In this document: positions 1 through 64,000 of the stretch, piece by piece | How positions within the stretch are numbered: the first letter of the stretch is position 1 | Layout: each line of letters begins with the position of its first letter | Origin: an uncultured bacterium | Lineage (GTDB): Bacteria > Babelota > Babeliae > Babelales > Vermiphilaceae | Direction of reading: 5' to 3' | Assembly (NCBI GenBank): GCA_963713925.1 | Contig: OY970212.1 | Location: 1,024,001 to 1,088,000 of the forward strand | DNA: 64,000 nt | Made by a program: the position numbers and the translations under genes | Notes under the pieces: model-generated | Databases searched by the model: none | What the model was told of the DNA's origin: nothing | The model's input: only the letters and a program-made list of their open reading frames with translations

Positions 1-2
1 TC

Positions 3-419
3 GGATGTGTAGGCCCCGTATGGGGCTTGGCACTCTTTGCACGCAATGCATGCAAAGGAATTGGTATTAATCGAGCAGCCTATAATCCGTTGCTTACCTT
101 CACTTTTATCAGCCAAGCAATCATTGAAACACCACTTCTCTTTGCGCTTGTCATTTCACTTCTCATTGTCAGCGCACAAGATGGGGCAACGCTTGCCAGC
201 GCGCTTACTTTTCTCGCGATTGGTCTGTGTATGGGGATAGGAACTTTGGGGCCCGGAATGAACTCTGGCCGCACTGCAGGAGCAGCTGCTTTGCAAATCG
301 CATACAAACCGGAACTCTATAGCAGCGTGTCAAAAGCAAGCACTTTAGCCCAAGGCTTGATTGATGCAAGTGTTATTTATGTATTCTTAATAGCACTTGC
401 GATGTATCTTTTGAGATAA
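3..419 (+). CDS. ATP synthase subunit c-like proteolipid with at least two hairpins (5'-partial)
   Basis: Frame is open from the window edge (GCVGPVWGLALFARNAC...). Two Gly-rich hairpins, each with a carboxylate at the expected site (QAIIETP, QGLIDAS). Confidence 0.75.
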   Translation, partial: GCVGPVWGLALFARNACKGIGINRAAYNPLLTFTFISQAIIETPLLFALVISLLIVSAQDGATLASALTFLAIGLCMGIGTLGPGMNSGRTAGAAALQIAYKPELYSSVSKASTLAQGLIDASVIYVFLIALAMYLLR

Positions 420-440
420 AAAGAAAATAGGTTTTATAAT

Positions 441-648
441 CGTTCTAATGGATTCGACTCCACTACGATTCACCCATGCTTGACGCATGGGGTCCGTAGT
501 TTCGCTCACCACGAACGGTGAGGAAAAATTTGATCGCTATAAAAGGGTATGTTTGTTCGTGTGACATGTGGTACCTATCTAAAATCAAGAAGAGTCACGT
601 TCCGTTCGTGGTGAGCGGAGTGAAAACGTAGTCGAATCCATTCGAACG
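441..648. repeat. Inverted REP-like pair (REPIN-like)
   Basis: 503-518 CGCTCACCACGAACGG is the exact reverse complement of 602-617. 441-458 matches the reverse complement of 631-648 with one mismatch. Confidence 0.7.
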
Positions 649-681
649 GTAAAAACCGGATGTACAATTTAAGGAAGTAAT

Positions 682-2850
682 ATGGAAGCAACAATTACCT
701 CTAATCAACACAGACGACCGATTTTAACTCTTTTTTTTGTAGCCGCAGCGCTTGCCTGTGGCATATTGGCATGCATAGAATTAGCGCGATTATGGACTCA
801 TACGCAAAAAACAAGCGTCCTTTTTGTCAACACTGCAGAACAGAAAACAAGAGATGCTGTTGCCTCGATATGGAAGATTTTGCAACAAAGCAATACTTAT
901 TTTGATGAAATAGCTCCCACACTGTATGGTCGAAACTATGATTTTTCCGAAATTGAGGAAGCATTGCGAAACAGACCGTCCTTTCTGTCCGGTGCCTTTG
1001 TTGATGGTTTTGCAAACGTTCATGCCATGTCTATCGAATTAAATGATAGTCAAAAATATAAAAAGATTGAAACCCCTGAGGATATCGCAGAGCTTGAACA
1101 TCTGATTGACTCCGGCGATAATTTTATTAGTGGCAATAAGCCGTTTATTTTGACTACCGAACCATACACACACATCCCAAGCCTGATGCGCATAGCAAAG
1201 CATGGTGGTACGACGTCTGCAATAAGTATCAATATGAATCATATTGATCACATTTTAAGAACCTTATATCTCGATCAAAGTGGCTACTGGTTTCTAACAG
1301 ATGAAGCTGGAAATCTTATCAATCACCCGAACCATCAATACGCATTGCACAATCAGACTATTTTTGATATCGCCAAGCAAACAAATTCACCGACGTTAGC
1401 AACTCAATTTGAAAAGAGAACCGGTTCAAAGCCGGTCTTTGTTGATTATGCAAATGAAATAACCCATGCTCGCTCTCGCGCATTTATACAAAAAATTCCA
1501 CAGACCCCACTCACTTTGGTAGGAGTTTTTGACCTTAATGAGACTGATATCAAAGCAGATTTTATTCGACAACATCAACTGCTTTTATGGTGGTGGCTGG
1601 TGCTTTGTTTATTTTTTCTGATTATTGCAGCGCTCAGCTACAAATCTCCTCTGACTTCCAACTCGATGTGGTATGCGAGCATTGCCGCCACATTTATTTT
1701 AGTGATTGCCATCGGCGCAAGTTGGGTGACCTGCCTTACATATCCGTACGTGGCTCCTGACGATACCCAAATAACCAGCAAAAAACAGCTGTATCAAATG
1801 TTGCAAGAACTCGAAAAATGGAAACAAAAAGACCCGAATGCTCCTTCGCCTTCCGAACTTGTTAACACGAAGCAAAATGGAGATGCAACCTCAAACCCTG
1901 TCGATCCGCTCAGTTTTCGATATAAACAGGGCAAATATATTCCGACCGGTATTTTGATCAATGATATTTCATTTGAAGACCATGAAAAGATTCAATTCGT
2001 AGGTTATATCTGGCAACGCTATTTTGACGGCATACATGATGGAATTGAACGAGGATTTATTTTCCCTCAGTTAGCCGACAAACCGACGATCTCACAAATT
2101 CATCGCTCAAAACAAGGAAACACTGAAACTATTATTTGGCAAGTAAGCACAAAGCTCAACCAAGACTTTAGCTATGAACGATATCCCTTTGATGTAGCAA
2201 ACATAACGATTGCAATCCGACATAAAGAATTTGATAAAAATGTCACACTCGTGCCCGACCTCGATGCATATTCCATCATTAATCCAACCTCATTGCCCGG
2301 TATTAACAAAACAACTCATATCAACAACTGGGCATTGCTCAAAAGTTATTTCGGTTACGATTTTCAACAATATTCGACAAACTTTGGCCTGTATCTATAC
2401 GGACCTTTTGGCACATACTCTCGCTCGGAACAGTCTGATGTCGCTGAACTTCGTTTTAACGTGATTGCTCAGCGCTATCTTATTGATACGATTATTACCG
2501 ACCTGCTGGCCCTCTGCGTGATCGCCGTCATTTTATTTGTGTTGCTATTGACCTATTTTTCTGAAGGATTTGAACTCATACTCGAGACTGCGGGAGCTGC
2601 ATTTTTCAGTACCGTTTTCGCACAAATTCAATTTCGTTCCAAGGCGCCAACTCATGAATTCGTTTATTTTGAATCGTTTTATTTTGTGCTGTACGCAACG
2701 ATTATTTTATTGCTGATATCGACCCTGATACATTTATTTCATCTCAGGTTTAAATCTATTAATTATAAGCACAATATCATCACAAAAGTCTTATACTGGC
2801 CCTGCATGCTGATGGCGCTCTTATGCAGCACCATATGGTTTTTATATTAA
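682..2850 (+). CDS. Cache-type sensor domain fused to a prokaryotic pentameric ligand-gated ion channel-like module
   Basis: N-terminal TM, Cache-like GYWFLTDEAGNLINHP, two TMs, a beta-rich domain with the Pro-loop signature RYPFD, then four C-terminal TM helices. Confidence 0.7.
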   Translation: MEATITSNQHRRPILTLFFVAAALACGILACIELARLWTHTQKTSVLFVNTAEQKTRDAVASIWKILQQSNTYFDEIAPTLYGRNYDFSEIEEALRNRPSFLSGAFVDGFANVHAMSIELNDSQKYKKIETPEDIAELEHLIDSGDNFISGNKPFILTTEPYTHIPSLMRIAKHGGTTSAISINMNHIDHILRTLYLDQSGYWFLTDEAGNLINHPNHQYALHNQTIFDIAKQTNSPTLATQFEKRTGSKPVFVDYANEITHARSRAFIQKIPQTPLTLVGVFDLNETDIKADFIRQHQLLLWWWLVLCLFFLIIAALSYKSPLTSNSMWYASIAATFILVIAIGASWVTCLTYPYVAPDDTQITSKKQLYQMLQELEKWKQKDPNAPSPSELVNTKQNGDATSNPVDPLSFRYKQGKYIPTGILINDISFEDHEKIQFVGYIWQRYFDGIHDGIERGFIFPQLADKPTISQIHRSKQGNTETIIWQVSTKLNQDFSYERYPFDVANITIAIRHKEFDKNVTLVPDLDAYSIINPTSLPGINKTTHINNWALLKSYFGYDFQQYSTNFGLYLYGPFGTYSRSEQSDVAELRFNVIAQRYLIDTIITDLLALCVIAVILFVLLLTYFSEGFELILETAGAAFFSTVFAQIQFRSKAPTHEFVYFESFYFVLYATIILLLISTLIHLFHLRFKSINYKHNIITKVLYWPCMLMALLCSTIWFLY

Positions 2851-2936
2851 AATTTGCTTCCATTGACTATCTGAATTTGATTTTTATATATTAACAATGA
2901 GAATTGTAATGTAAAAATCTTATGAAAGAGCTTTGT

Positions 2937-3751
2937 ATGAAGAAATTTATTCTGTTCCTAACAATTGTCGGAATCAACTTTTTATCTGCCGCCGACAGAG
3001 ATTATACCCCACCTAAAAACGTACCCCGCTGCCAGCAGAAGAAGCATCGTTGACGGGACTTCCGAAGGAACTAAAAGCACATATTATTCTCTTGCTTGCT
3101 CAATCGAACTTTGATTTCGAAGCCTCAATCAAAGCAATTAAAAATCTCGCTCAAGTGAACACAAAATTTCGCGACTTACTGAATGATCCCACCATCAGAC
3201 AAAATTTACTACCATTTCTGAGCAAACAATTTGGTATTCCTCAAGAGCAAATTGCCTTCGCGCTCGGAACTCCACAAGCGTTAAACTGGCTACAACAAAA
3301 ATATCCACATCCTACTTATTTAAACCTTCTTAAAGCTATTTTTTACAAATTTGATTCTAATTTGAAATTTTTAAACTCGCGCTATTTCATTGGCTTAGTT
3401 GAGAAACTTTCTAAAGGTCAATTTGAATCGAGTGTCAACACTTTATGGCACTTTATAGAAGGTCTAAACGCTCCCGATATAGCATTGTCGCACGCAGATA
3501 CTGCAAGAAAATTGAGCTTTTTAATTTTGGCACGGTTAGATTTATTAACTGATTCAGAAATAATGGGCTATCGTAACATCTTTGAACTTATAGATGGTTT
3601 AGTCAGTGAACAAGAAATTGTTTTACCCATTAGGCTACAAGAAAATCTGAGAAGAGCTTTACAGATAATAGAGGCGAATGAATCCGAAGGATCGGAGCGA
3701 ACTCTTTCCGGATCTGAAAGCTTTGGATCCGCTTCTGATTATGGCGAGTAA
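2937..3751 (+). pseudogene. Secreted F-box-like protein, frameshifted in an A5 run (or a sequencing error)
   Basis: ATG 2937 gives signal peptide MKKFILFLTIVGINFLSAAD, like paralogs 3803 and 4878. One extra A at 3015-3019 joins it in frame to the 3050 ORF (SLTGLPKELK). Confidence 0.7.
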
Positions 3752-3802
3752 ACATCAATGACATTTTTTCTCTAGATTACTGATGAATAATAGGAATCGC
3801 GT

Positions 3803-4582
3803 ATGAAAAAATTTATTTTGGTCTTAACAATTACCGGAGTCAACTTTTTGTCCGCCGCGGACAAAGATGATTCAAATAAACGCAAAAAACCATCGGAAAC
3901 CACACAAGAACAAGCATCATTCGAATCTCTTCCAGCTGAAATCAAGATAGTAATCATACAACAATTGGTAGCTGCCCATTTTGACTTCGATGCATCCATT
4001 GAAAACATCAGAAATTTAGCTCAAGCCAATAAAGAATTGCTCTCTCTGGTTACTAATGAGAAAACCGTAGAATCAATTTTGGATTTACTGAGCAAACAAC
4101 TCAAAATCTCGAGAGCCGGAATTGCTTTTGCTCTCAATACTCCGTGGTCTTTAGCATGGATTAAAAAACAAAATAATATATTGCAGGAAGAAATTCTCCG
4201 GGAAATTTTTCTGAATACAACCAATATCAATCTCTTAAGCTCAGATCAACTTCTTCAATTAGCGCAACAATTGAACACGACGCCATTAAAATTCTGTCTT
4301 GTCCTCATCAATGAAAATCTCCCTGCTCGGTTCCCGCCCCCATCTTTTTCTCATGTTTTACAAAACCCACGGTCCAATCTTTATAAAGCATATAGAACAT
4401 TATGCCTATTGCTTGTCACACTGCAAAATAAAATTACCATATACGACATGGCCGAATTAGGTATACATGTTTTGATCAATGTCGAAACCATGCTCTTGAA
4501 TGCTCTGCAGCAACCAATTGATGAAACATTTAAACAAAAAATTCAAACCGCTGTACAGAAAATAGGAAATTTTTTGGCTTAA
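3803..4582 (+). CDS. Secreted protein with N-terminal F-box-like motif
   Basis: Signal peptide, then FESLPAEIKIVII; paralog of the flanking genes (shared IAFAL motif). Confidence 0.65.
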   Translation: MKKFILVLTITGVNFLSAADKDDSNKRKKPSETTQEQASFESLPAEIKIVIIQQLVAAHFDFDASIENIRNLAQANKELLSLVTNEKTVESILDLLSKQLKISRAGIAFALNTPWSLAWIKKQNNILQEEILREIFLNTTNINLLSSDQLLQLAQQLNTTPLKFCLVLINENLPARFPPPSFSHVLQNPRSNLYKAYRTLCLLLVTLQNKITIYDMAELGIHVLINVETMLLNALQQPIDETFKQKIQTAVQKIGNFLA

Positions 4583-4648
4583 GACCAGCAGATTTTACTT
4601 TTAAAAAAAATGTTTAAATGAAACATCCTTTGTCACAGAATTCAGATA

Positions 4649-4762
4649 TTCCATCTCAGATTTAAATCCATTAATTATCAAAAAAAAATTATCACTAAAG
4701 TGTTACACTGGCCCTGCATGTTGATGGCGATTTTGTGCTGCACTATATGGTTTTTGTATTGA
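4649..4762 (+). pseudogene. Duplicated 3' remnant (37 codons) of the 682-2850 channel gene
   Basis: Translates FHLRFKSINYQKKIITKVLHWPCMLMAILCCTIWFLY*, versus FHLRFKSINYKHNIITKVLYWPCMLMALLCSTIWFLY* at 2737-2850. Confidence 0.9.
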
Positions 4763-4877
4763 ACATGGATTTTTCTTCATCGCATACATCAAACGAATAC
4801 TATTGACTAATTGAATTTGTATTTTATATATTTACTATAGAATTGTAATATAAAAAATCAAATTCAAAAGAGTTTAT

Positions 4878-5696
4878 ATGAAGAAATTTATTTTGCTCAT
4901 ATTAATTGCCTGCATCAATTCACTTTCTGCTGCTGACAGAGACAATGATATGCCCGCAAGGCAAAAAGCTGCCTCACAGGAAGACCTTCTTTCGTTGCTT
5001 CCGCCGGAAATAAAAGAAATGATTATTCGACAATTGGCTTCGGCTAATCCCTATTTCGAAGAAACGATAGAAAAGCTCAAGGGTTTGTTTAGTTTATTCA
5101 TGGTAAATAAGGCCTTTTCTCAATATCGAAATCAAATTAATATACCCGCTATCTTAGAGTTATTGGCAAAGAAGTTTAACATACCCAAAACAGCAATCGC
5201 ATTCGCTCTCGGATCGAATGGAGCATTACAATGGTTGCAAAATAAATATCCGCAAAACACTTTTCTTTCGGTATTTAACGACATTTTTAAAGATCGATAT
5301 CTTAATTCATCTTTTTTGAATTCACATTATTTTACCGAATTAGTCATGAAACTCTCGCAAGGCAATTTTGTGCTTATATTTGATACTTTACTCGCCCATA
5401 CAAATTTTAAAAATCCCAATTGGGTAAAAAAAATCGGTCTTCTCCTTGCCGCAAGAGCCGACCTCTTGACGGACAACGAGATACTCGGGCAATCAAAGCT
5501 TATAAATGATGTGTGGAATAGCCAAAATATGCCCGAATCTGTCTGGAAGTTTTCACCATGGCTCAAACAAAAACTGTTCGAACTGCGTGAAAGGCTCAAA
5601 ACAATAGAGCGACAACAGCGGTATGCAGGTTATGAGAGCGACGAGACACTAACAGGATCAGAACATGACTCTGACTATGGATCAGACTTCGAATAA
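4878..5696 (+). CDS. Secreted protein with N-terminal F-box-like motif
   Basis: Signal peptide, LSLLPPEIKEMII, and an acidic Ser-rich tail (ETLTGSE..SDYG) shared with the 2937 gene. Confidence 0.65.
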   Translation: MKKFILLILIACINSLSAADRDNDMPARQKAASQEDLLSLLPPEIKEMIIRQLASANPYFEETIEKLKGLFSLFMVNKAFSQYRNQINIPAILELLAKKFNIPKTAIAFALGSNGALQWLQNKYPQNTFLSVFNDIFKDRYLNSSFLNSHYFTELVMKLSQGNFVLIFDTLLAHTNFKNPNWVKKIGLLLAARADLLTDNEILGQSKLINDVWNSQNMPESVWKFSPWLKQKLFELRERLKTIERQQRYAGYESDETLTGSEHDSDYGSDFE

Positions 5697-5801
5697 ATGC
5701 CCCCAAATGAATACTATAAGCTTGGGTTTATAATTATGGTCCACATGCACTGCGTTTTGTAAAAAATAACTCCATGACATTTTTCAGTTTACTTGATATA
5801 G

Positions 5802-5840
5802 TGAGTCCCGAATTTCATAGAGATTCGGGACTCATTTTTA
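5802..5840 (+). terminator. Intrinsic terminator-like hairpin
   Basis: 12-bp stem TGAGTCCCGAAT/ATTCGGGACTCA followed by a T-tract. Confidence 0.55.
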
Positions 5841-5875
5841 TTTTTCGTATCAATTAAAAAAAAGGATTTTACATC

Positions 5876-6865
5876 ATGATGTACGACTCACTCCTTGATG
5901 CAATCGGAAATACTCCACTCGTTAAACTTCCCTTTAAAACTGACGGGAAAATCTACGCAAAACTTGAATACCTCAATCCGGGCGGAAGCGTTAAAGATCG
6001 TTCTGCTTTGTTTATGATAGAGCAAGCAGAAAAGGCCGGCATTTTAAAGCCGGGCGGCACACTCATTGATGCCTCTTCCGGAAATCATGGCATTGCTATT
6101 GCGATGATTGGTGCAATTAAAAAATATAAAGTTATCATTACTGTTTCTGAAAAATTCAGTAAGGAAAAAATAGATACACTTCGCGCATACGGAGCGCAAG
6201 TGGTCGTATGTCCAGCCACAGCTTTTATAGAAGATCCATTGAATTATCATAACCAAGCCAAATTGATTCATGCACAAACGCCTAACTCATTCATGCCAAA
6301 TCAGTATTACAATCTCCAAAATGCAGCTGGACATTACAGCCTTTTAGGGCCAGAAATCTGGAAGCAAACTGAAGGCAAAATCACCCACTTCTTTGCTGCT
6401 GCTGGAACCACCGGAACCATTAGTGGGGTAGGTAAATACTTAAAAGAGCACAATCCAAACATTAAAGTCATTGCCCTTGATTCAGCTCATTCTTTTAGAG
6501 CAACTCAAGGTGATCCAAAGCCATATAAGCTTGAAGGCATCGGTATGGACTTTGAAACCCCTATTTTTAATGCTCATGCCCATTTTGTCGATGAAATTAT
6601 TACAGTCACCGATGAAGATGGTATTGCTATGCTCAAATCTATGGCCACTGAGCATGGGTTTCTTATCGGCCCAAGTAGCGGGGCTGTAGCCTGGGCTGCC
6701 ATGAAATATGCCCCCAAATTGAAGCAAGGTGACCTCGCCATTGCAATTTTTGGAGATTCAGGCAGAGCTTATCTGACAAAAGGTTTTTATGCCCAAGAAC
6801 CCAAAAATGAGTATGCTTTTAGTCAATCCAGCCTTCAGGTTCAAAAAAAACAGGTTCTGATTTAG
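5876..6865 (+). CDS. PLP-dependent cysteine synthase / cystathionine beta-synthase family protein
   Basis: IGNTPL, KLEYLNPGGSVKDR (PLP Lys), SSGNHG, GTTGT, GPSSG. Confidence 0.93.
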   Translation: MMYDSLLDAIGNTPLVKLPFKTDGKIYAKLEYLNPGGSVKDRSALFMIEQAEKAGILKPGGTLIDASSGNHGIAIAMIGAIKKYKVIITVSEKFSKEKIDTLRAYGAQVVVCPATAFIEDPLNYHNQAKLIHAQTPNSFMPNQYYNLQNAAGHYSLLGPEIWKQTEGKITHFFAAAGTTGTISGVGKYLKEHNPNIKVIALDSAHSFRATQGDPKPYKLEGIGMDFETPIFNAHAHFVDEIITVTDEDGIAMLKSMATEHGFLIGPSSGAVAWAAMKYAPKLKQGDLAIAIFGDSGRAYLTKGFYAQEPKNEYAFSQSSLQVQKKQVLI

Positions 6866-7127
6866 GACTCAAGATAAATACTTTATCAGGTTTAGGCCTT
6901 ACCCATGACGGGGGGGGCCTTTTTTTATTGTTTCCGCCTTCGTTGACCCGCTTTCTCCAGCGGGACAGGTCGCTTCAGTTTTGGGACCCCCACCTTTGTC
7001 CCCAACTTCGCGGCTTCGACTCCTAAGGGTTACTCGTTGGGGGCCCCCCACTTGATATTTTCTATTTGTCATATATAATAGGTATAATATGTTACAGAGT
7101 GTAACATTGTTAATGGAGGTTATACTT

Positions 7128-7946
7128 ATGAAAAGAATATTATTAGCCGGAATGGCCTTATTGGCTGTGCCATCAGCTCAGGCAATGGGCTTGGCAAAAA
7201 ACTCTCTCAAATATGCTACCGTCGGAGTCGGAGGATACACAATCCTCAATACTATTCAGAATAGTACCTTCGGAACCATGTTGCTCCACATGATGGGGTT
7301 ACAGCCTACCGGAGCGGCTCAACAGGCTCAAGCTTTGACTGAGCTTACCGCGGGGATAGCAAAACAAGCCCAAGAAATTGACGTGCTCAAGAACCAATTC
7401 TCAGCAATGAAACATGAAATCGGCACTAGAGTTGTTGAAGAAGCAAAAAAACATTCTTCAATGCTTATACGCCTAATGAAAGATAATCAAGGCATTATGG
7501 CCGGATTAGCAACCGTCGGAGCTGCAGTCGCTTGGCAAAATAGACTTGCTATTGCAAATCTTTGCGTTTCGACTTACAACGCTGTCGTAAGTACTTACAC
7601 AGCAATTAAAGTTCATGGGATCTATAAAGTCGCTACGGGTACGCATAAGATTGTCGGAGAACTTAAACAAGACGTTGGTGAAGTCAAACAAGACGTTAAT
7701 GTCCTTAAAGAAGATACTTCTGTGATCAAACAAGGCCTTGTTGATGTTGGCGACAAAGCTGTTCAGATCGAGAAACAAATTGATCAGTTAGATAAAGAAT
7801 TAAAACAAGCTATTACGAATGGAAATGAAGATCTTGCCAAGAAAATTATGACACAAATTGATGAATTAAAAGATGAATTAAAACGAGATCTCACATCAAT
7901 GAAACAGCAACTAGCAGAAATACATGCTGTTGTAACAAAAAAATAA
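7128..7946 (+). CDS. Hypothetical secreted coiled-coil protein
   Basis: GGAGG Shine-Dalgarno, signal peptide ending AQA, heptad repeats (LKQDVGEVKQDVNVLKED). Confidence 0.75.
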   Translation: MKRILLAGMALLAVPSAQAMGLAKNSLKYATVGVGGYTILNTIQNSTFGTMLLHMMGLQPTGAAQQAQALTELTAGIAKQAQEIDVLKNQFSAMKHEIGTRVVEEAKKHSSMLIRLMKDNQGIMAGLATVGAAVAWQNRLAIANLCVSTYNAVVSTYTAIKVHGIYKVATGTHKIVGELKQDVGEVKQDVNVLKEDTSVIKQGLVDVGDKAVQIEKQIDQLDKELKQAITNGNEDLAKKIMTQIDELKDELKRDLTSMKQQLAEIHAVVTKK

Positions 7947-7966
7947 TCAAACACCTTCCATTACAT

Positions 7967-7996
7967 AAAAAAAGCCGGATGAATCCGGCTTTTTTT
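7967..7996. terminator. Bidirectional intrinsic terminator
   Basis: A-tract GCCGGAT-GA-ATCCGGC T-tract between convergent genes. Confidence 0.8.
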
Positions 7997-8006
7997 ATAT
8001 TCTTAT

Positions 8007-8705
8007 TCAATCTATCATTCTATCTTGTGCAACACATTGCTCCATTTTCTGAACAAATTGAGGCAACGTCATAATGTCCCAATTCAATCTCCCATGATCT
8101 TTTTTCATCTCTCCAACAGATTGATCAAGAAAAATTCGTATGTACTCAGCGCGATTTGCTGAAATGTCGTTGAGCTTTTTATAAGGCAATGACGCTTCGA
8201 TACACCTCATTAAGCTTTGCTTGACTTGATCAAAACAAGGAGATCTTTGTATGCGCTCTGCTTGCTCTTCTATTTCTTCCGGATAAGCAAGTTTACCATT
8301 CAAAAAATCATATAATCTGATTGCCTGTACAACTGCAAGCTCCTTTTCATTGAGGCGAAGCCTACCATTAATCACCGTTAAATGAGCTCTCAGACAACCT
8401 GTTTCTTGTTCCACAACGCGCACTCGCTCATGTAAGCCAAAAACAAAACTGTGAATGTCATCGGAATAAGAATAATAAGTTACTGATGGTTTTTCATAAT
8501 CAGAGTATGCAAACATCACTCGTGCCTTCCCGGAATAACCGGGAAGCAAATTACCACACATGAATTTATCCATCAATGAGTTTAGTTTGCGCATTTGATA
8601 AGGATCTAGCTGCCCAAAAATATCTCGCTCATACAGATTACCTTTTGGATCGCTCGCCGAAATACAAAAACTGATTACGATGCCGAACAACATCATTCGT
8701 CGCAT
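8007..8705 (-). CDS. Hypothetical secreted protein
   Basis: 232-aa ORF with a signal-peptide-like N-terminus. Confidence 0.7.
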   Translation of the reverse strand: MRRMMLFGIVISFCISASDPKGNLYERDIFGQLDPYQMRKLNSLMDKFMCGNLLPGYSGKARVMFAYSDYEKPSVTYYSYSDDIHSFVFGLHERVRVVEQETGCLRAHLTVINGRLRLNEKELAVVQAIRLYDFLNGKLAYPEEIEEQAERIQRSPCFDQVKQSLMRCIEASLPYKKLNDISANRAEYIRIFLDQSVGEMKKDHGRLNWDIMTLPQFVQKMEQCVAQDRMID

Positions 8706-8876
8706 AATTCACACCTGTAATAAAACCGAGTATATAAATATGACTTCACACATTGTATCAGATGGTATTAAAAAATACGATTATTTAGGCAAAAACTATT
8801 GATTTTCTCGATTTGAATATATTACAATTAGAGTGTAGTAGTATTATTTCAAGCATATCTAAAACAGGAGGTTATT

Positions 8877-9371
8877 ATGAAGAAATTTACACTCTTAGCG
8901 CTCAGCGCATTGGCATTCACTGCTGTTAGTTCAGCGTTAGCTATCACCCCGGAAGCACAACAGTTGATTGATTTTAAACAAATGGTTGGAAAACAAAAAG
9001 TCGATTGGTTGCATTGGGCTGGTAAAACTGACAAAGCAAAATATGATTTGTTGGCTAAAGAACATGATGAATGGTTCAAATTCGGCATTGATAACATGAA
9101 AAAATTTGATGCCATGACCAACCCAGCAGACAAAGCTCCCATGATGAAAGAAAAACTCAAAAACGCTGTAGCTCTCGATGAGAAAAACAAAAATGAAATG
9201 GAAGCTTTCTGGAAAAACGTTTCAGAAGAAGCAAGAAAAATGTGTGATGAACAACGTGCACAACTTCAGAAGTTTAAAGTCAACGCCGGTCTTGCTGTAG
9301 AAGCTCCACAAGAAGCTATGAAAACAACACCTATGGAAAAAATGATGTCCCCAATGAGCATGGGCAAATAA
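8877..9371 (+). CDS. Hypothetical secreted helical protein
   Basis: AGGAGG Shine-Dalgarno, classic signal peptide (ALA), Lys/Met-rich helices. Confidence 0.8.
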   Translation: MKKFTLLALSALAFTAVSSALAITPEAQQLIDFKQMVGKQKVDWLHWAGKTDKAKYDLLAKEHDEWFKFGIDNMKKFDAMTNPADKAPMMKEKLKNAVALDEKNKNEMEAFWKNVSEEARKMCDEQRAQLQKFKVNAGLAVEAPQEAMKTTPMEKMMSPMSMGK

Positions 9372-9515
9372 ACATCACGAAGAAGCTTTTTAGAGGGAGA
9401 AAGGAATTCCTTTCTCCTTTTAACCCCATGCACAGCATGGGGGACCCATTCGTAACAACGAAACAAGCGTCGGGAATTGAACGCGAAGAGATTCAACTTA
9501 TATTAAGGAACTACC

Positions 9516-9743
9516 ATGAAAAACAAATCTAAAAAAACTTCATTTAAACAAATAGTAGATAGCACTTACGAAAATGATCAGGTAAAAATAGCTGAACCTG
9601 AAAAGAAATCCCCTCATAAAAAAAGTAAAAATCAAGGGCCAGCGCATGGCGTTAAAAGTATATATGAAACCGATGAAAATCATTATTTAGAACGCAAAAG
9701 AGGTATTAAAAATCCTGCTCAAACAATGGGAAATCGTAAGTAA
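9516..9743 (+). CDS. Small basic hypothetical protein
   Basis: AAGGA Shine-Dalgarno, 75 aa, Lys-rich. Confidence 0.55.
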   Translation: MKNKSKKTSFKQIVDSTYENDQVKIAEPEKKSPHKKSKNQGPAHGVKSIYETDENHYLERKRGIKNPAQTMGNRK

Positions 9744-9896
9744 AGGTTTATACGAAAATTAAGCTTTCTGAATAAAAAAGGCGGTTGTCATGCTGAACTT
9801 GTTTCAGCATCTAGGCTAGATCTAGGTTAAGTGGATCCTGAAATAAATTCAGGATGACGCGGCAACAAGGAACTTTCGGGGTTTTCAGATAAGCTT
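9744..9896 (+). mobile_element. MITE copy 1 with internal REP-like hairpins
   Basis: Degenerate terminal inverted repeats, TAA on both flanks (9741-9743, 9897-9899); reverse-complement homolog of 12520-12661. Confidence 0.75.
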
Positions 9897-9908
9897 TAAT
9901 ATATCATT

Positions 9909-11267
9909 TCAATCCAACTCAAATGATTCTAAATATTTCGGAATGACAACAGACCAGCCAAAACGTTCTACTATTTTCTGTTGTAATGATTGAATGCCCT
10001 CAGGCTCGCCATGCGTCACGAATACTTTTTTAGGTGGGGTTTCAAAATGCCCAAGCCATTGCAAAATTTCAGGGTAATCTGCGTGTGCTGAAAGCGTGCT
10101 TATTATTTTGATTTTGGCATGAACGTCATACGATTGACCATGTATTTTTATTTTTTTTGCACCATCGATTAACATATACCCTAAAGTTCCCGGCGCTTGA
10201 AAACCCATAAAAACGATCGTATTTTTCTGATCGGAAATAAAATGTTCCAAATGATGCACCACCCGCCCCCCATCTGCCATGCCGCTTCCGGCAACAATAA
10301 TCGCCGGCTTCTTGCTGCGATCAATAGTTTTTGATTCATCTGCGGTTGGTGTAAAAGTAGCTACTTTAAAAATATCTTCACATACAGACTCTGATAATTC
10401 AAGCTCATCTTTAAACTGACAAAAAAAATTGGTAACGCCGATGGCCAAAGGGCTATCTAAATAAATGGGAACCTGCGGCAAAGCATTTGCTTGCTTGAGC
10501 TGATAGAGACAATACAGAACTTCTTGGGTGCGTCCCACCGCAAAACTCGGTATTACAACAACGCCCCCTCTTTTTACTGTTTCATTAATAACAGTGCTTA
10601 ACGCTTTGATAGGGTCTTCTTCTTTATGAATTCTATTGCCATAGGTAGATTCGATGACCAAAAAATCAGTCTGCTTTAGGTATGTAGGAGGTCTCATAAT
10701 AAGTTGATGCGGCCGCCCAAGATCGCCCGAAAAAGTGAGTTTTTGTTTGCCATCTGAGATGACAACAAATGATGAACCGAGAATATGACCGGAATAAATG
10801 AGCGTAGCTTGCAAAGAATCTCCGAGATCTATCGTGGTATCATAATCCACTGTATGAAAAAAATGTAATGAGTTTTTTGCATCATCTTCAGTGTATAATG
10901 GCTCTACTTTCGGATGATTCGGATCCGCAGATGCATTGATACGTTTTGCTTCTTCTTCCTGCAAATGGCCGCTATCAATCAAAACAAGCGAGCATAATGC
11001 ATATGTTGCCTTTGAACAATATATTTTTCCTTTAAATCCATTTTTCACAAATACCGGAATATAACCGGTGTGATCTATGTGCGCGTGCGTGAGCACGAGT
11101 GCATCAATGCTTTTTGGGTCGATGGGAAGCGGTTGCCAGTTGCGCCGAGTAAGTTCTCTCGGGCCCTGAAACATGCCGCAATCAACTAAAATTTTTATAT
11201 TTTCATGTTCAATAAGATACTTTGATCCAGTTACTTCTTCTGTTGCACCCAAAAAAGTTATTTTCAT
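9909..11267 (-). CDS. MBL-fold beta-CASP ribonuclease
   Basis: VTGS, DCG, THAHIDH, GHILGS, SGDLG, ESTYG, SAHAD, HGE motifs. Confidence 0.95.
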   Translation of the reverse strand: MKITFLGATEEVTGSKYLIEHENIKILVDCGMFQGPRELTRRNWQPLPIDPKSIDALVLTHAHIDHTGYIPVFVKNGFKGKIYCSKATYALCSLVLIDSGHLQEEEAKRINASADPNHPKVEPLYTEDDAKNSLHFFHTVDYDTTIDLGDSLQATLIYSGHILGSSFVVISDGKQKLTFSGDLGRPHQLIMRPPTYLKQTDFLVIESTYGNRIHKEEDPIKALSTVINETVKRGGVVVIPSFAVGRTQEVLYCLYQLKQANALPQVPIYLDSPLAIGVTNFFCQFKDELELSESVCEDIFKVATFTPTADESKTIDRSKKPAIIVAGSGMADGGRVVHHLEHFISDQKNTIVFMGFQAPGTLGYMLIDGAKKIKIHGQSYDVHAKIKIISTLSAHADYPEILQWLGHFETPPKKVFVTHGEPEGIQSLQQKIVERFGWSVVIPKYLESFELD

Positions 11268-11423
11268 TGTTCACCCGTTTTTTAAAAACTATGTAACGAG
11301 CTTAAAATAAACGAAGTAGCTTTTTGTAGAATATTGACCAAAAAATCCCCGAAGCCAACTTCGAGGAGTTTTGAGTAAATAGATTTTTCAATCAAAATTT
11401 TAAGATTTATATTTTTTCAAGTT

Positions 11424-11741
11424 CTAAAACATATCCTCCCAATCAAGTTCAGACATCCTAATGAACTGCCCTGATTGATTTGGTTCAATATGAATTACTT
11501 TTATTTTCGCATTCCAAACGTGATTCATATCTAGAAATTCTAATCTGCTACAATAGGGAACCGTAATACGCTGCGCAGGTTCGATAGTTATAACAGGACC
11601 AATATTATTAAGATCGTCGCAACATCCTATGGAAGAATACGTTATTGGCGTGTCATTTAAAATCGTAATTTCATCGCTCCAATCGCTTGCCATACACAGG
11701 TGCGAGAAAAAAGCCATCATCATGAATATAAGTTTTTGCAT
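11424..11741 (-). CDS. Small secreted hypothetical protein (paralog 3 of 3)
   Basis: Shared MMAFFS signal peptide and NDT motif. Confidence 0.7.
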   Translation of the reverse strand: MQKLIFMMMAFFSHLCMASDWSDEITILNDTPITYSSIGCCDDLNNIGPVITIEPAQRITVPYCSRLEFLDMNHVWNAKIKVIHIEPNQSGQFIRMSELDWEDMF

Positions 11742-11766
11742 TTCTAGTCCTTCAACGTTTTAAATT

Positions 11767-12078
11767 TTATGCTTTATCGAGCCCTAGGGAAATTAACAAA
11801 ACTGAAAGGTTAAGATTTAAAGTTTCTTCACATGTTACGCCATCAACCCATCCAATCGACCTTGGAACAGTTTCATGTTCCAAAATTTCAAAAGCAGGAC
11901 AACAGGTGAGCATAGCAGTCATTCCAGGATGAAGGCTTTTGTATTCTTCTCCCCTTATACCTCTTCCCATAAGAAGGTATCTCATCCCAGTGTCATTATA
12001 AACTTTGATTTTTCCAACTTCACCCGCCATACACGCTTGCGAGAAAAAAGCCATCATTATCAATAGAGTTCTTTGCAT
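11767..12078 (-). CDS. Small secreted hypothetical protein (paralog 2 of 3)
   Basis: MQRTLLIMMAFFS...YNDTGMR. Confidence 0.7.
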   Translation of the reverse strand: MQRTLLIMMAFFSQACMAGEVGKIKVYNDTGMRYLLMGRGIRGEEYKSLHPGMTAMLTCCPAFEILEHETVPRSIGWVDGVTCEETLNLNLSVLLISLGLDKA

Positions 12079-12443
12079 TCCTGATCCTTTCTTTTATCCT
12101 GCTTTAGAACAAGCAACAAGTCCGAGAGCCTCACTTCCGATTTACATTTTGCAACATCAAACCATCCAAGCGATTTCGGATAAAACTCAAACGTCACAAT
12201 TTCAAATTTATCACAACGTTCAATTCTAATAGTGCTATTGGGGCGAAGAATTGCATGTTTCTTGCTCTGCTCAAGTCTAGTCATAATGTCAGGGGAAAGA
12301 AGTGCGCGGTCTTTTTTCTTTCCAGGACGCTTTATAAGGGCATGCCTCATTATCGTGTCATTTAAAAGGACGATCGTTTCGGAATCACTTGCAATGGAGA
12401 TTCGAGATAAAAAAGCCATCATTATCAATATAATTTTTCGCAT
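12060..12443 (-). CDS. Small secreted hypothetical protein (paralog 1 of 3)
   Basis: MRKIILIMMAFLS...LNDTIMR; shares FEI...PxSxGW with paralog 2. Confidence 0.7.
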   Translation of the reverse strand: MRKIILIMMAFLSRISIASDSETIVLLNDTIMRHALIKRPGKKKDRALLSPDIMTRLEQSKKHAILRPNSTIRIERCDKFEIVTFEFYPKSLGWFDVAKCKSEVRLSDLLLVLKQDKRKDQECKELY

Positions 12444-12519
12444 TCCCGATCCTTTCTTAATGATTGGAAAAACTATACAACTTTCAGTCCGATTCTGTCC
12501 AGCCGATTTTGTTTCATTA

Positions 12520-12661
12520 GAGCTTATCCGAAAATCCCAGAAGTTCCTTATTGCTTTGTCATCCTGAATTTATTTCAGAATCTACTTAACCTGGATACTG
12601 AAACAAGCTCAGCATGACAACTAATCCTTTTAGTTAGAAAGCTTAATTTTCGTATAAGCTC
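12520..12661 (-). mobile_element. MITE copy 2 with internal REP-like hairpins
   Basis: Terminal inverted repeats GAGCTTATCCGAAAAT / ATTTTCGTATAAGCTC; TTA on both flanks (12517-12519, 12662-12664). Confidence 0.8.
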
Positions 12662-12665
12662 TTAT

Positions 12666-13556
12666 TTAAAAACGTACGTTCCATGAACCCCACACAGTGA
12701 GAATAACTTTATTGCCAAATATTTTAGATTTATGATCAAAGCCATACGCAATATTCAGCAAGAACCTATTTGCAATGTTGTTAATCAAGAACCTATATTT
12801 ATAAACGAAGTAAAAGTTACTTCGTAAGTAATTCGTTTTTTGTAGAATATTATCAAGACTTGGACATATACGCGCGCCGAATCGCGAGCGGAATGTATAC
12901 CCGCCTTCTACACCGTGCTTGCTCCAATTTTTTTTGCAGGCAGCAAGAATATCTCCGACATTTCCAAGAGTAAAGTTGTATCGCTGACAATTGCTGTCTG
13001 TTGCATGGCGCGGAACAAAATAGATATAGCGGGCTCCATATAAAAAAGCGTTATTATTTCTGAATTCGTAAGAACCATCCCATTGGATACCGATGCCAAC
13101 TTGGCTATAGCCAAAGTCAACATGCTGCAGCCTCAAGATTTTATGCGTAGGAACGCCAAACAGACCTGAGAATGTCATTACTGCATCATCATTTATTATA
13201 ATAGTACGTCCACCGGTAAAAAGAATATCGTCGGCTTCCGTTCCGGAAAACGTAGTTGTATGGTCAGTAGTTTCGTGTATATGGGATACCGCGGCGTCGA
13301 CCCTGAAATAATACGGCTCAAAATCATATATAAATGAGCCCAGAGCTCCCACAAAATTTTGATGAATCGAGTCTTGATACTTCTTGCGGTATTGATCAAA
13401 CAGAAGACCTATAACAGTCTTGTTTCGCTCTTGAGAGCCTTCAACGACTATCGGTTGTTTTGTAATCTGTGCGATTCGAAAGTTATACACCATTGATATT
13501 GCCGATATTTGCGCGCAAGGGAGCACGCTCAAAAATAAAAGTCTTGTATGATTCAT
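12666..13556 (-). CDS. Putative outer-membrane beta-barrel protein
   Basis: Signal peptide, alternating aromatic beta-strands, C-terminal WNVRF. Confidence 0.55.
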   Translation of the reverse strand: MNHTRLLFLSVLPCAQISAISMVYNFRIAQITKQPIVVEGSQERNKTVIGLLFDQYRKKYQDSIHQNFVGALGSFIYDFEPYYFRVDAAVSHIHETTDHTTTFSGTEADDILFTGGRTIIINDDAVMTFSGLFGVPTHKILRLQHVDFGYSQVGIGIQWDGSYEFRNNNAFLYGARYIYFVPRHATDSNCQRYNFTLGNVGDILAACKKNWSKHGVEGGYTFRSRFGARICPSLDNILQKTNYLRSNFYFVYKYRFLINNIANRFLLNIAYGFDHKSKIFGNKVILTVWGSWNVRF

Positions 13557-13625
13557 TACTTTTATCCTAACATAAGTTTTGTGCAATGAGGTCATTACTT
13601 TAGGCTAGGATACCGTCAGTAAGGC

Positions 13626-13976
13626 ATGAAGAATCAAGAAACGCTCAATTTAGCAGAAGAACGAACATTACTAGCCGCAGAACGGACATTTTCTGCATGG
13701 CTCAGGACAGCCCTGAGTGCCATGGCAGGCGGACTTGCGATCATACGGCTCATTCACTTTAAAAGTGAATTTCATAGAATAATAGCCCAGATCATGGGCG
13801 AAACACTCATTGTGTGGGGTTGCGTGGTGATTATTCTCGCAGCGATCGACTATAAAAAAATTCGCCACATATTAATCCATGCAAAAAATTACAAAAGTTC
13901 TCCGATTGGCTTTTTAATTATGGTAGTGCCACTTTTGTTCATATGCGCCTTACTTATATGGGTTACATTGCCGTAA
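13626..13976 (+). CDS. DUF202 / YidH-like membrane protein
   Basis: LAAERTFSAWLRTAL followed by 3 TMs. Confidence 0.9.
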   Translation: MKNQETLNLAEERTLLAAERTFSAWLRTALSAMAGGLAIIRLIHFKSEFHRIIAQIMGETLIVWGCVVIILAAIDYKKIRHILIHAKNYKSSPIGFLIMVVPLLFICALLIWVTLP

Positions 13977-14000
13977 GAGTGACCCACCTGTCACGTTCTT

Positions 14001-15269
14001 TTAAAAATGGACATTCAAACCAACAATAAGTCCTTGCACCCAAAACTTTTTCGTTCTGAAAAAAGGCAGTGGTCTTTCATCGCCAAAAGCCAATGGAGCT
14101 GCCGCAGACATTCCAAAAGGAATCGGTCCGGGACCAATTCCAACCGTAGCACGGGAATCATCAGCAAGACTTGTTCGTGTAGAATTGATTTTTCGGTCTA
14201 TCTGATCAGCAGCTCGCGCTACCTGTGACAAAAGAATAAAATTATAACCCAACGTAAGCTCAATATGCTTATGCACACTATATCCACCACGAATAATTGT
14301 CTCAAGCATGCCCCCAAATTTATTCCGTCTACAAGAGCCGATGTTTGATGGTTGTGTAAAAATACCTCCCGATAATACTTGTCCCGGACTATTTAAGGTT
14401 AAGAAAAAAAGATTACCGGTTATTGTTTGACTTTCACCATTAATACAATGTTGATTGCGCATCAGTCCAATGCCGCCGGTAATTACCGTCTCCAATCTGC
14501 ATGTAGTATGAATATACTCGCCTCGTATTCCAAACAAGAATCCATAAAAATTATTTTTTGTCTTAAATTGATCTGTAAAGTTGAAAAAGCCTGATGGAAT
14601 TGATGCATTAAAAGTTGTATACGTTTGCCCAACAAGGCTCAGCGATTCTAAAAATTGCATCCACCCAAAACCTCCTGAAGCTACTAAGAAAGCGCAATCT
14701 CCTGCATAAACAGGAAAAGTTGCATTAAGTTCAGCCCCTTGAAATTTTGTTGCTCCGCACAGCTTAAATGCGCCTTCAAAACCTGGATCGCCGAATAATG
14801 GCCCAGGAAGAACCGCTATTGTTTCTCCCGGCAAGCCATTCAGGCCCCAAACACCCGTTATATCAAATACAGGAACCGCGAGATTAGCAGAACCGGGTTG
14901 ACCGGACGTTGCCGAAGATCGTTGTGAATGATGCGTTGGCAATAAAAAATAACTCATTTCAAGATCAATAGCTTTGCATTCATCCAGCAGTGCACCAACT
15001 AAAAAACGAAATCCAGCATTATTTCTTGGATTGATATTGCAACTGCTCAATTGGATCTTTGTGCCCGGCTGTCCAAGAGCACCCGGTAACGGATCAGTGA
15101 GTGCAGCTGATGTCACAAGGGGAACATTCGTATTATTTTTACTTATCCACCAATAAAGAAATTCTGCCTGGACAGACCAACAATTATTCTCTCGATAGGG
15201 CCTTGCGATCGCACCAAATGAAATGAGCGACAACAGACTCAAAACAATAATACAACCTTTTTTTACCAT
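14001..15269 (-). CDS. Outer-membrane beta-barrel protein (BBP7-like)
   Basis: AEFLYWW, PLVTS, TKNNFYG, QIDRKIN, FWVQGLIVGLNVHF with terminal Phe. Confidence 0.7.
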   Translation of the reverse strand: MVKKGCIIVLSLLSLISFGAIARPYRENNCWSVQAEFLYWWISKNNTNVPLVTSAALTDPLPGALGQPGTKIQLSSCNINPRNNAGFRFLVGALLDECKAIDLEMSYFLLPTHHSQRSSATSGQPGSANLAVPVFDITGVWGLNGLPGETIAVLPGPLFGDPGFEGAFKLCGATKFQGAELNATFPVYAGDCAFLVASGGFGWMQFLESLSLVGQTYTTFNASIPSGFFNFTDQFKTKNNFYGFLFGIRGEYIHTTCRLETVITGGIGLMRNQHCINGESQTITGNLFFLTLNSPGQVLSGGIFTQPSNIGSCRRNKFGGMLETIIRGGYSVHKHIELTLGYNFILLSQVARAADQIDRKINSTRTSLADDSRATVGIGPGPIPFGMSAAAPLAFGDERPLPFFRTKKFWVQGLIVGLNVHF

Positions 15270-15357
15270 ACACGCATTCTTTATTAAAAATGTATTGCAG
15301 ATTACCATTTCACTGCATCAAAACAAAAGAAATAAGAGTTGCAATTGACGGTGGCTC

Positions 15358-15912
15358 TTATTTTTTCTTTACGACTTCTGCGAACATTTCTATCATTGCA
15401 GGATTGTATACAGGTAAGTCTGCAGGCCATCTGCTCGTTACCAAAAGACCATCTCTCACCACCGGCTTATCGACCCATATTGCACCAGCATTCACAAGAT
15501 CGATTTTAATCGAAGGCCATGAGGTGACGGTTTTTCCTTTTACGCCATTCGCGTTAATGAGAGTCCAGGGCCCATGGCAAATTGCTGCAATTGGTTTTTT
15601 AGCATCGACAAATGCTTTGATAAAAGCAATTGCCGATTCAAACCTGCGTAGTTTATCAGGATTTATTACTCCACCTGGAAGATGCAGAGCATCGAAATCA
15701 TCCGGATTTGCATTATTCAAATCAAGGTCTACAGGAAATTCATCTCTCCATTGGTCATCAATCCATCCCCTTATTTTTCCATATACGGGAGAAATAAGCA
15801 CCGTTTTAGCACCGGCTTGATCTAACGCTTTTCTAGGCTCTGTCATCTCATTTTGTTCAAAACCAGTATCGCAAAGGATCGCAACTTTGAGTCCTTCTAA
15901 TGGTTTTTTCAT
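15358..15912 (-). CDS. PfpI/YhbO (DJ-1 family) protease/deglycase
   Basis: GFEQNE, LPGG, AICHGPW, LVTSR. Confidence 0.95.
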   Translation of the reverse strand: MKKPLEGLKVAILCDTGFEQNEMTEPRKALDQAGAKTVLISPVYGKIRGWIDDQWRDEFPVDLDLNNANPDDFDALHLPGGVINPDKLRRFESAIAFIKAFVDAKKPIAAICHGPWTLINANGVKGKTVTSWPSIKIDLVNAGAIWVDKPVVRDGLLVTSRWPADLPVYNPAMIEMFAEVVKKK

Positions 15913-16044
15913 GGAGATTCCTTTATTTTATAAATATCGTTTTATATCTTATAAATATTTTTGAAGTAAAAAATAAAGAGTTTCCATGATCGTTTGCTAA
16001 ACTTGTCGGTCGAAGCCTTAAGATTGATGCAAACAAAGAATGTA

Positions 16045-17340
16045 CTATATTTTTATAGTAAGTAATTCATTCCAATTGGTTGTATACGCTTGGGACTTGA
16101 ATGCTCTTTTCGTTTGCCACGATTGTTTAATACCGGCCGCTGCAAAGAAAACTTTGTTTCTTCCCATTTTCTTGTTAACAGTATCGACTGCTTCAATAAT
16201 CTGATTTTGTTTTTCAGTATTAGGCTGCTGTATGAATGTATTCAATTGAATAAAATCAGCAGGGTAAAGACCTTCAAGGATAATTCCTACTTTTTTGTAG
16301 ATAAAACCTTTTTTAAATAACTTTGCTAAGCATTGATTTGCATAATTGATTAATGTTGGTGTGTATGAAGTGGGCATATCGAGTTCAATAGTATGTGAAT
16401 TATAGAAACGTTGAGATTCAAACTGATGCGTATAACAAACAAAAACGGTCATAAGACTGGCTATACTTTTTTCTGATCTTAATTTTTCTCCAGCAATAGT
16501 AGCATGAGAAGCAACGCCTTCTTGCAACGCATCAATCTCTGAAACATTTCTCCCAAACATGCGAGATACCGTAATAGATTGTTTCGAATTAGGAATATCA
16601 TCAAGAGAAAAACAAGGAGTGCCTCTTAACTCTGTTACTGTCTTGAGCCCATTAATAGTTAAATTCTTGCGAATCCATTGGTCAGAGCACTGAATAAATT
16701 GATACACATTCTTTATGTTATAGTTATGTAAGAATTTTGCGTATCGATAACCAATTCCCCAAATTTCACTCACATCAATCTTTTGTAGCCATGCATCTGC
16801 CTCCGGATGATTGGTAATATCAAACACGCCATTAAATTGTGGGTTCTTTTTTGCAATATGATTGGCTATTTTTGCTAATGTTTTTGTCGGGCCCAAGCCA
16901 ATAGAAAGAGGGATTCCTGTTTTTTGTGTTACATTTTTTCTTACATACTGACCATATTGTTGAAAGTAAGTACGTTCCTCATCTATTGACTTGTAATCTT
17001 TCAACATGGTTGGGAAGTGCAAAAATGCTTCATCAACAGAATACACTTCGATGTCGGTTGAGTACTCTGTTAATGCCTGCATCACGCGGGATGACATGTC
17101 ACCATACAATGCAAAATTCGCTGAATAGACAATGACTTTATATTTTTGAAAGAGGTATCTGCATTCGAAAGCCGGTTGTCCCATTTTTATGCCAAGCTGC
17201 TTTGCTTCATTTGATCGAGCAATAACACAAGCATCATTGCTTGAAAGTACGACAACAGGTTTTCCCACCAATTTGGGATTAAAGACACGCTCACATGAAA
17301 CAAAAAAATTATTACAGTCAGCGAGAGCAAAACGTTTCAT
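16045..17340 (-). CDS. umuC: Y-family DNA polymerase V subunit
   Basis: DCNNFFVSCER, VVLSSND, YSVDEAF, C-terminal YTTNW. Confidence 0.93.
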   Translation of the reverse strand: MKRFALADCNNFFVSCERVFNPKLVGKPVVVLSSNDACVIARSNEAKQLGIKMGQPAFECRYLFQKYKVIVYSANFALYGDMSSRVMQALTEYSTDIEVYSVDEAFLHFPTMLKDYKSIDEERTYFQQYGQYVRKNVTQKTGIPLSIGLGPTKTLAKIANHIAKKNPQFNGVFDITNHPEADAWLQKIDVSEIWGIGYRYAKFLHNYNIKNVYQFIQCSDQWIRKNLTINGLKTVTELRGTPCFSLDDIPNSKQSITVSRMFGRNVSEIDALQEGVASHATIAGEKLRSEKSIASLMTVFVCYTHQFESQRFYNSHTIELDMPTSYTPTLINYANQCLAKLFKKGFIYKKVGIILEGLYPADFIQLNTFIQQPNTEKQNQIIEAVDTVNKKMGRNKVFFAAAGIKQSWQTKRAFKSQAYTTNWNELLTIKI

Positions 17341-17344
17341 TTCG

Positions 17345-17788
17345 TTATGAAGTTTGATGAATTACAAAAGTTACAATTCCCCATACTTCAAAATCAGTCT
17401 CTTTTTTTATTTCTATAGGCTTATAATTATCATTTTCTGCTATCAATGATATGTTATTCCCATTTATTTTAACTCTTTTTACGGTAAATTCGTCATGTAT
17501 TCTGACAATAGCAATCTTATTATTCGCCACCGACAAAGAACGGTCGACAATCAAAATATCACCTGAATTAATGCCAGCATTTATCATTGAATCGCCAATA
17601 ACACGTATAAAAAAAGTTGCAGACGGATGAGTGATCAGTAAATCATTGAGATCTAAAGAATTTTCAATAAAATTTTCTGCAGATGAAGGAAAGCCTGCAG
17701 AAACTAACGATTCTGAAAAAGGTATTACACATGGCTTAAGCGCTTCAAGTCTTGCAATAATCTGTATTTGTTTGTCTGTTTTATTCAT
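17345..17788 (-). CDS. umuD: DNA polymerase V autoproteolytic subunit
   Basis: SAGFPS cleavage site, GDSM catalytic Ser, FTVKR catalytic Lys; directly upstream of umuC. Confidence 0.93.
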   Translation of the reverse strand: MNKTDKQIQIIARLEALKPCVIPFSESLVSAGFPSSAENFIENSLDLNDLLITHPSATFFIRVIGDSMINAGINSGDILIVDRSLSVANNKIAIVRIHDEFTVKRVKINGNNISLIAENDNYKPIEIKKETDFEVWGIVTFVIHQTS

Positions 17789-17880
17789 AACATTTTATGT
17801 AATTTGACCATTTGCTTGATGATTCTCATGAAGATGGATCAATCGGTTGAATTGAGTTTTTAGGTCGGTAGAATAGTCTA

Positions 17881-18387
17881 TCATAATTTATCATTAATTT
17901 CTTTTACTATTGGTAACAAATCACTTTTTGCTTGCTCACCGGTTTCCAATCGATGCACTATTTCGTCAGGAGTGAGCCAATAATATTCAACAAAATCATC
18001 GGTATTAAACGTCGGCGCAATATCAGAATAGATAACATACACCCACATGAAAGCCGAAATTCCGTGAGTCAGCGGAGTTAATCGCGCGACTTTTTTAAAT
18101 GAGACGGTATTAACATCAATGTTCAATTCTTCTGCAGTTTCACGCGCAAAAGCATGATCGTAATCTTCTCCGGCGGCAACATGTCCCCCCACGCTGCAAT
18201 CTAAAGATAATGGAAATAGCTTTTTGTTAGGGTGACGGCGTGGAATCCATAATTGTTTTTGTGTATTACATACAAAAGCATTAATTACTCTAAAAGAGAG
18301 TTGTTGAGCATACACGACGCTTCTTTTTTCTTGACCAATCACCTCATCAAGAGGTGATACAATATCCAAAATTTCATCGTAAGTCAT
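17881..18387 (-). CDS. NUDIX hydrolase (IDI/YfcD-like)
   Basis: GGHVAAGEDYDHAFARETAEELNI Nudix box. Confidence 0.9.
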   Translation of the reverse strand: MTYDEILDIVSPLDEVIGQEKRSVVYAQQLSFRVINAFVCNTQKQLWIPRRHPNKKLFPLSLDCSVGGHVAAGEDYDHAFARETAEELNIDVNTVSFKKVARLTPLTHGISAFMWVYVIYSDIAPTFNTDDFVEYYWLTPDEIVHRLETGEQAKSDLLPIVKEINDKL

Positions 18388-18582
18388 TTTGAAGCCTCCG
18401 TTAATGCAGTCGTAGATATAAATTCCTTATTGGGCGCGTTTATAAAACCATTGAAATTAGATCATTAAACGTGGTTAGTATGTTTTGGTAGCTACTCAAA
18501 AGAAAATCAACCTTCATAAAAATAATGAATCTTAGAGTAAAGATAAAAAACAATTAAATCACGAAAAAAAGAAAGACTTTCT

Positions 18583-18840
18583 ATGATTAAAAAATTATTT
18601 TTATCATTTTGCTCAGCTGTCGCAATGGGTATACCTTCAATCGCCAAGGCGTCAAAGATAGTCCATGTTACTCCTGAAGAATTTAAAAGGGTAGCTGGTG
18701 AACCCGGCAGAATTATTGTTGAAGATGCCAATGTCCATCGTTATTATGCAGTTAGAGACGGAATATTTTTTAGTACTTCTTCACAAGCGACCATCCCTTT
18801 TCCTTCAATGAATGTAATAAAAGGTACTTTAGCCAAATGA
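18583..18840 (+). CDS. Small secreted hypothetical protein
   Basis: Signal peptide ending AKA; hairpin plus T-tract downstream. Confidence 0.5.
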   Translation: MIKKLFLSFCSAVAMGIPSIAKASKIVHVTPEEFKRVAGEPGRIIVEDANVHRYYAVRDGIFFSTSSQATIPFPSMNVIKGTLAK

Positions 18841-19069
18841 TTAATGTCAGTACTCATTGATTTCATAAATCATTAATCGTAAAAAAAGGGCAAGATTTTC
18901 GGCTTGCTCTTTTTTTGTTTTCAATAATTCGGTCCGCTTTGCCCTTATACTTACCGTTCAAGCCGGATTTCTTTAATAGAGAAAGACCGAAATTAATGAG
19001 TAAACCCTAGCAACGCTTCTTCTTTATTAATCTCTTGAAATCCAGTAGCTTATAAGCTAAAATGGTGTT

Positions 19070-19402
19070 ATGAGCCTAATAAAAACAATCGTTTACAAAA
19101 CAAGCACAGGGAAAGAGCCCTTTACCCAATGGCTTCTTGATCTTGATCAAAAGACAAGAGCTATAGTTGTTACGAGAATAAAACGTGTCAATTTGGGTAA
19201 TTTCGGGGGTTGTAAGATGCTCAAACAAGCTTCAGGTGTTTGGGAATTAGTGATCGATTACGGTCCGGGATACCGAGTCTACTTTGGTAAGCAGGGTAAT
19301 ACCATAGTTGTTTTATTAGTCGGGGGAGACAAAGGAAGCCAAGAAAAAGACATAACAAAGGCTCAAAAGTATTGGCTTGATTATAAGGGGTCAATCGAAT
19401 GA
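19070..19402 (+). CDS. Type II toxin-antitoxin toxin, RelE/ParE superfamily (addiction module killer)
   Basis: GNFG, ELVIDYGPGYRVYF, LLVGGDKGSQEKDI. Confidence 0.92.
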   Translation: MSLIKTIVYKTSTGKEPFTQWLLDLDQKTRAIVVTRIKRVNLGNFGGCKMLKQASGVWELVIDYGPGYRVYFGKQGNTIVVLLVGGDKGSQEKDITKAQKYWLDYKGSIE

Positions 19403-19719
19403 CAAGAAAAAAAAGCACACCAAGAACACATAGAGATTTTCAAGAATTATTGCTCGAGAATCTTCAAGATCCGCAAGAAGCTGCTGCTTACTTAAAAGCT
19501 GCTCTTGCCGATGAAGACGAAAGAGTATTTTTACTTGCATTGCGCGACGTATTAGAAGCGCGCGGTGGAACTATTACCGACCTCGCCGAAGAAACACATT
19601 TAAATAAACAGAATCTCTACCGAATGCTTTCTAAAAAGGGTAATCCTCGTCTCACATCGCTGATTACAGTACTGCATGCTATCGGCTTTGAAATGGATAT
19701 CAATCCGATAAAGAAATAA
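19399..19719 (+). CDS. Addiction module antidote (HTH)
   Basis: AAAYL, ALRDVLEARGG, LYRMLSKKGNP; ATGA overlap with the toxin. Confidence 0.92.
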   Translation: MTRKKSTPRTHRDFQELLLENLQDPQEAAAYLKAALADEDERVFLLALRDVLEARGGTITDLAEETHLNKQNLYRMLSKKGNPRLTSLITVLHAIGFEMDINPIKK

Positions 19720-19924
19720 ATACGAGCTATGCAATTATCAAAAGACGACATTACGCTTACTCGTACAATTTTTTGAGAAATTAGGCAAATTCTCGCCTTA
19801 AGTTAAACTGCAGTCGCTGCAACTGCAGTAGAGCAGTAGCCGAAGCTCCAATCGCACACACGGGAATGTTGCAATCGGGCATTCCCTTCTGCTTTTGCTC
19901 ACATGAGGGACAATCTTGTCTATC

Positions 19925-20359
19925 TCACTCACTGATCTTCACATATCCCTCTTGAACGAGCTGGATAGTTCGCGCCATGGCATCAGTGTTCACCTTGATT
20001 CCGGGTAGCAGGTCTGCATTGCCCCATTTGTGAGCGGCGGCAGTCGCGCCGCATAACTCGACCCGCACACCATTCTTAATCAGAACAGCGACAAGTTCTT
20101 TGTAGGGATTGCCCGTCTTGATCATGCGTTCAATGTTGTACGAGTCGTCGTTTAAAGTCACATGGCCCGCATTGGTATGAAAAACCGCGACAATATCCGA
20201 CTTTACATTCCAATTATGGCTGTCCTTTACGATGAGATTAAGATGGAAAATCGACGCTGGAAGATCCCCTTCAAACGCAAGCGCGCTGATACTGAATACT
20301 GCTTTTACTTCCGATAACTTTACCGGAATATCAATGTGAAGTGCCTTTGCTAATACAGT
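19925..20359 (-). CDS. DsrE-like protein
   Basis: AVFH, NPY, GVRVELCGAT, LLPGIKV, LVQEGY. Confidence 0.7.
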   Translation of the reverse strand, partial: TVLAKALHIDIPVKLSEVKAVFSISALAFEGDLPASIFHLNLIVKDSHNWNVKSDIVAVFHTNAGHVTLNDDSYNIERMIKTGNPYKELVAVLIKNGVRVELCGATAAAHKWGNADLLPGIKVNTDAMARTIQLVQEGYVKISE

Positions 20360-20432
20360 CATGTTAACTCCTCTTTTCAAAGCTTATGTGAACCGTGGTC
20401 TTGGCGGATGAATGAGACGGCTGGCAGAGAGA

Positions 20433-21080
20433 TTATGCCATGCGCGTGACTACCTCGTCGGTCGATAGCACCTCGTGCGCCAGATATCGGTAGTTGATCA
20501 GCGCCGCCTGGTAGCCATCGCCCCATTCTGGATGGCTCGGCCCGGCGATCGCATCCTTTACAATAGCAACTTCGAAACCTTGCTCAAGGAACTCGCGCAG
20601 ATGGGACTCGACACACATGTTCGCCAACATCCCACCTAGAATGATCTTGCTGATCCCTCTCTTGCGTAGCTGTAGAACGAGGTCATTGGTCTGCGGGCCA
20701 AACACCTTGTGTGGACTAACAACAATTGTCTTGCCATCTTGAATGTAAGGCTTGAAACGGTCTAGCCAGTCTGCTCCTGAATTCGCAATCCCCGTCAGAT
20801 CCAGCGGCCCGACACGCGCGAAGGTACGCGTGCTCAACTCTACAGCTTCGAGCGGTCCATTGATCTTCCAGCCATGATCGGTTGGGTAGAAATAATGGGG
20901 TGAGATAAGCAGCTCATAGTTATTCGCTTTCGCAGACTTGAAAAGTCGCTCTAAGTTCCCGATAATACCGTTCTTGATGACGCTGGCACCAACCAAGCCC
21001 CAACTCGTGCCCTTCTCGGATAGAAAATCATTTTGTGGATCGATTACAACAACAGCAGTATCACGATTATTAAATTTCAT
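20433..21080 (-). CDS. Isochorismatase-family cysteine hydrolase
   Basis: VVIDPQNDF, HKVFG, GMLANMCVES. Confidence 0.9.
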   Translation of the reverse strand: MKFNNRDTAVVVIDPQNDFLSEKGTSWGLVGASVIKNGIIGNLERLFKSAKANNYELLISPHYFYPTDHGWKINGPLEAVELSTRTFARVGPLDLTGIANSGADWLDRFKPYIQDGKTIVVSPHKVFGPQTNDLVLQLRKRGISKIILGGMLANMCVESHLREFLEQGFEVAIVKDAIAGPSHPEWGDGYQAALINYRYLAHEVLSTDEVVTRMA

Positions 21081-21141
21081 CTTGAACTTTCCCGTTTTTA
21101 CTGAAAATATATGATGGTTTTTTCAATCTTATGGAATAACT

Positions 21142-22305
21142 TCATGGCACAACAGGTCTTTTATTCTTAGAGATTTTTGCCAAAACTGATTCATCGATAT
21201 TTAAATGCGCGCGCACGAGTTCATGTGGCGTAAATGCAAGCCAATGAGCAAGTGAAACATCGGCGAAGTAATCACTTTTAAACACTTCTAGAAATCGCAA
21301 TGTGGTATCTCCAATATTCTCAATGTAATGACCCGTTTGAATAGGAACAACTCCCACATCGCCAGCCTGATAATTAAAAGTCCGTGCCATTCCAACAGGA
21401 GTATATACTGTCATGCGGGCTTGCCCGGAAATGTAATATTGCCATTCATCAGCATTTGGATGCCAGTGCAGTTCGCGCATGCCGCCCGGCTCAATTTCCA
21501 CCAATGCCGCTGCAATTGTTTTTGAAGCGGGAAATACACTTGAGTCAACAATGCGAACAGTCCCACTTTTTGTGCGAATTGGTTTTTGAGCCATCATTTT
21601 GTGGCTAAATGTCTGCGGCACAGGCCCGTTGCCAATTACACGATCCTTAGAAAGTGGCCCCGGAACTTTTGTTTGTAACATGTAAAGTTCTTTTGTGGGA
21701 ATTCGTGCAAATGCACTTTCGGCTACCTGAAAATTTTTTGCAATCACTTCCGGTGGCATATGTGCCAAAAAGTCGCTCAAAGAAAATGTTTCACTTTCCG
21801 AGAAATTGCCATCATCAAACACAAGCAAAAATTCACAGCCATCATCACCAAGCCCTTGAATCGAGTGAGGAATTCCTGCCGGAAAATACCATAAATCACC
21901 TTCAAATACATCATCCTGAAATGTGCATCCATTTTGATCGACAGCAGTAATGCGCGCGCCCCCTTTAATCATATAAGACCATTCAGCAGCATGGTGCCAG
22001 TGTAGCTCGCGCACTCCTCCTGCCGTAAGCCGCATATTGACGCCAGCAAGTGATTTTGCAATTGGCAATTCACGAATGGTAGTCTCGCGCGACCACCCGC
22101 CTTCTTCTAAGCGCATATGGCTATCTGCAAAAGACCACTTTAAATTTGGTAGCAAACCCTTGTCGGTGGGCGGCGGCACCAGAAGATCAGGATTTTGTAC
22201 TTCTAATTGCAGGTTTCTTGGGCCAATTATGTTTCCTCCCAAATCGCCTCTCATCGGCTCAAACTTATGCGCTGAACTTTTTTGAGCGGTACTTTTTTTC
22301 TTCAT
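21142..22305 (-). CDS. Oxalate decarboxylase family bicupin
   Basis: Two RELHWH cupin motifs, PHSIQG, lid [16 protein letters not shown]. Confidence 0.93.
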
Positions 22306-22413
22306 AAAAAACTCCACATAATTTCTTACTTTCAGTAACTATCCGACAATTTAGAAAAATCATGCAACCGGAAGCAAGAAATATTGCGTTTCATTTGAAG
22401 TACTATTTAGTCT

Positions 22414-23529
22414 ATGTTGATAACTAAGGAACTGCAGAGGATTAAAAGGAACATGATGATTCGAAAATTCCTCAAAGTATTGCCATTGATATTATTTCTA
22501 ATAGTGATTCAGGGAGCGTCCCACATTAATAAGTCTCATACGCAACGTTTGAAGCATGCTGTAGTTTTTATCACGGGAGGCACGAGTGGCATAGGCCTGG
22601 CAACTGCTGTTGCATGTGCCGCTGAAGGTGCTGCGCATGTCATCGTATGCGGACGCAGAAAATCAAAATGGATTGAAGCACAAAAATACGTTGATTCTCG
22701 ATTATCTCCTGAGCAAAAAAATTGCATTGAATATTGGCCATGTGATGTTCGCGTTGAATCACAAGTGAAGAGTGTTATTGAGAAGATATTTGCTCAATTT
22801 GGCAGATTAGATATTTGCTTTAATAATGCTGGCGTTCAACCAGGCATAGTAACTGGTGCTGATAGTGGATTTATCACAGAAATGTTTTTTGAATCATCTA
22901 TAGCTCCAGATGGATCTATTATGTATCGTGTTCCGCCACCACAACCCGAATCGGACATTCAGTTTCAAAACACAAAATGCAAACCAACACAAACAACACC
23001 CGCATCTCCTTTTTGTGAATCTGAGATCGCTACAAGCTGCATTGGCGTGTTTTATTGCTTAAAGTGGGAGATTAATTATATTTTTGAAAAACAACCAAAA
23101 AATCTTCCCGTTTCAATTATTAGCACTTCAAGCAGAAATGGTGTATTGCCTGATGCGCATCGGCCATTATATGCCGCCAGTAAAGCATTCATATTAGCAT
23201 TAACAAGAAGCACTTCAAATCAAGTCGCGCAAAAATCGATAAAAAATAAACGCGCAATGGTGAGAATTAATGCGGTCAGCCCTGGGCCAATAGATACGCC
23301 ATTAGAATTTGGAGCATACGGTGCAACACCTTCCAATCTCCAACAATACAACACCTATGTAAAAGCAGCTACAGTTGGCGTTCCTATGAAAAGAACTGGT
23401 AACCCAGAAGACATTGCTCATGCAGTTTTGTTTTTAGCGGATGTTCATACTTCAAGTTATATAACTGGAGCAAATATATGTGTTGATGGTGGTCATACTG
23501 GTTCACCACTGCTCTGTCAGTGTGAATAA
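22414..23529 (+). CDS. Short-chain dehydrogenase/reductase with N-terminal hydrophobic leader and internal insertion
   Basis: TGGTSGIG, NNAG, YAASK, NAVSPG, VDGG. Confidence 0.9.
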   Translation: MLITKELQRIKRNMMIRKFLKVLPLILFLIVIQGASHINKSHTQRLKHAVVFITGGTSGIGLATAVACAAEGAAHVIVCGRRKSKWIEAQKYVDSRLSPEQKNCIEYWPCDVRVESQVKSVIEKIFAQFGRLDICFNNAGVQPGIVTGADSGFITEMFFESSIAPDGSIMYRVPPPQPESDIQFQNTKCKPTQTTPASPFCESEIATSCIGVFYCLKWEINYIFEKQPKNLPVSIISTSSRNGVLPDAHRPLYAASKAFILALTRSTSNQVAQKSIKNKRAMVRINAVSPGPIDTPLEFGAYGATPSNLQQYNTYVKAATVGVPMKRTGNPEDIAHAVLFLADVHTSSYITGANICVDGGHTGSPLLCQCE

Positions 23530-23638
23530 TAACAAGAACGTGTTTTGATTTTCAGGATGCGAGGTATATGATCAGGCACTCCAATTTATTGCCAATCCTT
23601 GCTATGAAGCTATTCTTGGAAGAAAACAAGATCTTCTT

Positions 23639-24478
23639 TCAGTCTTCGATTTCATACATATGAATCCACGTCAACTCAGGCGTAATTAAAACTTCGTTCG
23701 GATCACAAAAATGTGACCAAAAAACCTCTGTCACACACGGCTGATAAGATCCATCCGGTCGCAATTCTCTAGTTGTTGTCAAATCCCAATGCAACGGAGA
23801 AATCAAGCATACTTCCTCTAAGGTTATTTTTTTATCAGTGATCAATCGAAATACAATGTCTTGAGCTTTATCAACTTTCCAATAATCGGTAATATGGGTA
23901 CATACCACTTCAATATCCGGAAATATCCTCTTGCATAAAATATTCAGCCCATACAAAATCCGTTTAATTATGTCTTCAGATGAATCATCCACTATACACC
24001 GTATGCATATCCATGACCTCATAGTATCGTACAAAGCAGGATAATATTTCTCCGTGCGAATAATACTGAAGACATCAACGTCTGTAACTTCTGAGCTCAT
24101 GAATATTTCACAACGACCTTCCGGGATATCCCTCGACCAGCTGATACTTTCGACAAAATATTTTTCATAAGGATAAATAGTATATTTTGTAGATGGATGT
24201 GAATTCCACTCTTCTATATCAAACATCTCGGCAAATCGAGCTACATTATCAGGTTCCTTATCCACACACGTATAGATAAGCTCTGAAAGTACCCCGCGCT
24301 TATATTTTTTTCTAGTGAGCTCGCATGTTACATGAGGCGCATATAAAGCAAAACAACCCTTTAGTCGATCGGTAAGATCGTAAACTAATCGCTCAGTTCC
24401 TTCCCGCTTTCCATCAATTTCTATATGAACTTCACATGTATCAGAATACAAACTATTTTTCTTATCTGTTTTGCACAT
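23639..24478 (-). CDS. Putative immunity protein, tandem two-domain paralog
   Basis: Second half has DYWK, LHWD, TWIHMY like the upstream paralogs; first half looks like a degenerate copy; TAATG coupling to the upstream gene. Confidence 0.6.
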   Translation of the reverse strand: MCKTDKKNSLYSDTCEVHIEIDGKREGTERLVYDLTDRLKGCFALYAPHVTCELTRKKYKRGVLSELIYTCVDKEPDNVARFAEMFDIEEWNSHPSTKYTIYPYEKYFVESISWSRDIPEGRCEIFMSSEVTDVDVFSIIRTEKYYPALYDTMRSWICIRCIVDDSSEDIIKRILYGLNILCKRIFPDIEVVCTHITDYWKVDKAQDIVFRLITDKKITLEEVCLISPLHWDLTTTRELRPDGSYQPCVTEVFWSHFCDPNEVLITPELTWIHMYEIED

Positions 24479-24882
24479 TACTTCTCGACCTTATCTTCTG
24501 ACCACGTATAAATATGAACCCATCGCACTTCAGGTAAAAAAAATTCATCTTGTGGGCACTCAATTTTACTCCATAAACCTTCCTCATCTAAATACCGTTC
24601 AGTAGAACCCGCATTATGGCCAACGCTACTTAAATACTCCCAATGCAATGGGATATGATTTAAGAAATCAATAACTCGTAGCGGCTCATCACTCTTCATC
24701 TGAAATATCACATCTTTATCTTCAGGATATTTCCAATAATTTTCACCGGAATATAACAAGCAAGATGCCTTTGGTAATAACTTTTGAACTTCTCTTTTTA
24801 AGCGATCAAACAAATCCTGAACATGATGCTCAGTACCTTTTTCTATAAAACACCGAATCATAAAACTTTTGCATTGTTTCAT
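24478..24882 (-). CDS. Putative immunity protein (YWKYPEDK family)
   Basis: FMIRC, YWKYPEDK, FFLPEVRWVHIYTW. Confidence 0.7.
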   Translation of the reverse strand: MKQCKSFMIRCFIEKGTEHHVQDLFDRLKREVQKLLPKASCLLYSGENYWKYPEDKDVIFQMKSDEPLRVIDFLNHIPLHWEYLSSVGHNAGSTERYLDEEGLWSKIECPQDEFFLPEVRWVHIYTWSEDKVEK

Positions 24883-25298
24883 TTATGATTGCTTTCAACT
24901 TCTCTTGGCCATGAATAAGCGTGAAGCCAATTTATTTTAGGAAAGAGAAATACTTCTTCCGGATGTCCTATTTGGTTCCAAATAGCTTCTTCTTTCCGAT
25001 AAGGCTTCGGCATGTCAGCGTCAGCATCATGCGCACGACTCTCATGGTAATCCCAAGTCAAAGGTATCTTGGATGTTAAGTCTATAATTCTCAACGGTTG
25101 ATCACTGTAAATAACATAAATTTCTTCTCTATCTTCTGGACATTTCCAATAATGATCAGAAGACCAAATATCTATTTTAGCTTGAGGGAAAACATTCCGA
25201 ATCAAAGACGTTAATCCTGCAAATAACTGTTGCGCGTCTTCTTGGGTGCCGTTATTAATAAGACATTTGACCATAAAAGCCTTACAATAATTAATCAT
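24879..25298 (-). CDS. Putative immunity protein (YWKCPEDR variant)
   Basis: Same family; ATGA-coupled to the orphan toxin tip. Confidence 0.7.
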   Translation of the reverse strand: MINYCKAFMVKCLINNGTQEDAQQLFAGLTSLIRNVFPQAKIDIWSSDHYWKCPEDREEIYVIYSDQPLRIIDLTSKIPLTWDYHESRAHDADADMPKPYRKEEAIWNQIGHPEEVFLFPKINWLHAYSWPREVESNHK

Positions 25299-25399
25299 TT
25301 ATGTGTAACCCTTCCTTTAAAACTCACATTCAAATGAATATTATCTCGAGTCATCCAACCAACCTGCTGTTTGCCTTGAGGAGATAATTGAACATCCCA
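25295..25399 (-). pseudogene. Orphan toxin C-terminal remnant (34 aa)
   Basis: WDVQLSPQGKQQVGWMTRDNIHLNVSFKGRVTHK*, near-identical to both toxin tips; in-frame TAA two codons upstream, no start codon. Confidence 0.9.
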
Positions 25400-25494
25400 A
25401 CATTAAACCCAATCTCGCAAGCTCCGATTGAGACTGTCAAATCCCATTAGCTTAGAAAGACATCAAAAAAGAACACGGGAAATTTTCTAAAAGA

Positions 25495-25914
25495 TCATTC
25501 CACTAACGGCAGATTTTCAACGTTATCCCAAAACCATGTATAGACATGAACCCAATTAACGCTTGGTAAAAAAAATGATTCTTCAGAATCTTCATACTGA
25601 TGCCAAGTCGCTCTTTCATCGAAAAAGACTTCTTTTGTTTCAGAATCGTGAGCAACCCCGCTTTTATACTCCCAACTTAGTGTTATATGACTAATGAAGT
25701 TAATAACCTTTAAAGGTTCTGTGCCGCTTACCTTGAAAATCACTTCCTTATCTTCCGGGTATTTCCAATAATGCCTATTTGCAAACAATGAAAATTGCAC
25801 ATCATTAAAAACCTTATTGACAAGTCGTTCTATGGAATTAGATAATTTTTGAACATCCTCATCATTCCCCTGCCATATATGACATTTGATCATAAAATTT
25901 TTACAGTATTTCAT
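25495..25914 (-). CDS. Putative cognate immunity protein of toxin 1
   Basis: ATGA overlap with the toxin stop; YWKYPEDK, WVHVYTW. Confidence 0.75.
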   Translation of the reverse strand: MKYCKNFMIKCHIWQGNDEDVQKLSNSIERLVNKVFNDVQFSLFANRHYWKYPEDKEVIFKVSGTEPLKVINFISHITLSWEYKSGVAHDSETKEVFFDERATWHQYEDSEESFFLPSVNWVHVYTWFWDNVENLPLVE

Positions 25915-27845
25915 TTGTGGGTTACCCTACCTTTAAGACTTACATTCAAATGTGTGTTATCTCGCGTCATCCATCCGACTTGCTGTACTCCTTGGGGAGA
26001 GAGTTGCACATCCCATTCTACACGCTCTTGCTTGAAACCCCGCGCTCCAATGGTTCTTGATTTTCCTTCTACCCAAATATTTTTAAACCTATCAACAAAC
26101 CCCTCATCACCATTTTTAGAAATACCCCTTGGCAGCCCATTTGCAACATCAAACTTTTTAGGTGGGACATATCGTAGCTTACCAGTATGGGGCAATTCAG
26201 CTGCCTTTACCAAACTCTTGATACTCGTCTTTTTATTATTACGTTTTCTAAGTTTTTTGAGAGCGGACTTACTTAATTGTTTTACATCAGCTGAAGTACT
26301 CGATGTAAATTTCGCGGCGCTCTGACCAGCACAAAATGATTCATCAACGGCCTTGAACATTACTCCTTCGGGAGTTGTCATATACATCTGCGGAGTCGCA
26401 AGTGGATTTTTTTCTATATAGTTGATCGCTTTGGTTTTAACGGTTGAATAGAATTTGCCCAAACCACCTAAGATCTTGCCCTGCGTTTTGTATTGCACGA
26501 CAAGCTTGGTTCCCTGTTTGAGAGCATCACGTAAGGAAATTTCATTATTTGCAAAAGCCGTTCCAACTGCGGTAATCACATTCGTAATCGGAGCAATATA
26601 ATCATCCCATTTTTCTCGACCCGCTTGCGCATCAATCAAGCTCGTAATACCGATATCGGCCAAATTGGTGGCAATTTTAAGAGCCTGATATGCCATGACA
26701 TAGTTGCCAATCGTCAAGCTTGCAACCGTTTGTAACGGATTATTGTAAATATCAACAACCGCACCGATCGCACCTTCTACAGCTCCCTCAATGACAGCCG
26801 AACAACAATCCAAAATCCCCCAACACACATCAGCAACTGACATTGCTTTTTCAGTCTTACCTGCCTGATTGAGCATTCGGGCACCGTCAGCAAGATCAAT
26901 GAGCGCATCCTTATGCTCATATGCTGGATGATCGCTGGAAAGATGAATCGCGCGATCAACGATATCTATGCATTCTTGGTGAATTGTTTGTTGTAATGCA
27001 GAACCATAGCAGTGTTCATATTCGTATGGTGATGCTTGATGCTGCCGAAGTTTTTGTTTGACGTCATCAGAGAGACAATATTCTTTATGTTCAAAGTGAA
27101 GCAATGCCTCATCGGCAAAGATCGCTTGCATGCGTCGCTCAAAACGATCTGATTGCGTGTCACAATCGTCATATAAATCTAGCGCATCGTAATAATCATC
27201 GATATTTTCATTAAACTCATGCGAATTATCTTTGTAACCGTCTCTGATAATTGCTTCGTTGCGCAAGCGAGCTTGACGTTTTCTTTCCGCAACTTCTCGC
27301 CGATTTTTTATATCCTTGCACTCACCGGCAATACAATTAAGATGGCATAATCCCTCATCGCAATGCATATGCCAATTATAGCCGGTATAATTATATTTTT
27401 TGCACAATCTCTCATATGCCACTAAAAGATTATCTTCATAATTTCCGACATGCGACTTTAAAAATGCCCTATAAGCCGGACTTGTATACAACTGCCACTG
27501 ATCAAACAACCAATCGGGATCTGAAATTTTTCCGGTAAATCGAGCCGCTTCGGCAAATTCTTCACCCGACCACTCTTTGCACTTTTTTTGATTGTTAATC
27601 AATTGATTGTAACGCGCTATTTCTTGATTATGGAGAGCCTTTTCCAACTGAGCAAGTTGCTCTTGCAAACTCAGATTTGGCAATCTTGTGCGCAATCTTT
27701 TTTGAGATGTGTTTTTTATTGTGATTCCGTTGTTTTCCCGCTTATTTTTACCATAGACAACCTCAAGATCGATAGGATTTTCATTTTTGGAATATGTGGT
27801 AATCGAGAGAAAACAGACGCATAAAAGAAATTTGAGAATCAGCAT
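25911..27845 (-). CDS. Secreted polymorphic toxin 1 with Ntox17-like C-terminal domain
   Basis: Signal peptide; tip LPHTGKLRYVPPK...GFVDRFKNIWVEG...EWDVQLS...HLNVSLKGRVTH matches my recollection of Ntox17. Confidence 0.8.
   Translation of the reverse strand: MLILKFLLCVCFLSITTYSKNENPIDLEVVYGKNKRENNGITIKNTSQKRLRTRLPNLSLQEQLAQLEKALHNQEIARYNQLINNQKKCKEWSGEEFAEAARFTGKISDPDWLFDQWQLYTSPAYRAFLKSHVGNYEDNLLVAYERLCKKYNYTGYNWHMHCDEGLCHLNCIAGECKDIKNRREVAERKRQARLRNEAIIRDGYKDNSHEFNENIDDYYDALDLYDDCDTQSDRFERRMQAIFADEALLHFEHKEYCLSDDVKQKLRQHQASPYEYEHCYGSALQQTIHQECIDIVDRAIHLSSDHPAYEHKDALIDLADGARMLNQAGKTEKAMSVADVCWGILDCCSAVIEGAVEGAIGAVVDIYNNPLQTVASLTIGNYVMAYQALKIATNLADIGITSLIDAQAGREKWDDYIAPITNVITAVGTAFANNEISLRDALKQGTKLVVQYKTQGKILGGLGKFYSTVKTKAINYIEKNPLATPQMYMTTPEGVMFKAVDESFCAGQSAAKFTSSTSADVKQLSKSALKKLRKRNNKKTSIKSLVKAAELPHTGKLRYVPPKKFDVANGLPRGISKNGDEGFVDRFKNIWVEGKSRTIGARGFKQERVEWDVQLSPQGVQQVGWMTRDNTHLNVSLKGRVTHK
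26328..27211. repeat. ~884-bp direct repeat copy A (toxin core)
   Basis: Colinear with 29862-30745 at the same 3534-bp offset at both ends; scattered substitutions. Confidence 0.9.
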
Positions 27846-27948
27846 ATGAGGCATCCTTTGTTAATTCCAGCATACTACAGAAAATATTTCAAAAAAAGAC
27901 ACCGCCTTAATGATTAAGACGGTGCATGCAATATATTGTTCCGATTAT

Positions 27949-28335
27949 TTACTGAATCTTATATTTATTGAGAAATTTTTTTACTTTAAAAGCCTTGTTG
28001 TAGAAACGAAGCACTTCATGAGTTGCAGCATTAAAATCCTTCGTTTGTTGAAAATGGCAATGTCTACCTTTATAGATATACCACTGAGACATATCTTTGT
28101 AAGTACTCGCCATGACTTTTTGTGCAGTCTTACGTTTGCATGAATTGATGCAACTATATAACTTACGTAGCCCCTCTTCTCTCATCGCTTTTGATTCAGG
28201 ATAATTTCTTGCATCTAATCCGACAGCAGCAAAAGTAGATCCACAAACTTCCGCACATTGAAATAAATCTTCAGCCTTTTCTGCGGCAAAAGCAATTCCA
28301 ACTGTAGAGATTAAAAGTAACGCAAGTAATTTCAT
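27949..28335 (-). CDS. Small secreted hypothetical protein with two CxxxC pairs
   Basis: AAGGA Shine-Dalgarno, signal peptide ending AFA, CAEVC and CINSC. Confidence 0.7.
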   Translation of the reverse strand: MKLLALLLISTVGIAFAAEKAEDLFQCAEVCGSTFAAVGLDARNYPESKAMREEGLRKLYSCINSCKRKTAQKVMASTYKDMSQWYIYKGRHCHFQQTKDFNAATHEVLRFYNKAFKVKKFLNKYKIQ

Positions 28336-28429
28336 ATGAATTCCTTAGAAAAAAATGGCCCAATATTACTGAAGTTTTGCCGCACACGGTTATAGATATA
28401 AATACCAATAAATACCTTACTGGCGTAGT

Positions 28430-28489
28430 CTGGCCGTGCCAGCCATAGCCTTCGCTAAACCTCATCGTCAGCCGTCTCAAGGCGACGGC
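28430..28489. repeat. tRNA-3'-flank REP-like element
   Basis: CTGGCCGTGCCAGCCATAGCCTT...GGCGACGGC resembles 50533-50564, which abuts the tRNA-Ser CCA end. Confidence 0.6.
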
Positions 28490-28588
28490 TGGTGGACCGA
28501 ATCGGATGATTTTAGCAACTTCAATATAGATGAAAAGCTGTTATTTGCAATAAAACAATTCATGCAAGAGACTTCATTAATTATTTAA
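28490..28588 (+). other. Distal att site carrying the displaced C-terminal coding segment of the recombinase
   Basis: Reads WWTESDDFSNFNIDEKLLFAIKQFMQETSLII*, in frame with the recombinase terminal KWW across the 7-bp core. Confidence 0.65.
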
Positions 28589-28595
28589 ATAACTA

Positions 28596-29015
28596 TCACT
28601 CAACGTTTTCTTCTGGCCAGGTATAAATATGTACCCAAGTAATCTCAGGCATCAAAAAACTTTCTTCAGGATGCACATTTTTACTCCAAATGGCGTTTTC
28701 ATTATGAAAAGTTTTCTTTTGGGTTACTTCGTAACAGTTGTTTCCTCTAAAATTCCATGCGATAGGAATTACTTTAATAAAGCGTGAAACACCATAAGTC
28801 TCTCGACCCAAAATCTCATAAATTACTTCTTTGTCTTCAGGAAACTTCCAATAATATGCGTTAATGGCAAGCTCACATGAAGCTTGCGGAAATTGCTCTT
28901 TCAAGAACTGCTTCAATTTCATTGTAAGCTCAGCAACATGTTCTTCTGTACCATTGTGAATCATGCACCGCACCATATAACTTTTACTAAAAAACACTTG
29001 ACCGGATTCACTCAT
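28596..29015 (-). CDS. Putative immunity protein (YWKFPEDK)
   Basis: Same family; overlaps the stop of the upstream paralog. Confidence 0.7.
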   Translation of the reverse strand: MSESGQVFFSKSYMVRCMIHNGTEEHVAELTMKLKQFLKEQFPQASCELAINAYYWKFPEDKEVIYEILGRETYGVSRFIKVIPIAWNFRGNNCYEVTQKKTFHNENAIWSKNVHPEESFLMPEITWVHIYTWPEENVE

Positions 29016-29415
29016 CCTCAACCTCATCTACAGGCCAAGTATAAACACGGATCCAATAAATTTCGGGCAATAAAAATCGCTCTTGAGAATCACTCTCTCT
29101 TCTCCAAAGAGCCTCTTCACTAAAATAAAGTTTATCTGTATCCGCATCGCGAGCAATCTCACTTTTATACTCCCAGCTCAACATGGTATTTCCTATAAAG
29201 TAAGCCACATTGAGCGCCTTTTGACTTTTTATTTCAAAAATAAGTTGCTTGTCTTCCGGATACTTCCAATAATATTCGTCCGAACGCAAAGATACCTTTG
29301 CATCTTCAAATATATCTTCGATAAATGTAGTTAATGTTTCTAATAGTTTTCTGATATGATCTTCTGAAGCTTTTTCCAAAAAACATTTAATCATAAAAAT
29401 ATTACTGCGTTTCAT
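29008..29415 (-). CDS. Putative cognate immunity protein of toxin 2
   Basis: ATGA overlap with the toxin stop; YWKYPEDK, WIRVYTW. Confidence 0.75.
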   Translation of the reverse strand: MKRSNIFMIKCFLEKASEDHIRKLLETLTTFIEDIFEDAKVSLRSDEYYWKYPEDKQLIFEIKSQKALNVAYFIGNTMLSWEYKSEIARDADTDKLYFSEEALWRRESDSQERFLLPEIYWIRVYTWPVDEVEDE

Positions 29416-31358
29416 TTATGAGTCACCCTTCCCTTGAAACTCACATTTAAATGAGTGTTATCTCGAGTCATCCATCCACACTGCTGAACTCCTTGAGGTG
29501 ATAATTGAACATCCCATTCTTTCGGTTCGAATTCATGTCCACGACCACCTAGCGTCCGAGTTTCTCCTTTAACCCAAACATTTTTAAATCGATCTATATA
29601 ACCGGTATCTCCATTATCCATTTTTTTGACGGGAAGCCTTTCTCCAGGCTTCATACCTTTTGGAGGTATATACCGAATTTTACCTTCCGTGGGCAACTCA
29701 GCCTTTTTTATTTGACCTCGTATACTCCGCTTTCCCTCTTTTCTTAACTCTTTTTCAGCCGCCCTTGCTGCCATTCGTAACTGCTTTTTGTTAACCCATG
29801 CAGATTGACCCGATTGTATCGCTCCGCCTGCCAACTGCCCGGATTGTGCTGCTCGCTGCGTAGCACAAAATGATTCATCCACAGCCTTGAACATAACTCC
29901 TTCAGGAGTTGTCATATACATCTGCGGAGTCGCAAATGGATTTTTTTCTATATAGTTAACTGCTTTGGTTTTGACAGTCGAATAGAATTTACCCAACCCA
30001 CCTAAGATCTTGCCCTGCGTTTTGTATTGCACGACAAGCTTAGTTCCTTGCTTAATCGCATCGCGTAGAGAAATTTCATTGTTTGCAAAAGCAGTTCCAA
30101 CTGCGGTAATCACATTCGTAATCGGAGCAACATAATCATCCCATTTTTCTCGACCCGCTTGCGCATCAAACAAGCTCGTAATACCGATATCGGCCAGATT
30201 GGTTGCAATTTTAAGAGCCTGATATGCCATGACATAGTTGCCAATCGTCAAGCTTGCAACCGTTTGCAACGGATTATTGTAAATATCAACAACCGCACCG
30301 ATCGCACCTTCTACAGCTCCCTCAATGACAGCCGAACAACAATCCAAAATCCCCCAACACGCATCGGCAACCGACATTGCTTTTTCGGTTTTGCCCGCTT
30401 TGTTGAGCTCGCGCGCGCCATCTGCAAGATCAATAAGCGCATCCTTATACTCATATGCCGGATGATCATTGGAAAGATGAATCGCCCGATCAACGATATC
30501 TATGCATTCTTGGTGAATTGTTTGTTGTAATGCAGAGCCATAGCAATGTTCATATTCGTATGGTGATTCTTGGTGCTGCCGAAGTTTTTGTTTGACGTCA
30601 TCCGAGAGACAATATTCTTTATGTTCAAAGTGAAGCAATGCCTCATCGGCAAAGATTGCCTGCATGCGTCGCTCAAAACGATCTGATTGCGAGTCACAAT
30701 CGTCATATAAATCTAGCCCATCGTAATAATCATCGATATTTTCATCAAGCTCCCGAGCGTATTCTTGATAGCCCGATTTGATATCGTCTTCATACTTTTT
30801 GCGTGCCTTTTTGTACGCTTCTTCTCGTTCTCGTTTTGATCTGATACTGGAACATTCGCTGGCAATATAATTAAGATGACATAACCCTGTATTGTGCCAG
30901 TTGCCCGGATGGTTATGCTTCTCTTCTAGCTTATCATAGGCCCTGACTAATCGACCCTCATAATCATCGATCGTTTTTAAGAATTCCCGATATTGTGGAA
31001 TTTTGTATAGATCCCATTGATCGAATAGCCATACTTTATTAATGTATTTGCGTGCTACAATTGCTGCTCGACGAAATTCCTTTACCGTCCAGTCTTTGCA
31101 TTTACGCTGATCATATATAAGACTAAACTCTTTCTTGTAGAACATCTCATACAATTGTTTTCTCGTCACTTGCACCTTCGGCGCTAATGGCCAATGATGC
31201 GGCTTCGGCTTAATATGGTCCTTTTGGTGCTCTTGTGGAAACTCTTGCTCTCGATGGTAGACTACGGGCTCAAGATCAATTGGATCTTCTTGTCCACAAA
31301 GTTTTGGTGCGAATGTAGTAATGATGAAAACCAAGAAAAAATGATTCGATGTGATCAT
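29412..31358 (-). CDS. Secreted polymorphic toxin 2 with Ntox17-like C-terminal domain
   Basis: AAAGGA Shine-Dalgarno 8 nt before ATG 31358, signal peptide, PIDLE motif; tip LPTEGKIRYIPPK...GYIDRFKNVWVKG...EWDVQLS...HLNVSFKGRVTH. Confidence 0.8.
   Translation of the reverse strand: MITSNHFFLVFIITTFAPKLCGQEDPIDLEPVVYHREQEFPQEHQKDHIKPKPHHWPLAPKVQVTRKQLYEMFYKKEFSLIYDQRKCKDWTVKEFRRAAIVARKYINKVWLFDQWDLYKIPQYREFLKTIDDYEGRLVRAYDKLEEKHNHPGNWHNTGLCHLNYIASECSSIRSKREREEAYKKARKKYEDDIKSGYQEYARELDENIDDYYDGLDLYDDCDSQSDRFERRMQAIFADEALLHFEHKEYCLSDDVKQKLRQHQESPYEYEHCYGSALQQTIHQECIDIVDRAIHLSNDHPAYEYKDALIDLADGARELNKAGKTEKAMSVADACWGILDCCSAVIEGAVEGAIGAVVDIYNNPLQTVASLTIGNYVMAYQALKIATNLADIGITSLFDAQAGREKWDDYVAPITNVITAVGTAFANNEISLRDAIKQGTKLVVQYKTQGKILGGLGKFYSTVKTKAVNYIEKNPFATPQMYMTTPEGVMFKAVDESFCATQRAAQSGQLAGGAIQSGQSAWVNKKQLRMAARAAEKELRKEGKRSIRGQIKKAELPTEGKIRYIPPKGMKPGERLPVKKMDNGDTGYIDRFKNVWVKGETRTLGGRGHEFEPKEWDVQLSPQGVQQCGWMTRDNTHLNVSFKGRVTHK
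29862..30745. repeat. ~884-bp direct repeat copy B (toxin core)
   Basis: Matches 26328-27211. Confidence 0.9.
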
Positions 31359-31524
31359 GTGCATATTCCTTTGCTGAGCAGATATATGTCCCGCAATACT
31401 ACAACATAGCAAATGAAATGTTAACACCCTATCTAAAGGCTTACTCGTACTACTCAGAAAGAGAATAGAAAAGAAATGAAGCCATAAGTATAATTATCCT
31501 GTTTTGCTGAAAGGATAATATACT

Positions 31525-32706
31525 ATGGCCTCTGAAAAAAAACTCTTAGAGCATATTAAAAAAAATAACGATAAAGCTCAAGCTTCCACATTATTAAAAC
31601 ATTGCCTTCTTCATACAATTGATTGTATGAAAGAATACAATGACAATAGTGAATTGAAAGCAATTAACGATTTATTAGACCGCGATGAAAAGAATGATAT
31701 CGGGCCCTTGAATGAGCACGAACAACGAATTCTCCAAGAATATACAAACATATATGAACAAGTGAAAATTTATAAAAAGGTTTGTGGCTTCAAACAATCG
31801 GAAATCACACGATTTGAAGCACTTGGCAATGATGACCCCCAAAAACGGATTGATGGCACATGGGACTTGGTAACGGAAAAAAAGATAGCACTGGAAGGCG
31901 AGTTACATTTCTTGGCAAAAAGATCATCTAAACATTGGCCGTTTGTATCAATGTTTGGAAGTATTATCTGTCCAACAACTAGTCGATATAACCCACGAAT
32001 AGATTTTTCTCTCAAACGTCAAAACTATGATGAATGGCTAAAAAATAAGGAAGCTTTTGAATTAGCACAAAAAACAAAGACCTGGTATCACCGGAATAAA
32101 CTTACATGGATATATCGTGTCCTCACCAATGGAGAAGCTGAGTATAAAAGGCTGATGGATTTGGGTCTTTTTTTGGAAGCGACAGATGTCAGCGCTCTGT
32201 ATAACGGATTACGTAGTGGCTTAGAATTAGGACCTAAAATTGGTAGGAATGCTATAAAACTTGAAGAGTTGAAATATAGTTTGCAAAAAATAGTTGATTA
32301 TACAGAAAAAAACTTAGAAAGTTACTCTAAGCCAAATATGACCAATGATCCAGAGAGTAAATCAATTCCCACGTATGATGGCGGAACTGGAATATTGAAT
32401 GTTTATGATACGGAAATTGACTTCGATGTTCAAGCCGATCGGCATAAAATCTTAGAAATAGGCTTTCCAAACGGTATACCTGCCCAAAACGGTATTGCGC
32501 ACGATATTATTTATGATGAAGCGTTAAAAACAGATGCTGACCTTTCCTGGCATCAACTCAATAAAGAAACACGGGCTGAAATAAAAAAAAAGATACGAGA
32601 AATCTGTCGTGGCATAAATGATCGAGTTGAACAAAAGGCTAAAGAGAAAATTTCGATTGCTACCTCTAAGGGAGGGGTTGTTCACTTCGGTTATGATAGT
32701 CAATAG
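31525..32706 (+). CDS. Hypothetical protein (element core)
   Basis: 393-aa ORF with AAAGGA Shine-Dalgarno, no signal peptide, no recognisable motif. Confidence 0.75.
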   Translation: MASEKKLLEHIKKNNDKAQASTLLKHCLLHTIDCMKEYNDNSELKAINDLLDRDEKNDIGPLNEHEQRILQEYTNIYEQVKIYKKVCGFKQSEITRFEALGNDDPQKRIDGTWDLVTEKKIALEGELHFLAKRSSKHWPFVSMFGSIICPTTSRYNPRIDFSLKRQNYDEWLKNKEAFELAQKTKTWYHRNKLTWIYRVLTNGEAEYKRLMDLGLFLEATDVSALYNGLRSGLELGPKIGRNAIKLEELKYSLQKIVDYTEKNLESYSKPNMTNDPESKSIPTYDGGTGILNVYDTEIDFDVQADRHKILEIGFPNGIPAQNGIAHDIIYDEALKTDADLSWHQLNKETRAEIKKKIREICRGINDRVEQKAKEKISIATSKGGVVHFGYDSQ

Positions 32707-32845
32707 CTAATAATTCATTTTTGTCTCTCACGTAAAAAGATTGCCCATACAATTCCGGCAATCTTTTTTTATTTGACCTTACTTCAACTTGCCGGCCCGA
32801 CACGGGCCGAGGGGAACCGACACATCACAGCATAAGCTTTATTGC

Positions 32846-33061
32846 ATGAAGATAAAAAAAATTGTCGGACCCTCATTACCCCAATTACATACAACTCAAT
32901 CTGATGAGTCAGTCTTATCTTCAGATGATTGTGCAACGCTTGTCGCATTCTTTGGAGTGCTCCTGGATTGGCACCAAAATGAAAATGCGATTAATGAGAA
33001 CGCCTCAACATTAATTGAAAAAAAACTAAAAAAAGTTTCAAAAAAGGATTCTAATGAATGA
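32846..33061 (+). CDS. Small hypothetical protein
   Basis: Overlaps the next ORF by 8 nt; motif DCATLVAFFGVLL resembles 37023-37178. Confidence 0.55.
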   Translation: MKIKKIVGPSLPQLHTTQSDESVLSSDDCATLVAFFGVLLDWHQNENAINENASTLIEKKLKKVSKKDSNE

Positions 33062-33314
33062 CCTAGTAACAATTGAATTATTAGAGATGTATCGATTCAA
33101 GGCAAGTAATCAAAAAGCACCTCATGATCCCATTATTATTGATAATAAAGAACATGATTATAGTGTTGAAATTGACGGTCAATTGCGACACGGCCGATAC
33201 ACAGCAATATTTAGGCCGTTAGAAAAAGATCCGAATGGACCTACTTTTATCCTTTTTGGAGGACTCAATGATGAAAAGGGGGAATACAGCTATTCGTCAC
33301 TAATGAAAAAATAA
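33054..33314 (+). CDS. Small hypothetical protein
   Basis: 86 aa, AAAGGA Shine-Dalgarno, upstream of the helicase. Confidence 0.6.
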   Translation: MNDLVTIELLEMYRFKASNQKAPHDPIIIDNKEHDYSVEIDGQLRHGRYTAIFRPLEKDPNGPTFILFGGLNDEKGEYSYSSLMKK

Positions 33315-33378
33315 TTTTAAAACATTAAAACCATCGCTTGAATCCCGATGGTCTTAAATAAAAAACAGGAAATTTACT

Positions 33379-34950
33379 ATGAGTAATGATAACACAAAAA
33401 AAGTTTCTAAACAACGAAAAATCCCTCGCAGTAAGCAAATCGAGATCATGCAAACTGAATGGTATAAAGAAGCTCAACAATTAGCATCAGAAAAATCCCA
33501 TCTCGGTTATAAAGATTTTCCATGGGATGCTTTTTTGGAAATAACACCCAATGATAGCTTGGATAGCTCGAAACAATCACAAATCATCGCGTTACAAGAG
33601 AGGTATAAAGAGTTAATCGAGCGTCAAAAGCTTTTGTGGGCAGAAGACAACGTTGTCACTGAACTAAACAAAATTCATGCAGTTGTACACATTGATCAAA
33701 CTTTTATCATCACCGAAAAAAAGAATTCACTTGGCGGTCATGATTTTTCATTTGAAGGTAGGCAATCCTTCAAGGCGTTTTATGAAGATGAAACAATCAT
33801 ATGCATCGATGGTATTGAACGATGCAAAGCGAGCATTTGGTTGAAAAGTTCGAAAAGACGCAAATACAAAGGTATTGTTTTTGATCCCAATATAATAGGC
33901 CCTGTAGATGGCTGCTACAATTTGTGGAAAGGTTTTACGAGAAAATCAATACAAGGAACCACTCAAAAATATTGGGCTCACGTTAAAGAAAATATTTGCA
34001 ATGGAGATGAAGAATCCTATCAATATATACGAAAATGGCTCGCTTATGTTTTTCAACGACCTGATCAAGTTCACACCGGCATAGTGCTTCGCGGTTCACA
34101 AGGGGTCGGAAAAAATAGTTTCGTTGAGCCCTTGGGAGTTCTTTTGGGATCACACTATGCACCGCTCAGCAGCATTTCAGAGCTCGTTTCAAATTTCAAT
34201 TATCATCTCAAAAATGCAGTTCTAATTCACGCCAATGAAGCATTATGGGGTGGAAATAAGAAAGAGTTAGGAACAATTAAAGCAATGATCACAGAACGAT
34301 CCTGTTTAATTGAAGGGAAAGGGAAAGATAGAATTGTAGTCAGAAATTTTAAGCATGTCATTCTAAGCAGCAATGAAGACTGGCCGGTTTCATTGGATGC
34401 AGATGATCGTCGTTTTTTTGTTCTAACTGTTTCGGAAAAGCACAAAGAAGATCATGAGTACTTTAAAGCGATACAAGAAGAGCTAGATAATGGAGGCTAT
34501 GAAGCTTTATTATTTGATTTGCTCAACGAGGACATATCAAATTTTAATCCTCGTAAACTGCCAAGTTCATCTGATTCTTTCAGCATAAAAATGCGAAGCG
34601 CCGATTCCCCGCAGCGATACTTATATGAAGTATTGTGTGAAGGCGGGTTTTCCATTGGAGATGATGGTGGGAACACAACTCCTGTTTGGCAGGATACAAT
34701 CCCAAAAGATGCTGTTCGCAAAGATTATGTCGCATGGTGCGAAAAAAATGGCGAGCCTGTCTTATCCCAAAATCTATTCGGACGAGTAATAAACAAGACC
34801 ATCGCTTCTGTGCTAGATACGCGTCCGAGCTGTGGCAGCCGTCAACGATGCTATAGATTCCCTAGCTTACGCAAATCACAAGAAGATTTTTGCAAAGCTT
34901 TTAAGGAAAAGCCTGAACGAATTTTTGATAATTACGAAACTATTGACTAG
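33379..34950 (+). CDS. SF3 (D5/NrS-1-like, DUF5906) replicative helicase
   Basis: YNLWKGF, Walker A GSQGVGKN, Walker B IHANE, ILSSN, DDRRFF. Confidence 0.88.
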   Translation: MSNDNTKKVSKQRKIPRSKQIEIMQTEWYKEAQQLASEKSHLGYKDFPWDAFLEITPNDSLDSSKQSQIIALQERYKELIERQKLLWAEDNVVTELNKIHAVVHIDQTFIITEKKNSLGGHDFSFEGRQSFKAFYEDETIICIDGIERCKASIWLKSSKRRKYKGIVFDPNIIGPVDGCYNLWKGFTRKSIQGTTQKYWAHVKENICNGDEESYQYIRKWLAYVFQRPDQVHTGIVLRGSQGVGKNSFVEPLGVLLGSHYAPLSSISELVSNFNYHLKNAVLIHANEALWGGNKKELGTIKAMITERSCLIEGKGKDRIVVRNFKHVILSSNEDWPVSLDADDRRFFVLTVSEKHKEDHEYFKAIQEELDNGGYEALLFDLLNEDISNFNPRKLPSSSDSFSIKMRSADSPQRYLYEVLCEGGFSIGDDGGNTTPVWQDTIPKDAVRKDYVAWCEKNGEPVLSQNLFGRVINKTIASVLDTRPSCGSRQRCYRFPSLRKSQEDFCKAFKEKPERIFDNYETID

Positions 34951-34954
34951 GAGC

Positions 34955-35178
34955 GTCCATTATGATGTCCATGATCTGCAATAGAAAAAATATTTGATTT
35001 ATGACGTTAGTCCAAGACGTCCATATCGTCCGGGCTGTTAAGAAACCGAAACATTCTTCTCATGATAAACGGTGAAGAAAAATTTTGGTGTTCAAACCAC
35101 TCGGACCATGTGGACTGTGTGGACAATGATTATGGAATCGATATTGTCACAATCTTTCTTCCTGGACATATTGTGGAC
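34955..35178. promoter_or_regulatory. Putative iteron replication origin of the element
   Basis: GTCC at 34955, 34967, 35010, 35019, 35028 mirrored by GGAC at 35103, 35112, 35121, 35164, 35175. Confidence 0.75.
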
Positions 35179-35192
35179 TAAAAAGGAGCGTT

Positions 35193-36221
35193 ATGACTCT
35201 TATTGAAATCGCACAACAAGCTGGCATAAAACCAAAGTGGGTGGCAGGCACCGGCGGTGGAGAATATCACTCAGCATGCCCATCCTGCGGTGGGAAGGAT
35301 CGTTTCTTTATTCAGCCATACAAACAAATGGCCAAATGCGTAGGAAGTTATTGTTGTAGAAAATGCGGTATCGCTGGTGATGCAATTCAGTTTGCTCGAC
35401 AGTTTTTAAGCTGTTCTTTTCAAGAAGCTGCTCAGATGGTAAATGCAATAATAAATGAAAACATATCGCTTCCTTCTTTTGCACCTATCAATTCTGCAAA
35501 GCCAGCTATTTTGGTACCTCCTCCAGAAAAATGGTGCGCACATGCTACGGATTTCGTTAATCGTGCGCATGAACGCCTTTTGAGCAATGAGGATGGGTTA
35601 CAACTCCTCACAAACAGAGGACTTCCACTTGATGCCGTCATTCGCTACAAGCTTGGGTGGTCAGATAAAAATGAGTTCTTCTCAAGAACTCATTGGGGTC
35701 TTGCCGATCGATTCGATCAGAACAATAAGAATCGACAGTTGTGGGTACCACAAGGACTTGTTATACCTTCGATCGAGCCAAGCGGCAAAGTAACTCGTTT
35801 GAAAATTAGAAGATGCGATTGGAACGCCGGAGATAAATTACCTAAATATGTGGCAATTTCTGGTAGCATGAATGGTTTGATCATTATTGGCTCAACAAAT
35901 CGTTCTACGATGATTGTGGTCGAGTCAGAGCTTGATGCATATGCAATACATCATGCAGCATCTGATTTTGCTTTCGGAGTCGCTGTTGGAAGTAATATTA
36001 AAAACCCGGACAATATAACTGATCATAATGCGCGAAATAGCAAACAGCTGCTTATCTGTCATGATAACGATGAACCGGGAAAAATAATGTTTTCAAAGTG
36101 GCAACGCTTATATCCGCATGCTATCAACTATCCAACCCCAATTGGTAAAGATATTGGAGAAGCAATTCAAAATGGGTTCAATTTAAGAGAGTGGCTTTTA
36201 TTAGGACTCCGGTCAATTTAA
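35193..36221 (+). CDS. Zn-ribbon plus Toprim primase-like protein
   Basis: CPSCGGKDRF...CRKCG zinc ribbon, VVESELDA, ICHDND, KDIGE. Confidence 0.85.
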   Translation: MTLIEIAQQAGIKPKWVAGTGGGEYHSACPSCGGKDRFFIQPYKQMAKCVGSYCCRKCGIAGDAIQFARQFLSCSFQEAAQMVNAIINENISLPSFAPINSAKPAILVPPPEKWCAHATDFVNRAHERLLSNEDGLQLLTNRGLPLDAVIRYKLGWSDKNEFFSRTHWGLADRFDQNNKNRQLWVPQGLVIPSIEPSGKVTRLKIRRCDWNAGDKLPKYVAISGSMNGLIIIGSTNRSTMIVVESELDAYAIHHAASDFAFGVAVGSNIKNPDNITDHNARNSKQLLICHDNDEPGKIMFSKWQRLYPHAINYPTPIGKDIGEAIQNGFNLREWLLLGLRSI

Positions 36222-36397
36222 TCAAAACCCTGAAATCGACCACTTCTGATTATAGCTGTGCCTATTTTTTTGCATCATTTTTCATTTAAATTTTTAAAAC
36301 ATTAGAAATGAGCGCTTTTTAAACCAAAACTTGACTACGTCAATGAATTAGTTACAATTAGAATATATTTAAACGTTAAAAAAACAAGGTAACCAAA

Positions 36398-36880
36398 ATG
36401 AAATTTTTAAAAATTTCTTCTGCATTTTTACTTGTGCTAGGTTTATTTGGCCGCAGTACGACACTCCTTGGAATGGATGATATTGTTATTCATAAAGCAC
36501 CAACTAAAACAAATGATCCCCAAGGGAAAAAATTTGGCAAATTCTTTTTTTCAGGCCACGCCCAAACAAGAATGAAAGAGAGAGAAGTTTCTTTTGAGGA
36601 AGCTTCTGATGTAGTGAGACATGGCAACCGTTATAATACATTAGAAGGCGCAAAACTCTGTTTTTATGACAAAAAAAATATTGCTGTAGTTCTAAATGAT
36701 AAAACCAATACCATAATTACTGTTCTTTCAAACTTTAATCAAAAAAAATTGATTAAATGGTTGAGCAAGCGCGATGAAAAAAAACCATTTGCTAAGCCTG
36801 CTGCTGTAAAACCAAATGAATTCGTTGAAAAAAAACCATGCTTTACTGAAGTAAACAGTGATTTCGATATCTTTTTGTAA
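36398..36880 (+). CDS. Secreted protein with DUF4258-like domain
   Basis: Signal peptide; FSGHAQTRMKEREVS...IAVV...IITV. Confidence 0.65.
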   Translation: MKFLKISSAFLLVLGLFGRSTTLLGMDDIVIHKAPTKTNDPQGKKFGKFFFSGHAQTRMKEREVSFEEASDVVRHGNRYNTLEGAKLCFYDKKNIAVVLNDKTNTIITVLSNFNQKKLIKWLSKRDEKKPFAKPAAVKPNEFVEKKPCFTEVNSDFDIFL

Positions 36881-37022
36881 TATAAATTTTGACAGTAATT
36901 TCTGGTTAATATAAATATATTGGGCAAGCATTTATTATGAATGCTTGCCCTTTTTTATGCTCTTTTGCTCTGATAGAATCAAAAAAAGCGCAATTCAAAT
37001 CGGTTTTAATCTTCGAAACTGG

Positions 37023-37178
37023 CTATCCAATCGTTTGTAAGCGCTGCCTTAAAATTGATATCATTCTACTTACCAAATTCTGTTTTTGCACTCGCTCACG
37101 ACTTAAGCGTCGGTCTATTTGAATGAGAAGACTAAAAAAATCTACTAGTCTTTTATGTTCTTCAGGAGTAAATTGCAT
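37023..37178 (-). CDS. Small hypothetical protein (51 aa, below ORF-track cutoff)
   Basis: MQFTPEEHKRLVDFFSLLIQIDRRLSRERV...; directly downstream of 37202-37858. Confidence 0.5.
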   Translation of the reverse strand: MQFTPEEHKRLVDFFSLLIQIDRRLSRERVQKQNLVSRMISILRQRLQTIG

Positions 37179-37201
37179 GATCGTTCATTTTCCAAAAAAG
37201 T

Positions 37202-37858
37202 TCATGGTCTTTCATCGTCAAAATCAAAAATATCACACAATGTTGATGGTGGGAAATAACCTTCCACAAAGCGCTCAATCTTAGCCCCATACCATTCTCT
37301 CAATTCTCTGACACCTTCATTGAAACCTCTCTGGTCGTATAGAAGATATTTTCTTCTTAATTTTTGAAATGTATGCTGCCTCATGCGCGGTGGCTTCTGC
37401 TCTAACGACCCTGCACGGTTCTTCAAATAGTCTGTAGCTTTATATTGCATGTAACGGGTACGTTTCAAAGGCCTTAGTTGCTGAGAATAATAACTTAGCT
37501 TTGCACATTTGCGACACAAATACCGACCTTGCAGGCAATAGAGCTTCCTCATCCTGGAATTACATTGTGGACAGTGAAAGAATCGATAAAAGCCTCCGAA
37601 ATTACAGGGCTTACTTTCTACAGGAATAATGTATGTCCCCTGCTCAAAGACCACCCTGATATCGTCGTTTTCCTCGAGCATAGCTTTGAATTTATATCGA
37701 GGTATTTCAAGCAAAACGCGATCTTGCGATCGTCTTACCCATTCAAGCCCCTCTTTATTTTTAAACATTTCAAATGAGTCTATCTCAGAAAACCACGAGC
37801 AAAGAGCTTTCGGATTATGCTTTTTCTTGATTTTCCAGTACCAACCCCAATGCGTCAT
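37202..37858 (-). CDS. Zinc-finger hypothetical protein of mobile elements
   Basis: GGFYRFFHCPQC...LY...CRKC..LSYYSQ...KPPRM; AAGGAG Shine-Dalgarno. Confidence 0.75.
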   Translation of the reverse strand: MTHWGWYWKIKKKHNPKALCSWFSEIDSFEMFKNKEGLEWVRRSQDRVLLEIPRYKFKAMLEENDDIRVVFEQGTYIIPVESKPCNFGGFYRFFHCPQCNSRMRKLYCLQGRYLCRKCAKLSYYSQQLRPLKRTRYMQYKATDYLKNRAGSLEQKPPRMRQHTFQKLRRKYLLYDQRGFNEGVRELREWYGAKIERFVEGYFPPSTLCDIFDFDDERP

Positions 37859-38040
37859 AGCCCAGATCTCCTTTATCGAAATGTCCAGCGATGCCTGTTA
37901 TGGCCTGTATTATTTATACCTCGTTAAACCTGTAAAACGCAAGCATCTTTTCTCATAGAAAATTGCATATTTGACATAACAAACAATGCTGATACGTTAT
38001 TAATTAGTGATATACCACATTCATTTATTTGGAGGATAAT

Positions 38041-38430
38041 ATGCAATTCAAGCATATTTTTTCAGCAATCTTATTGATTAGCTGTTCAATTAGCCGCGCT
38101 GGCCAACAAAAACAAACAATCGACGTTATCAATAATAGCGACCAATCGCTATCCATATCGGCAAACAATGCGAGCAAGACTTTTCATGTTTCGCAAGTCA
38201 TTCCTGCATATACCCGTGCTCTTATTATTGCGCAACTTATCAACCTTAAATCCGCTCAAAATCTTTTGCTTGAAGCAATAGTGAATGATTCCGTTAAGGG
38301 AATACAAGAAGCAATACGTATGGGTGCTGATATCAACCAAGAAATTGGTGGTCAAAGACCATTGGTTTTTGCAGTTGCATTGGAAAAAATCAATGCTGTG
38401 AAATATCTTATCGCTGTAGGCGCAATATAA
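38041..38430 (+). CDS. Secreted ankyrin-repeat protein
   Basis: Signal peptide; GADIN...PLVFAV...VKYLIAVGA. Confidence 0.8.
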   Translation: MQFKHIFSAILLISCSISRAGQQKQTIDVINNSDQSLSISANNASKTFHVSQVIPAYTRALIIAQLINLKSAQNLLLEAIVNDSVKGIQEAIRMGADINQEIGGQRPLVFAVALEKINAVKYLIAVGAI

Positions 38431-38488
38431 AAAACTATGGGAGTCGCACTCATAAAACAATATTGAGTACGACTCCTTTCGTTTTAAC

Positions 38489-38896
38489 ATGAAGGATTTC
38501 GTGATGATAAAAAATAAGTTCGCATATGCTCTCATAATTGCATGCTTAATCCAAAGCCATTCAGTCAAGGCAATTGAATTTTCGACTCTTTACAACCATG
38601 CGACAAATCATCTTAATAAATATGTAATTATAGGTACCGTTTTATTTGTAGGCTCAGCTGTGGGAATAGCCGCATTATTTTACAAAAAAACACCTAACAG
38701 CCACTCTGTTCCAATCATCGAGATAGACGATAAAATAATGCCTTTAAAGGCACAATCTACGAAAAGCAATATCGTGAGCAATGAAGAAAATATACCGTTA
38801 ACGATCGAGACAGAAGAACAAAAAACTCTCGTGACGGTTGAAATGTTTTCATTGAAAGACGAGAGAAAACATACCTTCGAAATGTATGTACAATAA
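38489..38896 (+). CDS. Hypothetical membrane protein
   Basis: Signal peptide plus one TM. Confidence 0.6.
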   Translation: MKDFVMIKNKFAYALIIACLIQSHSVKAIEFSTLYNHATNHLNKYVIIGTVLFVGSAVGIAALFYKKTPNSHSVPIIEIDDKIMPLKAQSTKSNIVSNEENIPLTIETEEQKTLVTVEMFSLKDERKHTFEMYVQ

Positions 38897-38927
38897 TTGA
38901 TCCAAATGATTTAAATGGAGGAAAATC

Positions 38928-39788
38928 ATGTACAAAAAAAATCTATTTCCGTTGCTCATATTCTTGAGCATAGTTAATTGCTATGGTTCCAATAATCCGC
39001 AATCAATAAATATTTTCAACAATACTGATGAACCGGTTGCAGTAGCGTTTCAACTCCCAGAACATACTGCCGCAAATATTGAATTAAAAAAGATAGACTT
39101 GCTTCAAAATGCATTATATCAAGGCATTTTGAATGATTCCGAAGCAGTAATACGACAAGCTATTTGTGATGGTGCCGACATTAATTTGGAAAAAAACGGC
39201 AAATCGCCACTCTTGTGGGCCACGCATCTGAGAAAAAATGTTGCTCTAAAGACACTCCTTATATTCGGTGCTCGCATGGATAACCGTTGCATCGATGTAA
39301 TAAAAAGTACTCATGACGCAAAGCTTATTCATTTGTTTATTAAATACGGTCAAATTGATATCAATTCACTGAACCTTGACCAAATGCCCATATCTTTTGA
39401 GTCGTTAAAAGCTGAGGATGCTACGGATTTGTTTCGAGAGCTGGCAAATCGTGTTTCAAATATCAATTTGCTCTGGAAATTTGCATTTCCATTGGCGTAT
39501 TGGCATAAATCCAAAGGCGATGAAATCATCAGATTCTTACTCTTTCGCAATGCTGATCCAAATTATGTTTTGCGACAAAGTAACTTAATGACCGCAACGC
39601 CTTTATCGGAAGCCGCTACTAATTATCCAAACATACAAATTGTTAAAATACTTCTAAATGCGGGTGCAAAAGTAAATCAAAAAATTTCTTACGGGAGCAC
39701 TGAAAAAACAATTATTGAAGTTGCATTAATAAGAAATCGAAGTAGTGATATAATTCAAACTCTTCTTGAACATGAAACAACCGCTTAA
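38928..39788 (+). CDS. Secreted ankyrin-repeat protein
   Basis: GADIN, GKSPLLWA, NADPN, TPLSEAA, LLNAGAKVN. Confidence 0.88.
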   Translation: MYKKNLFPLLIFLSIVNCYGSNNPQSINIFNNTDEPVAVAFQLPEHTAANIELKKIDLLQNALYQGILNDSEAVIRQAICDGADINLEKNGKSPLLWATHLRKNVALKTLLIFGARMDNRCIDVIKSTHDAKLIHLFIKYGQIDINSLNLDQMPISFESLKAEDATDLFRELANRVSNINLLWKFAFPLAYWHKSKGDEIIRFLLFRNADPNYVLRQSNLMTATPLSEAATNYPNIQIVKILLNAGAKVNQKISYGSTEKTIIEVALIRNRSSDIIQTLLEHETTA

Positions 39789-39817
39789 CGCGATACAAAT
39801 GGAGGAATAAATAAATC

Positions 39818-41047
39818 ATGAAACATTTTAATTTGATTACGGTCACATTGTTTTTTATAGTGTGGACCACATATCCAAGTTGTAACACGAATTCGTGCAA
39901 CATAACAAGTTGCAACACAGGTTCATCCTCAACAATCGGTAATGCGGCTGACAACACGGATCTAATAGTAGGACAAACAAGAAAAATAAAAATTTATAAC
40001 AATTCAAATCAACAATTGACAGCAACTCACAACGTTCCGGAATATAGTCAAGTATTAATCGAAACGACCAAGCTTCCAGAGCTTCAAACAATACTTCACA
40101 GCGGAATTTTGAACAATTCCGCTCAAGAAATTTTGGATGCAGTCAAGCTGGGTGCAAATGTCAATCTTGAAATCGATGGTAAGCTGCCTATCTTCATTGC
40201 AATATCATTAAAAAAGATAAATGCCATTGAAGTCTTGAAAAAGATCGGCGCCGTCATTCCATCTCTCGATAATATGATGTACCGTGCAATTATTAATGAT
40301 AATCCCGATCAAATTCGTTATGCAGTGAATTCCGGAGCAAATGTCAATTCGCTTGGTAAAGCCATACCTTGGGCAAAAAATAATGCCATAGTTGCTTTGC
40401 TTGAGTGCGGGGCCGTCCCTTCATTTGATCACGTGGAGCAGTCCATCAAAGTTGGGGATATAAAATCGGCTCTTTTACTGCTGAAAAATTTACCCAAACA
40501 TGCACGCGACTCGAGAAAGTTCAAACAAAACATTCTTCACAGCAAAGATATTTTTCAATATGTAGTAAGCGAACTTGATCCATTCGCTATATTTGAATTA
40601 CAGTTGGAATTCTTGCAACTTCTCATCGATTATGGATACAACATCAACGGGTCATCTTACACGAATCCTTCAATTTATAGCGATCAATCCCCTGCAAGCG
40701 CTTGGGTTAACGCAATAGAAAGCCCTTTTTATTCGGATAAAATCCTCGAGCTTCTCATGAAAAATGGGGCTAATCCTAATCAATGCATTTATGACGGTGG
40801 TACTATTTGGCATCCGTTATTTATAGCTATCCAAAGCAATAATACGAGGGCCGTAAAGTTTCTCTTAAACGCGGGAGCTGACATAAACTTAATTGGGGGT
40901 CCATCTGTGCGTGGTAACGCTCGTTCAACAAGCACTTCGAAACAAAACCCATTAGGTTATGCTCAGGCATTAAAAAACTATCATGGCCAACAAAATGACG
41001 AGATCATCAATATTTTATCAAGACACAAACCTCTATTTACTCGTTAA
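39818..41047 (+). CDS. Secreted ankyrin-repeat protein
   Basis: Multiple GANVN/GANPN/GADIN repeats; HPLFIAI. Confidence 0.88.
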   Translation: MKHFNLITVTLFFIVWTTYPSCNTNSCNITSCNTGSSSTIGNAADNTDLIVGQTRKIKIYNNSNQQLTATHNVPEYSQVLIETTKLPELQTILHSGILNNSAQEILDAVKLGANVNLEIDGKLPIFIAISLKKINAIEVLKKIGAVIPSLDNMMYRAIINDNPDQIRYAVNSGANVNSLGKAIPWAKNNAIVALLECGAVPSFDHVEQSIKVGDIKSALLLLKNLPKHARDSRKFKQNILHSKDIFQYVVSELDPFAIFELQLEFLQLLIDYGYNINGSSYTNPSIYSDQSPASAWVNAIESPFYSDKILELLMKNGANPNQCIYDGGTIWHPLFIAIQSNNTRAVKFLLNAGADINLIGGPSVRGNARSTSTSKQNPLGYAQALKNYHGQQNDEIINILSRHKPLFTR

Positions 41048-41060
41048 AAATCAATCTTAC

Positions 41061-41088
41061 AAAGCCGGAATTAACTCCGGCTTTTTTA
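41061..41088 (+). terminator. Intrinsic terminator
   Basis: AAAGCCGGA-ATTAAC-TCCGGCTTTTTT. Confidence 0.75.
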
Positions 41089-41166
41089 TTACCCGAATAT
41101 GAATTTTTGTGATATTATTAAAGATGAAAAACACCTTATTGATAATCACAAAATAATTCTACATCT

Positions 41167-42633
41167 ATGCAAAAAACCGTCATCTATGCCCGAGTATCAT
41201 CTCGAGACCAAGAAATTGAAGGCTTTTCAATCCCCGCTCAACTTAAAATCATGCATGAATATGCATCAAAGAATCATCTCACAATTGCGCAAGAATTTAC
41301 TGATGTTGAAACAGCAAAAAAGGCTGGACGCACTCAATTCACCAAAATGCTCACATTCCTAGAACAGAACCCTACCGTTAAGCACATATTAGTAGAAAAG
41401 ACAGATCGCTTATTACGTAACATTGCTGATTACGCGCTCATTGATCGTTTGATTGAATATTCCGACACCAAGATTCACCTGGTCAAAGAAAATGTAATTT
41501 TGAGCAAAGATTCGCGCTCAAATGAAAAGTTCATTTTCGGCATAAAAGCCCTCATGGCAAAGAATTATGTCGATAATCTTTCGGAAGAAGTCCGCAAAGG
41601 GATGATCGAAAAAGCCTCACAAGGCACCTTTCCCTCAAACGCACCCTTTGGTTATGTAAATGCTCGTGAAGGCGATAAAAAAACAATTGCAATTGATCCA
41701 AAAGCAGCACCCTTCATTAAAAGAATGTTTGAGTTGTACGCAACAGGAAGCCACTCACTAAAGACTTTAAGAAAAAAAATTCTTGATGAAGGTCTTGTGT
41801 ATCGTAGCGGCAAACATTTCTATGTCAGCACCTTAGAAACCATTCTCAAAAATGAATTCTACACCGGCATGTTTATGTGGCGGGGGAAACGATACGAGAA
41901 TGCTTCTCACGAACCAATAATTAGCAAAGCACTTTATCATCAGGTACAGGATATGCTCAGACATCCCAAAAAAGATAAATCAAAAAAAGGTCTTTTTACC
42001 TACACAAACTTGATCAGGTGCGGAGTATGCGGATGCAAACTCACTGCCGAACTCAAGAAAGGTAAATACATCTACTACCATTGCACAGGGCAAAAGGGTT
42101 ATTGCATGCAATCCTACCTGCGCCAAGAAACAATCGATGAGCACTTTGAACAGTTATTGGCTTCGATTCAAATTGATGAAGCAACTCAGATGATGGTATT
42201 AAAGGGTCTGCGCGAAAGCATGCAAGACAAAATTGAATATCATAACAACCTTGCATCACAGCTCGAGCAACAAATAAAGGTAATTCAGAGACGTATTGAC
42301 CAGGCGTATCTTGATAAGCTTGACGGAAAAATTAGTGAAGACTTTTGGCAGGAAAGAACAAGAAAATGGTCTTCTGAAAAAGATGATCTTTATATAAAAT
42401 TACTCGCTCTTCAAAAAGCTGACTTACACTACCTTGAAAATGCGTCACTCGCCATAGAACTCTCCAATAAAGCGTCTAGCATGTTCAAAGGCCAAAGCAG
42501 TGAGCAAAAAAAGCGACTGTTGAATTTATTAATTGGGAACTGCACCTACAAAGACGAAAAGATCGATGCAGAGCTGAAACCGATCTTCTACTCTATTTTC
42601 AAATTGTCAAAATCTGGAAAATGGTGGAGCTGA
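41167..42633 (+). CDS. Large serine recombinase (integrase)
   Basis: YARVSS catalytic Ser, DRLLR, APFGY, HEPIIS, zinc ribbon CGVCG/YYHC, coiled coil; last codons lie within the tRNA. Confidence 0.95.
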   Translation: MQKTVIYARVSSRDQEIEGFSIPAQLKIMHEYASKNHLTIAQEFTDVETAKKAGRTQFTKMLTFLEQNPTVKHILVEKTDRLLRNIADYALIDRLIEYSDTKIHLVKENVILSKDSRSNEKFIFGIKALMAKNYVDNLSEEVRKGMIEKASQGTFPSNAPFGYVNAREGDKKTIAIDPKAAPFIKRMFELYATGSHSLKTLRKKILDEGLVYRSGKHFYVSTLETILKNEFYTGMFMWRGKRYENASHEPIISKALYHQVQDMLRHPKKDKSKKGLFTYTNLIRCGVCGCKLTAELKKGKYIYYHCTGQKGYCMQSYLRQETIDEHFEQLLASIQIDEATQMMVLKGLRESMQDKIEYHNNLASQLEQQIKVIQRRIDQAYLDKLDGKISEDFWQERTRKWSSEKDDLYIKLLALQKADLHYLENASLAIELSNKASSMFKGQSSEQKKRLLNLLIGNCTYKDEKIDAELKPIFYSIFKLSKSGKWWS

Positions 42634-42697
42634 CCGGAATCGAACCGGTGACCTCATGAATGCCATCCATGCGCTCTACCAATTGAGCTACAGCCCC
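42622..42697 (-). tRNA. tRNA-Ala(GGC)
   Basis: GGGGCTGTAGCTCAATTGGTAGAGCG CATGG AT GGC AT TCATG...GGTTCGATTCC...CTCCACCA; 76 nt with G3:U70. Confidence 0.97.
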
Positions 42698-42824
42698 AAA
42701 AAAAAGAATAGATGAAATTATGATAAATATTTCTTCAAAAAATGCAATGATAATCCCATTGAATAAGGATTGACACGTATGAATTATAAATGATACTATC
42801 TGCGATAAGAATGAAAGGACCATA

Positions 42825-43298
42825 ATGAAAATATATATGATGCTCTTCGGATTCTCTTTATCATGTTTTGCTGCAGATACATCTTCAGTTGTAATTTGCA
42901 ACGATATTCTCCAACCTTATATATACAAAGTTTCTCCACAATGTGATTGGGAAGAGGAAGGAGATTATGCTTGTTTGATGAAAGAAGATATGCAACGCTT
43001 TCCTTTCTTTGGTACAGTTGTCGTTCCCCAATATTGGTATGTAGGATTCCAGCGAGTCAATGATCATGACTACCCCTTCTGTCGACAGGAAGCAGGATGC
43101 GGTACATTTTTTGTAAAACAGGCTTCTTCTTCAAATCAAACTAACGAAATTAAACTTTCTGCTCTTTTAAACGTTGCCATGGATGGGCTCTATGTCCATG
43201 ATACTACTACATGGGAATCATGGTGGAAAGGTTATAAACCCGATCCTACAGAAATAATACGAATACGCCCAATTATTTTTGGCGAAAAACTCAGATAA
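42825..43298 (+). CDS. Hypothetical secreted protein
   Basis: AAAGGA Shine-Dalgarno, signal peptide. Confidence 0.7.
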   Translation: MKIYMMLFGFSLSCFAADTSSVVICNDILQPYIYKVSPQCDWEEEGDYACLMKEDMQRFPFFGTVVVPQYWYVGFQRVNDHDYPFCRQEAGCGTFFVKQASSSNQTNEIKLSALLNVAMDGLYVHDTTTWESWWKGYKPDPTEIIRIRPIIFGEKLR

Positions 43299-43427
43299 TC
43301 TCGCATTGTAAGAAAATGTATGAGGGATAAGTTTTCCACAACTTATCCCTCAATTTTTTTGGTCGATTCTTTCGTTTCAAACGAGTATACTAAATTTCCA
43401 CTATTTTCATTTATCTTGGAGATTCTC

Positions 43428-45134
43428 ATGAATTTTATATCATCATTTCTCATGCTGTTGTTTGCGACAGCATATACGCACTGCACCATCGATTTTACTT
43501 CATCTGCGAAAGCCGACAGCTCTGAACTTTGCATCGAAGCGCACATTGCAAACGATATGCTCTATCAAGAATATTTGAATTTTTCGATCAATGATCCGAA
43601 TGTTTCCATCACCTCGTGGAAAGCAGACAATGCGCCCCAAGCACATTTTGATACAACGTTCAAAGAAAAAAAATCATTCTATGACGCTGACACAACATTC
43701 CGTTTACAAACCTCAGGTGCGCTTGAACCGGACACGAATATAACAATCACCTACATGGGTGCGCACACAAAATCGCTCGCTCAAAAAACGGTCAAGTTGC
43801 AATCGATACATGCCGAGCAACAAATCGAAACGATGGTGGAAGCCGATACAGAAATTCAAGCAGCTGCTCCTGAACAATCTACGTGTGCAGCACCAATCGC
43901 ACAGAAAAAATCATGGTCTGATACAATTTCAGGTGCCATTCTTGCAACTGATTCTCTGCTCATTAAAATTTTGCTCGTGATTTTACTCGGCATTTTCATG
44001 AGCCTCACGCCCTGCATTTATCCGATGATTCCGATTACTGCCGGCATTCTGCAATCACAAGGCGGCACATCGTTGCTGCGCAATTTTTTCTTGGCATTTT
44101 GCTACACACTCGGCATCGCACTCACTTTTGCAGCCCTTGGTTTGAGCGCAGCATACACCGGACAAGTGTTTGGATCACTAATGGCAAATCCGATCATCAT
44201 TGTGTGTATCGTTGCGTTACTCGTGTATCTTGCACTTTCCATGATGGGCGTGTATGAAATGTATATTCCCAAAATCATGCAGCCAAAGCATCAAGCGGTC
44301 AAAAAAGGTTCTGCACTATCGGCATTTCTTTTTGGAGCGGCAAGCGGAACATTTGCATCCCCCTGCCTTTCTCCGGGGTTGGTGTTGTTGCTGAGCATCG
44401 TAACTTCCATGCAAAACACTTTTCTTGGATTCTCGCTTTTGTTTGCCTTCGGGGTTGGAATTAGCATCCCACTTCTTTTGATTGGAACATTTTCAAGCTC
44501 GCTCAATATGCTTCCGCGCGCCGGCATGTGGATGGTTGAGATCAAACGTGTGTTCGGGTTTATTATGCTTGCAATGGCGGTTTACTTCTTAAAACCGTTA
44601 GCTCCCGATTACATACTCTCCTGGCTCCTAACGGCGGTTATTGCCGCATGCGGATTCTATTATCTCTATCGCAGCAGCAAACAGCCAAATACATTCAATA
44701 CGATTGTTGCCATCATAGCACTCAGCATTGCCGGGCTCTATGGACTATGGTCATACAATCAAACAAAACAGCTCGGTTGTCATGCGCCGTTGTGGGTTTC
44801 AGATTATCAAGATGCGATCAACGAGGCACAGAAAGAAGGCAAAAAATTGTTTGTCGATGTCGGCGCACCGTATTGTTCGATTTGCAAAGCAATCGACAAA
44901 ACGCTATTATCAGATCCGGAAGTGATAAAAACATTGTGCGAGTATTACATCTGCATCAAGCTCGACGGCTCACTTGAATGTAACAAAGAGTTTAACTCCT
45001 TCTACAACATCAAAGGATTCCCTGCGATTTTTGTCATCGATCCGAGTTCGCGTGGTGTGTTGCTTCGATGGGGTTCAGAATTGTATAAAACAGACAAGAA
45101 AGAATTTATTAACCAGCTGATTGCTGCAGCGTAA
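43428..45134 (+). CDS. dsbD: Thiol:disulfide interchange protein DsbD-like
   Basis: SLTPCIYPMIP, SPC, LPRAGMWM, C-terminal thioredoxin CSIC. Confidence 0.9.
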   Translation: MNFISSFLMLLFATAYTHCTIDFTSSAKADSSELCIEAHIANDMLYQEYLNFSINDPNVSITSWKADNAPQAHFDTTFKEKKSFYDADTTFRLQTSGALEPDTNITITYMGAHTKSLAQKTVKLQSIHAEQQIETMVEADTEIQAAAPEQSTCAAPIAQKKSWSDTISGAILATDSLLIKILLVILLGIFMSLTPCIYPMIPITAGILQSQGGTSLLRNFFLAFCYTLGIALTFAALGLSAAYTGQVFGSLMANPIIIVCIVALLVYLALSMMGVYEMYIPKIMQPKHQAVKKGSALSAFLFGAASGTFASPCLSPGLVLLLSIVTSMQNTFLGFSLLFAFGVGISIPLLLIGTFSSSLNMLPRAGMWMVEIKRVFGFIMLAMAVYFLKPLAPDYILSWLLTAVIAACGFYYLYRSSKQPNTFNTIVAIIALSIAGLYGLWSYNQTKQLGCHAPLWVSDYQDAINEAQKEGKKLFVDVGAPYCSICKAIDKTLLSDPEVIKTLCEYYICIKLDGSLECNKEFNSFYNIKGFPAIFVIDPSSRGVLLRWGSELYKTDKKEFINQLIAAA

Positions 45135-45209
45135 AAAGTTAAAGCATGGCACTGTAATAAGAAGGCTCGCACAATTGCAAGCCTTCTTATGTATCAAAAT
45201 GAAATGAAG

Positions 45210-45605
45210 CTAATTTTGTTTCTGTTGCTCGCGAAACTCGATAATTTGAATCAATTTATTGGAATAATGTAACTCATCGGACCAGGGCATAAAACTTGCT
45301 TGCTTGGCTCGTATGTCATAGACCAATTTATCATAATCATATTCGGCACCGTGCGACAAGGCCATTCTAAAAATATGCAGGTTCGGAGTCAAAGCGGCCT
45401 GTTCTAAGATATGATTTTTATAAAGCTGAGGAATGCTCGGTTTTCTTTCAAGCAATTCTTCCAACCGCCCCGTATTTCGCTGATATTGCATCACGACAAC
45501 AGCATCTACCACTTCTTTCATCAATAACTGAGCGTTATCTCCTCCATCTCCCGCATAACAAGCCGACATCGACAAGCTAGCTAAAACAGCTAATATCTTT
45601 TTCAT
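45210..45605 (-). CDS. Hypothetical secreted protein
   Basis: Signal peptide; weak ankyrin-like LSHGA. Confidence 0.65.
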   Translation of the reverse strand: MKKILAVLASLSMSACYAGDGGDNAQLLMKEVVDAVVVMQYQRNTGRLEELLERKPSIPQLYKNHILEQAALTPNLHIFRMALSHGAEYDYDKLVYDIRAKQASFMPWSDELHYSNKLIQIIEFREQQKQN

Positions 45606-45871
45606 GAAAAACCTTCAATTTGGACAAAATGTAAAAACAACTCAATGGCATTTTTTACAATATACAATATTATAGAGAGGTCGTCGATGGATTTATGGTC
45701 AAGGAGCATGCATGCCACATCAAGAACATTTGAATAAGTTACATTCGAGTCTCGAAAATGATGGTTCTTCGCAATATAAAAAAGGTATCATGGCGTGCAT
45801 TTTTGCATTGACACGATTATTATGATGCGCTAACATAGGCCCGCTTACATAATCTCAAACAGGAGCCATTT

Positions 45872-46465
45872 ATGATTAAATATTCACTCGCCATATTTGC
45901 CGTATACGCCATGGTTGTCAACGGTGGTGATGGACAAGAAACGTCCCTCTCTACGGCCTTTGATACTGTTATTCAATATACAATGCCTCATTGCAAGTAT
46001 CCCGTTAAGGAGATCTTTGGTTTATCACACAAACCGTTGCAGATAGAACTTCCTAATTATTATTCACCCAAAACACCTCAATTATCCTGCGCACTCCGAT
46101 TTTTTTATTCTCGATGCAATCAGTCTCTTGATATACGATCGATAGAAAATGTCGTAAGTGATCTTGCACCTGTAGCACTACCTGCATTAGAGCAGAAGCC
46201 TGTTCTTGTTTCGCCACTGTTTCTCAAGGATGGGTATGATGCCACTCCTTCGGACTATTATTTTTTTGAAACACCAAGCCACAATGCTCTATTACCCGTC
46301 ATAAGCCGATTTCAAAATAAATTCGAAGATGAGTATGCTCGAGTAGCAAAAGAATTGATTGGCGCCCTCATTAAACCTGATATTATTGAGGATGGAACTC
46401 AAAGCGTTGACCTGACTCTCATTCTTCCGGATATTCAGAAGCAAATCAAAAGACTACTAAAATAA
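45872..46465 (+). CDS. Hypothetical secreted protein
   Basis: AGGAG Shine-Dalgarno, signal peptide. Confidence 0.65.
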   Translation: MIKYSLAIFAVYAMVVNGGDGQETSLSTAFDTVIQYTMPHCKYPVKEIFGLSHKPLQIELPNYYSPKTPQLSCALRFFYSRCNQSLDIRSIENVVSDLAPVALPALEQKPVLVSPLFLKDGYDATPSDYYFFETPSHNALLPVISRFQNKFEDEYARVAKELIGALIKPDIIEDGTQSVDLTLILPDIQKQIKRLLK

Positions 46466-46472
46466 TTGAGCT

Positions 46473-46504
46473 AAAAAAGGCCCGCGATTTTTGCGGGCCT
46501 TTTT
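46473..46504. terminator. Bidirectional intrinsic terminator
   Basis: AAAAAAGGCCCGC...GCGGGCCTTTT between convergent genes. Confidence 0.8.
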
Positions 46505-46506
46505 CT

Positions 46507-46884
46507 TTAATCTTTAAAATTCTTGGTCCAATCGGGATTGCGCGCTTTGCGATCATCAACGCGCTCTTTTTTTTCTCTGTGTAGTTTTTCATACACTTCA
46601 TCAATCACATGACCAAGCAGTTTATAAAAATCGCTATCTTCTTTTTTGACATACACCTCATAGTGCGGGGTTTTCACCTGCAGTGCAATCTGATGATGTG
46701 GAAATGTCTTTGAACGATCTTGTGGATGCAAATGCGAAGCTTCCATCATTAAATCAAGATATGCTGGCGATGGGCCGTCAGCTATAAAATCGATCACTTT
46801 TTGAAGTTGTTTTTTCACATTCCGCTCAATATCTTCGGAATGTTCCATGTGTAAATATGCAATACGAATTATCGGCTCATTCAT
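46507..46884 (-). CDS. HPF/RaiA ribosome-associated protein
   Basis: IAYLHMEHSEDIE...DFYKLL..VID...KL pattern. Confidence 0.75.
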   Translation of the reverse strand: MNEPIIRIAYLHMEHSEDIERNVKKQLQKVIDFIADGPSPAYLDLMMEASHLHPQDRSKTFPHHQIALQVKTPHYEVYVKKEDSDFYKLLGHVIDEVYEKLHREKKERVDDRKARNPDWTKNFKD

Positions 46885-47088
46885 ACAAAACTCCCAAAAA
46901 CGCTACCCCACGATCTGCGACTTCGAAGTTCATCCGGAAGACCTGTTCCTCATGGGGGCCCGATTAACAAGGCTTTTTTTCAAAAAAATAGACTGAAACC
47001 ATCTTATGTAAATCCTACACTATGAGTATCAGTATATCTATATTTTTGATGAACCTATGCGTTTTTTATTTTAAAAAAACACGGTATT

Positions 47089-48408
47089 TTATGATCTCTT
47101 TTTCAAGACAAACTTAACCGGAGCGCTTTTTAGATCGTACTGTTCACGCAAAATGTTTTCAAAGAATTGTAACTGGCTTTCACCAAACCAATCCGGCACG
47201 TTTACCGTCAACAAAAGCGTAGTAGGGGCCATTGCGATCTGGCGTACGTCATATAAAACAAGTAGATTTTCTTTATGATACAATGGACGCTTTTCAAGAT
47301 GACCACGGAGTAAAATAGTGAGCTCGTGCTCATTGAATTGTTGGCTGTAGCGATTCCACACTTTCTGAATGAGGGGAAATATTTTGCCGACATTCTTACC
47401 CGTTTTGCATGAAATGTTGAGCTGCTCAATTTTTCTCAGTAAGAAATCATATCGGTCTTTGCTGACGCCAAGTTGTGAGTCGGTATGCTCAGTCACCAAA
47501 TCTTGTTTATTGTAGAGAATAATAAGCGCTTTATAATTTTCTTGGAACGCATAGAATGCGAGCTTCAGCTCTTGGTCTGCAAGTGTTCCTTCACTTGCAT
47601 CAACAAGCAACAAAATAATCTCTGCTCGCTCAAGTGCGCGAAGCGAACTTTTGACCATCAAACTCTCAAGCGGTTCATGCACCGATTTTTGTTTACGCAC
47701 ACCAGGTGTGTCGGTCAACAAAATATCTTCTTGATAGAAGGTCACTTTTTGCGAAACCGGCTCGCGCGTTGTCCCTGCAATTGGGGAGACAATTGCGCGC
47801 TCCTGATCAACAAGGCTATTGAGCAATGATGATTTTCCAACGTTTGGTTTGCCGAGCAATACAACTCGAAAACGAGGTTCTTGTGTTTCCGCAATCGGTG
47901 TATGTTCAGGCAAGAGATCCACAATTAATTCAAGCAGATCAGCAATGCCCGTGCCATGCTGCGCGGAGATGAGCACTTTGTTTTTGAATCCGAGTTTATC
48001 AAACTCGAACATATGTTCTTGCACAGCTTTTGTATCAGCTTTATTGATAACTGCAATCACTTTTTTTCCTGCCTTGAAGAGCAGTTTCGCTATATCGCGA
48101 TCTTGATTGACCAGCCCGGCTTTTCCATCAAGCACAAATAACACGACTTCTGCAGCCTCAAGCATGGAAATCGCTTTTTGTCTGACCGCTTCAAGGATAA
48201 CATCCTGCGTCTTTGCAAAGCTCACACCGCCCGTGTCTACCAGTTCAAAATCTTTTCCCTTCCACGCAATTTCTTCTGAAATAAAATCGCGGGTGACTCC
48301 TTCATAATCAAGAGTCATTGTTTTGACTGATTCTGATAAGCGATTAAAGAGCGTTGATTTGCCGACGTTCATACGGCCGACGAGTACAACTTTTGGTAAT
48401 TTTTTCAT
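47089..48408 (-). CDS. der: Ribosome biogenesis GTPase Der
   Basis: Two G domains (GRMNVGKS, GKPNVGKS; DTGG, DTPG; NKAD, NKQD). Confidence 0.97.
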   Translation of the reverse strand: MKKLPKVVLVGRMNVGKSTLFNRLSESVKTMTLDYEGVTRDFISEEIAWKGKDFELVDTGGVSFAKTQDVILEAVRQKAISMLEAAEVVLFVLDGKAGLVNQDRDIAKLLFKAGKKVIAVINKADTKAVQEHMFEFDKLGFKNKVLISAQHGTGIADLLELIVDLLPEHTPIAETQEPRFRVVLLGKPNVGKSSLLNSLVDQERAIVSPIAGTTREPVSQKVTFYQEDILLTDTPGVRKQKSVHEPLESLMVKSSLRALERAEIILLLVDASEGTLADQELKLAFYAFQENYKALIILYNKQDLVTEHTDSQLGVSKDRYDFLLRKIEQLNISCKTGKNVGKIFPLIQKVWNRYSQQFNEHELTILLRGHLEKRPLYHKENLLVLYDVRQIAMAPTTLLLTVNVPDWFGESQLQFFENILREQYDLKSAPVKFVLKKRS

Positions 48409-50156
48409 TGACGATCCTGAATCTGCCGTACGGTGCCCGGAAAATAGTTAAGAACAAGATTAGTTAATTTCCATCGCTCTTTATCTGAAACATCAAGCGG
48501 TGTTCCCGCGATGTACGGAGTGCGAGCTGATTTGTTTGCATATGAGTTTTTTGTAAACGTCGGCTTAGGAGCTGCCTGAGGAGCTTGCATTGCGGGTTCG
48601 ACCGGTCGTTGCTCTACAGAAGTTGCCCGAATGGGAGCTTGCGGTTTTGCTTGCGTAGCAAGTGAAAACTGACATGAAATCGTTTTTGCTCGGGGGAAAA
48701 AATTCTTAATGATCGGCTCCCAGAGAGCGCGCGATTGATCAACATTTTCTGCAAACAACGCCAGACTTTGCCCAAAAGCAATCTCATAGTTTGAACTATC
48801 TGATGAATTTTGCGTGAATTCTGCTTGAGTAAAGAGTGATCTGATTATCGGATCAGGCAATTTGTTGATCTCATCAAGCGCCCGTTTCCATGCAACTGAA
48901 AGGGTTTCCTCTTCATCTTCTTCTTCACTGTCATCATCCTCATCTTCTTCTTGCTCATCATCAAGCAACAGAAGTCCTTCATCACTTGCCGGAACTGAAG
49001 CAGACGCTTGCTGCGGTGTCTGATTTCCGCCAATATTATTTTTATTTTTATTCTTTTGACACAACTGAAGAAGAATCATTTCAAAAAACGAATGCTGCGC
49101 TGTTGTTTTTACAAAAAGCGGCTCTTGCTGGTAAAAAAATTGTAATATGGCATACAACTTATTGGCATACGCATAATTGACAAGCGATGCAATATGCTTG
49201 TTTTCATTCAATACTTCAGACTGATCAACCCCAATAGCGCCCCACAAGCAATATTTGACAATATCCATAATGCGTCGCCAGAGAAATGAAGCGGAATATC
49301 GCTCAATTTTATAATCAGTCAATGTTTGCAGCAATACCTTTGCATCACCCTGCAACACGAGATGCACCAAATGAATCAATTGATCATCATCCATATGACC
49401 AAGCGCAAGACGCACCGATTGCGCCGTAACGATGCTTGCAGCAAAACGGACTTGCTCTAAAAGATTCAAAGCATCACGAACAGAGCCCTGCGATTCTTGT
49501 GCGATAAGCGCGAGACCGTCATGATCAAAACGAACATTTTCAGATTTGCACACATGCTCAAGATGACGTATTAATGTCTGAGAATCAACCGGCTTGAAAA
49601 GCACTTGAAATGATCGTGAACGCACGGTATCGATGATTTTATGCGCATCAGTTGTGGCTAAGATAAAATGAACACTCATTGGCGGTTCTTCTAAAATTTT
49701 TAAAAAGGCATTAAAAGCGGCCTTGCTGAGCATATGGGCTTCATCAATGAGATACACCTTTTTTTTGCCCAAAATTGGCATCAATGACGCCGCATCAATA
49801 ATCATGCGAACGTTATCAACCCCGGTGTGAGAAGCAGCATCAATTTCGATAAAATCAGGATGTCTGCCTTCAAGCATCGCCTTGCAGGAGTCACATGTAT
49901 TGCAAGGAATTGAAAGACCGCGAGGATTTTTTTGAAACTCAACCAGGCGATCACAATTGATTGCCGCGGCAAAAATACGTGCTAAAGATGTCTTACCACA
50001 ACCTCGTTGGCCTGAGAAAAGATACACAGGAAACAACTGGCTTAAATAAAGACTATTTTTCAAAACACGAACAGAAAGCTCTTGCCCCACAATTTGATCA
50101 AACGTTCGAGATCTCCACTTGCGAGCAAGATTTAAATGAGGCGCATGGATATTCAT
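48405..50156 (-). CDS. dnaX: DNA polymerase III gamma/tau
   Basis: LARKWRS, GQRGCGKTS, EIDAAS, IDEAHMLS, KILEEPP, GSVRDA. Confidence 0.96.
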   Translation of the reverse strand: MNIHAPHLNLARKWRSRTFDQIVGQELSVRVLKNSLYLSQLFPVYLFSGQRGCGKTSLARIFAAAINCDRLVEFQKNPRGLSIPCNTCDSCKAMLEGRHPDFIEIDAASHTGVDNVRMIIDAASLMPILGKKKVYLIDEAHMLSKAAFNAFLKILEEPPMSVHFILATTDAHKIIDTVRSRSFQVLFKPVDSQTLIRHLEHVCKSENVRFDHDGLALIAQESQGSVRDALNLLEQVRFAASIVTAQSVRLALGHMDDDQLIHLVHLVLQGDAKVLLQTLTDYKIERYSASFLWRRIMDIVKYCLWGAIGVDQSEVLNENKHIASLVNYAYANKLYAILQFFYQQEPLFVKTTAQHSFFEMILLQLCQKNKNKNNIGGNQTPQQASASVPASDEGLLLLDDEQEEDEDDDSEEEDEEETLSVAWKRALDEINKLPDPIIRSLFTQAEFTQNSSDSSNYEIAFGQSLALFAENVDQSRALWEPIIKNFFPRAKTISCQFSLATQAKPQAPIRATSVEQRPVEPAMQAPQAAPKPTFTKNSYANKSARTPYIAGTPLDVSDKERWKLTNLVLNYFPGTVRQIQDRQ

Positions 50157-50312
50157 AAGAAACACTCAACCAAATGCGGTGAACAACTACGGAGTCGCGC
50201 ACTATAATCAAAAACTATTATCAATACAATACCCTACTACGCCAAAGGCTTCGAAGGGCTTCCATTTCGCATTTCATTCTTTAAAAAGGCCTGACTATTT
50301 TGCGAAATAGAA

Positions 50313-50397
50313 GGGGAGGCACATACAAGAATGTGTTACTTTTGCTGCTTCCTTTCGGACCTGACAAGGTAAATAAACATTCCTTACATACCTCCCC
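50313..50397 (-). ncRNA. ffs: Small SRP RNA (4.5S)
   Basis: Long hairpin GGGGAGG...CCTCCCC with TCAGGTCCGAAAGGAAGCAGC; upstream of dnaX. Confidence 0.93.
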
Positions 50398-50564
50398 AAA
50401 TTTAAAATCTAGCCATTATTTTATTGGCCGGCCTGCCTGTCCGCAGTCGCTTATCCACGTCTTACGACTTGGCAAGCTATGGCGCGACAGCCTACACTTG
50501 TTCTATAAAATTTCAAATGTTCTGCCTTAAGACTGGCCCGCCCAGCCGTAGCCTTGGCGGAGGC

Positions 50565-50656
50565 TGGCGGAGAGAGAGGGATTCGAACCCTCGATGCCCT
50601 TTTCAGGACATACACGATTTCCAATCGTGCTCTTTCGACCACTCAGACACCTCTCC
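50565..50656 (-). tRNA. tRNA-Ser(GGA)
   Basis: GGAGAGG...CACGA TT GGA AA TCGTG, long variable arm, GTTCGAATC, CCGCCA end. Confidence 0.97.
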
Positions 50657-50788
50657 GTACACCCAATTTATGCTTCCGCCGTCGCCCGTCGGCTATGGCG
50701 AGATAGGCGCTCAAATTGGGACCCGGGAAAAACCCCAAGTCCAATTTTCTTGGGGTTTCATATATTTCAATATAACTCAAAGCAGGAT

Positions 50789-51652
50789 TTACGCGCGCTT
50801 TGGCCCACGGCGATCATCAGATCCACCAGTTGTACGACGCGGACGACGAGCAGGCGTTGAACGGCCACCACTTGACCTTCTCTTGCGACCTTCTTCCTCT
50901 TCTTGAAGAGCAAGTCTGATTTGGTCAGGAGATTGTTCTGCTGCTGTCTCTTCTTGCTTTTCAACAGTTTTTGCATTGGCCGCGCCACGAGCTGCAAACT
51001 CTGACAAGTATTCAAGAATCGTTTTAATAGAACGAGGAGAATCATCATTGCCAGGGATTACATAGTTAACGCCTGATGGGTCATTGTTGGTATCAACAAG
51101 CGCCACCACCGGCAAGCCCATGCGAACAGCTTCTTTAAGAGCTGAATGTTCTTTGCGAACATCGATGATAACAATAGCGCCGATAGGCCATGATAAATTG
51201 GTAATACCACCAATATTATCTTGTAAACGTTTTACTGATTTTTGAATAATATTAAGTTCTTTTTTGGTATAATTCGGAAATTTATCTGAACGATCCAAAA
51301 CATCTTGGAAATGAAGAAGCTTAGTTACTGATTTTTTAACTTGGCTGAAGTTGCTAAGCGTACCACCAATCCAACGATGGCTCACAAAAGGCATCTTCAA
51401 TGTCGCTGCAACATCTTTAATTGATTGTTGCGCCGGCTTTTTTGTTCCAACCCAAAGAATTGCCTTGCCTTCACTGGCAACGTTTTCTAAAAATTGAGCT
51501 GCTTTTTCAAGCTGAATAGCCGCCTTTGAAACGTCAATCAAATGGACCCCATTTTTATGACCCCAGATATAGGGCTTCATTTTAGGTGACCAGCGAGAAG
51601 TTTGGTGGCCAAAATGCACACCGGCAGTAATTAATTTACGAAAATCGATCAT
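50789..51652 (-). CDS. rpsB: 30S ribosomal protein S2
   Basis: AGVHFGH, RWIGGTLSN, IPGNDDS. Confidence 0.98.
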   Translation of the reverse strand: MIDFRKLITAGVHFGHQTSRWSPKMKPYIWGHKNGVHLIDVSKAAIQLEKAAQFLENVASEGKAILWVGTKKPAQQSIKDVAATLKMPFVSHRWIGGTLSNFSQVKKSVTKLLHFQDVLDRSDKFPNYTKKELNIIQKSVKRLQDNIGGITNLSWPIGAIVIIDVRKEHSALKEAVRMGLPVVALVDTNNDPSGVNYVIPGNDDSPRSIKTILEYLSEFAARGAANAKTVEKQEETAAEQSPDQIRLALQEEEEGRKRRSSGGRSTPARRPRRTTGGSDDRRGPKRA

Positions 51653-51661
51653 ATAAAATCC

Positions 51662-51714
51662 TTAAAGGGGTTATACCTGTTGCCTTCTAGGTATCTGAGC
51701 GATACCACCCCTTA
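51662..51714 (-). promoter_or_regulatory. Structured rpsB leader (possible S2 autoregulation)
   Basis: AAGGGGT...ACCCCTT stem ending next to the Shine-Dalgarno. Confidence 0.4.
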
Positions 51715-51912
51715 ATAAGAAGACAAGCTAAAAAACAATTAACACTCCACAATGTTGAAATTTTACCAAATAGGCCTTAAATTGCAATCTTTTAACAAAA
51801 TGTACAAAACAAATTTTGTTAAAAGATTGTCCGCCATAGTTTAACACATACTGAGGCTTGACTTCGAAGTAAGAACGACGGCTGGACTATCGCATTAGCA
51901 CGATCGAATGTT

Positions 51913-53367
51913 CTATTCTTGCTCAAGACCAATTACCTCATTACGAGCAACCGCCTTTTCAAAGCGATTCCCTAAAAAGTAGGCTATAACGACCCAAACG
52001 CCAATAATAACGGCAAACAAACCTGATTGGACTGCCACGAAAAGCGATGCCCCAAGGCCCTCTGTGACTGTGTTAAACAGCGAACCCCCTGCCTTGGCAA
52101 ATTTTGACCCAAAGGCATCTATCCATGATTTCGTTTTAAACTTGATTTCCTTGACCGTAAGAATATACAAGCTTTCTCGAACCGGATAACTCAATCCATA
52201 GTGAATACCTCGCACCCCAACAAAAAAGAGCGTGAAAGCTAATTGAGTATTGTATATTCTGAAAATGCCATATAAGCAGGCCATAGAAATCGGAACAAGC
52301 AACAAGCATGCCTTTTCGCCCCAACGGTTTAACAATGTTGATGTTCCAAAGAGCGATATAATGAGCCCGACTGCGTGAGTAAAGAAAATGAAACTGAATA
52401 AAGATGCACTGAATTCTGAAAGGTTTGTTGCACCTTCTTTTGCGATTACGATGCGTTGGTAATTCAATATTGTTTGCATGACTTCATAAAATAATACGAT
52501 GGCAAAAATACCAAACGCATAGGGATATTTAATAAGCATTGCCAGTCCGGAAAACAAACCGGTTGATGCACTTTCATCTTTTTCTCGTTGTTTGTCGGCT
52601 CTATAAACCGCTTTATATCCCTGCAACTCGGTTTCAGAAACTTTTTTCGTTAAAATCCATATGATAAGGGGAACAAAGAGCAACAATGCCGATGAAGCCC
52701 CCAGCAAAATCTGATGCTTGAGTGTATGCGAATTCACATATGAAAGCGGATCAGTGTAACTGAGCAGGAGCCATGCGAGCCCGGCACTTGCCATACCGCC
52801 TACTTTGGAGCCGGCCACCATGATCCCATAACTTCTTTTAGCGGCTTGCGGACTATTGATTGAGTTTGAAAATGCCCAAAAGACACTCACGATAAAGGGA
52901 GAATAGCCCTCGATAAACAAATAAAAAAACCACCCAAACAAACGATAGGGGCTTGAATCGGTATTTGGAATCCCGATTACCGAATGCCCCAAAAAAATTG
53001 AAAAAATAATTCCAAGAGTCCCAAAGGCAAAGGTATAGAGCATCAATAATTGATAACGATGAAGTGAATCAACAAATCGAGAATAGAGCATGACTGCCGG
53101 GATCAAAAGAACAATAGCGACCATTTTGGCATACGCAATATATTCTTTCCCGACAATTGCCACAAACATTGCATCTTTGAGCTCTTTTGCAATGGTGTAT
53201 CCTGCAATAATGCAAAAAAAGGAAGCCGTTAAAAGAAATACCTTCGTTCGCTCAGACTTACTGTCGGGTAAAAATGAATCAAAATATTGTTTAATTCGAT
53301 ACATATATCCCTTTGTAGCACTTATCATTGCATCCCTCATGTTCACAAAACCTTTCAACTGCCGCAC
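51913..53367 (-). CDS. NTT/Tlc family nucleotide (ATP/ADP) translocase (start uncertain)
   Basis: KELKDAMF, VFWAFSNSI, AKRSYG, RESLYI...KFKTKSWIDAFGSKFAK. Confidence 0.9.
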   Translation of the reverse strand: MRQLKGFVNMRDAMISATKGYMYRIKQYFDSFLPDSKSERTKVFLLTASFFCIIAGYTIAKELKDAMFVAIVGKEYIAYAKMVAIVLLIPAVMLYSRFVDSLHRYQLLMLYTFAFGTLGIIFSIFLGHSVIGIPNTDSSPYRLFGWFFYLFIEGYSPFIVSVFWAFSNSINSPQAAKRSYGIMVAGSKVGGMASAGLAWLLLSYTDPLSYVNSHTLKHQILLGASSALLLFVPLIIWILTKKVSETELQGYKAVYRADKQREKDESASTGLFSGLAMLIKYPYAFGIFAIVLFYEVMQTILNYQRIVIAKEGATNLSEFSASLFSFIFFTHAVGLIISLFGTSTLLNRWGEKACLLLVPISMACLYGIFRIYNTQLAFTLFFVGVRGIHYGLSYPVRESLYILTVKEIKFKTKSWIDAFGSKFAKAGGSLFNTVTEGLGASLFVAVQSGLFAVIIGVWVVIAYFLGNRFEKAVARNEVIGLEQE

Positions 53368-53377
53368 GCACTATTAT

Positions 53378-54760
53378 TTAGCACACTATTTCTTTATTTG
53401 CCACCGCACCGGTATACCGCCTGCCCAAATAAAGGGCCATAAGAAACCAGCTGATTATAAGAATTGATGAAAAACCAACACTCAAATTCACATATAATTC
53501 AAACGCAAGATGGGGGCCAAACATCCATGCAAGTGGACTTTGGATAAAAGCAAAACCGGACCCAATTGTTTTTGATGCTCGAGAACCAAATGTATCGATC
53601 CAAGCCTGAGAAAGATATTTCACCTCGGTACTGGTCGGCACGTACAACTGTTTAACTGATGGTGAATTAATCGCGTAGGCGAGAGCCTTAACGCCGATCA
53701 TGACCCAAAATAAAACTTGAACTTTTGGATAGAAGAAGAAAAGACCAAGCGCTACTGCAACAACAAATGGCATTACCAAAATAGAGAAGCGAATCCCGAG
53801 CCTTCTTTGCACGTTATTTACGCCGAAAATCAATATAACCGCCGATACCAAATTAACGAGCGTCGCATAGGAGCCTAAATAAACCGTGCATGCTGAATCG
53901 GTGCAAGTCAATCGCTGTGCCATGTTCTTGAAATTATAATCAATCAACGTGGTAACTGTTTCATACGCCGCGACAATCGAAAGAATTCCAAGCAAATATC
54001 CACTTGAGAAAAAGAGACGCAATCCACCCGCGAATCCGGCATTTTTCAACGGTTGCTTTCGTTCAGCGATCTGCGCGGGCCGATAACCAACCAATTGTGA
54101 TTTAGGAACGGTCTTTTCAAAAAGCCATAAAAAGAAAAGAACTCCCGAAAACACTATCCCGGAAGCCAAAACAACGTATGCCGTCGAACCGAACCAATGT
54201 TCAGCCGCCAATGGAGTTAATAAGGCGGGTCCGAAAACGCTGATCGATTGAGCTATCATAACCGAGAAAGGAAACCCTCTGCGAGCGGAATCGGGGTCAG
54301 TTGTATCTGTGGCAAACGCCCAAAACAAAGCCGGAACAAATGAGCCATAACTCTCGACAAATGCATACCACGCCCACCCAAGCCAACGAGTCAAAGCAAC
54401 CTCTCTATTGGCAAGACCCCATGAAGGATCTAGTAAAAGCATTCCAAAAAGAAGGGTTCCGACGATATAAGCACCGGAAACGATAAACAATAATTTATTA
54501 CGTGAATATTTCTCTACAATTTTGGTGTAGAGCAAGATAAGTGGAAAAAGACACCAGAGGGAAAGAAGTTTTGCCGAATTGAGGTATTCACCGCCAATCA
54601 TGGTCATGAAAACCGAATCTTTTGTAACGCGAAGCGTCCAATAGATGCCTATGATAAAACCATAGATGACCCCTAAAAGAACAAATTTTTTTAATTCATC
54701 CCTGGAGAAATGGCCAAACCAGGCCTGAGCCACCGAAATCAACCTTGAAGCAAACGTCAT
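53378..54760 (-). CDS. NTT/Tlc family nucleotide translocase
   Basis: ELKKF, LRVTKDSVF, LFWAFA, KQLYVPT..EVKY..QAWIDTFGSR. Confidence 0.9.
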   Translation of the reverse strand: MTFASRLISVAQAWFGHFSRDELKKFVLLGVIYGFIIGIYWTLRVTKDSVFMTMIGGEYLNSAKLLSLWCLFPLILLYTKIVEKYSRNKLLFIVSGAYIVGTLLFGMLLLDPSWGLANREVALTRWLGWAWYAFVESYGSFVPALFWAFATDTTDPDSARRGFPFSVMIAQSISVFGPALLTPLAAEHWFGSTAYVVLASGIVFSGVLFFLWLFEKTVPKSQLVGYRPAQIAERKQPLKNAGFAGGLRLFFSSGYLLGILSIVAAYETVTTLIDYNFKNMAQRLTCTDSACTVYLGSYATLVNLVSAVILIFGVNNVQRRLGIRFSILVMPFVVAVALGLFFFYPKVQVLFWVMIGVKALAYAINSPSVKQLYVPTSTEVKYLSQAWIDTFGSRASKTIGSGFAFIQSPLAWMFGPHLAFELYVNLSVGFSSILIISWFLMALYLGRRYTGAVANKEIVC

Positions 54761-54905
54761 GAGCACCCTTACCGCGACACCACTGTGTTACAACCGTTGT
54801 CTTTATATTACGATTTTTACAAAAAATTATCAAAAGATTATTCATTTGTAAAAAGTTGTTTTAAAGAAATGGAAGTATGACTAGGGCACTCATTTCAATA
54901 TGAAA

Positions 54906-55481
54906 CTATGATCTTTGATAATTCAAATAGCCCAAAAAGATGTCTATATTTGAAATCGAGCGATTAACAAGATCTTTGAACGAGCCCCGGTGCAGCTCCA
55001 ATTTCGGACTTATTACATCCAGAAGAAACCGCTCTATGGCAAGGATGCTATTTACTCCTATTTTTTTCAGAATCTTTTCGAATTCTTTCGGGTTTTCTTC
55101 AATCTCAAATAGCTTGTCGAACAATCCAACATACAAAAGAGCCATTGCCTTCAATGCGGAATAGGCATACCCGACCCGATCTGCCTCATTTTTGCTCTTA
55201 AACTGACCAGCGCGATCAAACAATTTGTTATATCCATCCAGAGACTTAAACTTATCCGAAAGTTTTATAAGGCCATCGACTCCTACTTTCTCTGCTGCGG
55301 TTTTAAACTCCGGAGAATTAAATTCATTTAAAAAAAAATCCAATTTATCAGGTATATAAGTAAGCTGGTTATTCTGCGCAAAAGGATCAAAAAACTTTGA
55401 CAACTCTTGAACACCCTCTCCTGAATACATGACATGCACACTCACGAGCAGTAATCCCGCAAACAAGATCCTATTTTTCAT
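54906..55481 (-). CDS. Hypothetical secreted protein
   Basis: Signal peptide, helical body. Confidence 0.65.
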   Translation of the reverse strand: MKNRILFAGLLLVSVHVMYSGEGVQELSKFFDPFAQNNQLTYIPDKLDFFLNEFNSPEFKTAAEKVGVDGLIKLSDKFKSLDGYNKLFDRAGQFKSKNEADRVGYAYSALKAMALLYVGLFDKLFEIEENPKEFEKILKKIGVNSILAIERFLLDVISPKLELHRGSFKDLVNRSISNIDIFLGYLNYQRS

Positions 55482-55639
55482 GGACAAGCCCCTTCATTAG
55501 AAAGATTAATTCGCCTCATCCCAATACTATCAAATATGTTTTCAGATTGTAAATATACACACAAAAGACACCCATTGATTTTTTATATTTTTAATTATAA
55601 AATAATAATATATTCGTGCGCAAAATGGAGGATTCTCGC

Positions 55640-56269
55640 GTGAAATTTTTAAAAACAATATCGCTTGTTCTATGCAGTCTTGCTATTACACAAACCTGTA
55701 ATCTCACTGCTATTGCCAAGTATAAGGCCCTGCAGCTCAAAGAGTTAAAGAATACATCTCAACCGACTACTGGATCATATATTTCATTTGCATTCAAACA
55801 ATTTACCAAGGCAGATTGCCATAAGTATTTAGGCCGAAATACCATTCTTTCAAAAGGCATCCAGCCAGTACAAATCCAATTTACCAACAACTCTGAGTAT
55901 TCCTATATCCTTTCAGCAGACAGCTTTAGCTTCCCTTGCATCCCTTATCAAGAAGTTGCTGAGTGCGTGTCTTTCAATACAGCTAAACGACTAACGCTCT
56001 GGGGAATCGGCACCCTTTTTATTTGGCCTCTAGTTATACCATTTGTCATAGAAGCCATTGAATCGCCAAAAGCTAATGAACGTCTTGAGACTGATTTTCA
56101 AAACAAAAGCCTTGATTTCACCGTTGTCGGCCCCCATCAAACAGTCAATAAACTGGTTTTTGTTGAAAAGAGTGAATTTTCAGAGCATTTCTCCTTTTCA
56201 GTTGTGAATATGAAAAATAATGAGAAACTCGCCGTTTCGACCATTAGTCCGCTGATAAAACTTAACTAA
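55640..56269 (+). CDS. Hypothetical exported/membrane protein
   Basis: GGAGG Shine-Dalgarno before GTG, signal peptide, one internal TM. Confidence 0.7.
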   Translation: MKFLKTISLVLCSLAITQTCNLTAIAKYKALQLKELKNTSQPTTGSYISFAFKQFTKADCHKYLGRNTILSKGIQPVQIQFTNNSEYSYILSADSFSFPCIPYQEVAECVSFNTAKRLTLWGIGTLFIWPLVIPFVIEAIESPKANERLETDFQNKSLDFTVVGPHQTVNKLVFVEKSEFSEHFSFSVVNMKNNEKLAVSTISPLIKLN

Positions 56270-56560
56270 AGATTAACCACCATAGATATCAGTAACGACG
56301 GCTCGAGGTTATCTCGAGCCGTTTTATTATGCACAAGCTTATTACATGCACTGGGGACCTGTTTTATTCTTACCCAAATGTTCTACATTTGGGGCCCATT
56401 ATTTTTTACCCAAACTTTGCTTTGCTCCGTTTGGGGCCCATTATTTGGCAAAAATCAATTTATGAAATAAAATAGAGAGCGAAATATCCCATACAATTAA
56501 GAAATTAAAATGAATTTTATATTCCCATACAAAGTATGGGCCCTATTTGGAGCGTGAATC

Positions 56561-59008
56561 ATGGCAAAATTGAAAGAAGAAATACAAAATATTGAGCACA
56601 TCAGCTCTGAGCAGACCACCCTTGATTTCTTACCGTTACTTCCGCTCAAAAACGTCATCATATTACCCAAAAGCATTCTTCCTATCATCGTAGGTCGGCC
56701 GTCTTCTATAGAGTCTGTTGAATTCGCGCTTAAAAACCATACACAGCTCTTTATTACCTCCCAAAAAGACGAGAAAGTTGAAACGCCTGCTCTTGGTGAC
56801 CTTTTTATGACCGGCACCCGCGCGTCTATTTTACAAGTTATGCGTATGCCGAACGGTTCTTTGAAAATATTAGCCGAAGGGCTATGCCGGGCTCGCGTTA
56901 TCAGCCAAGAACCAGAAATTACTAACTTCATCGCGGTCAAAGCTGAAGATATCCCGTCTACTCAGACAGACAATATGATTGAACTTGAGGCTATTTGGCG
57001 TCAATTGAAGGCATTATACGCAACCTATACTCAATTAAACGAAAAAGCCCCGGCGGATATTACTGCAAACGTAAAAACGGCTCAAGAAATGGACTTCTGT
57101 GCCGATACAATCGCCGTACATCTCAACCTCACCTTTGCAGAACGCCAAGCGCTTCTTGAAGAAGCGAGCCTTCCGGAGCGCATGTTTACCATTTTGAGTG
57201 CACTCAAAAAAGATATTGATATTCTACAAACAGAACAAAGGATCAAAGGCCGCGTACAAACCCAGGTTGAACAAAGCCAACGAGAATATTACCTCACCGA
57301 GCAAATGAAAGCCATTCAAAAAGAACTTGGTCGTGAAGACCATTCTGTTGAGGTGATCAATATACGTTCAAAAATAAAACAATTAGGCTTGTCTGCTGAA
57401 GCTCAAGAAAAAGTTGAAAAAGAACTTAAGCGCTTAGAACAGATGCCCCCACTTTCTTCTGAAGCGGTTGTAAGTAGAAACTACATTGACTGGGTTATCT
57501 CTTTACCTTGGAAAAAAACAAGCAAAGATACCATCAGCCTTGTCCAAGCGGAAAAAATTCTCAATCAAAAACATGCTGGTCTCCATAGAGCAAAAGAACG
57601 CATTATTGAGTTTCTTGCCGCTAAAAAATTCTCGAAAAAGTTAAGCAAATCCCCAATTGTCTGCCTTGTCGGGCCTCCGGGAGTGGGTAAAACCTCCCTC
57701 GGACAATCGATTGCCGATGCTTTGGGCAGAGAATTTGTTCGTATTTCGTTGGGCGGCATTAAAGACGAAGCTGAAATTAGAGGGCATCGACGAACCTATA
57801 TCGGTGCGTTGCCGGGTAAAATTATCCAGGCAATGAAGAAAGCAAACACCTTAAATCCGGTGATTCTTCTTGATGAAATTGATAAAATGAGCCGCGATTT
57901 TCATGGCGACCCGTCAGCAGCTCTTCTTGAGGTGCTTGACCCGGAACAAAATAAATCATTTGTAGATCATTTTCTTGATATAGAATATGATTTGTCGCAA
58001 GTCATGTTTATTGCAACAGCAAACATGTTGGATGGTATTCCATATCCACTGTTTGACCGTATGGATATTATTAATTTATCCGGATACACCGAAGATGAAA
58101 AAGTGGCGATTGCACAAGAATTTCTGATTGATAAAAATCTGAAAGAATATAATCTATCTTCAGCTCAATTTAAGATAAGCGAATCTATTTTACGCCTTAT
58201 TATTAATCAATACACCAAAGAAGCCGGCGTGCGCCAATTAGAGCGATTAATTGCAAAATTGATGCGTAAAGCAATACAGGTGTTGTTGAAAGATAAAAAA
58301 GCACGTTCAATAACTATAACTGAAGAACGCGTGAAAGAATGGCTCGGATATCCAAAATACAGAAAGACCTCGTTAAGCGAAAGCGCTAAAAAGATCGGAT
58401 TGGTAACCGGGCTTGCCTGGACCGAATTTGGTGGAGATGTGCTCGAGATAGAAACGAGTATTCTCTCTGGAAAAGGTGGAATGACTCTCACCGGGCAACT
58501 GGGAGATGTTATGCAGGAATCTGCGCAAGCAGCTTTGAGTTATACCCGATCTCGGGCTAAGGAACTTGACCTGAATTCTTCTTTTTATACCAATAAAGAT
58601 ATTCACGTTCATATTCCGGAAGGCGCAACCCCAAAAGACGGCCCTTCTGCAGGAATTGCACTCTGCACAGCACTTATTTCAGCCCTCACCAAAATACCTA
58701 CCCTCAATGCATTGGCAATGACGGGGGAAATTACCCTTCAGGGAAGAGTTCTTTCGATTGGTGGACTGAAGGAAAAGCTATTGGCTGCAAAACAACATGG
58801 CATGAAAAAGGTTATTATTCCTCAGGATAACCAGGACGATCTTGAAGAGATTAGGAAGGAAATTGATCTTGGTGACCTGGAAATCCATCTTGTTTCAAAT
58901 ATGGATCAGGTACTGAAGCTTGCTTTTGAAAAGTCGCCCCTGGAATTGGCGGCCCAAAAGGCAAAAAAAGAGTCAAAAAAGAAAAACAACATCAAAAAGA
59001 ATGAATAA
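56561..59008 (+). CDS. lon: ATP-dependent Lon protease
   Basis: [30 protein letters not shown]. Confidence 0.98.
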
Positions 59009-59039
59009 TCACTACTATTTTACCTCTAAGGATGTACGT

Positions 59040-59222
59040 ATGAGTATCCGATCACTGTTAACACTTTCTCTTGTTGCCGTACTCTCATTTGCAGGTTGCG
59101 GTAACCGTAAAAAGTGCTGCCCTGCTGAAGCTCCTTCAGCTATACAGCAAGAACTCAATGAGTTTATTGAAATGGATGAAGCTCAAGAGATTATTACTGC
59201 CGAAAATGCAGGAAAATTTTAG
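59040..59222 (+). CDS. Small lipoprotein with CC motif
   Basis: AAGGA Shine-Dalgarno, lipobox FAGC, then GNRKKCCP. Confidence 0.7.
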   Translation: MSIRSLLTLSLVAVLSFAGCGNRKKCCPAEAPSAIQQELNEFIEMDEAQEIITAENAGKF

Positions 59223-59523
59223 GATAAAAAGATTTCCGTTCTCCCGGTTTTCTCAGGGATAGGTTGAAATATTCAACCTATCCTCTTTTTTTAATATTTT
59301 ACCGGGAATCGCCCTTCTTGGCAAAGAGAAGTACTTACGACGGTATATTTTACCGAGACCCCTTTTTATGAAAAAAGCCCTTATCTACGCATTTTTTTAT
59401 TAATAATTTGATTCAAATAGAAAAATTTATTCAAAATCCTTGAATTTGAAAATGCTCCTTAAGTATGCTGTTACTAGAAGTTGTATGAGAGTAAAACTAA
59501 ATAACCTTATTTAAGGAGATGTT

Positions 59524-59979
59524 ATGAAGAAACTCTTACTTGCAATAGCATTAATTGCTGTTGTTGGTGTGGCAACCGAAATGGAAGCCCGCCTTTTCCG
59601 TCGCGGTTGTAATGATGGTTCATGCTCACGACCAGTTCGTGGCTGCCATAAAAAAAGATGCCACAAAAAAGCATGTGCTCCTAAAAAGTCATGCAAAAAA
59701 GTGTGCGATGAGTGCGAAACATGCCCTCAATCACATGAAGTGATCAGACAACCAGAAAACTGCCGTTGCATTGAAAAAACCTGGTGCCGACTTGTAACAC
59801 CTGAAAAGACTGTTACAATCCCTGCGCAGTATGAAAAAGTTACCTGCGTAACTAATATCAGCGAAAGCTGCTGCGTAACAAAAGATGGTTGCACAGAAGC
59901 AGACTACAATATGCACCCAAATCTTTCGGAAGCTCCAGCTGACGTGCACAGCGCACTCGCAAATGCTAACGTAAAGTAA
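59524..59979 (+). CDS. Cysteine-rich secreted protein
   Basis: AAGGAG Shine-Dalgarno, signal peptide, 16 Cys in 151 aa. Confidence 0.8.
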   Translation: MKKLLLAIALIAVVGVATEMEARLFRRGCNDGSCSRPVRGCHKKRCHKKACAPKKSCKKVCDECETCPQSHEVIRQPENCRCIEKTWCRLVTPEKTVTIPAQYEKVTCVTNISESCCVTKDGCTEADYNMHPNLSEAPADVHSALANANVK

Positions 59980-60004
59980 TTAACTTACTTACAGCATACA
60001 ACTA

Positions 60005-60044
60005 AAGAGGGACCGGAATATTCCGGTCCCTCTCTCTTTTTTTT
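60005..60044. terminator. Intrinsic terminator
   Basis: AGAGGGACCGGAAT/ATTCCGGTCCCTCT palindrome plus T-tract. Confidence 0.75.
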
Positions 60045-60062
60045 ACCCCAAAACGGGCAAAC

Positions 60063-60737
60063 TTATTTTGAAAACTTTTGAATTATCTCGAAAATCTTCT
60101 CGACTGACTCTTGGACCGTTAAATCAGAAGTATCAATCACATGAGCCCCTGCAGGGATCACCAATGGCGCAAGACTTCGTTTTGTATCACGCTCATCTCT
60201 TTGCTTGATTGATTGCTCAATTGTTTTCAAATCGATATCTTTTCCCTGTTTTTTCAAATCATTATGCATGCGGCGGGCGCGCACCTGCACGGAAGCGGTT
60301 ATATAAAACTTATAATCAGCATAGGGGAAAACTTTTGACCCAATATCTCGTCCCTCAGCAACCAAATCACCCTCAGTCTCAAAGCTTCGTTGCCATTCTA
60401 AAACGATTTGCCTGCAAAGAGGCGCTATGCTCAATCGAGAAGTGGCATCATCTATCTGAGGCGTTTTTAGGGATGGCGTCACGTCAACGCCGTCCACTAA
60501 CATTCGGGCATCCGAAGATAATTCGAACCGATACTCACATATACCCCGAGCCCAGAGAAGATCATCAGGATCGGGAAATGCTAATTCTTCAAGGGCGTAC
60601 TTTTTATTGATTAATACATACGCAAGAGCTCGATACAATAAGCCGGAATTTACATAAAAAGCATTGTAATGTTCTCCCAACCGGCGCGCAATGGTAGATT
60701 TTCCACTCGCGGCCGGTCCATCAATCGCTATAATCAT
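60063..60737 (-). CDS. cmk: Cytidylate kinase
   Basis: IAIDGPAASGKST, EGRDIGS, RDERD..R..APL. Confidence 0.96.
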   Translation of the reverse strand: MIIAIDGPAASGKSTIARRLGEHYNAFYVNSGLLYRALAYVLINKKYALEELAFPDPDDLLWARGICEYRFELSSDARMLVDGVDVTPSLKTPQIDDATSRLSIAPLCRQIVLEWQRSFETEGDLVAEGRDIGSKVFPYADYKFYITASVQVRARRMHNDLKKQGKDIDLKTIEQSIKQRDERDTKRSLAPLVIPAGAHVIDTSDLTVQESVEKIFEIIQKFSK

Positions 60738-60738
60738 T

Positions 60739-62469
60739 CTATTCCTTCATGGCTATATCAATACCAAGGAGTTCAATATTCACTCTTCCATTCCAATGAT
60801 TTTCAGTAATGTGCGTTGCAAGGTCAAACTTTGGAGTTTCCCGCTCAATAAAAGCAGCATAAATATCGGGTCTATTGAAAAAAATCAGTTGCTTGATAAC
60901 GCCATCGGCAAAAACAGCACATTTCACATGCAACTCCTTGAGCAATTGAGGCTTTTGCACCAAAACAACATCTTTAACATAAAACGTCGGCTGCGGATTT
61001 TCATTTCCAAACGGCTCAAAATAGGCCATATCCTCCATCATTTTTTTTGTTGCATCAGGCAATATCAAATGTGCATCAAGCCGTATTTTTTGTTGCAAAT
61101 CATCAGGAGAGAGGCGCTCTGCAATCATTTTTTCAAGACGATCTTTAAGCAGTGGAATGTTTTCCGTTTTCAAGCTCAGGCCGGCTGCTTGCGCGTGTCC
61201 CCCGAATTGCATCAAAAGATCATGACATTCAGAAAGTGCATTAAACATATTAAATGCAGGTATCGAACGACATGAGCCTTTGGCAATTCCTTTATCGGTC
61301 ATATGCAATAAAATAGTAGGCTTGCCATACGCGGAGACAATACGTGAGGCAACCAAGCCAATAACACCCGGTGGCCAATTGTCACTGCCAAGCACAATGC
61401 AATTTTCCTTGCTCAAATCAACGAGGCCCGATTCAACTTTAGCCTGAATCTCAGCAACAATAGACCGCTCAATTTCTTTTCGAGCTTGATTCAGCTCCAA
61501 CAAAACTTTTCCCGTTTGCATCACTTCTTGCTCATTTGTTCCAAGCAAAAAGCCAACCCCTTGGCGCGGATCTTCCAAGCGACCGAGCGCATTAATTTGA
61601 GGAGTCAGGGAAAAGCCAACATCTGTTGCAGTAATGATTGATTTATCAACCTTCCCATTTGTCTTCAACACTTTCAACGACAAGCTCATCCCGGAATTGA
61701 TCTGACGCAAGCAATGGCGTACCCAAAATCGATTCTCTCCCGTGAGCGGAACAACGTCGGCGACGGTGCCTAAGAGTAAAAGTTCATACACCTTAGCTGG
61801 TAATGATCGCCCTCTTTTTTCATATAACAGTGAAAGAATTTTGAAAGAAACACCAACTCCGGCAAAATATTTAAATGGATATGGACAATCGGATTGATGC
61901 GGGTTGACAATTGCATAGGCATCAGGCACATGATCATGCGGACGGTGATGATCGGTGATTATTAAATCAATGCCAAGGCTTTTTGCTCGTTCTGCTTGTT
62001 CAAAAGCCGTAATACCATTATCAACCGTTATAATTAGCGTATAGCCATTGGCATGCGCTCGTTCGATAATTTTTGTTGAAATACCGTATCCGTCACGCAC
62101 TCGGTGAGGCAAATAAAAATTTACCTTGGCTCCCAGTGGTAGTAACCCTGTCATCATTAATGAAGACGATGTGATCCCATCAACATCATAATCACCAAAA
62201 ATGAGAATTTTTTCTCCCCGCTCGATGGCCCGTTCAATGCGATCTACTACTTTTTGCGCATCTTTCATTACAGACGGATGTCCCACATCTTTTTCAAACG
62301 AACTGAATAAAAAAGATTCAATCTCTTCAGAATCGCAACGCCCTCGTTGCACGAGCGCTTGCGCCAATGGAATTGCTAAGGAATATCGAGCAGCTATATC
62401 AATCGACGTTTTACAAAGTTCCGTCGGAATTTCCCAAAGATATTTTTGACCGCGAACCCTGTATGTCAC
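60739..62469 (-). CDS. recJ: ssDNA exonuclease RecJ
   Basis: GDYDVDG, TVDNG, TDHH, GTVADV, GGHAQAAG, EPFGNEN. Confidence 0.97.
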   Translation of the reverse strand: MTYRVRGQKYLWEIPTELCKTSIDIAARYSLAIPLAQALVQRGRCDSEEIESFLFSSFEKDVGHPSVMKDAQKVVDRIERAIERGEKILIFGDYDVDGITSSSLMMTGLLPLGAKVNFYLPHRVRDGYGISTKIIERAHANGYTLIITVDNGITAFEQAERAKSLGIDLIITDHHRPHDHVPDAYAIVNPHQSDCPYPFKYFAGVGVSFKILSLLYEKRGRSLPAKVYELLLLGTVADVVPLTGENRFWVRHCLRQINSGMSLSLKVLKTNGKVDKSIITATDVGFSLTPQINALGRLEDPRQGVGFLLGTNEQEVMQTGKVLLELNQARKEIERSIVAEIQAKVESGLVDLSKENCIVLGSDNWPPGVIGLVASRIVSAYGKPTILLHMTDKGIAKGSCRSIPAFNMFNALSECHDLLMQFGGHAQAAGLSLKTENIPLLKDRLEKMIAERLSPDDLQQKIRLDAHLILPDATKKMMEDMAYFEPFGNENPQPTFYVKDVVLVQKPQLLKELHVKCAVFADGVIKQLIFFNRPDIYAAFIERETPKFDLATHITENHWNGRVNIELLGIDIAMKE

Positions 62470-62647
62470 AACTTTTCCTTGCTGATGATGAAAAATGAAA
62501 TAATTGTAGTACAATTATAGTCGCTGTGAAAAAATATTCCACATCAAAAAACAGGTTTTGAACGGGTCCCAAACAGGATCCCATACCGAAGTATGGGTTG
62601 AAGCAAAGCGGAGTTTGGGTAAAATGCATAAAAGGAGTAACCGTACT

Positions 62648-64000
62648 ATGAAGATTTTCGCACCAGTAAGCCTTTTTATTTTTGTCTCGATCTTTCCATC
62701 AGACTCTCCAAATCTTCCGATATCATTCCAACAACATGATTTCACTGAGTATATTCAACTGCGTCACGCAGCCGACGCGCCCGGTGCAACGCTGGATGAA
62801 TATTTTGCGCTTCTTGATTATGAGAAGAAAAATGAAGATGTACAAAACAAGAAAAAAACCTTTTTGATTGATACCCATTTTGACTCGCAAGAAGAAAGAG
62901 CCTCCGCTATTGCTGACCTTTACCCGCAAGCACTTACTCCTGATCTCATATCTCTGCTTGAGACTTCCAAACATCCCGGCGACATAATGAATCTTGCCCA
63001 CTATTATAGAAACAACAATAAGCCCGAACAGGCTTTGAACCTTTATTCTCAAGTGGAATCACAATATCCCGACGTTCATTTTTATAGAGCCGCAACACTT
63101 CACAACGTAGCCTGTGATTTAGTCGAAAAAAAACAATACCAAGATGCCATGGAAAATCTTGCCGAATGCAAAAAAATTTTAACAAGCTTATCGGCATGTA
63201 AACACGCCATGCTTCAAGAAGTGCTTAAAAAAGTCGATTTTAGTTATGAAAAACTCAATAGATATCTCACGTATCATAACCGCACAGAAAAACCATCCAT
63301 TGATCAATTAGAACACGAATCTTCTGTCACACCTACTCGTCGTGATCGTTCGGTGTTTAACCCTAAATATGTCCCCATATTGCACACTCCCTTGCACGAT
63401 CCATCACGAAAGAATGAACCGAAAAAGCCAGCCGCCCCTCATACCCGCCCTGATATTTCAGTAGATTATTTGAAAACTATTTCAGATGATATCGGTCAGC
63501 TTAAGAAAAATTTGCAACAGATTCTCAATCATCTGAGTTCTGCGCCGCATGATATGTCTGCATTTGGCGAGCAACTCTGGACCATCACCAATCTGACACT
63601 CGATGGATTTAACGACTCTCAAATCCAAAAAAAAGTATCAGCGCTGCATCGGTTTGCCATGCAACGCATACATAAGGCAGAACCAATTACATCCGCAGAA
63701 GGAAAAGCATTTTGCTCTTTTCTCTTGCTTTCAGAAAATTATAAAGACCTCGATGTATTGATTGAAAAACTTACCAGCAATATACCCGCTGAATCGGATC
63801 TTATAAATAGAGCTCGCCTTGAAAAAATATGTTGGGAAATACGAGGCCCGGACTGCACAAAGGGCATGGAGCTTGAAAAACTTTTCAATTTAATGCCTGA
63901 TTTGCCTGAATATACGAATGATTTCGCTGGAGGAGTCATTGCATCGAACGTACTTGAAAATATTTTTACCATTATGGAAAACCACCCTGAAACTGAGGCC
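62648..64000 (+). CDS. Hypothetical secreted helical/TPR-like protein (3'-partial)
   Basis: AAGGAG Shine-Dalgarno, MKIFAPVSLFIFVSIFP; frame appears open to the window end; TPR-like NLAHYYRNNNKPEQALNLY. Confidence 0.7.
   Translation, partial: MKIFAPVSLFIFVSIFPSDSPNLPISFQQHDFTEYIQLRHAADAPGATLDEYFALLDYEKKNEDVQNKKKTFLIDTHFDSQEERASAIADLYPQALTPDLISLLETSKHPGDIMNLAHYYRNNNKPEQALNLYSQVESQYPDVHFYRAATLHNVACDLVEKKQYQDAMENLAECKKILTSLSACKHAMLQEVLKKVDFSYEKLNRYLTYHNRTEKPSIDQLEHESSVTPTRRDRSVFNPKYVPILHTPLHDPSRKNEPKKPAAPHTRPDISVDYLKTISDDIGQLKKNLQQILNHLSSAPHDMSAFGEQLWTITNLTLDGFNDSQIQKKVSALHRFAMQRIHKAEPITSAEGKAFCSFLLLSENYKDLDVLIEKLTSNIPAESDLINRARLEKICWEIRGPDCTKGMELEKLFNLMPDLPEYTNDFAGGVIASNVLENIFTIMENHPETEA

Follow-up and report, generated by a model that had tools for sequence, protein, structure and literature searches.

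A polymorphic toxin system of the Babelota with an undescribed putative carrier domain and Ntox17 tips, probably aimed at rival bacteria

Toxins in which a signal peptide is followed by a lineage-specific N-terminal domain, such as MAFB-N, Microscilla-N and APD1/2, were described by Zhang et al. 2012 (PMC3482391). Among these toxins, MafB of Neisseria is known with both Ntox17 and EndoU tips (PMC4287609, PMC3482391); the RNase activity of Ntox17 is a prediction in PMC3482391. In the openly accessible literature that was searched, no description of polymorphic toxins or secretion-system toxins in Dependentiae/Babelota was found, and no title or opening of an abstract dealt with the present toxin family. 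Here we analyze a locus of an uncultured member of the Vermiphilaceae (Babelota), contained in a window of 64,000 nt (the whole stretch of DNA that was analyzed) of contig OY970212.1, assembly GCA_963713925.1. A lineage of intracellular protist parasites had been suspected for this DNA in an earlier note, and the Dependentiae/Babelota source bears this out.

The locus comprises two toxin genes and a series of small genes, all on the minus strand, and is followed to the right by genes of a different kind:

23639..24478, minus strand: diverged tandem double-domain putative immunity paralog, 279 aa
24478..24882, minus strand: putative orphan immunity paralog, 134 aa
24879..25298, minus strand: putative orphan immunity paralog, 139 aa, ATGA-coupled to the Ntox17 remnant
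25298..25399, minus strand: Ntox17 3' remnant, 34 codons, with an in-frame stop just upstream and no core homology
25495..25914, minus strand: ATGA-coupled 139-aa gene, candidate for the cognate immunity of T2
25911..27854, minus strand: toxin T2, 647 aa, architecture as in T1 (PF15524 E 2e-21)
25914..26225, minus strand: Ntox17 tip of T2
26340..27182, minus strand: core of T2
27899..27925, minus strand: terminator-like hairpin upstream of T2, 12 pairs followed by a T run (pattern match only)
27949..28335, minus strand: unrelated ORF of 128 aa lying between the T1 and T2 units, hydrophobic at its N-terminus (no family or paralog found)
28596..29027, minus strand: putative extra (orphan) immunity paralog, 143 aa (paralog comparison)
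29008..29415, minus strand: ATGA-coupled 135-aa gene, candidate for the cognate immunity of T1 (the family is unnamed and distinct from Imm31)
29412..31358, minus strand: toxin T1, 648 aa, with a signal-peptide-like N-terminus, variable N-domain, conserved core, basic linker and Ntox17 tip
29415..29726, minus strand: Ntox17 tip of T1, aa 545-648, with E614-x-D616 and H636 (PF15524 E 5e-24; invariant columns)
29874..30716, minus strand: conserved carrier core of T1, aa 215-495 (alignments and structure model; no family match)
33379..36221, plus strand: phage/plasmid-type primase-helicase and primase genes (context, outside the toxin system)
41167..42697: large serine recombinase (plus strand, 41167-42633) overlapping the 3' end of tRNA-Ala(GGC) (minus strand, 42622-42697; context)

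The two paralogs of about 650 aa reported in the earlier note are real, as are the PIDLE, CKxW and WLFDQW motifs of their diverged N-domains, the near-identical center, and the ATGA overlaps that join the stop codons of T1 and T2 to the start of the next small gene. T1 and T2 share 68% of residues overall (437/647) and 96% in the core region (T1 aa 215-495), with 92.9% DNA identity across 891 nt. The ATG start of T1 yields 648 aa, and a GTG further upstream would yield 671 aa. The central segment AVIEGAVEGAIGAVV, described as hydrophobic, is present in both proteins, but its hydrophobicity is moderate (Kyte-Doolittle 19-residue mean 1.45-1.59). The T1 and T2 units are separated by the 128-aa ORF (27949-28335) and the terminator-like hairpin. 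A promoter scan produced hits at chance level (27 vs 26.5), and DNA reads from one run yielded short, identical, uninformative contigs.

The Ntox17 assignment of the tips is well supported, at 84.8 and 76.5 bits for T1 and T2, respectively, against a cut-off of 25, and the E, D and H of the motif are invariant in 7/7 aligned tips, in agreement with the ExD / H motif given in PMC3482391; no solved relative of this tip was found. The genome (1.32 Mb) encodes nine full-length core proteins, their genes summing to about 18 kb, and the tips attached to these cores include EndoU; an Ntox21 tip homologous to the solved CdiA toxin 4NTQ (E 2.3e-10); and a tip homologous to CdiA toxin 5T86 (E 2.5e-17), followed by a CdiI-family gene (PF24172). 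For two further tips of this genome, no solved relative was found. The search for alternative C-terminal domains on the core, which the earlier note had proposed, returned Ntox17, EndoU, Ntox21, colicin D, Ntox35 and CdiA-like tips: matches to toxin-domain families were detected in 23/59 relatives, two of them below cut-off (Ntox17, EndoU, Ntox21, Ntox35, colicin D and Cytotoxic), and the tips of the remaining 36/59 have no Pfam toxin name. The 167 distinct tips that were sampled fall into 28 clusters, many without a Pfam name. The tips are swappable: among core pairs with at least 60% identity, 39/49 bear different tips, at up to 95% core identity, and the Ntox17-immunity pair also occurs on proteins with no core match (G135, G138). 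Exchange of tip-plus-immunity cassettes would take place behind the TPEG end of the core.

The six small genes in the window form a single unnamed family, with 33-46% mutual identity among the five single-domain members; the sixth, at 23639-24478, is a tandem of two such domains, diverged to 18-30% identity. No match to the family was found in Pfam, PDB sequences or ESM Atlas. Across the toxin family, 66/68 complete toxins have a same-strand ORF within -60..+40 nt, and at each of the eight Ntox17 tips (8/8) the gene that begins at -4 belongs to one and the same family. A downstream family was shared by 100/124 pairs of toxins with the same tip, compared to a shuffle mean of 6.2 and maximum of 19, a test that overstates independence because the loci are related and were picked from top-scoring matches. 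Pfam cut-offs were exceeded by 8/56 downstream genes (four CdiI families, two DUF2247, two DUF6980), and 48/56 have no Pfam immunity name. Imm31, the usual Ntox17 partner, was a candidate for the partner here and was rejected, with no profile match in 12/12 members of the immunity family and an hhalign probability of 0.4% against Serratia Imm31. Thus, toxin genes are translationally coupled to small genes whose family tracks the tip, and the product of the downstream gene is very likely the cognate cytoplasmic immunity protein. With tips that swap, downstream genes that match them and orphan modules, the locus is a polymorphic toxin system, as had been proposed. The part of that proposal concerning orphan modules holds for the four extra immunity paralogs and a tip remnant (25298-25399, 91% identical to the tip end), but the sole orphan tip consists of 34 codons and is not a full cassette; without core homology, it looks like a scar.

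Swappable tips with antidote-type genes suggest that these protist parasites fight other bacteria. The Ntox17 tip, a predicted RNase, would probably cut the RNA of rivals, whether other endosymbionts or Babelota that are not kin, encountered in a common host cell or food vacuole, and the extra immunity paralogs that pile up downstream may cover the Ntox17 variants of competitors. A different reading is that the core brings the nucleases into the protist, either to its cytoplasm or to the mitochondrion, whose rRNA and tRNA are of bacterial type; immunity would then only shield the producer until the toxin is exported, or would serve to addict the host. In its favor, the Babelota live strictly inside cells (PMC12172432), Chromulinavorax secretes nucleases and vesicles and has the host mitochondrion wrapped around it during replication (PMC6561590), addiction by polymorphic toxins has been proposed for the Bodo endosymbiont (PMC8163844), and the host effectors of Amoebophilus are borne on lineage-specific N-domains (PMC3482391). 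We nevertheless consider host targeting unlikely: orphan immunity genes (four here, with arrays also in loci L087 and L105) are superfluous for self-protection and fit defense against the toxins of other bacteria; the nameable tips belong to interbacterial systems; no ankyrin, ubiquitin-system or protease tips were detected by Pfam among 131 proteins; and host-directed toxins of intracellular bacteria are described in PMC3482391 as usually lacking immunity genes. We favor, as the probable interpretation, a polymorphic toxin system typical of Dependentiae/Babelota that is aimed at rival bacteria, with the core as its carrier.

The core (about 280 aa) is constant across the toxins and always directly precedes the tip. 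In the profile search suggested in the earlier note, the core matched no delivery domain represented in the databases covered: there was no credible match in Pfam, NCBIfam (best E 0.012), PHROGs or PDB sequences (best E 0.09), and no score of 0.9 or above in ESM Atlas, where one cluster, PT-TG, scored 0.86, under the lead threshold. The single Pfam match, DNA_processg_A on protein P0048, was below cut-off and was rejected. The earlier note had seen no RHS/YD, FHA, LXG, PAAR, MuF or Hint domain, and Pfam agrees for RHS, PAAR, LXG and Hint. RHS, PAAR and VgrG had no Pfam match in the window toxins or their relatives; LXG, WXG, PT-TG and Hint had none in the window toxins; and a search of the genome for PF14449 found nothing at E<=1, while its controls were positive. 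PT-HINT was found N-terminal to the core in 2/59 and 2/72 relatives.

In the structure model of the core (pLDDT 66; 81/281 residues below 50), the N-terminal half is mostly helical and confidently predicted, and the C-terminal half is a Gly-rich helical region predicted with low confidence, with the TPEG motif at its end. Hardly any variation is seen at the glycines of the helical segment (G133 in alignment A2, G134 and G138 in alignment A3). Foldseek comparison of the model to PDB and BFVD gave no match at E<=0.001, and the best fold match (VIA Z 7.5, rmsd 4.6, 116 aligned), obtained with this model of pLDDT 66, was among generic helical bundles, which does not show that the predicted fold is new. 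On balance, we lean towards the constant core being a carrier in which the folded N-terminal half would serve secretion or target recognition and the Gly-rich C-terminal half would help the tip across the target membrane; the variable N-domain may set specificity. With half of the model at low confidence and a weak hydrophobic segment, a translocation role is without structural support.

A hydrophobic N-terminal stretch is present in 55/64 toxins, compared to 6/66 downstream proteins and 0/64 internal windows, by a simple hydropathy proxy used in place of SignalP, on which 9/64 toxins score too low; the proxy supports the signal peptide proposed earlier for T1 and T2 and extends it to the family. 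It weighs against this evidence that signal peptides are common in the phylum, reported for 44% of CDS in Chromulinavorax (PMC6561590). The T2SS is the only secretion system reported for Babela massiliensis in PMC4378268. T2SS genes are present in this genome as well, and VirB4 and TolC were not found in it. A search of this genome for ShlB (TpsB/CdiB) gave no match, with the controls equally silent, and weak partial TpsB/CdiB matches were detected in 25/261 genomes, mostly on frames of 670-1000 aa. Upstream of the toxins, no partner or transporter gene was found to recur: the 53 upstream ORFs of 68 toxins fall in clusters of at most three. The N-terminal peptide most likely routes the toxin through Sec, and the toxins would then be exported by the T2SS.

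An antibacterial system could also operate with the core merely as a surface anchor or secretion tag and uptake by target machinery or vesicle fusion, with no new translocation mechanism. PMC3482391 proposes such a role for lineage-specific N-domains, MAFB-N among them; the weak hydrophobic segment of the core and the vesicles seen in Chromulinavorax (PMC6561590) are compatible with it. However, a lipobox is present in only 1/64 toxins, there is no conserved mafA-like neighbor, the Gly of the helical segment is nearly invariant and the core always lies directly before the tip, so that we regard an anchor or tag as possible but the less probable role. Somewhat unlikely, too, is the stronger version of the carrier reading, in which the core would be a self-sufficient, undescribed translocation module by which T2SS-secreted proteins bring dozens of nucleases into rivals that occupy one protist cell with the producer, or into the mitochondrion of the host. 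If true, polymorphic toxins would gain a new delivery class, and obligate intracellular parasites across the phylum would have in it a weapon for excluding superinfection.

To the right of the toxins, at a distance of 2-11 kb, are primase-helicase and primase genes and a large serine recombinase that overlaps tRNA-Ala, in line with the suggestion that the locus is partly carried by a mobile element, but no att repeat for tRNA-Ala was found in the window or the genome and no boundaries were found; carriage on a mobile element is plausible. The toxins could be selfish toxin-antitoxin cargo that stabilizes integrative elements and acts within the producing cell. Another recombinase and tRNA-Asp flank a second toxin pair of this genome, and 3/107 sampled loci contain a recombinase. 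Signal-peptide-like N-termini (55/64) and a conserved carrier of 280 aa speak against such cargo, as do the position of most core-gene copies next to unrelated or housekeeping genes and the lack of any match to the core in 50,697 phage records, 72,556 plasmid records and viral contigs, making it highly improbable.

The core was detected in at least 116/261 Dependentiae/Babelota genomes, with 145/261 giving no match, and in 1,123 protein clusters. A single-protein GTDB scan found no confirmed relative of the core, and word-index searches were insensitive (7, 5 and 2 matches). A one-motif scan recovered 12 loci, with titles naming Dependentiae/Babeliales in four cases, 'uncultured bacterium' in seven and 'uncultured Pseudomonadota bacterium' in one. 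Given these titles, and with 150 of the 1,123 clusters covered, restriction of the core to the phylum is likely but not proven. Babelota are known chiefly as host-dependent parasites with reduced genomes. The retention of nine toxin genes in a 1.32-Mb genome, together with the wide occurrence of the core, suggests that conflict with other bacteria is routine, within host cells or between them; no description of such conflict in this phylum was found in the literature searched. The core further offers a hook for toxin discovery, through its many clusters and the 28 tip clusters, usually with a candidate antidote gene beside them, and the small genes are a new candidate immunity family for Ntox17.

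Immunity genes had been regarded as unexpected in a protist parasite. Immunity-type genes are indeed present, but there are precedents: toxin-immunity pairs and orphan modules in protist-dwelling bacteria are described for Odyssella (PMC3482391) and Ca. Bodocaedibacter vickermanii (PMC8163844). These belong to another lineage, and the carrier domain here is different and unnamed. The Bodo symbiont has a T6SS (PMC8163844), whereas the sheath gene (VipB) was found in 0/261 genomes of the phylum, with a positive E. coli control. APD1/APD2 of Amoebophilus and Microscilla-N share with our system a lineage-specific constant domain after a signal peptide and parallel C-termini at scattered loci, and APD also the amoeba-endosymbiont setting (PMC3482391). 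By the description in that paper, APD proteins have a lipobox and host-directed C-termini, in contrast to a lipobox in 1/64 toxins and immunity-type genes at 66/68 here.

The tip pool is shared with CdiA/CdiI: the Ntox17 tip is about 50% identical to tips on proteobacterial plasmids, with DUF637-Ntox17-Imm31 loci on Serratia and Arsenophonus plasmids, and the paralog tips homologous to solved CdiA toxins (5T86, 4NTQ) are in some cases followed by CdiI-family genes. However, the proteins here are only about 650 aa long and lack a haemagglutinin, DUF637 or VENN stalk (Pfam E<=1 for the window toxins; none in relatives), and the partner is a family of 124-143 aa, unrelated to the 71-75-aa Imm31 of the CDI Ntox17 loci.

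MafB-MafI of Neisseria (PMC4287609, PMC3482391) has in common with this system the signal peptide, a constant domain confined to one lineage, nuclease tips that vary at the C-terminus, an immunity gene directly downstream and several copies per genome. Unlike in MafB, no MafB-N/DUF1020 match was detected on the window toxins (PF06255 had a lone match elsewhere in the genome, below cut-off) and there is no conserved mafA-like (lipoprotein) gene upstream; the constant domain adjoins the tip, with the variable domain ahead of it; and the family is phylum-wide rather than genus-restricted, in intracellular hosts. The earlier proposal that the core defines a new delivery class is right in that the core is undescribed, but goes beyond the evidence: because signal-peptide toxins with lineage-specific N-terminal domains are already defined in PMC3482391, this is a new carrier inside a known category. 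Like MafB, the system belongs to the 'signal peptide + lineage-specific domain' kind; its carrier is undescribed, and its partner is not Imm31.

The genome carrying the window is a single contig of 1,318,721 bp (completeness 95.75%). Its minus-strand toxin locus starts with toxin T1 and two small genes, continues with an unrelated 128-aa ORF and then with toxin T2 and one small gene, and ends with a 34-codon remnant and three further small genes. The main features are the following (window coordinates):

29412-31358, minus strand: T1, toxin with Ntox17 tip
25911-27854, minus strand: T2, toxin with Ntox17 tip
25298-25399, minus strand: remnant of an Ntox17 3' end

The two toxins share 68% identity over their full length and 96% across aa 215-495, the segment that we denote the core. 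In a Pfam scan, Ntox17 (PF15524) was detected at the C-terminus of T1 and T2 with 84.8 and 76.5 bits, respectively (cut-off 25), and no other credible match was obtained. The six small genes form one family, in which five members share 33-46% identity and the sixth is a diverged tandem double. For T1, T2 and the remnant alike, the overlap with the following gene is ATGA. The earlier note had described the locus correctly with regard to the paralogs, their near-identical center and the ATGA coupling, and its claims of Ntox17-like tips and of no classic delivery domain agree with the Pfam results. The remnant, which derives from the 3' end of a toxin gene, is coupled to a small gene, but has no homology to the core. 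The 88-nt intergenic stretch at 28408-28495 is 82% similar to positions 583975-584061 of the contig, next to a tRNA-Met, and is possibly a small repeated element. A 393-aa ORF (31525-32706) lies divergent from T1; it matched no family and has a single distant paralog (contig 1317607-1318311).

With a core profile built from an alignment of 59 sequences, nine full-length core-bearing genes were identified in this genome, T1 and T2 included. The remaining seven, all with small downstream genes, are as follows (contig coordinates, locus):

91295-93028: core-bearing toxin (L105)
128674-131100: core-bearing toxin (L005)
175703-177727: core-bearing toxin (L052)
601549-603519: core-bearing toxin (L002)
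685066-687504: core-bearing toxin (L004)
837876-839915: core-bearing toxin (L001)
1236210-1238087: core-bearing toxin (L003)

Across the phylum, the profile matched 116 of 261 genomes, among them 87 of the 189 of high quality, and reached 17 of the 21 families; a single-protein query matched 52 of the 261 genomes. The profile also matched 1,123 protein clusters (50% identity clusters, E<=0.001), the best 150 of which provide the cluster-level detail. Core proteins that bear an organism name belong to Ca. Dependentiae or Ca. Babeliales (one in one search, two of ten in another). It is from these names that the present genome is presumed to belong to Babelota. By title, the 12 GTDB core loci include four from Dependentiae/Babeliales, seven from an 'uncultured bacterium' and one from an 'uncultured Pseudomonadota bacterium'. 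No core match was found in phage, plasmid and viral-contig collections. The core defines a real, phylum-wide family of predicted polymorphic toxins.

This family carries many different tips. On the nine core genes of this genome, the tips are Ntox17 (T1 and T2), EndoU, Ntox21 (related by homology to 4NTQ, a CdiA toxin of solved structure), a homolog of the CdiA toxin 5T86 that is followed by a gene of the CdiI family PF24172, and four without a Pfam name. Among 59 relatives drawn from top-scoring loci, Pfam named Ntox17 (5), EndoU (7), Ntox21 (4), Ntox35 (4, one below cut-off), Cytotoxic (2, one below cut-off) and colicin D (1), and 36 had no toxin-family match. Alternative C-terminal toxin domains, for which the earlier note had proposed a search, do occur on the core. 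Among 72 of 147 new cluster representatives, the names were Ntox17 (6), Ntox21 (4), EndoU (2), Ntox35 (2) and Cytotoxic (1). BLAST clustering of 167 distinct tips yielded 28 clusters. Tips are swapped on the core: among close pairs (>=60% core identity), they differ in 39 of 49, including 95%-identical tandem copies in one genome (G232), and the core tree requires 44 changes for 21 tip labels (minimum 20; shuffled mean 51.3). In that genome, locus L036 (C1:1003000-1021000) consists of four tandem toxin-immunity units with cores 81-95% identical and three tip classes; two of the ORFs, as called, miss the signal-peptide region. In some members (L041:1753-4371, L042:2025-4595, P0112), a Hint domain follows the signal peptide and precedes the core; it is thus not placed directly before the tip. 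DUF4258, which weakly matches one class of tips among core relatives, was also detected in the window, in an ORF of 160 aa whose N-terminus is hydrophobic (36398-36880, E 2.5e-5).

The downstream gene follows the tip. A same-strand ORF starts at -60 to +40 nt behind 66 of the 68 complete toxins in the fetched loci, establishing the coupling of toxin gene to small gene. Pairs of the same tip class share the downstream family in 100 of 124 cases, a number that averaged 6.2 and never exceeded 19 over 2,000 shuffles, although the genomes are related, so that independence is lower than apparent. All eight Ntox17 tips among the 68 toxins are followed at -4 by the small-gene family of the window. Searched for alone, this family was present in 11 of 261 genomes, and in all 10 loci examined (nine from this search and L087) it immediately follows an Ntox17 tip, either whole or partial. 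In L087 (4137-9414), eight small ORFs form a mixed array behind an Ntox17 core toxin, and this family accounts for three of them. The small gene tracks the tip rather than the core, because the same pair occurs on different carriers without a core match in two genomes (G135 and G138; loci L113 and L114, the latter with a weak Hint_2 match). Of 56 downstream genes, eight exceeded Pfam cut-offs (CdiI_ImmP, CdiI_N, DUF2247 and DUF6980, two each).

Imm31 is given as the partner of Ntox17 in the available text of PMC3482391. Proteobacterial plasmid tips are about 50% identical to the Ntox17 tip here, and in the two plasmid regions inspected, Ntox17 is located within DUF637/haemagglutinin loci, followed by an Imm31 of 71-75 aa. 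The Babelota partner, of 124-143 aa, had no Pfam match and gave no alignment with Imm31 (probability 0.4%), from which it is distinct. Judging from sequence, the small genes represent a new candidate immunity family for Ntox17; the available part of PMC11745345 reports no test of Ntox17.

An AlphaFold2 model of the core, from the same alignment as the profile, had a mean pLDDT of 66 and a pTM of 0.57. The model is reliable over residues 11-120 (block means 76-97), where it is mainly helical with two short strands; confidence is low for the Gly-rich segment (128-168) and most helices after it, and fold searches returned generic helical bundles only. The central hydrophobic segment pointed out previously is present, but its hydrophobicity is moderate. 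From its position, conserved glycines and moderate hydrophobicity, we would guess that the C-terminal half crosses a membrane. That the core acts as an anchor only, which is compatible with an antibacterial role, is a serious though less probable alternative to assisted entry.

A hydropathy proxy assigned a signal-peptide-like N-terminus to 55 of 64 toxins (four truncated or short ORFs of the 68 omitted), compared with 6 of 66 downstream proteins; a lipobox was found in one of the 64. No conservation was found among genes upstream of the toxins in the fetched loci. This genome encodes T2SS-type proteins, namely GspE (above the NCBIfam cut-off), a GspH-like pseudopilin, two GspD-like secretins and a PilM/GspL-like protein (contig coordinates):

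1251162-1271502: T2SS-like region with two secretins and GspE
15518-16702: second GspE-like ATPase, apart from this region

Searches of this genome for VirB4 and for TolC-type proteins gave no match, and no T6SS sheath was found among the 261 phylum genomes. TpsB likewise had no match in this genome, where its controls gave none either, and had weak partial matches in 25 of the 261. In the available text on Babela massiliensis, T2SS is the sole secretion system reported (PMC4378268), and that on Chromulinavorax reports outer-membrane vesicles (PMC6561590). Given the signal-peptide-like N-termini and these patterns of presence and absence, we infer that Sec plus T2SS is the simplest export route. 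In the most likely scenario, the toxin would leave the cytoplasm through Sec and be released from the producer by T2SS, the carrier would assist entry into a rival bacterium in the same host or vacuole, and the tip would cleave RNA there; the ATGA-coupled gene would protect the producer itself, and orphan immunity paralogs would widen the protection. A host-directed effector appears unlikely. Two adjacent membrane-protein genes in the window (51913-54766), presumably ATP/ADP translocase-like, would fit an intracellular lifestyle. Elsewhere in the window, short ORFs form two small families in tandem (2932-5696 and 11424-12443), with repeated hydrophobic N-termini that register as direct repeats.

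The toxin locus is plausibly part of a mobile island. To its right are primase genes of phage/plasmid type, together with the gene for a large serine recombinase, into which the 3' end of tRNA-Ala extends, but no att repeat was found in the window or the genome. To the left (16045-22317), a Gp49/HI1420 addiction-module-like pair, a cupin gene with a GC-richer kilobase beside it (0.505 at 20-21 kb) and what we take to be a umuDC-like gene pair are possibly further cargo. The GC content of the toxin locus (0.39) is nearly equal to that of the genome (0.41). A second toxin pair of this genome is located between tRNA-Asp and another recombinase; across the family, a recombinase was present in the fetched flanks of 3 of 107 core loci, most copies having none nearby. 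That the toxins are selfish toxin-antitoxin cargo seems highly improbable next to the favored antibacterial role.

The MafB-MafI system (PMC4287609, available text) works alike, but the core family has neither the MafB domain nor a mafA-like gene, which rules out membership. A search of the literature outside subscription journals and supplements found no description of the core toxin family, and the terms 'toxin' and 'secretion' do not occur in the available text of PMC12172432. Toxin-immunity pairs of protist endosymbionts are already known, from Odyssella (PMC3482391) and a Bodo symbiont (PMC8163844), as far as the available texts go. Of the new delivery class suggested previously, the undescribed carrier domain stands, but the category, signal-peptide toxins with lineage-specific N-domains, had been defined by Zhang et al. 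in 2012, with further examples expected (PMC3482391, available text). What is new here, then, is the carrier domain and a candidate Ntox17 immunity family, within a category of toxins that is already known.

Follow-up and report, generated by a model that had tools for sequence, protein, structure and literature searches.

Integration of a 14.1-kb element (window positions 28490-42628) into the end of a tRNA-Ala gene appears to replace the C-terminus of the very recombinase which inserts it. The window is the whole 64,000-nucleotide stretch of DNA that was analyzed, which is part of the 1.32-Mb single-contig genome (G000) of a Dependentiae (Babeliales) bacterium with 38 tRNA genes. Our joint reading, to which we would give a probability of roughly 0.8, is that the element encodes the large serine recombinase (LSR) which inserted it at the CCA end of the tRNA-Ala gene, that attP lies in the LSR gene and that the enzyme exists as isoforms of 488 and 517 amino acids; the tail which distinguishes them is predicted to sit at the coiled-coil base and may tune recombination. 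Serine integrases are prized for genome engineering because they are one-directional until a separate directionality factor reverses them, and the question addressed here is how direction is controlled in natural elements which lack a recognizable factor. In this element recombination would add or remove a conserved module of 27-32 residues which is predicted to lie at the place where directionality factors (RDFs) bind.

By its domains the protein encoded at 41167-42633 (plus strand) can be identified as an LSR. The N-terminal catalytic domain with the nucleophilic serine was present (resolvase domain PF00239, E = 2.9e-22, residues 5-153) and the protein contained a YARVSS motif, with R9, S11 and Q15 invariant among 40 homologues. 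The Recombinase (PF07508, E = 3.4e-18) and Zn_ribbon_recom (PF13408, E = 1.6e-9) domains were also matched, and a model of the long-form homologue P0008 placed long helices (338-442), the inserted coiled coil, between the zinc ribbon and strands 456-470. It was the one resolvase-domain protein among the 12 island ORFs scanned. The integrated isoform as translated is 488 amino acids long and ends ...SKSGKWWS, followed by the stop codon. Because ARAGORN placed an intact tRNA-Ala(GGC) on the opposite strand at 42622-42697 (minus), the final 12 nt of the LSR gene (TGG TGG AGC TGA, stop included) were identified as the antisense of the tRNA 3' end including CCA. This tRNA gene would be both the target and the B' arm; the attR core TGGTGGA (42622-42628, plus), which is identical in sequence to the attL core, is the antisense of the tRNA terminus ...TCCACCA-3', and the P arm of the attachment site (42600-42621, plus), as delimited by comparison among loci, also forms the last LSR codons before a conserved Trp. 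A P arm of the form ...AAA(A/T)CTGGAAAN running directly into TGG was common to 13 orthologue-type loci (L004-L015 and the window), with a different arm at the paralogue loci. The tRNA-Ala/DsbD neighbourhood was kept in 7 relatives which have no integrase there.

The core at the other end of the element (28490-28496, plus) opens a frame which reads WWTESDDFSNFNIDEKLLFAIKQFMQETSLII and closes with a TAA stop at 28586-28588. From its translation, its conservation and its substitutions, this stretch (28490-28588, plus) would be a tail exon which completes the integrase in the excised form (WW plus 30 amino acids and stop). An earlier note on this DNA had proposed that the recombinase ends in GKWWS and stop with its last codons supplied by the tRNA antisense strand (42622-42633), that joining at the 7-bp core yields a 30-codon extension (517 versus 488 amino acids) and that the two sites agree at 13 of the first 17 nt. 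All three statements were borne out, the first by the ORF and ARAGORN, the second by the joined frame (487 + 30 = 517 amino acids) and the third by direct comparison of 28490 with 42622.

A rival reading is that 28490 is a chance match and that the true left end lies elsewhere, for example to the left of a second toxin cassette near 24.4 kb. The core by itself would allow this, since the window has 10 copies of TGGTGGA where 4.98 would be expected, and a count of 10 was reached in 5 of 100 shuffles, which is not significant; homologous toxin/immunity cassettes also lie on both sides of 28490. Against it stands the sequence immediately upstream. The B arm of attL (28430-28489, plus), as defined by a motif search and by the empty sites of relatives, appears to be an orphaned tRNA trailer, the original 3' flank of tRNA-Ala. 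Positions 28430-28450 hold the 21-nt trailer motif CTGGCCGTGCCAGCCATAGCC. The motif has 20 copies genome-wide, and in 13 cases a tRNA 3' end lies within 40 nt; the nearest tRNA end to the present copy, that of tRNA-Ala(GGC), is 14.2 kb away. In its sequence and its 40-nt spacing to the junction it resembles the trailer which follows a tRNA-Met gene (genome position 583904). A flank of this type, ...gcgaag(g/a)(c/t) directly before TGG, also borders empty tRNA-Ala(GGC) sites of relatives, 7 of which keep DsbD on the other side. Further evidence against a chance match came from the relatives, where the P' arm and the tail are conserved at the distal sites. Ungapped comparison of 15 distal sites showed the P' arm (28497-28522, plus) to be conserved as DNA, with the consensus ATCGGAnnATTTyAGCAACTT. 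A search with five tail queries and the trailer motif gave no second tail or trailer in window positions 1167-41166. The arrangement of toxin, trailer and site also recurs as tandem units in the relative G013, and the flanking toxin genes are therefore no argument against the site at 28490. Three independent lines of sequence evidence, namely the orphan trailer, the conserved P' arm and the conserved tail peptide, identify 28490 as the true attL, and we regard a chance match as highly improbable.

Trailers of this kind are widespread in the genome. About 20 of the 38 tRNA genes directly precede a conserved trailer of ~45-60 nt with two hairpins, CTGGCYGYGCCAG and then GGCGTAGCCC-TTTAT-GGGCGAAGCC, and the window holds examples at 28430-28489 and 50533-50564. 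The layout is CTGGCYGYGCCAGGCGTAGCC, ~15 more nt and then GCGAAGCC with the tRNA end, and similar trailers were seen at tRNA-Ala in relatives. Such a trailer could function as a terminator, as a processing signal or as a B arm used by these integrases. Rfam gave no matches at 28250-28650 up to E = 1, orphan trailer copy included.

The crossover lies somewhere inside the attL core and, from sequence, can be placed only within TGGTGGA. When 10 attP and 8 attB reconstructions were scanned for dyad symmetry, no clear peak emerged for attB, and the three attP peaks were nearly equal (0.40 at the TG of TGG, 0.39 at +4/+5 and 0.39 at +9/+10). An inverted repeat spotted by eye, TTGTCAAAATC / GATTTTAGCAA, was dropped when it proved out of register in relatives. 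In the lone soil-metagenome run found, X1 (0.20 of sampled words), contigs spanned attL (28332-28537) in the integrated form. Runs X1-X3 gave no excision joints, a result which is uninformative on excision with X1 the sole run holding the element.

To place these sites in a wider context, LSR homologues were compared at 21 loci, drawn from the present genome and 20 relatives, with identities of 50-72% among orthologues and ~30% for paralogues. Twenty of the 21 run directly into the antisense of a tRNA 3' end, the tRNAs being Ala, Arg (four anticodons), Asn, Glu (two anticodons) and Asp, and the remaining locus (L003) has a tail-like end instead of a tRNA fusion. In all 20 tRNA-abutting loci the junction codon was Trp, TGG being the antisense of CCA. 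The ending ...K[TS]G[NK]W was common to the 13 orthologue-type loci with one exception (L011, ...GNTW). Past the junction Trp the protein is the tRNA read backwards (WS, CAR or CARQDSNLRPTD, each followed by a stop), for 2 to >20 residues.

Distal sites were then sought on the island side of 11 orthologues, using the window tail and four further tails as queries. They were found in G028, G026, G013 (five), G024 (two), G002 (two), G017, G036 and G055, and a second island of the present genome, at tRNA-Glu, also has one. These sites are not independent, coming from related genomes and in five cases from a single array (G013). They combine a trailer-like flank, a tRNA-specific core, the P' arm and the tail; the exception is G017, where the site lies directly behind a frameshifted LSR gene and has no trailer-like flank. 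The shared core equals the first 9-10 nt of the cognate tRNA 3' end (TGGTGTGCCC for Arg, TGGCGTCCC(C) for Glu and TGGCTCCC for Asn), or 7 nt for Ala. Such co-variation of the core with the target tRNA is how attL sites should behave. In the stretches searched, no intact distal site was found in G006, G019 or G050. The first of these is the closest relative (LSR 72% identical, also at tRNA-Ala), and its loci L033/L034 (oriented ~35060-35160) have lost the core and P' arm of attL; what remains there is the trailer plus the distal half of the tail frame. The element in G006 is probably immobilized, as judged from this sequence, and with core and P' arm gone it indicates that such elements can persist once immobilized.

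Several of the islands have a composite structure. In G013 (L041/L042, oriented 20090-31244) five tandem units of ~2.5-3.0 kb were observed, each with a site made up of trailer, core and P' arm, a different tail, an immunity-like ORF and an Ntox17-like toxin, and a conserved stretch of ~400 nt which includes the trailer lies upstream of each site. The array has the appearance of repeated toxin cassettes with which the attL site was copied, and unequal crossing-over between the toxin genes would explain it. The present genome (G000:C1) holds two further elements of the family, at ~1308221-1318670 and 604059-605618. The tRNA-Glu element has an attL of its own (trailer followed by TGGCGTCCCC, encoding WRPLVDTFRNY...), which lies 8.9 kb upstream from where its integrase gene starts, and the paralogue at 604059-605618 has an intact attP-type junction (P, core, P') with a 24-residue tail, 2.7 kb from tRNA-Asp. 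In G017 (L037/L038, oriented 15712-17240) a frameshifted paralogous integrase is still joined to a tail, and this internal junction of the attP type, which lies 22.8 kb upstream from the integrase next to the tRNA, suggests tandem accretion. G019 (C1:1121125-1130187) has a pair of integrase genes on opposite strands, separated by 6 kb.

The tail frame was examined as coding sequence, and we consider it very probable that it is under selection as protein. The alternative is that the overlap of gene and site reflects mere genome compaction, in which the P' arm is needed as DNA, the frame is open by accident or under weak selection and the extra residues are idle. The first 33 nt are indeed conserved as DNA and would be a binding site regardless, and the 488-amino-acid form already has the full canonical LSR fold (see below). 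In the portion of their paper available, McMurdie et al. (PMC3146451) also thought a coding role of the tmRNA-antisense part of dsiB, a recombinase gene of Dehalococcoides genomic islands, unlikely, with variable translation at low efficiency as a trivial explanation instead; the same text also raised the prospect of full DsiB function only when the protein is encoded by the circle. In the present family the length of the frame argues against idle residues, since 14 of 15 distal sites are open for 27-32 codons from TGG (the exception, the second G002 site, has a stop after 13), and an open run of 24-33 codons after a random TGG in these islands has a probability of 0.095. The sites share the pattern W-x-x-L-S-D-Y-F-x-N/T-F, ~7 residues and then L-F-A-I-K-Q-x-L-F-A. 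The window tail fits this pattern at S, D, F-S-N-F, I-D and L-F-A-I-K-Q; it departs from the consensus at several modelled contact positions (T-E for A-L, D for Y) and ends in -SLII, versus -FA or -AA elsewhere.

The substitutions within the tail also argue against compaction alone. Across the FAIKQ block, in six sites chosen for containing the motif and hence an ascertained subset, differences at codon positions 1:2:3 numbered 10:5:39; counted by codon, 30 differences were synonymous and 10 non-synonymous. The attP of these enzymes has been described, in the text available, as ~50 bp. This block lies 54-68 nt beyond the core start, outside the half-site of ~25 bp which that length implies, so that codons 19-23 vary mainly at third positions far past the half-site. 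The same peptide pattern was seen in a paralogous clade which is ~30% identical in the body of the protein (the G017 internal copy and the G000 paralogues). With these observations taken together, compaction with an idle tail seems quite unlikely to us, and selection on the tail as protein is the reading that we carry forward.

The joined gene predicted from the two sites has counterparts among sequenced proteins. A set of 102 database homologues of the C-terminal third was obtained, those with names coming from Candidatus Dependentiae, Babeliales and Chromulinivorax. Six of these were of the long form (512-517 amino acids), with the tail coming after the conserved ...NW (as in ...GNWCALSVYFGNFSFQDVNLFGIKQLLFA). 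Pattern classification assigned the 102 sequences to the tail form (6), to tRNA antisense (70) or to other endings (4) and left 22 unassigned, many of which are visibly tRNA antisense or truncated. One of the long-form proteins, P0055 (513 amino acids), is encoded on two metagenome contigs from two samples (L053 and L054, 9,811 nt each). Each contig has a 127-nt terminal repeat, and the two are circular permutations of one another with 100% identity. The resulting circle is 9,684 bp in length (32.8% G+C), its 513-amino-acid long-form LSR is 64.6% identical to the window LSR, and it also encodes homologues of the primase and ORF218, in island order, together with several ORFs of unknown function; no other core-gene match was found on it. 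As read from these contigs, a free form of a sister element with an intact long gene exists, since the 9,684-bp circle encodes the joined long-form LSR, and the circle is probably self-replicating. The proposal in the earlier note that attP lies inside the integrase gene, with isoforms which differ between the integrated and excised states, was thus upheld by the junctions, the tail conservation, the coding-type substitutions, the proteins of 512-517 amino acids and the circle, and the conservation of a WxxxxDxF tail, which it had put forward as a check on homologous islands, was found both in the distal sites of relatives and in the tRNA-Glu island.

Structural models were made on the long-form homologue P0008, which is 58% identical to the window LSR over residues 330-488 and whose tail matches the window tail at ~12 of 27 positions (counted by eye). 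An AF2 model of P0008 (40-sequence alignment, mean pLDDT 79.8) had the canonical LSR layout, with the tail modelled as helices 487-495 and 503-511 at pLDDT ~79-83. The best structural matches were the SPbeta, Bxb1, phiC31 and LI integrases (Foldseek E 8e-20 to 6e-11; VIA Z 13.6-18.1). The solved LSR chains align to the model only as far as residue 471-481 and none aligns with the tail; the 488-amino-acid form therefore corresponds to a complete LSR, and the tail to an add-on without a solved counterpart. When the body of P0008 (1-482) and its tail (483-512) were modelled as two chains the score was 0.61, while the best of 3 controls scored 0.02; among 157 solved complexes this mark was reached 116 times, and among 215 mismatched pairs twice. 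The docking runs agreed in at least 92% of contacts, with a partner pLDDT of at least 70. Contacts of the modelled tail were to residues 340-352, 422-439, 447-454 and 471-481. In the P0008 model these residues belong to the coiled-coil base, on both its outgoing and its returning helix, and to helices of the neighbouring zinc ribbon. Both modelled chains come from one polypeptide, so that the result bears on packing of the tail against the body and not on regulation. At most, the models would make the tail a folded part of the enzyme which lies on a regulatory hinge; in known serine integrases, the directionality factors are described as binding near the base of the coiled coil (Shin et al., in the part of that work available).

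The sequence of events which we propose is as follows. The element would be inserted by its own LSR at the CCA end of tRNA-Ala(GGC), and with attP placed within the last LSR codons the integrated copy would encode the 488-amino-acid enzyme with its tRNA-antisense end (second Trp, Ser, stop), and the excised circle the 517-amino-acid enzyme with the conserved 30-residue tail. The tail, predicted as two short helices docked on the coiled-coil base and the zinc-ribbon domain, may set the trajectory or the availability of the coiled coil. Recombination would in this way rewrite the enzyme into a form with a different integration/excision behaviour, comparable to the integrase of phage Mx8. On the strength of the models the tail may tune when the LSR integrates or excises, and a switch of directionality or stability which replaces a separate excisionase, as the earlier note had suggested, is plausible. 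That the two isoforms differ in their recombination behaviour we judge to be possible, at somewhat less than even odds. It is more doubtful that the tail is a self-removing, cis-encoded directionality module, in which the free form with docked tail only integrates and the tail-less form excises without an RDF. If that were true, a two-state toggle would be written into the recombination site itself and would be common to a large family of tRNA-targeting serine integrases.

A different role for the tail would be that of a C-terminal degradation signal, with a short-lived integrase in the free form and a stable, tail-less one in the integrated form. Many tails end in small or hydrophobic residues and Ala (...LFA, ...FVMAA, ...LLTTAA, ...MSAA, ...VASA, ...TACA), the tmRNA tag of this genome is AEHAPAAA, and in mycobacteriophage BPs integration is described as removing an ssrA-like tag (PMC4557955, as far as the text available goes). 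The window tail, however, ends ...ETSLII and others end ...ILLI, ...IGI or ...TSY, the conserved part is the internal LSDYFxNF...LFAIKQ block rather than the extreme end, and the tail was modelled as folded and docked, unlike a free degron. A degron seems rather unlikely on this evidence, and the two roles are not exclusive. Tuning of recombination by a docked tail is the reading that we prefer.

Apart from the LSR, the element carries a conserved core and several cargo genes. Next to attL are two small immunity-like ORFs (28596-29027 and 29008-29415, minus) and an Ntox17 polymorphic toxin (29412-31427, minus; PF15524, E = 5.3e-24), and the repeat families D1-D4 and D8 tie these toxin/immunity genes to the second cassette left of attL. 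The conserved core (31525-37858), as assigned by Pfam and PHROGs, includes ORF393 and two small ORFs, a DUF5906/VapE-type helicase (33379-34950), a Toprim primase (35193-36221), a DUF4258 protein and ORF218 (37202-37858, minus). Two ankyrin-repeat proteins (38928-41047, plus; Pfam Ank families) are further cargo. The core genes were found in the same order in the elements of G002, G024 and G026; in G036 the helicase, primase and ORF218 are in reverse order and on opposite strands relative to the integrase, and in G055 only the primase and ORF218 were matched. Polymorphic toxins are carried by the window element and G013, and ankyrin-repeat proteins by the window element, G019 and G055. The small island ORFs gave no Pfam or PHROGs match to an RDF or excisionase, which does not amount to absence because RDFs are too diverse. 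The finding delimits a family of small integrative elements, self-replicating in all likelihood and equipped with primase and helicase, in the Dependentiae, a poorly studied bacterial group.

Other features were noted to the left of the core. The window contains two Ntox17 cassettes (24478-31427), one on each side of attL, each with a toxin and 2-3 small immunity-like ORFs; they share segments which are up to 89% identical, and the excisable unit does not include the left one. At 16045-17788 an IMS-family polymerase and a Peptidase_S24 protein form a UmuC/UmuD-like pair, and several small paralogous ORF families lie further left (2935-5700 and 11424-12443).

The placement of attP inside an integrase gene is an idea already in print, having been described for phage Mx8 and raised for DsiB of Dehalococcoides in the portions of those papers available. 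In the literature searched, outside which lay subscription journals and bioRxiv supplements, the DsiB/ssrA case was the only one found of a tRNA-targeting serine integrase with attP inside its gene, and a literature search on serine recombinases of Dependentiae gave no hits, so that no account of such elements in these bacteria was found.

The integrases of SPbeta (SprA), phiC31, Bxb1 and LI/A118 have attP outside the integrase gene and target protein-coding genes rather than tRNAs. They share their domain order with the window LSR, and the area near their coiled-coil base at which RDFs are described to bind, in the text available, is where the tail was seated in the P0008 model. They differ in that their RDFs are separate proteins, and the tail has no counterpart in any solved chain aligned.

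The Int protein of Mx8 is a tyrosine recombinase. Its attP is described as lying inside int, so that on integration the gene is recombined and acquires a different 3' end (IntP becoming IntX), and the altered enzyme is described as still active with a changed specificity (PMC6070905, in the part available). An attP core inside the recombinase ORF and a new 3' end on integration hold for the window LSR too, but the window enzyme, as an LSR, has another fold and another chemistry, with directionality which depends on a coiled coil, so that the design is the same and the protein family is not. A large C-terminal segment is replaced in Mx8, whereas a short add-on tail is removed here.

In mycobacteriophage BPs, attP is located in the repressor gene and integration cuts off 33 residues together with an ssrA-like tag, according to the available text of that study (PMC4557955). 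As in the window, attP lies inside a regulatory gene whose product is shortened on integration; the protein affected is a repressor there and an integrase here, and the case for a degron is weak for the window tail.

A parallel in position is found in the Dehalococcoides ssrA-specific genomic islands, where dsiB reads to a stop codon inside the tmRNA gene or the following island (McMurdie et al. 2011, PMC3146451). These islands are described as accumulating in tandem, each with a repeat of the target 3' end, and in the text available the authors considered the overlapping dsiB ends to be divergent and probably not functional, with DsiB perhaps fully functional only on the circularized element (PMC3146451). 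In both systems the 3' end of a serine recombinase gene, so far as that text describes it for dsiB, crosses the att site beside the tDNA. The target is ssrA there and tRNA-Ala here, and DsiB is accompanied by a small serine recombinase, DsiA, of which no equivalent was seen among the 12 ORFs scanned in the window island. In contrast to the divergent dsiB ends, the free-form tail of the window family is conserved, shows coding-type substitutions and was seen on a circular element.
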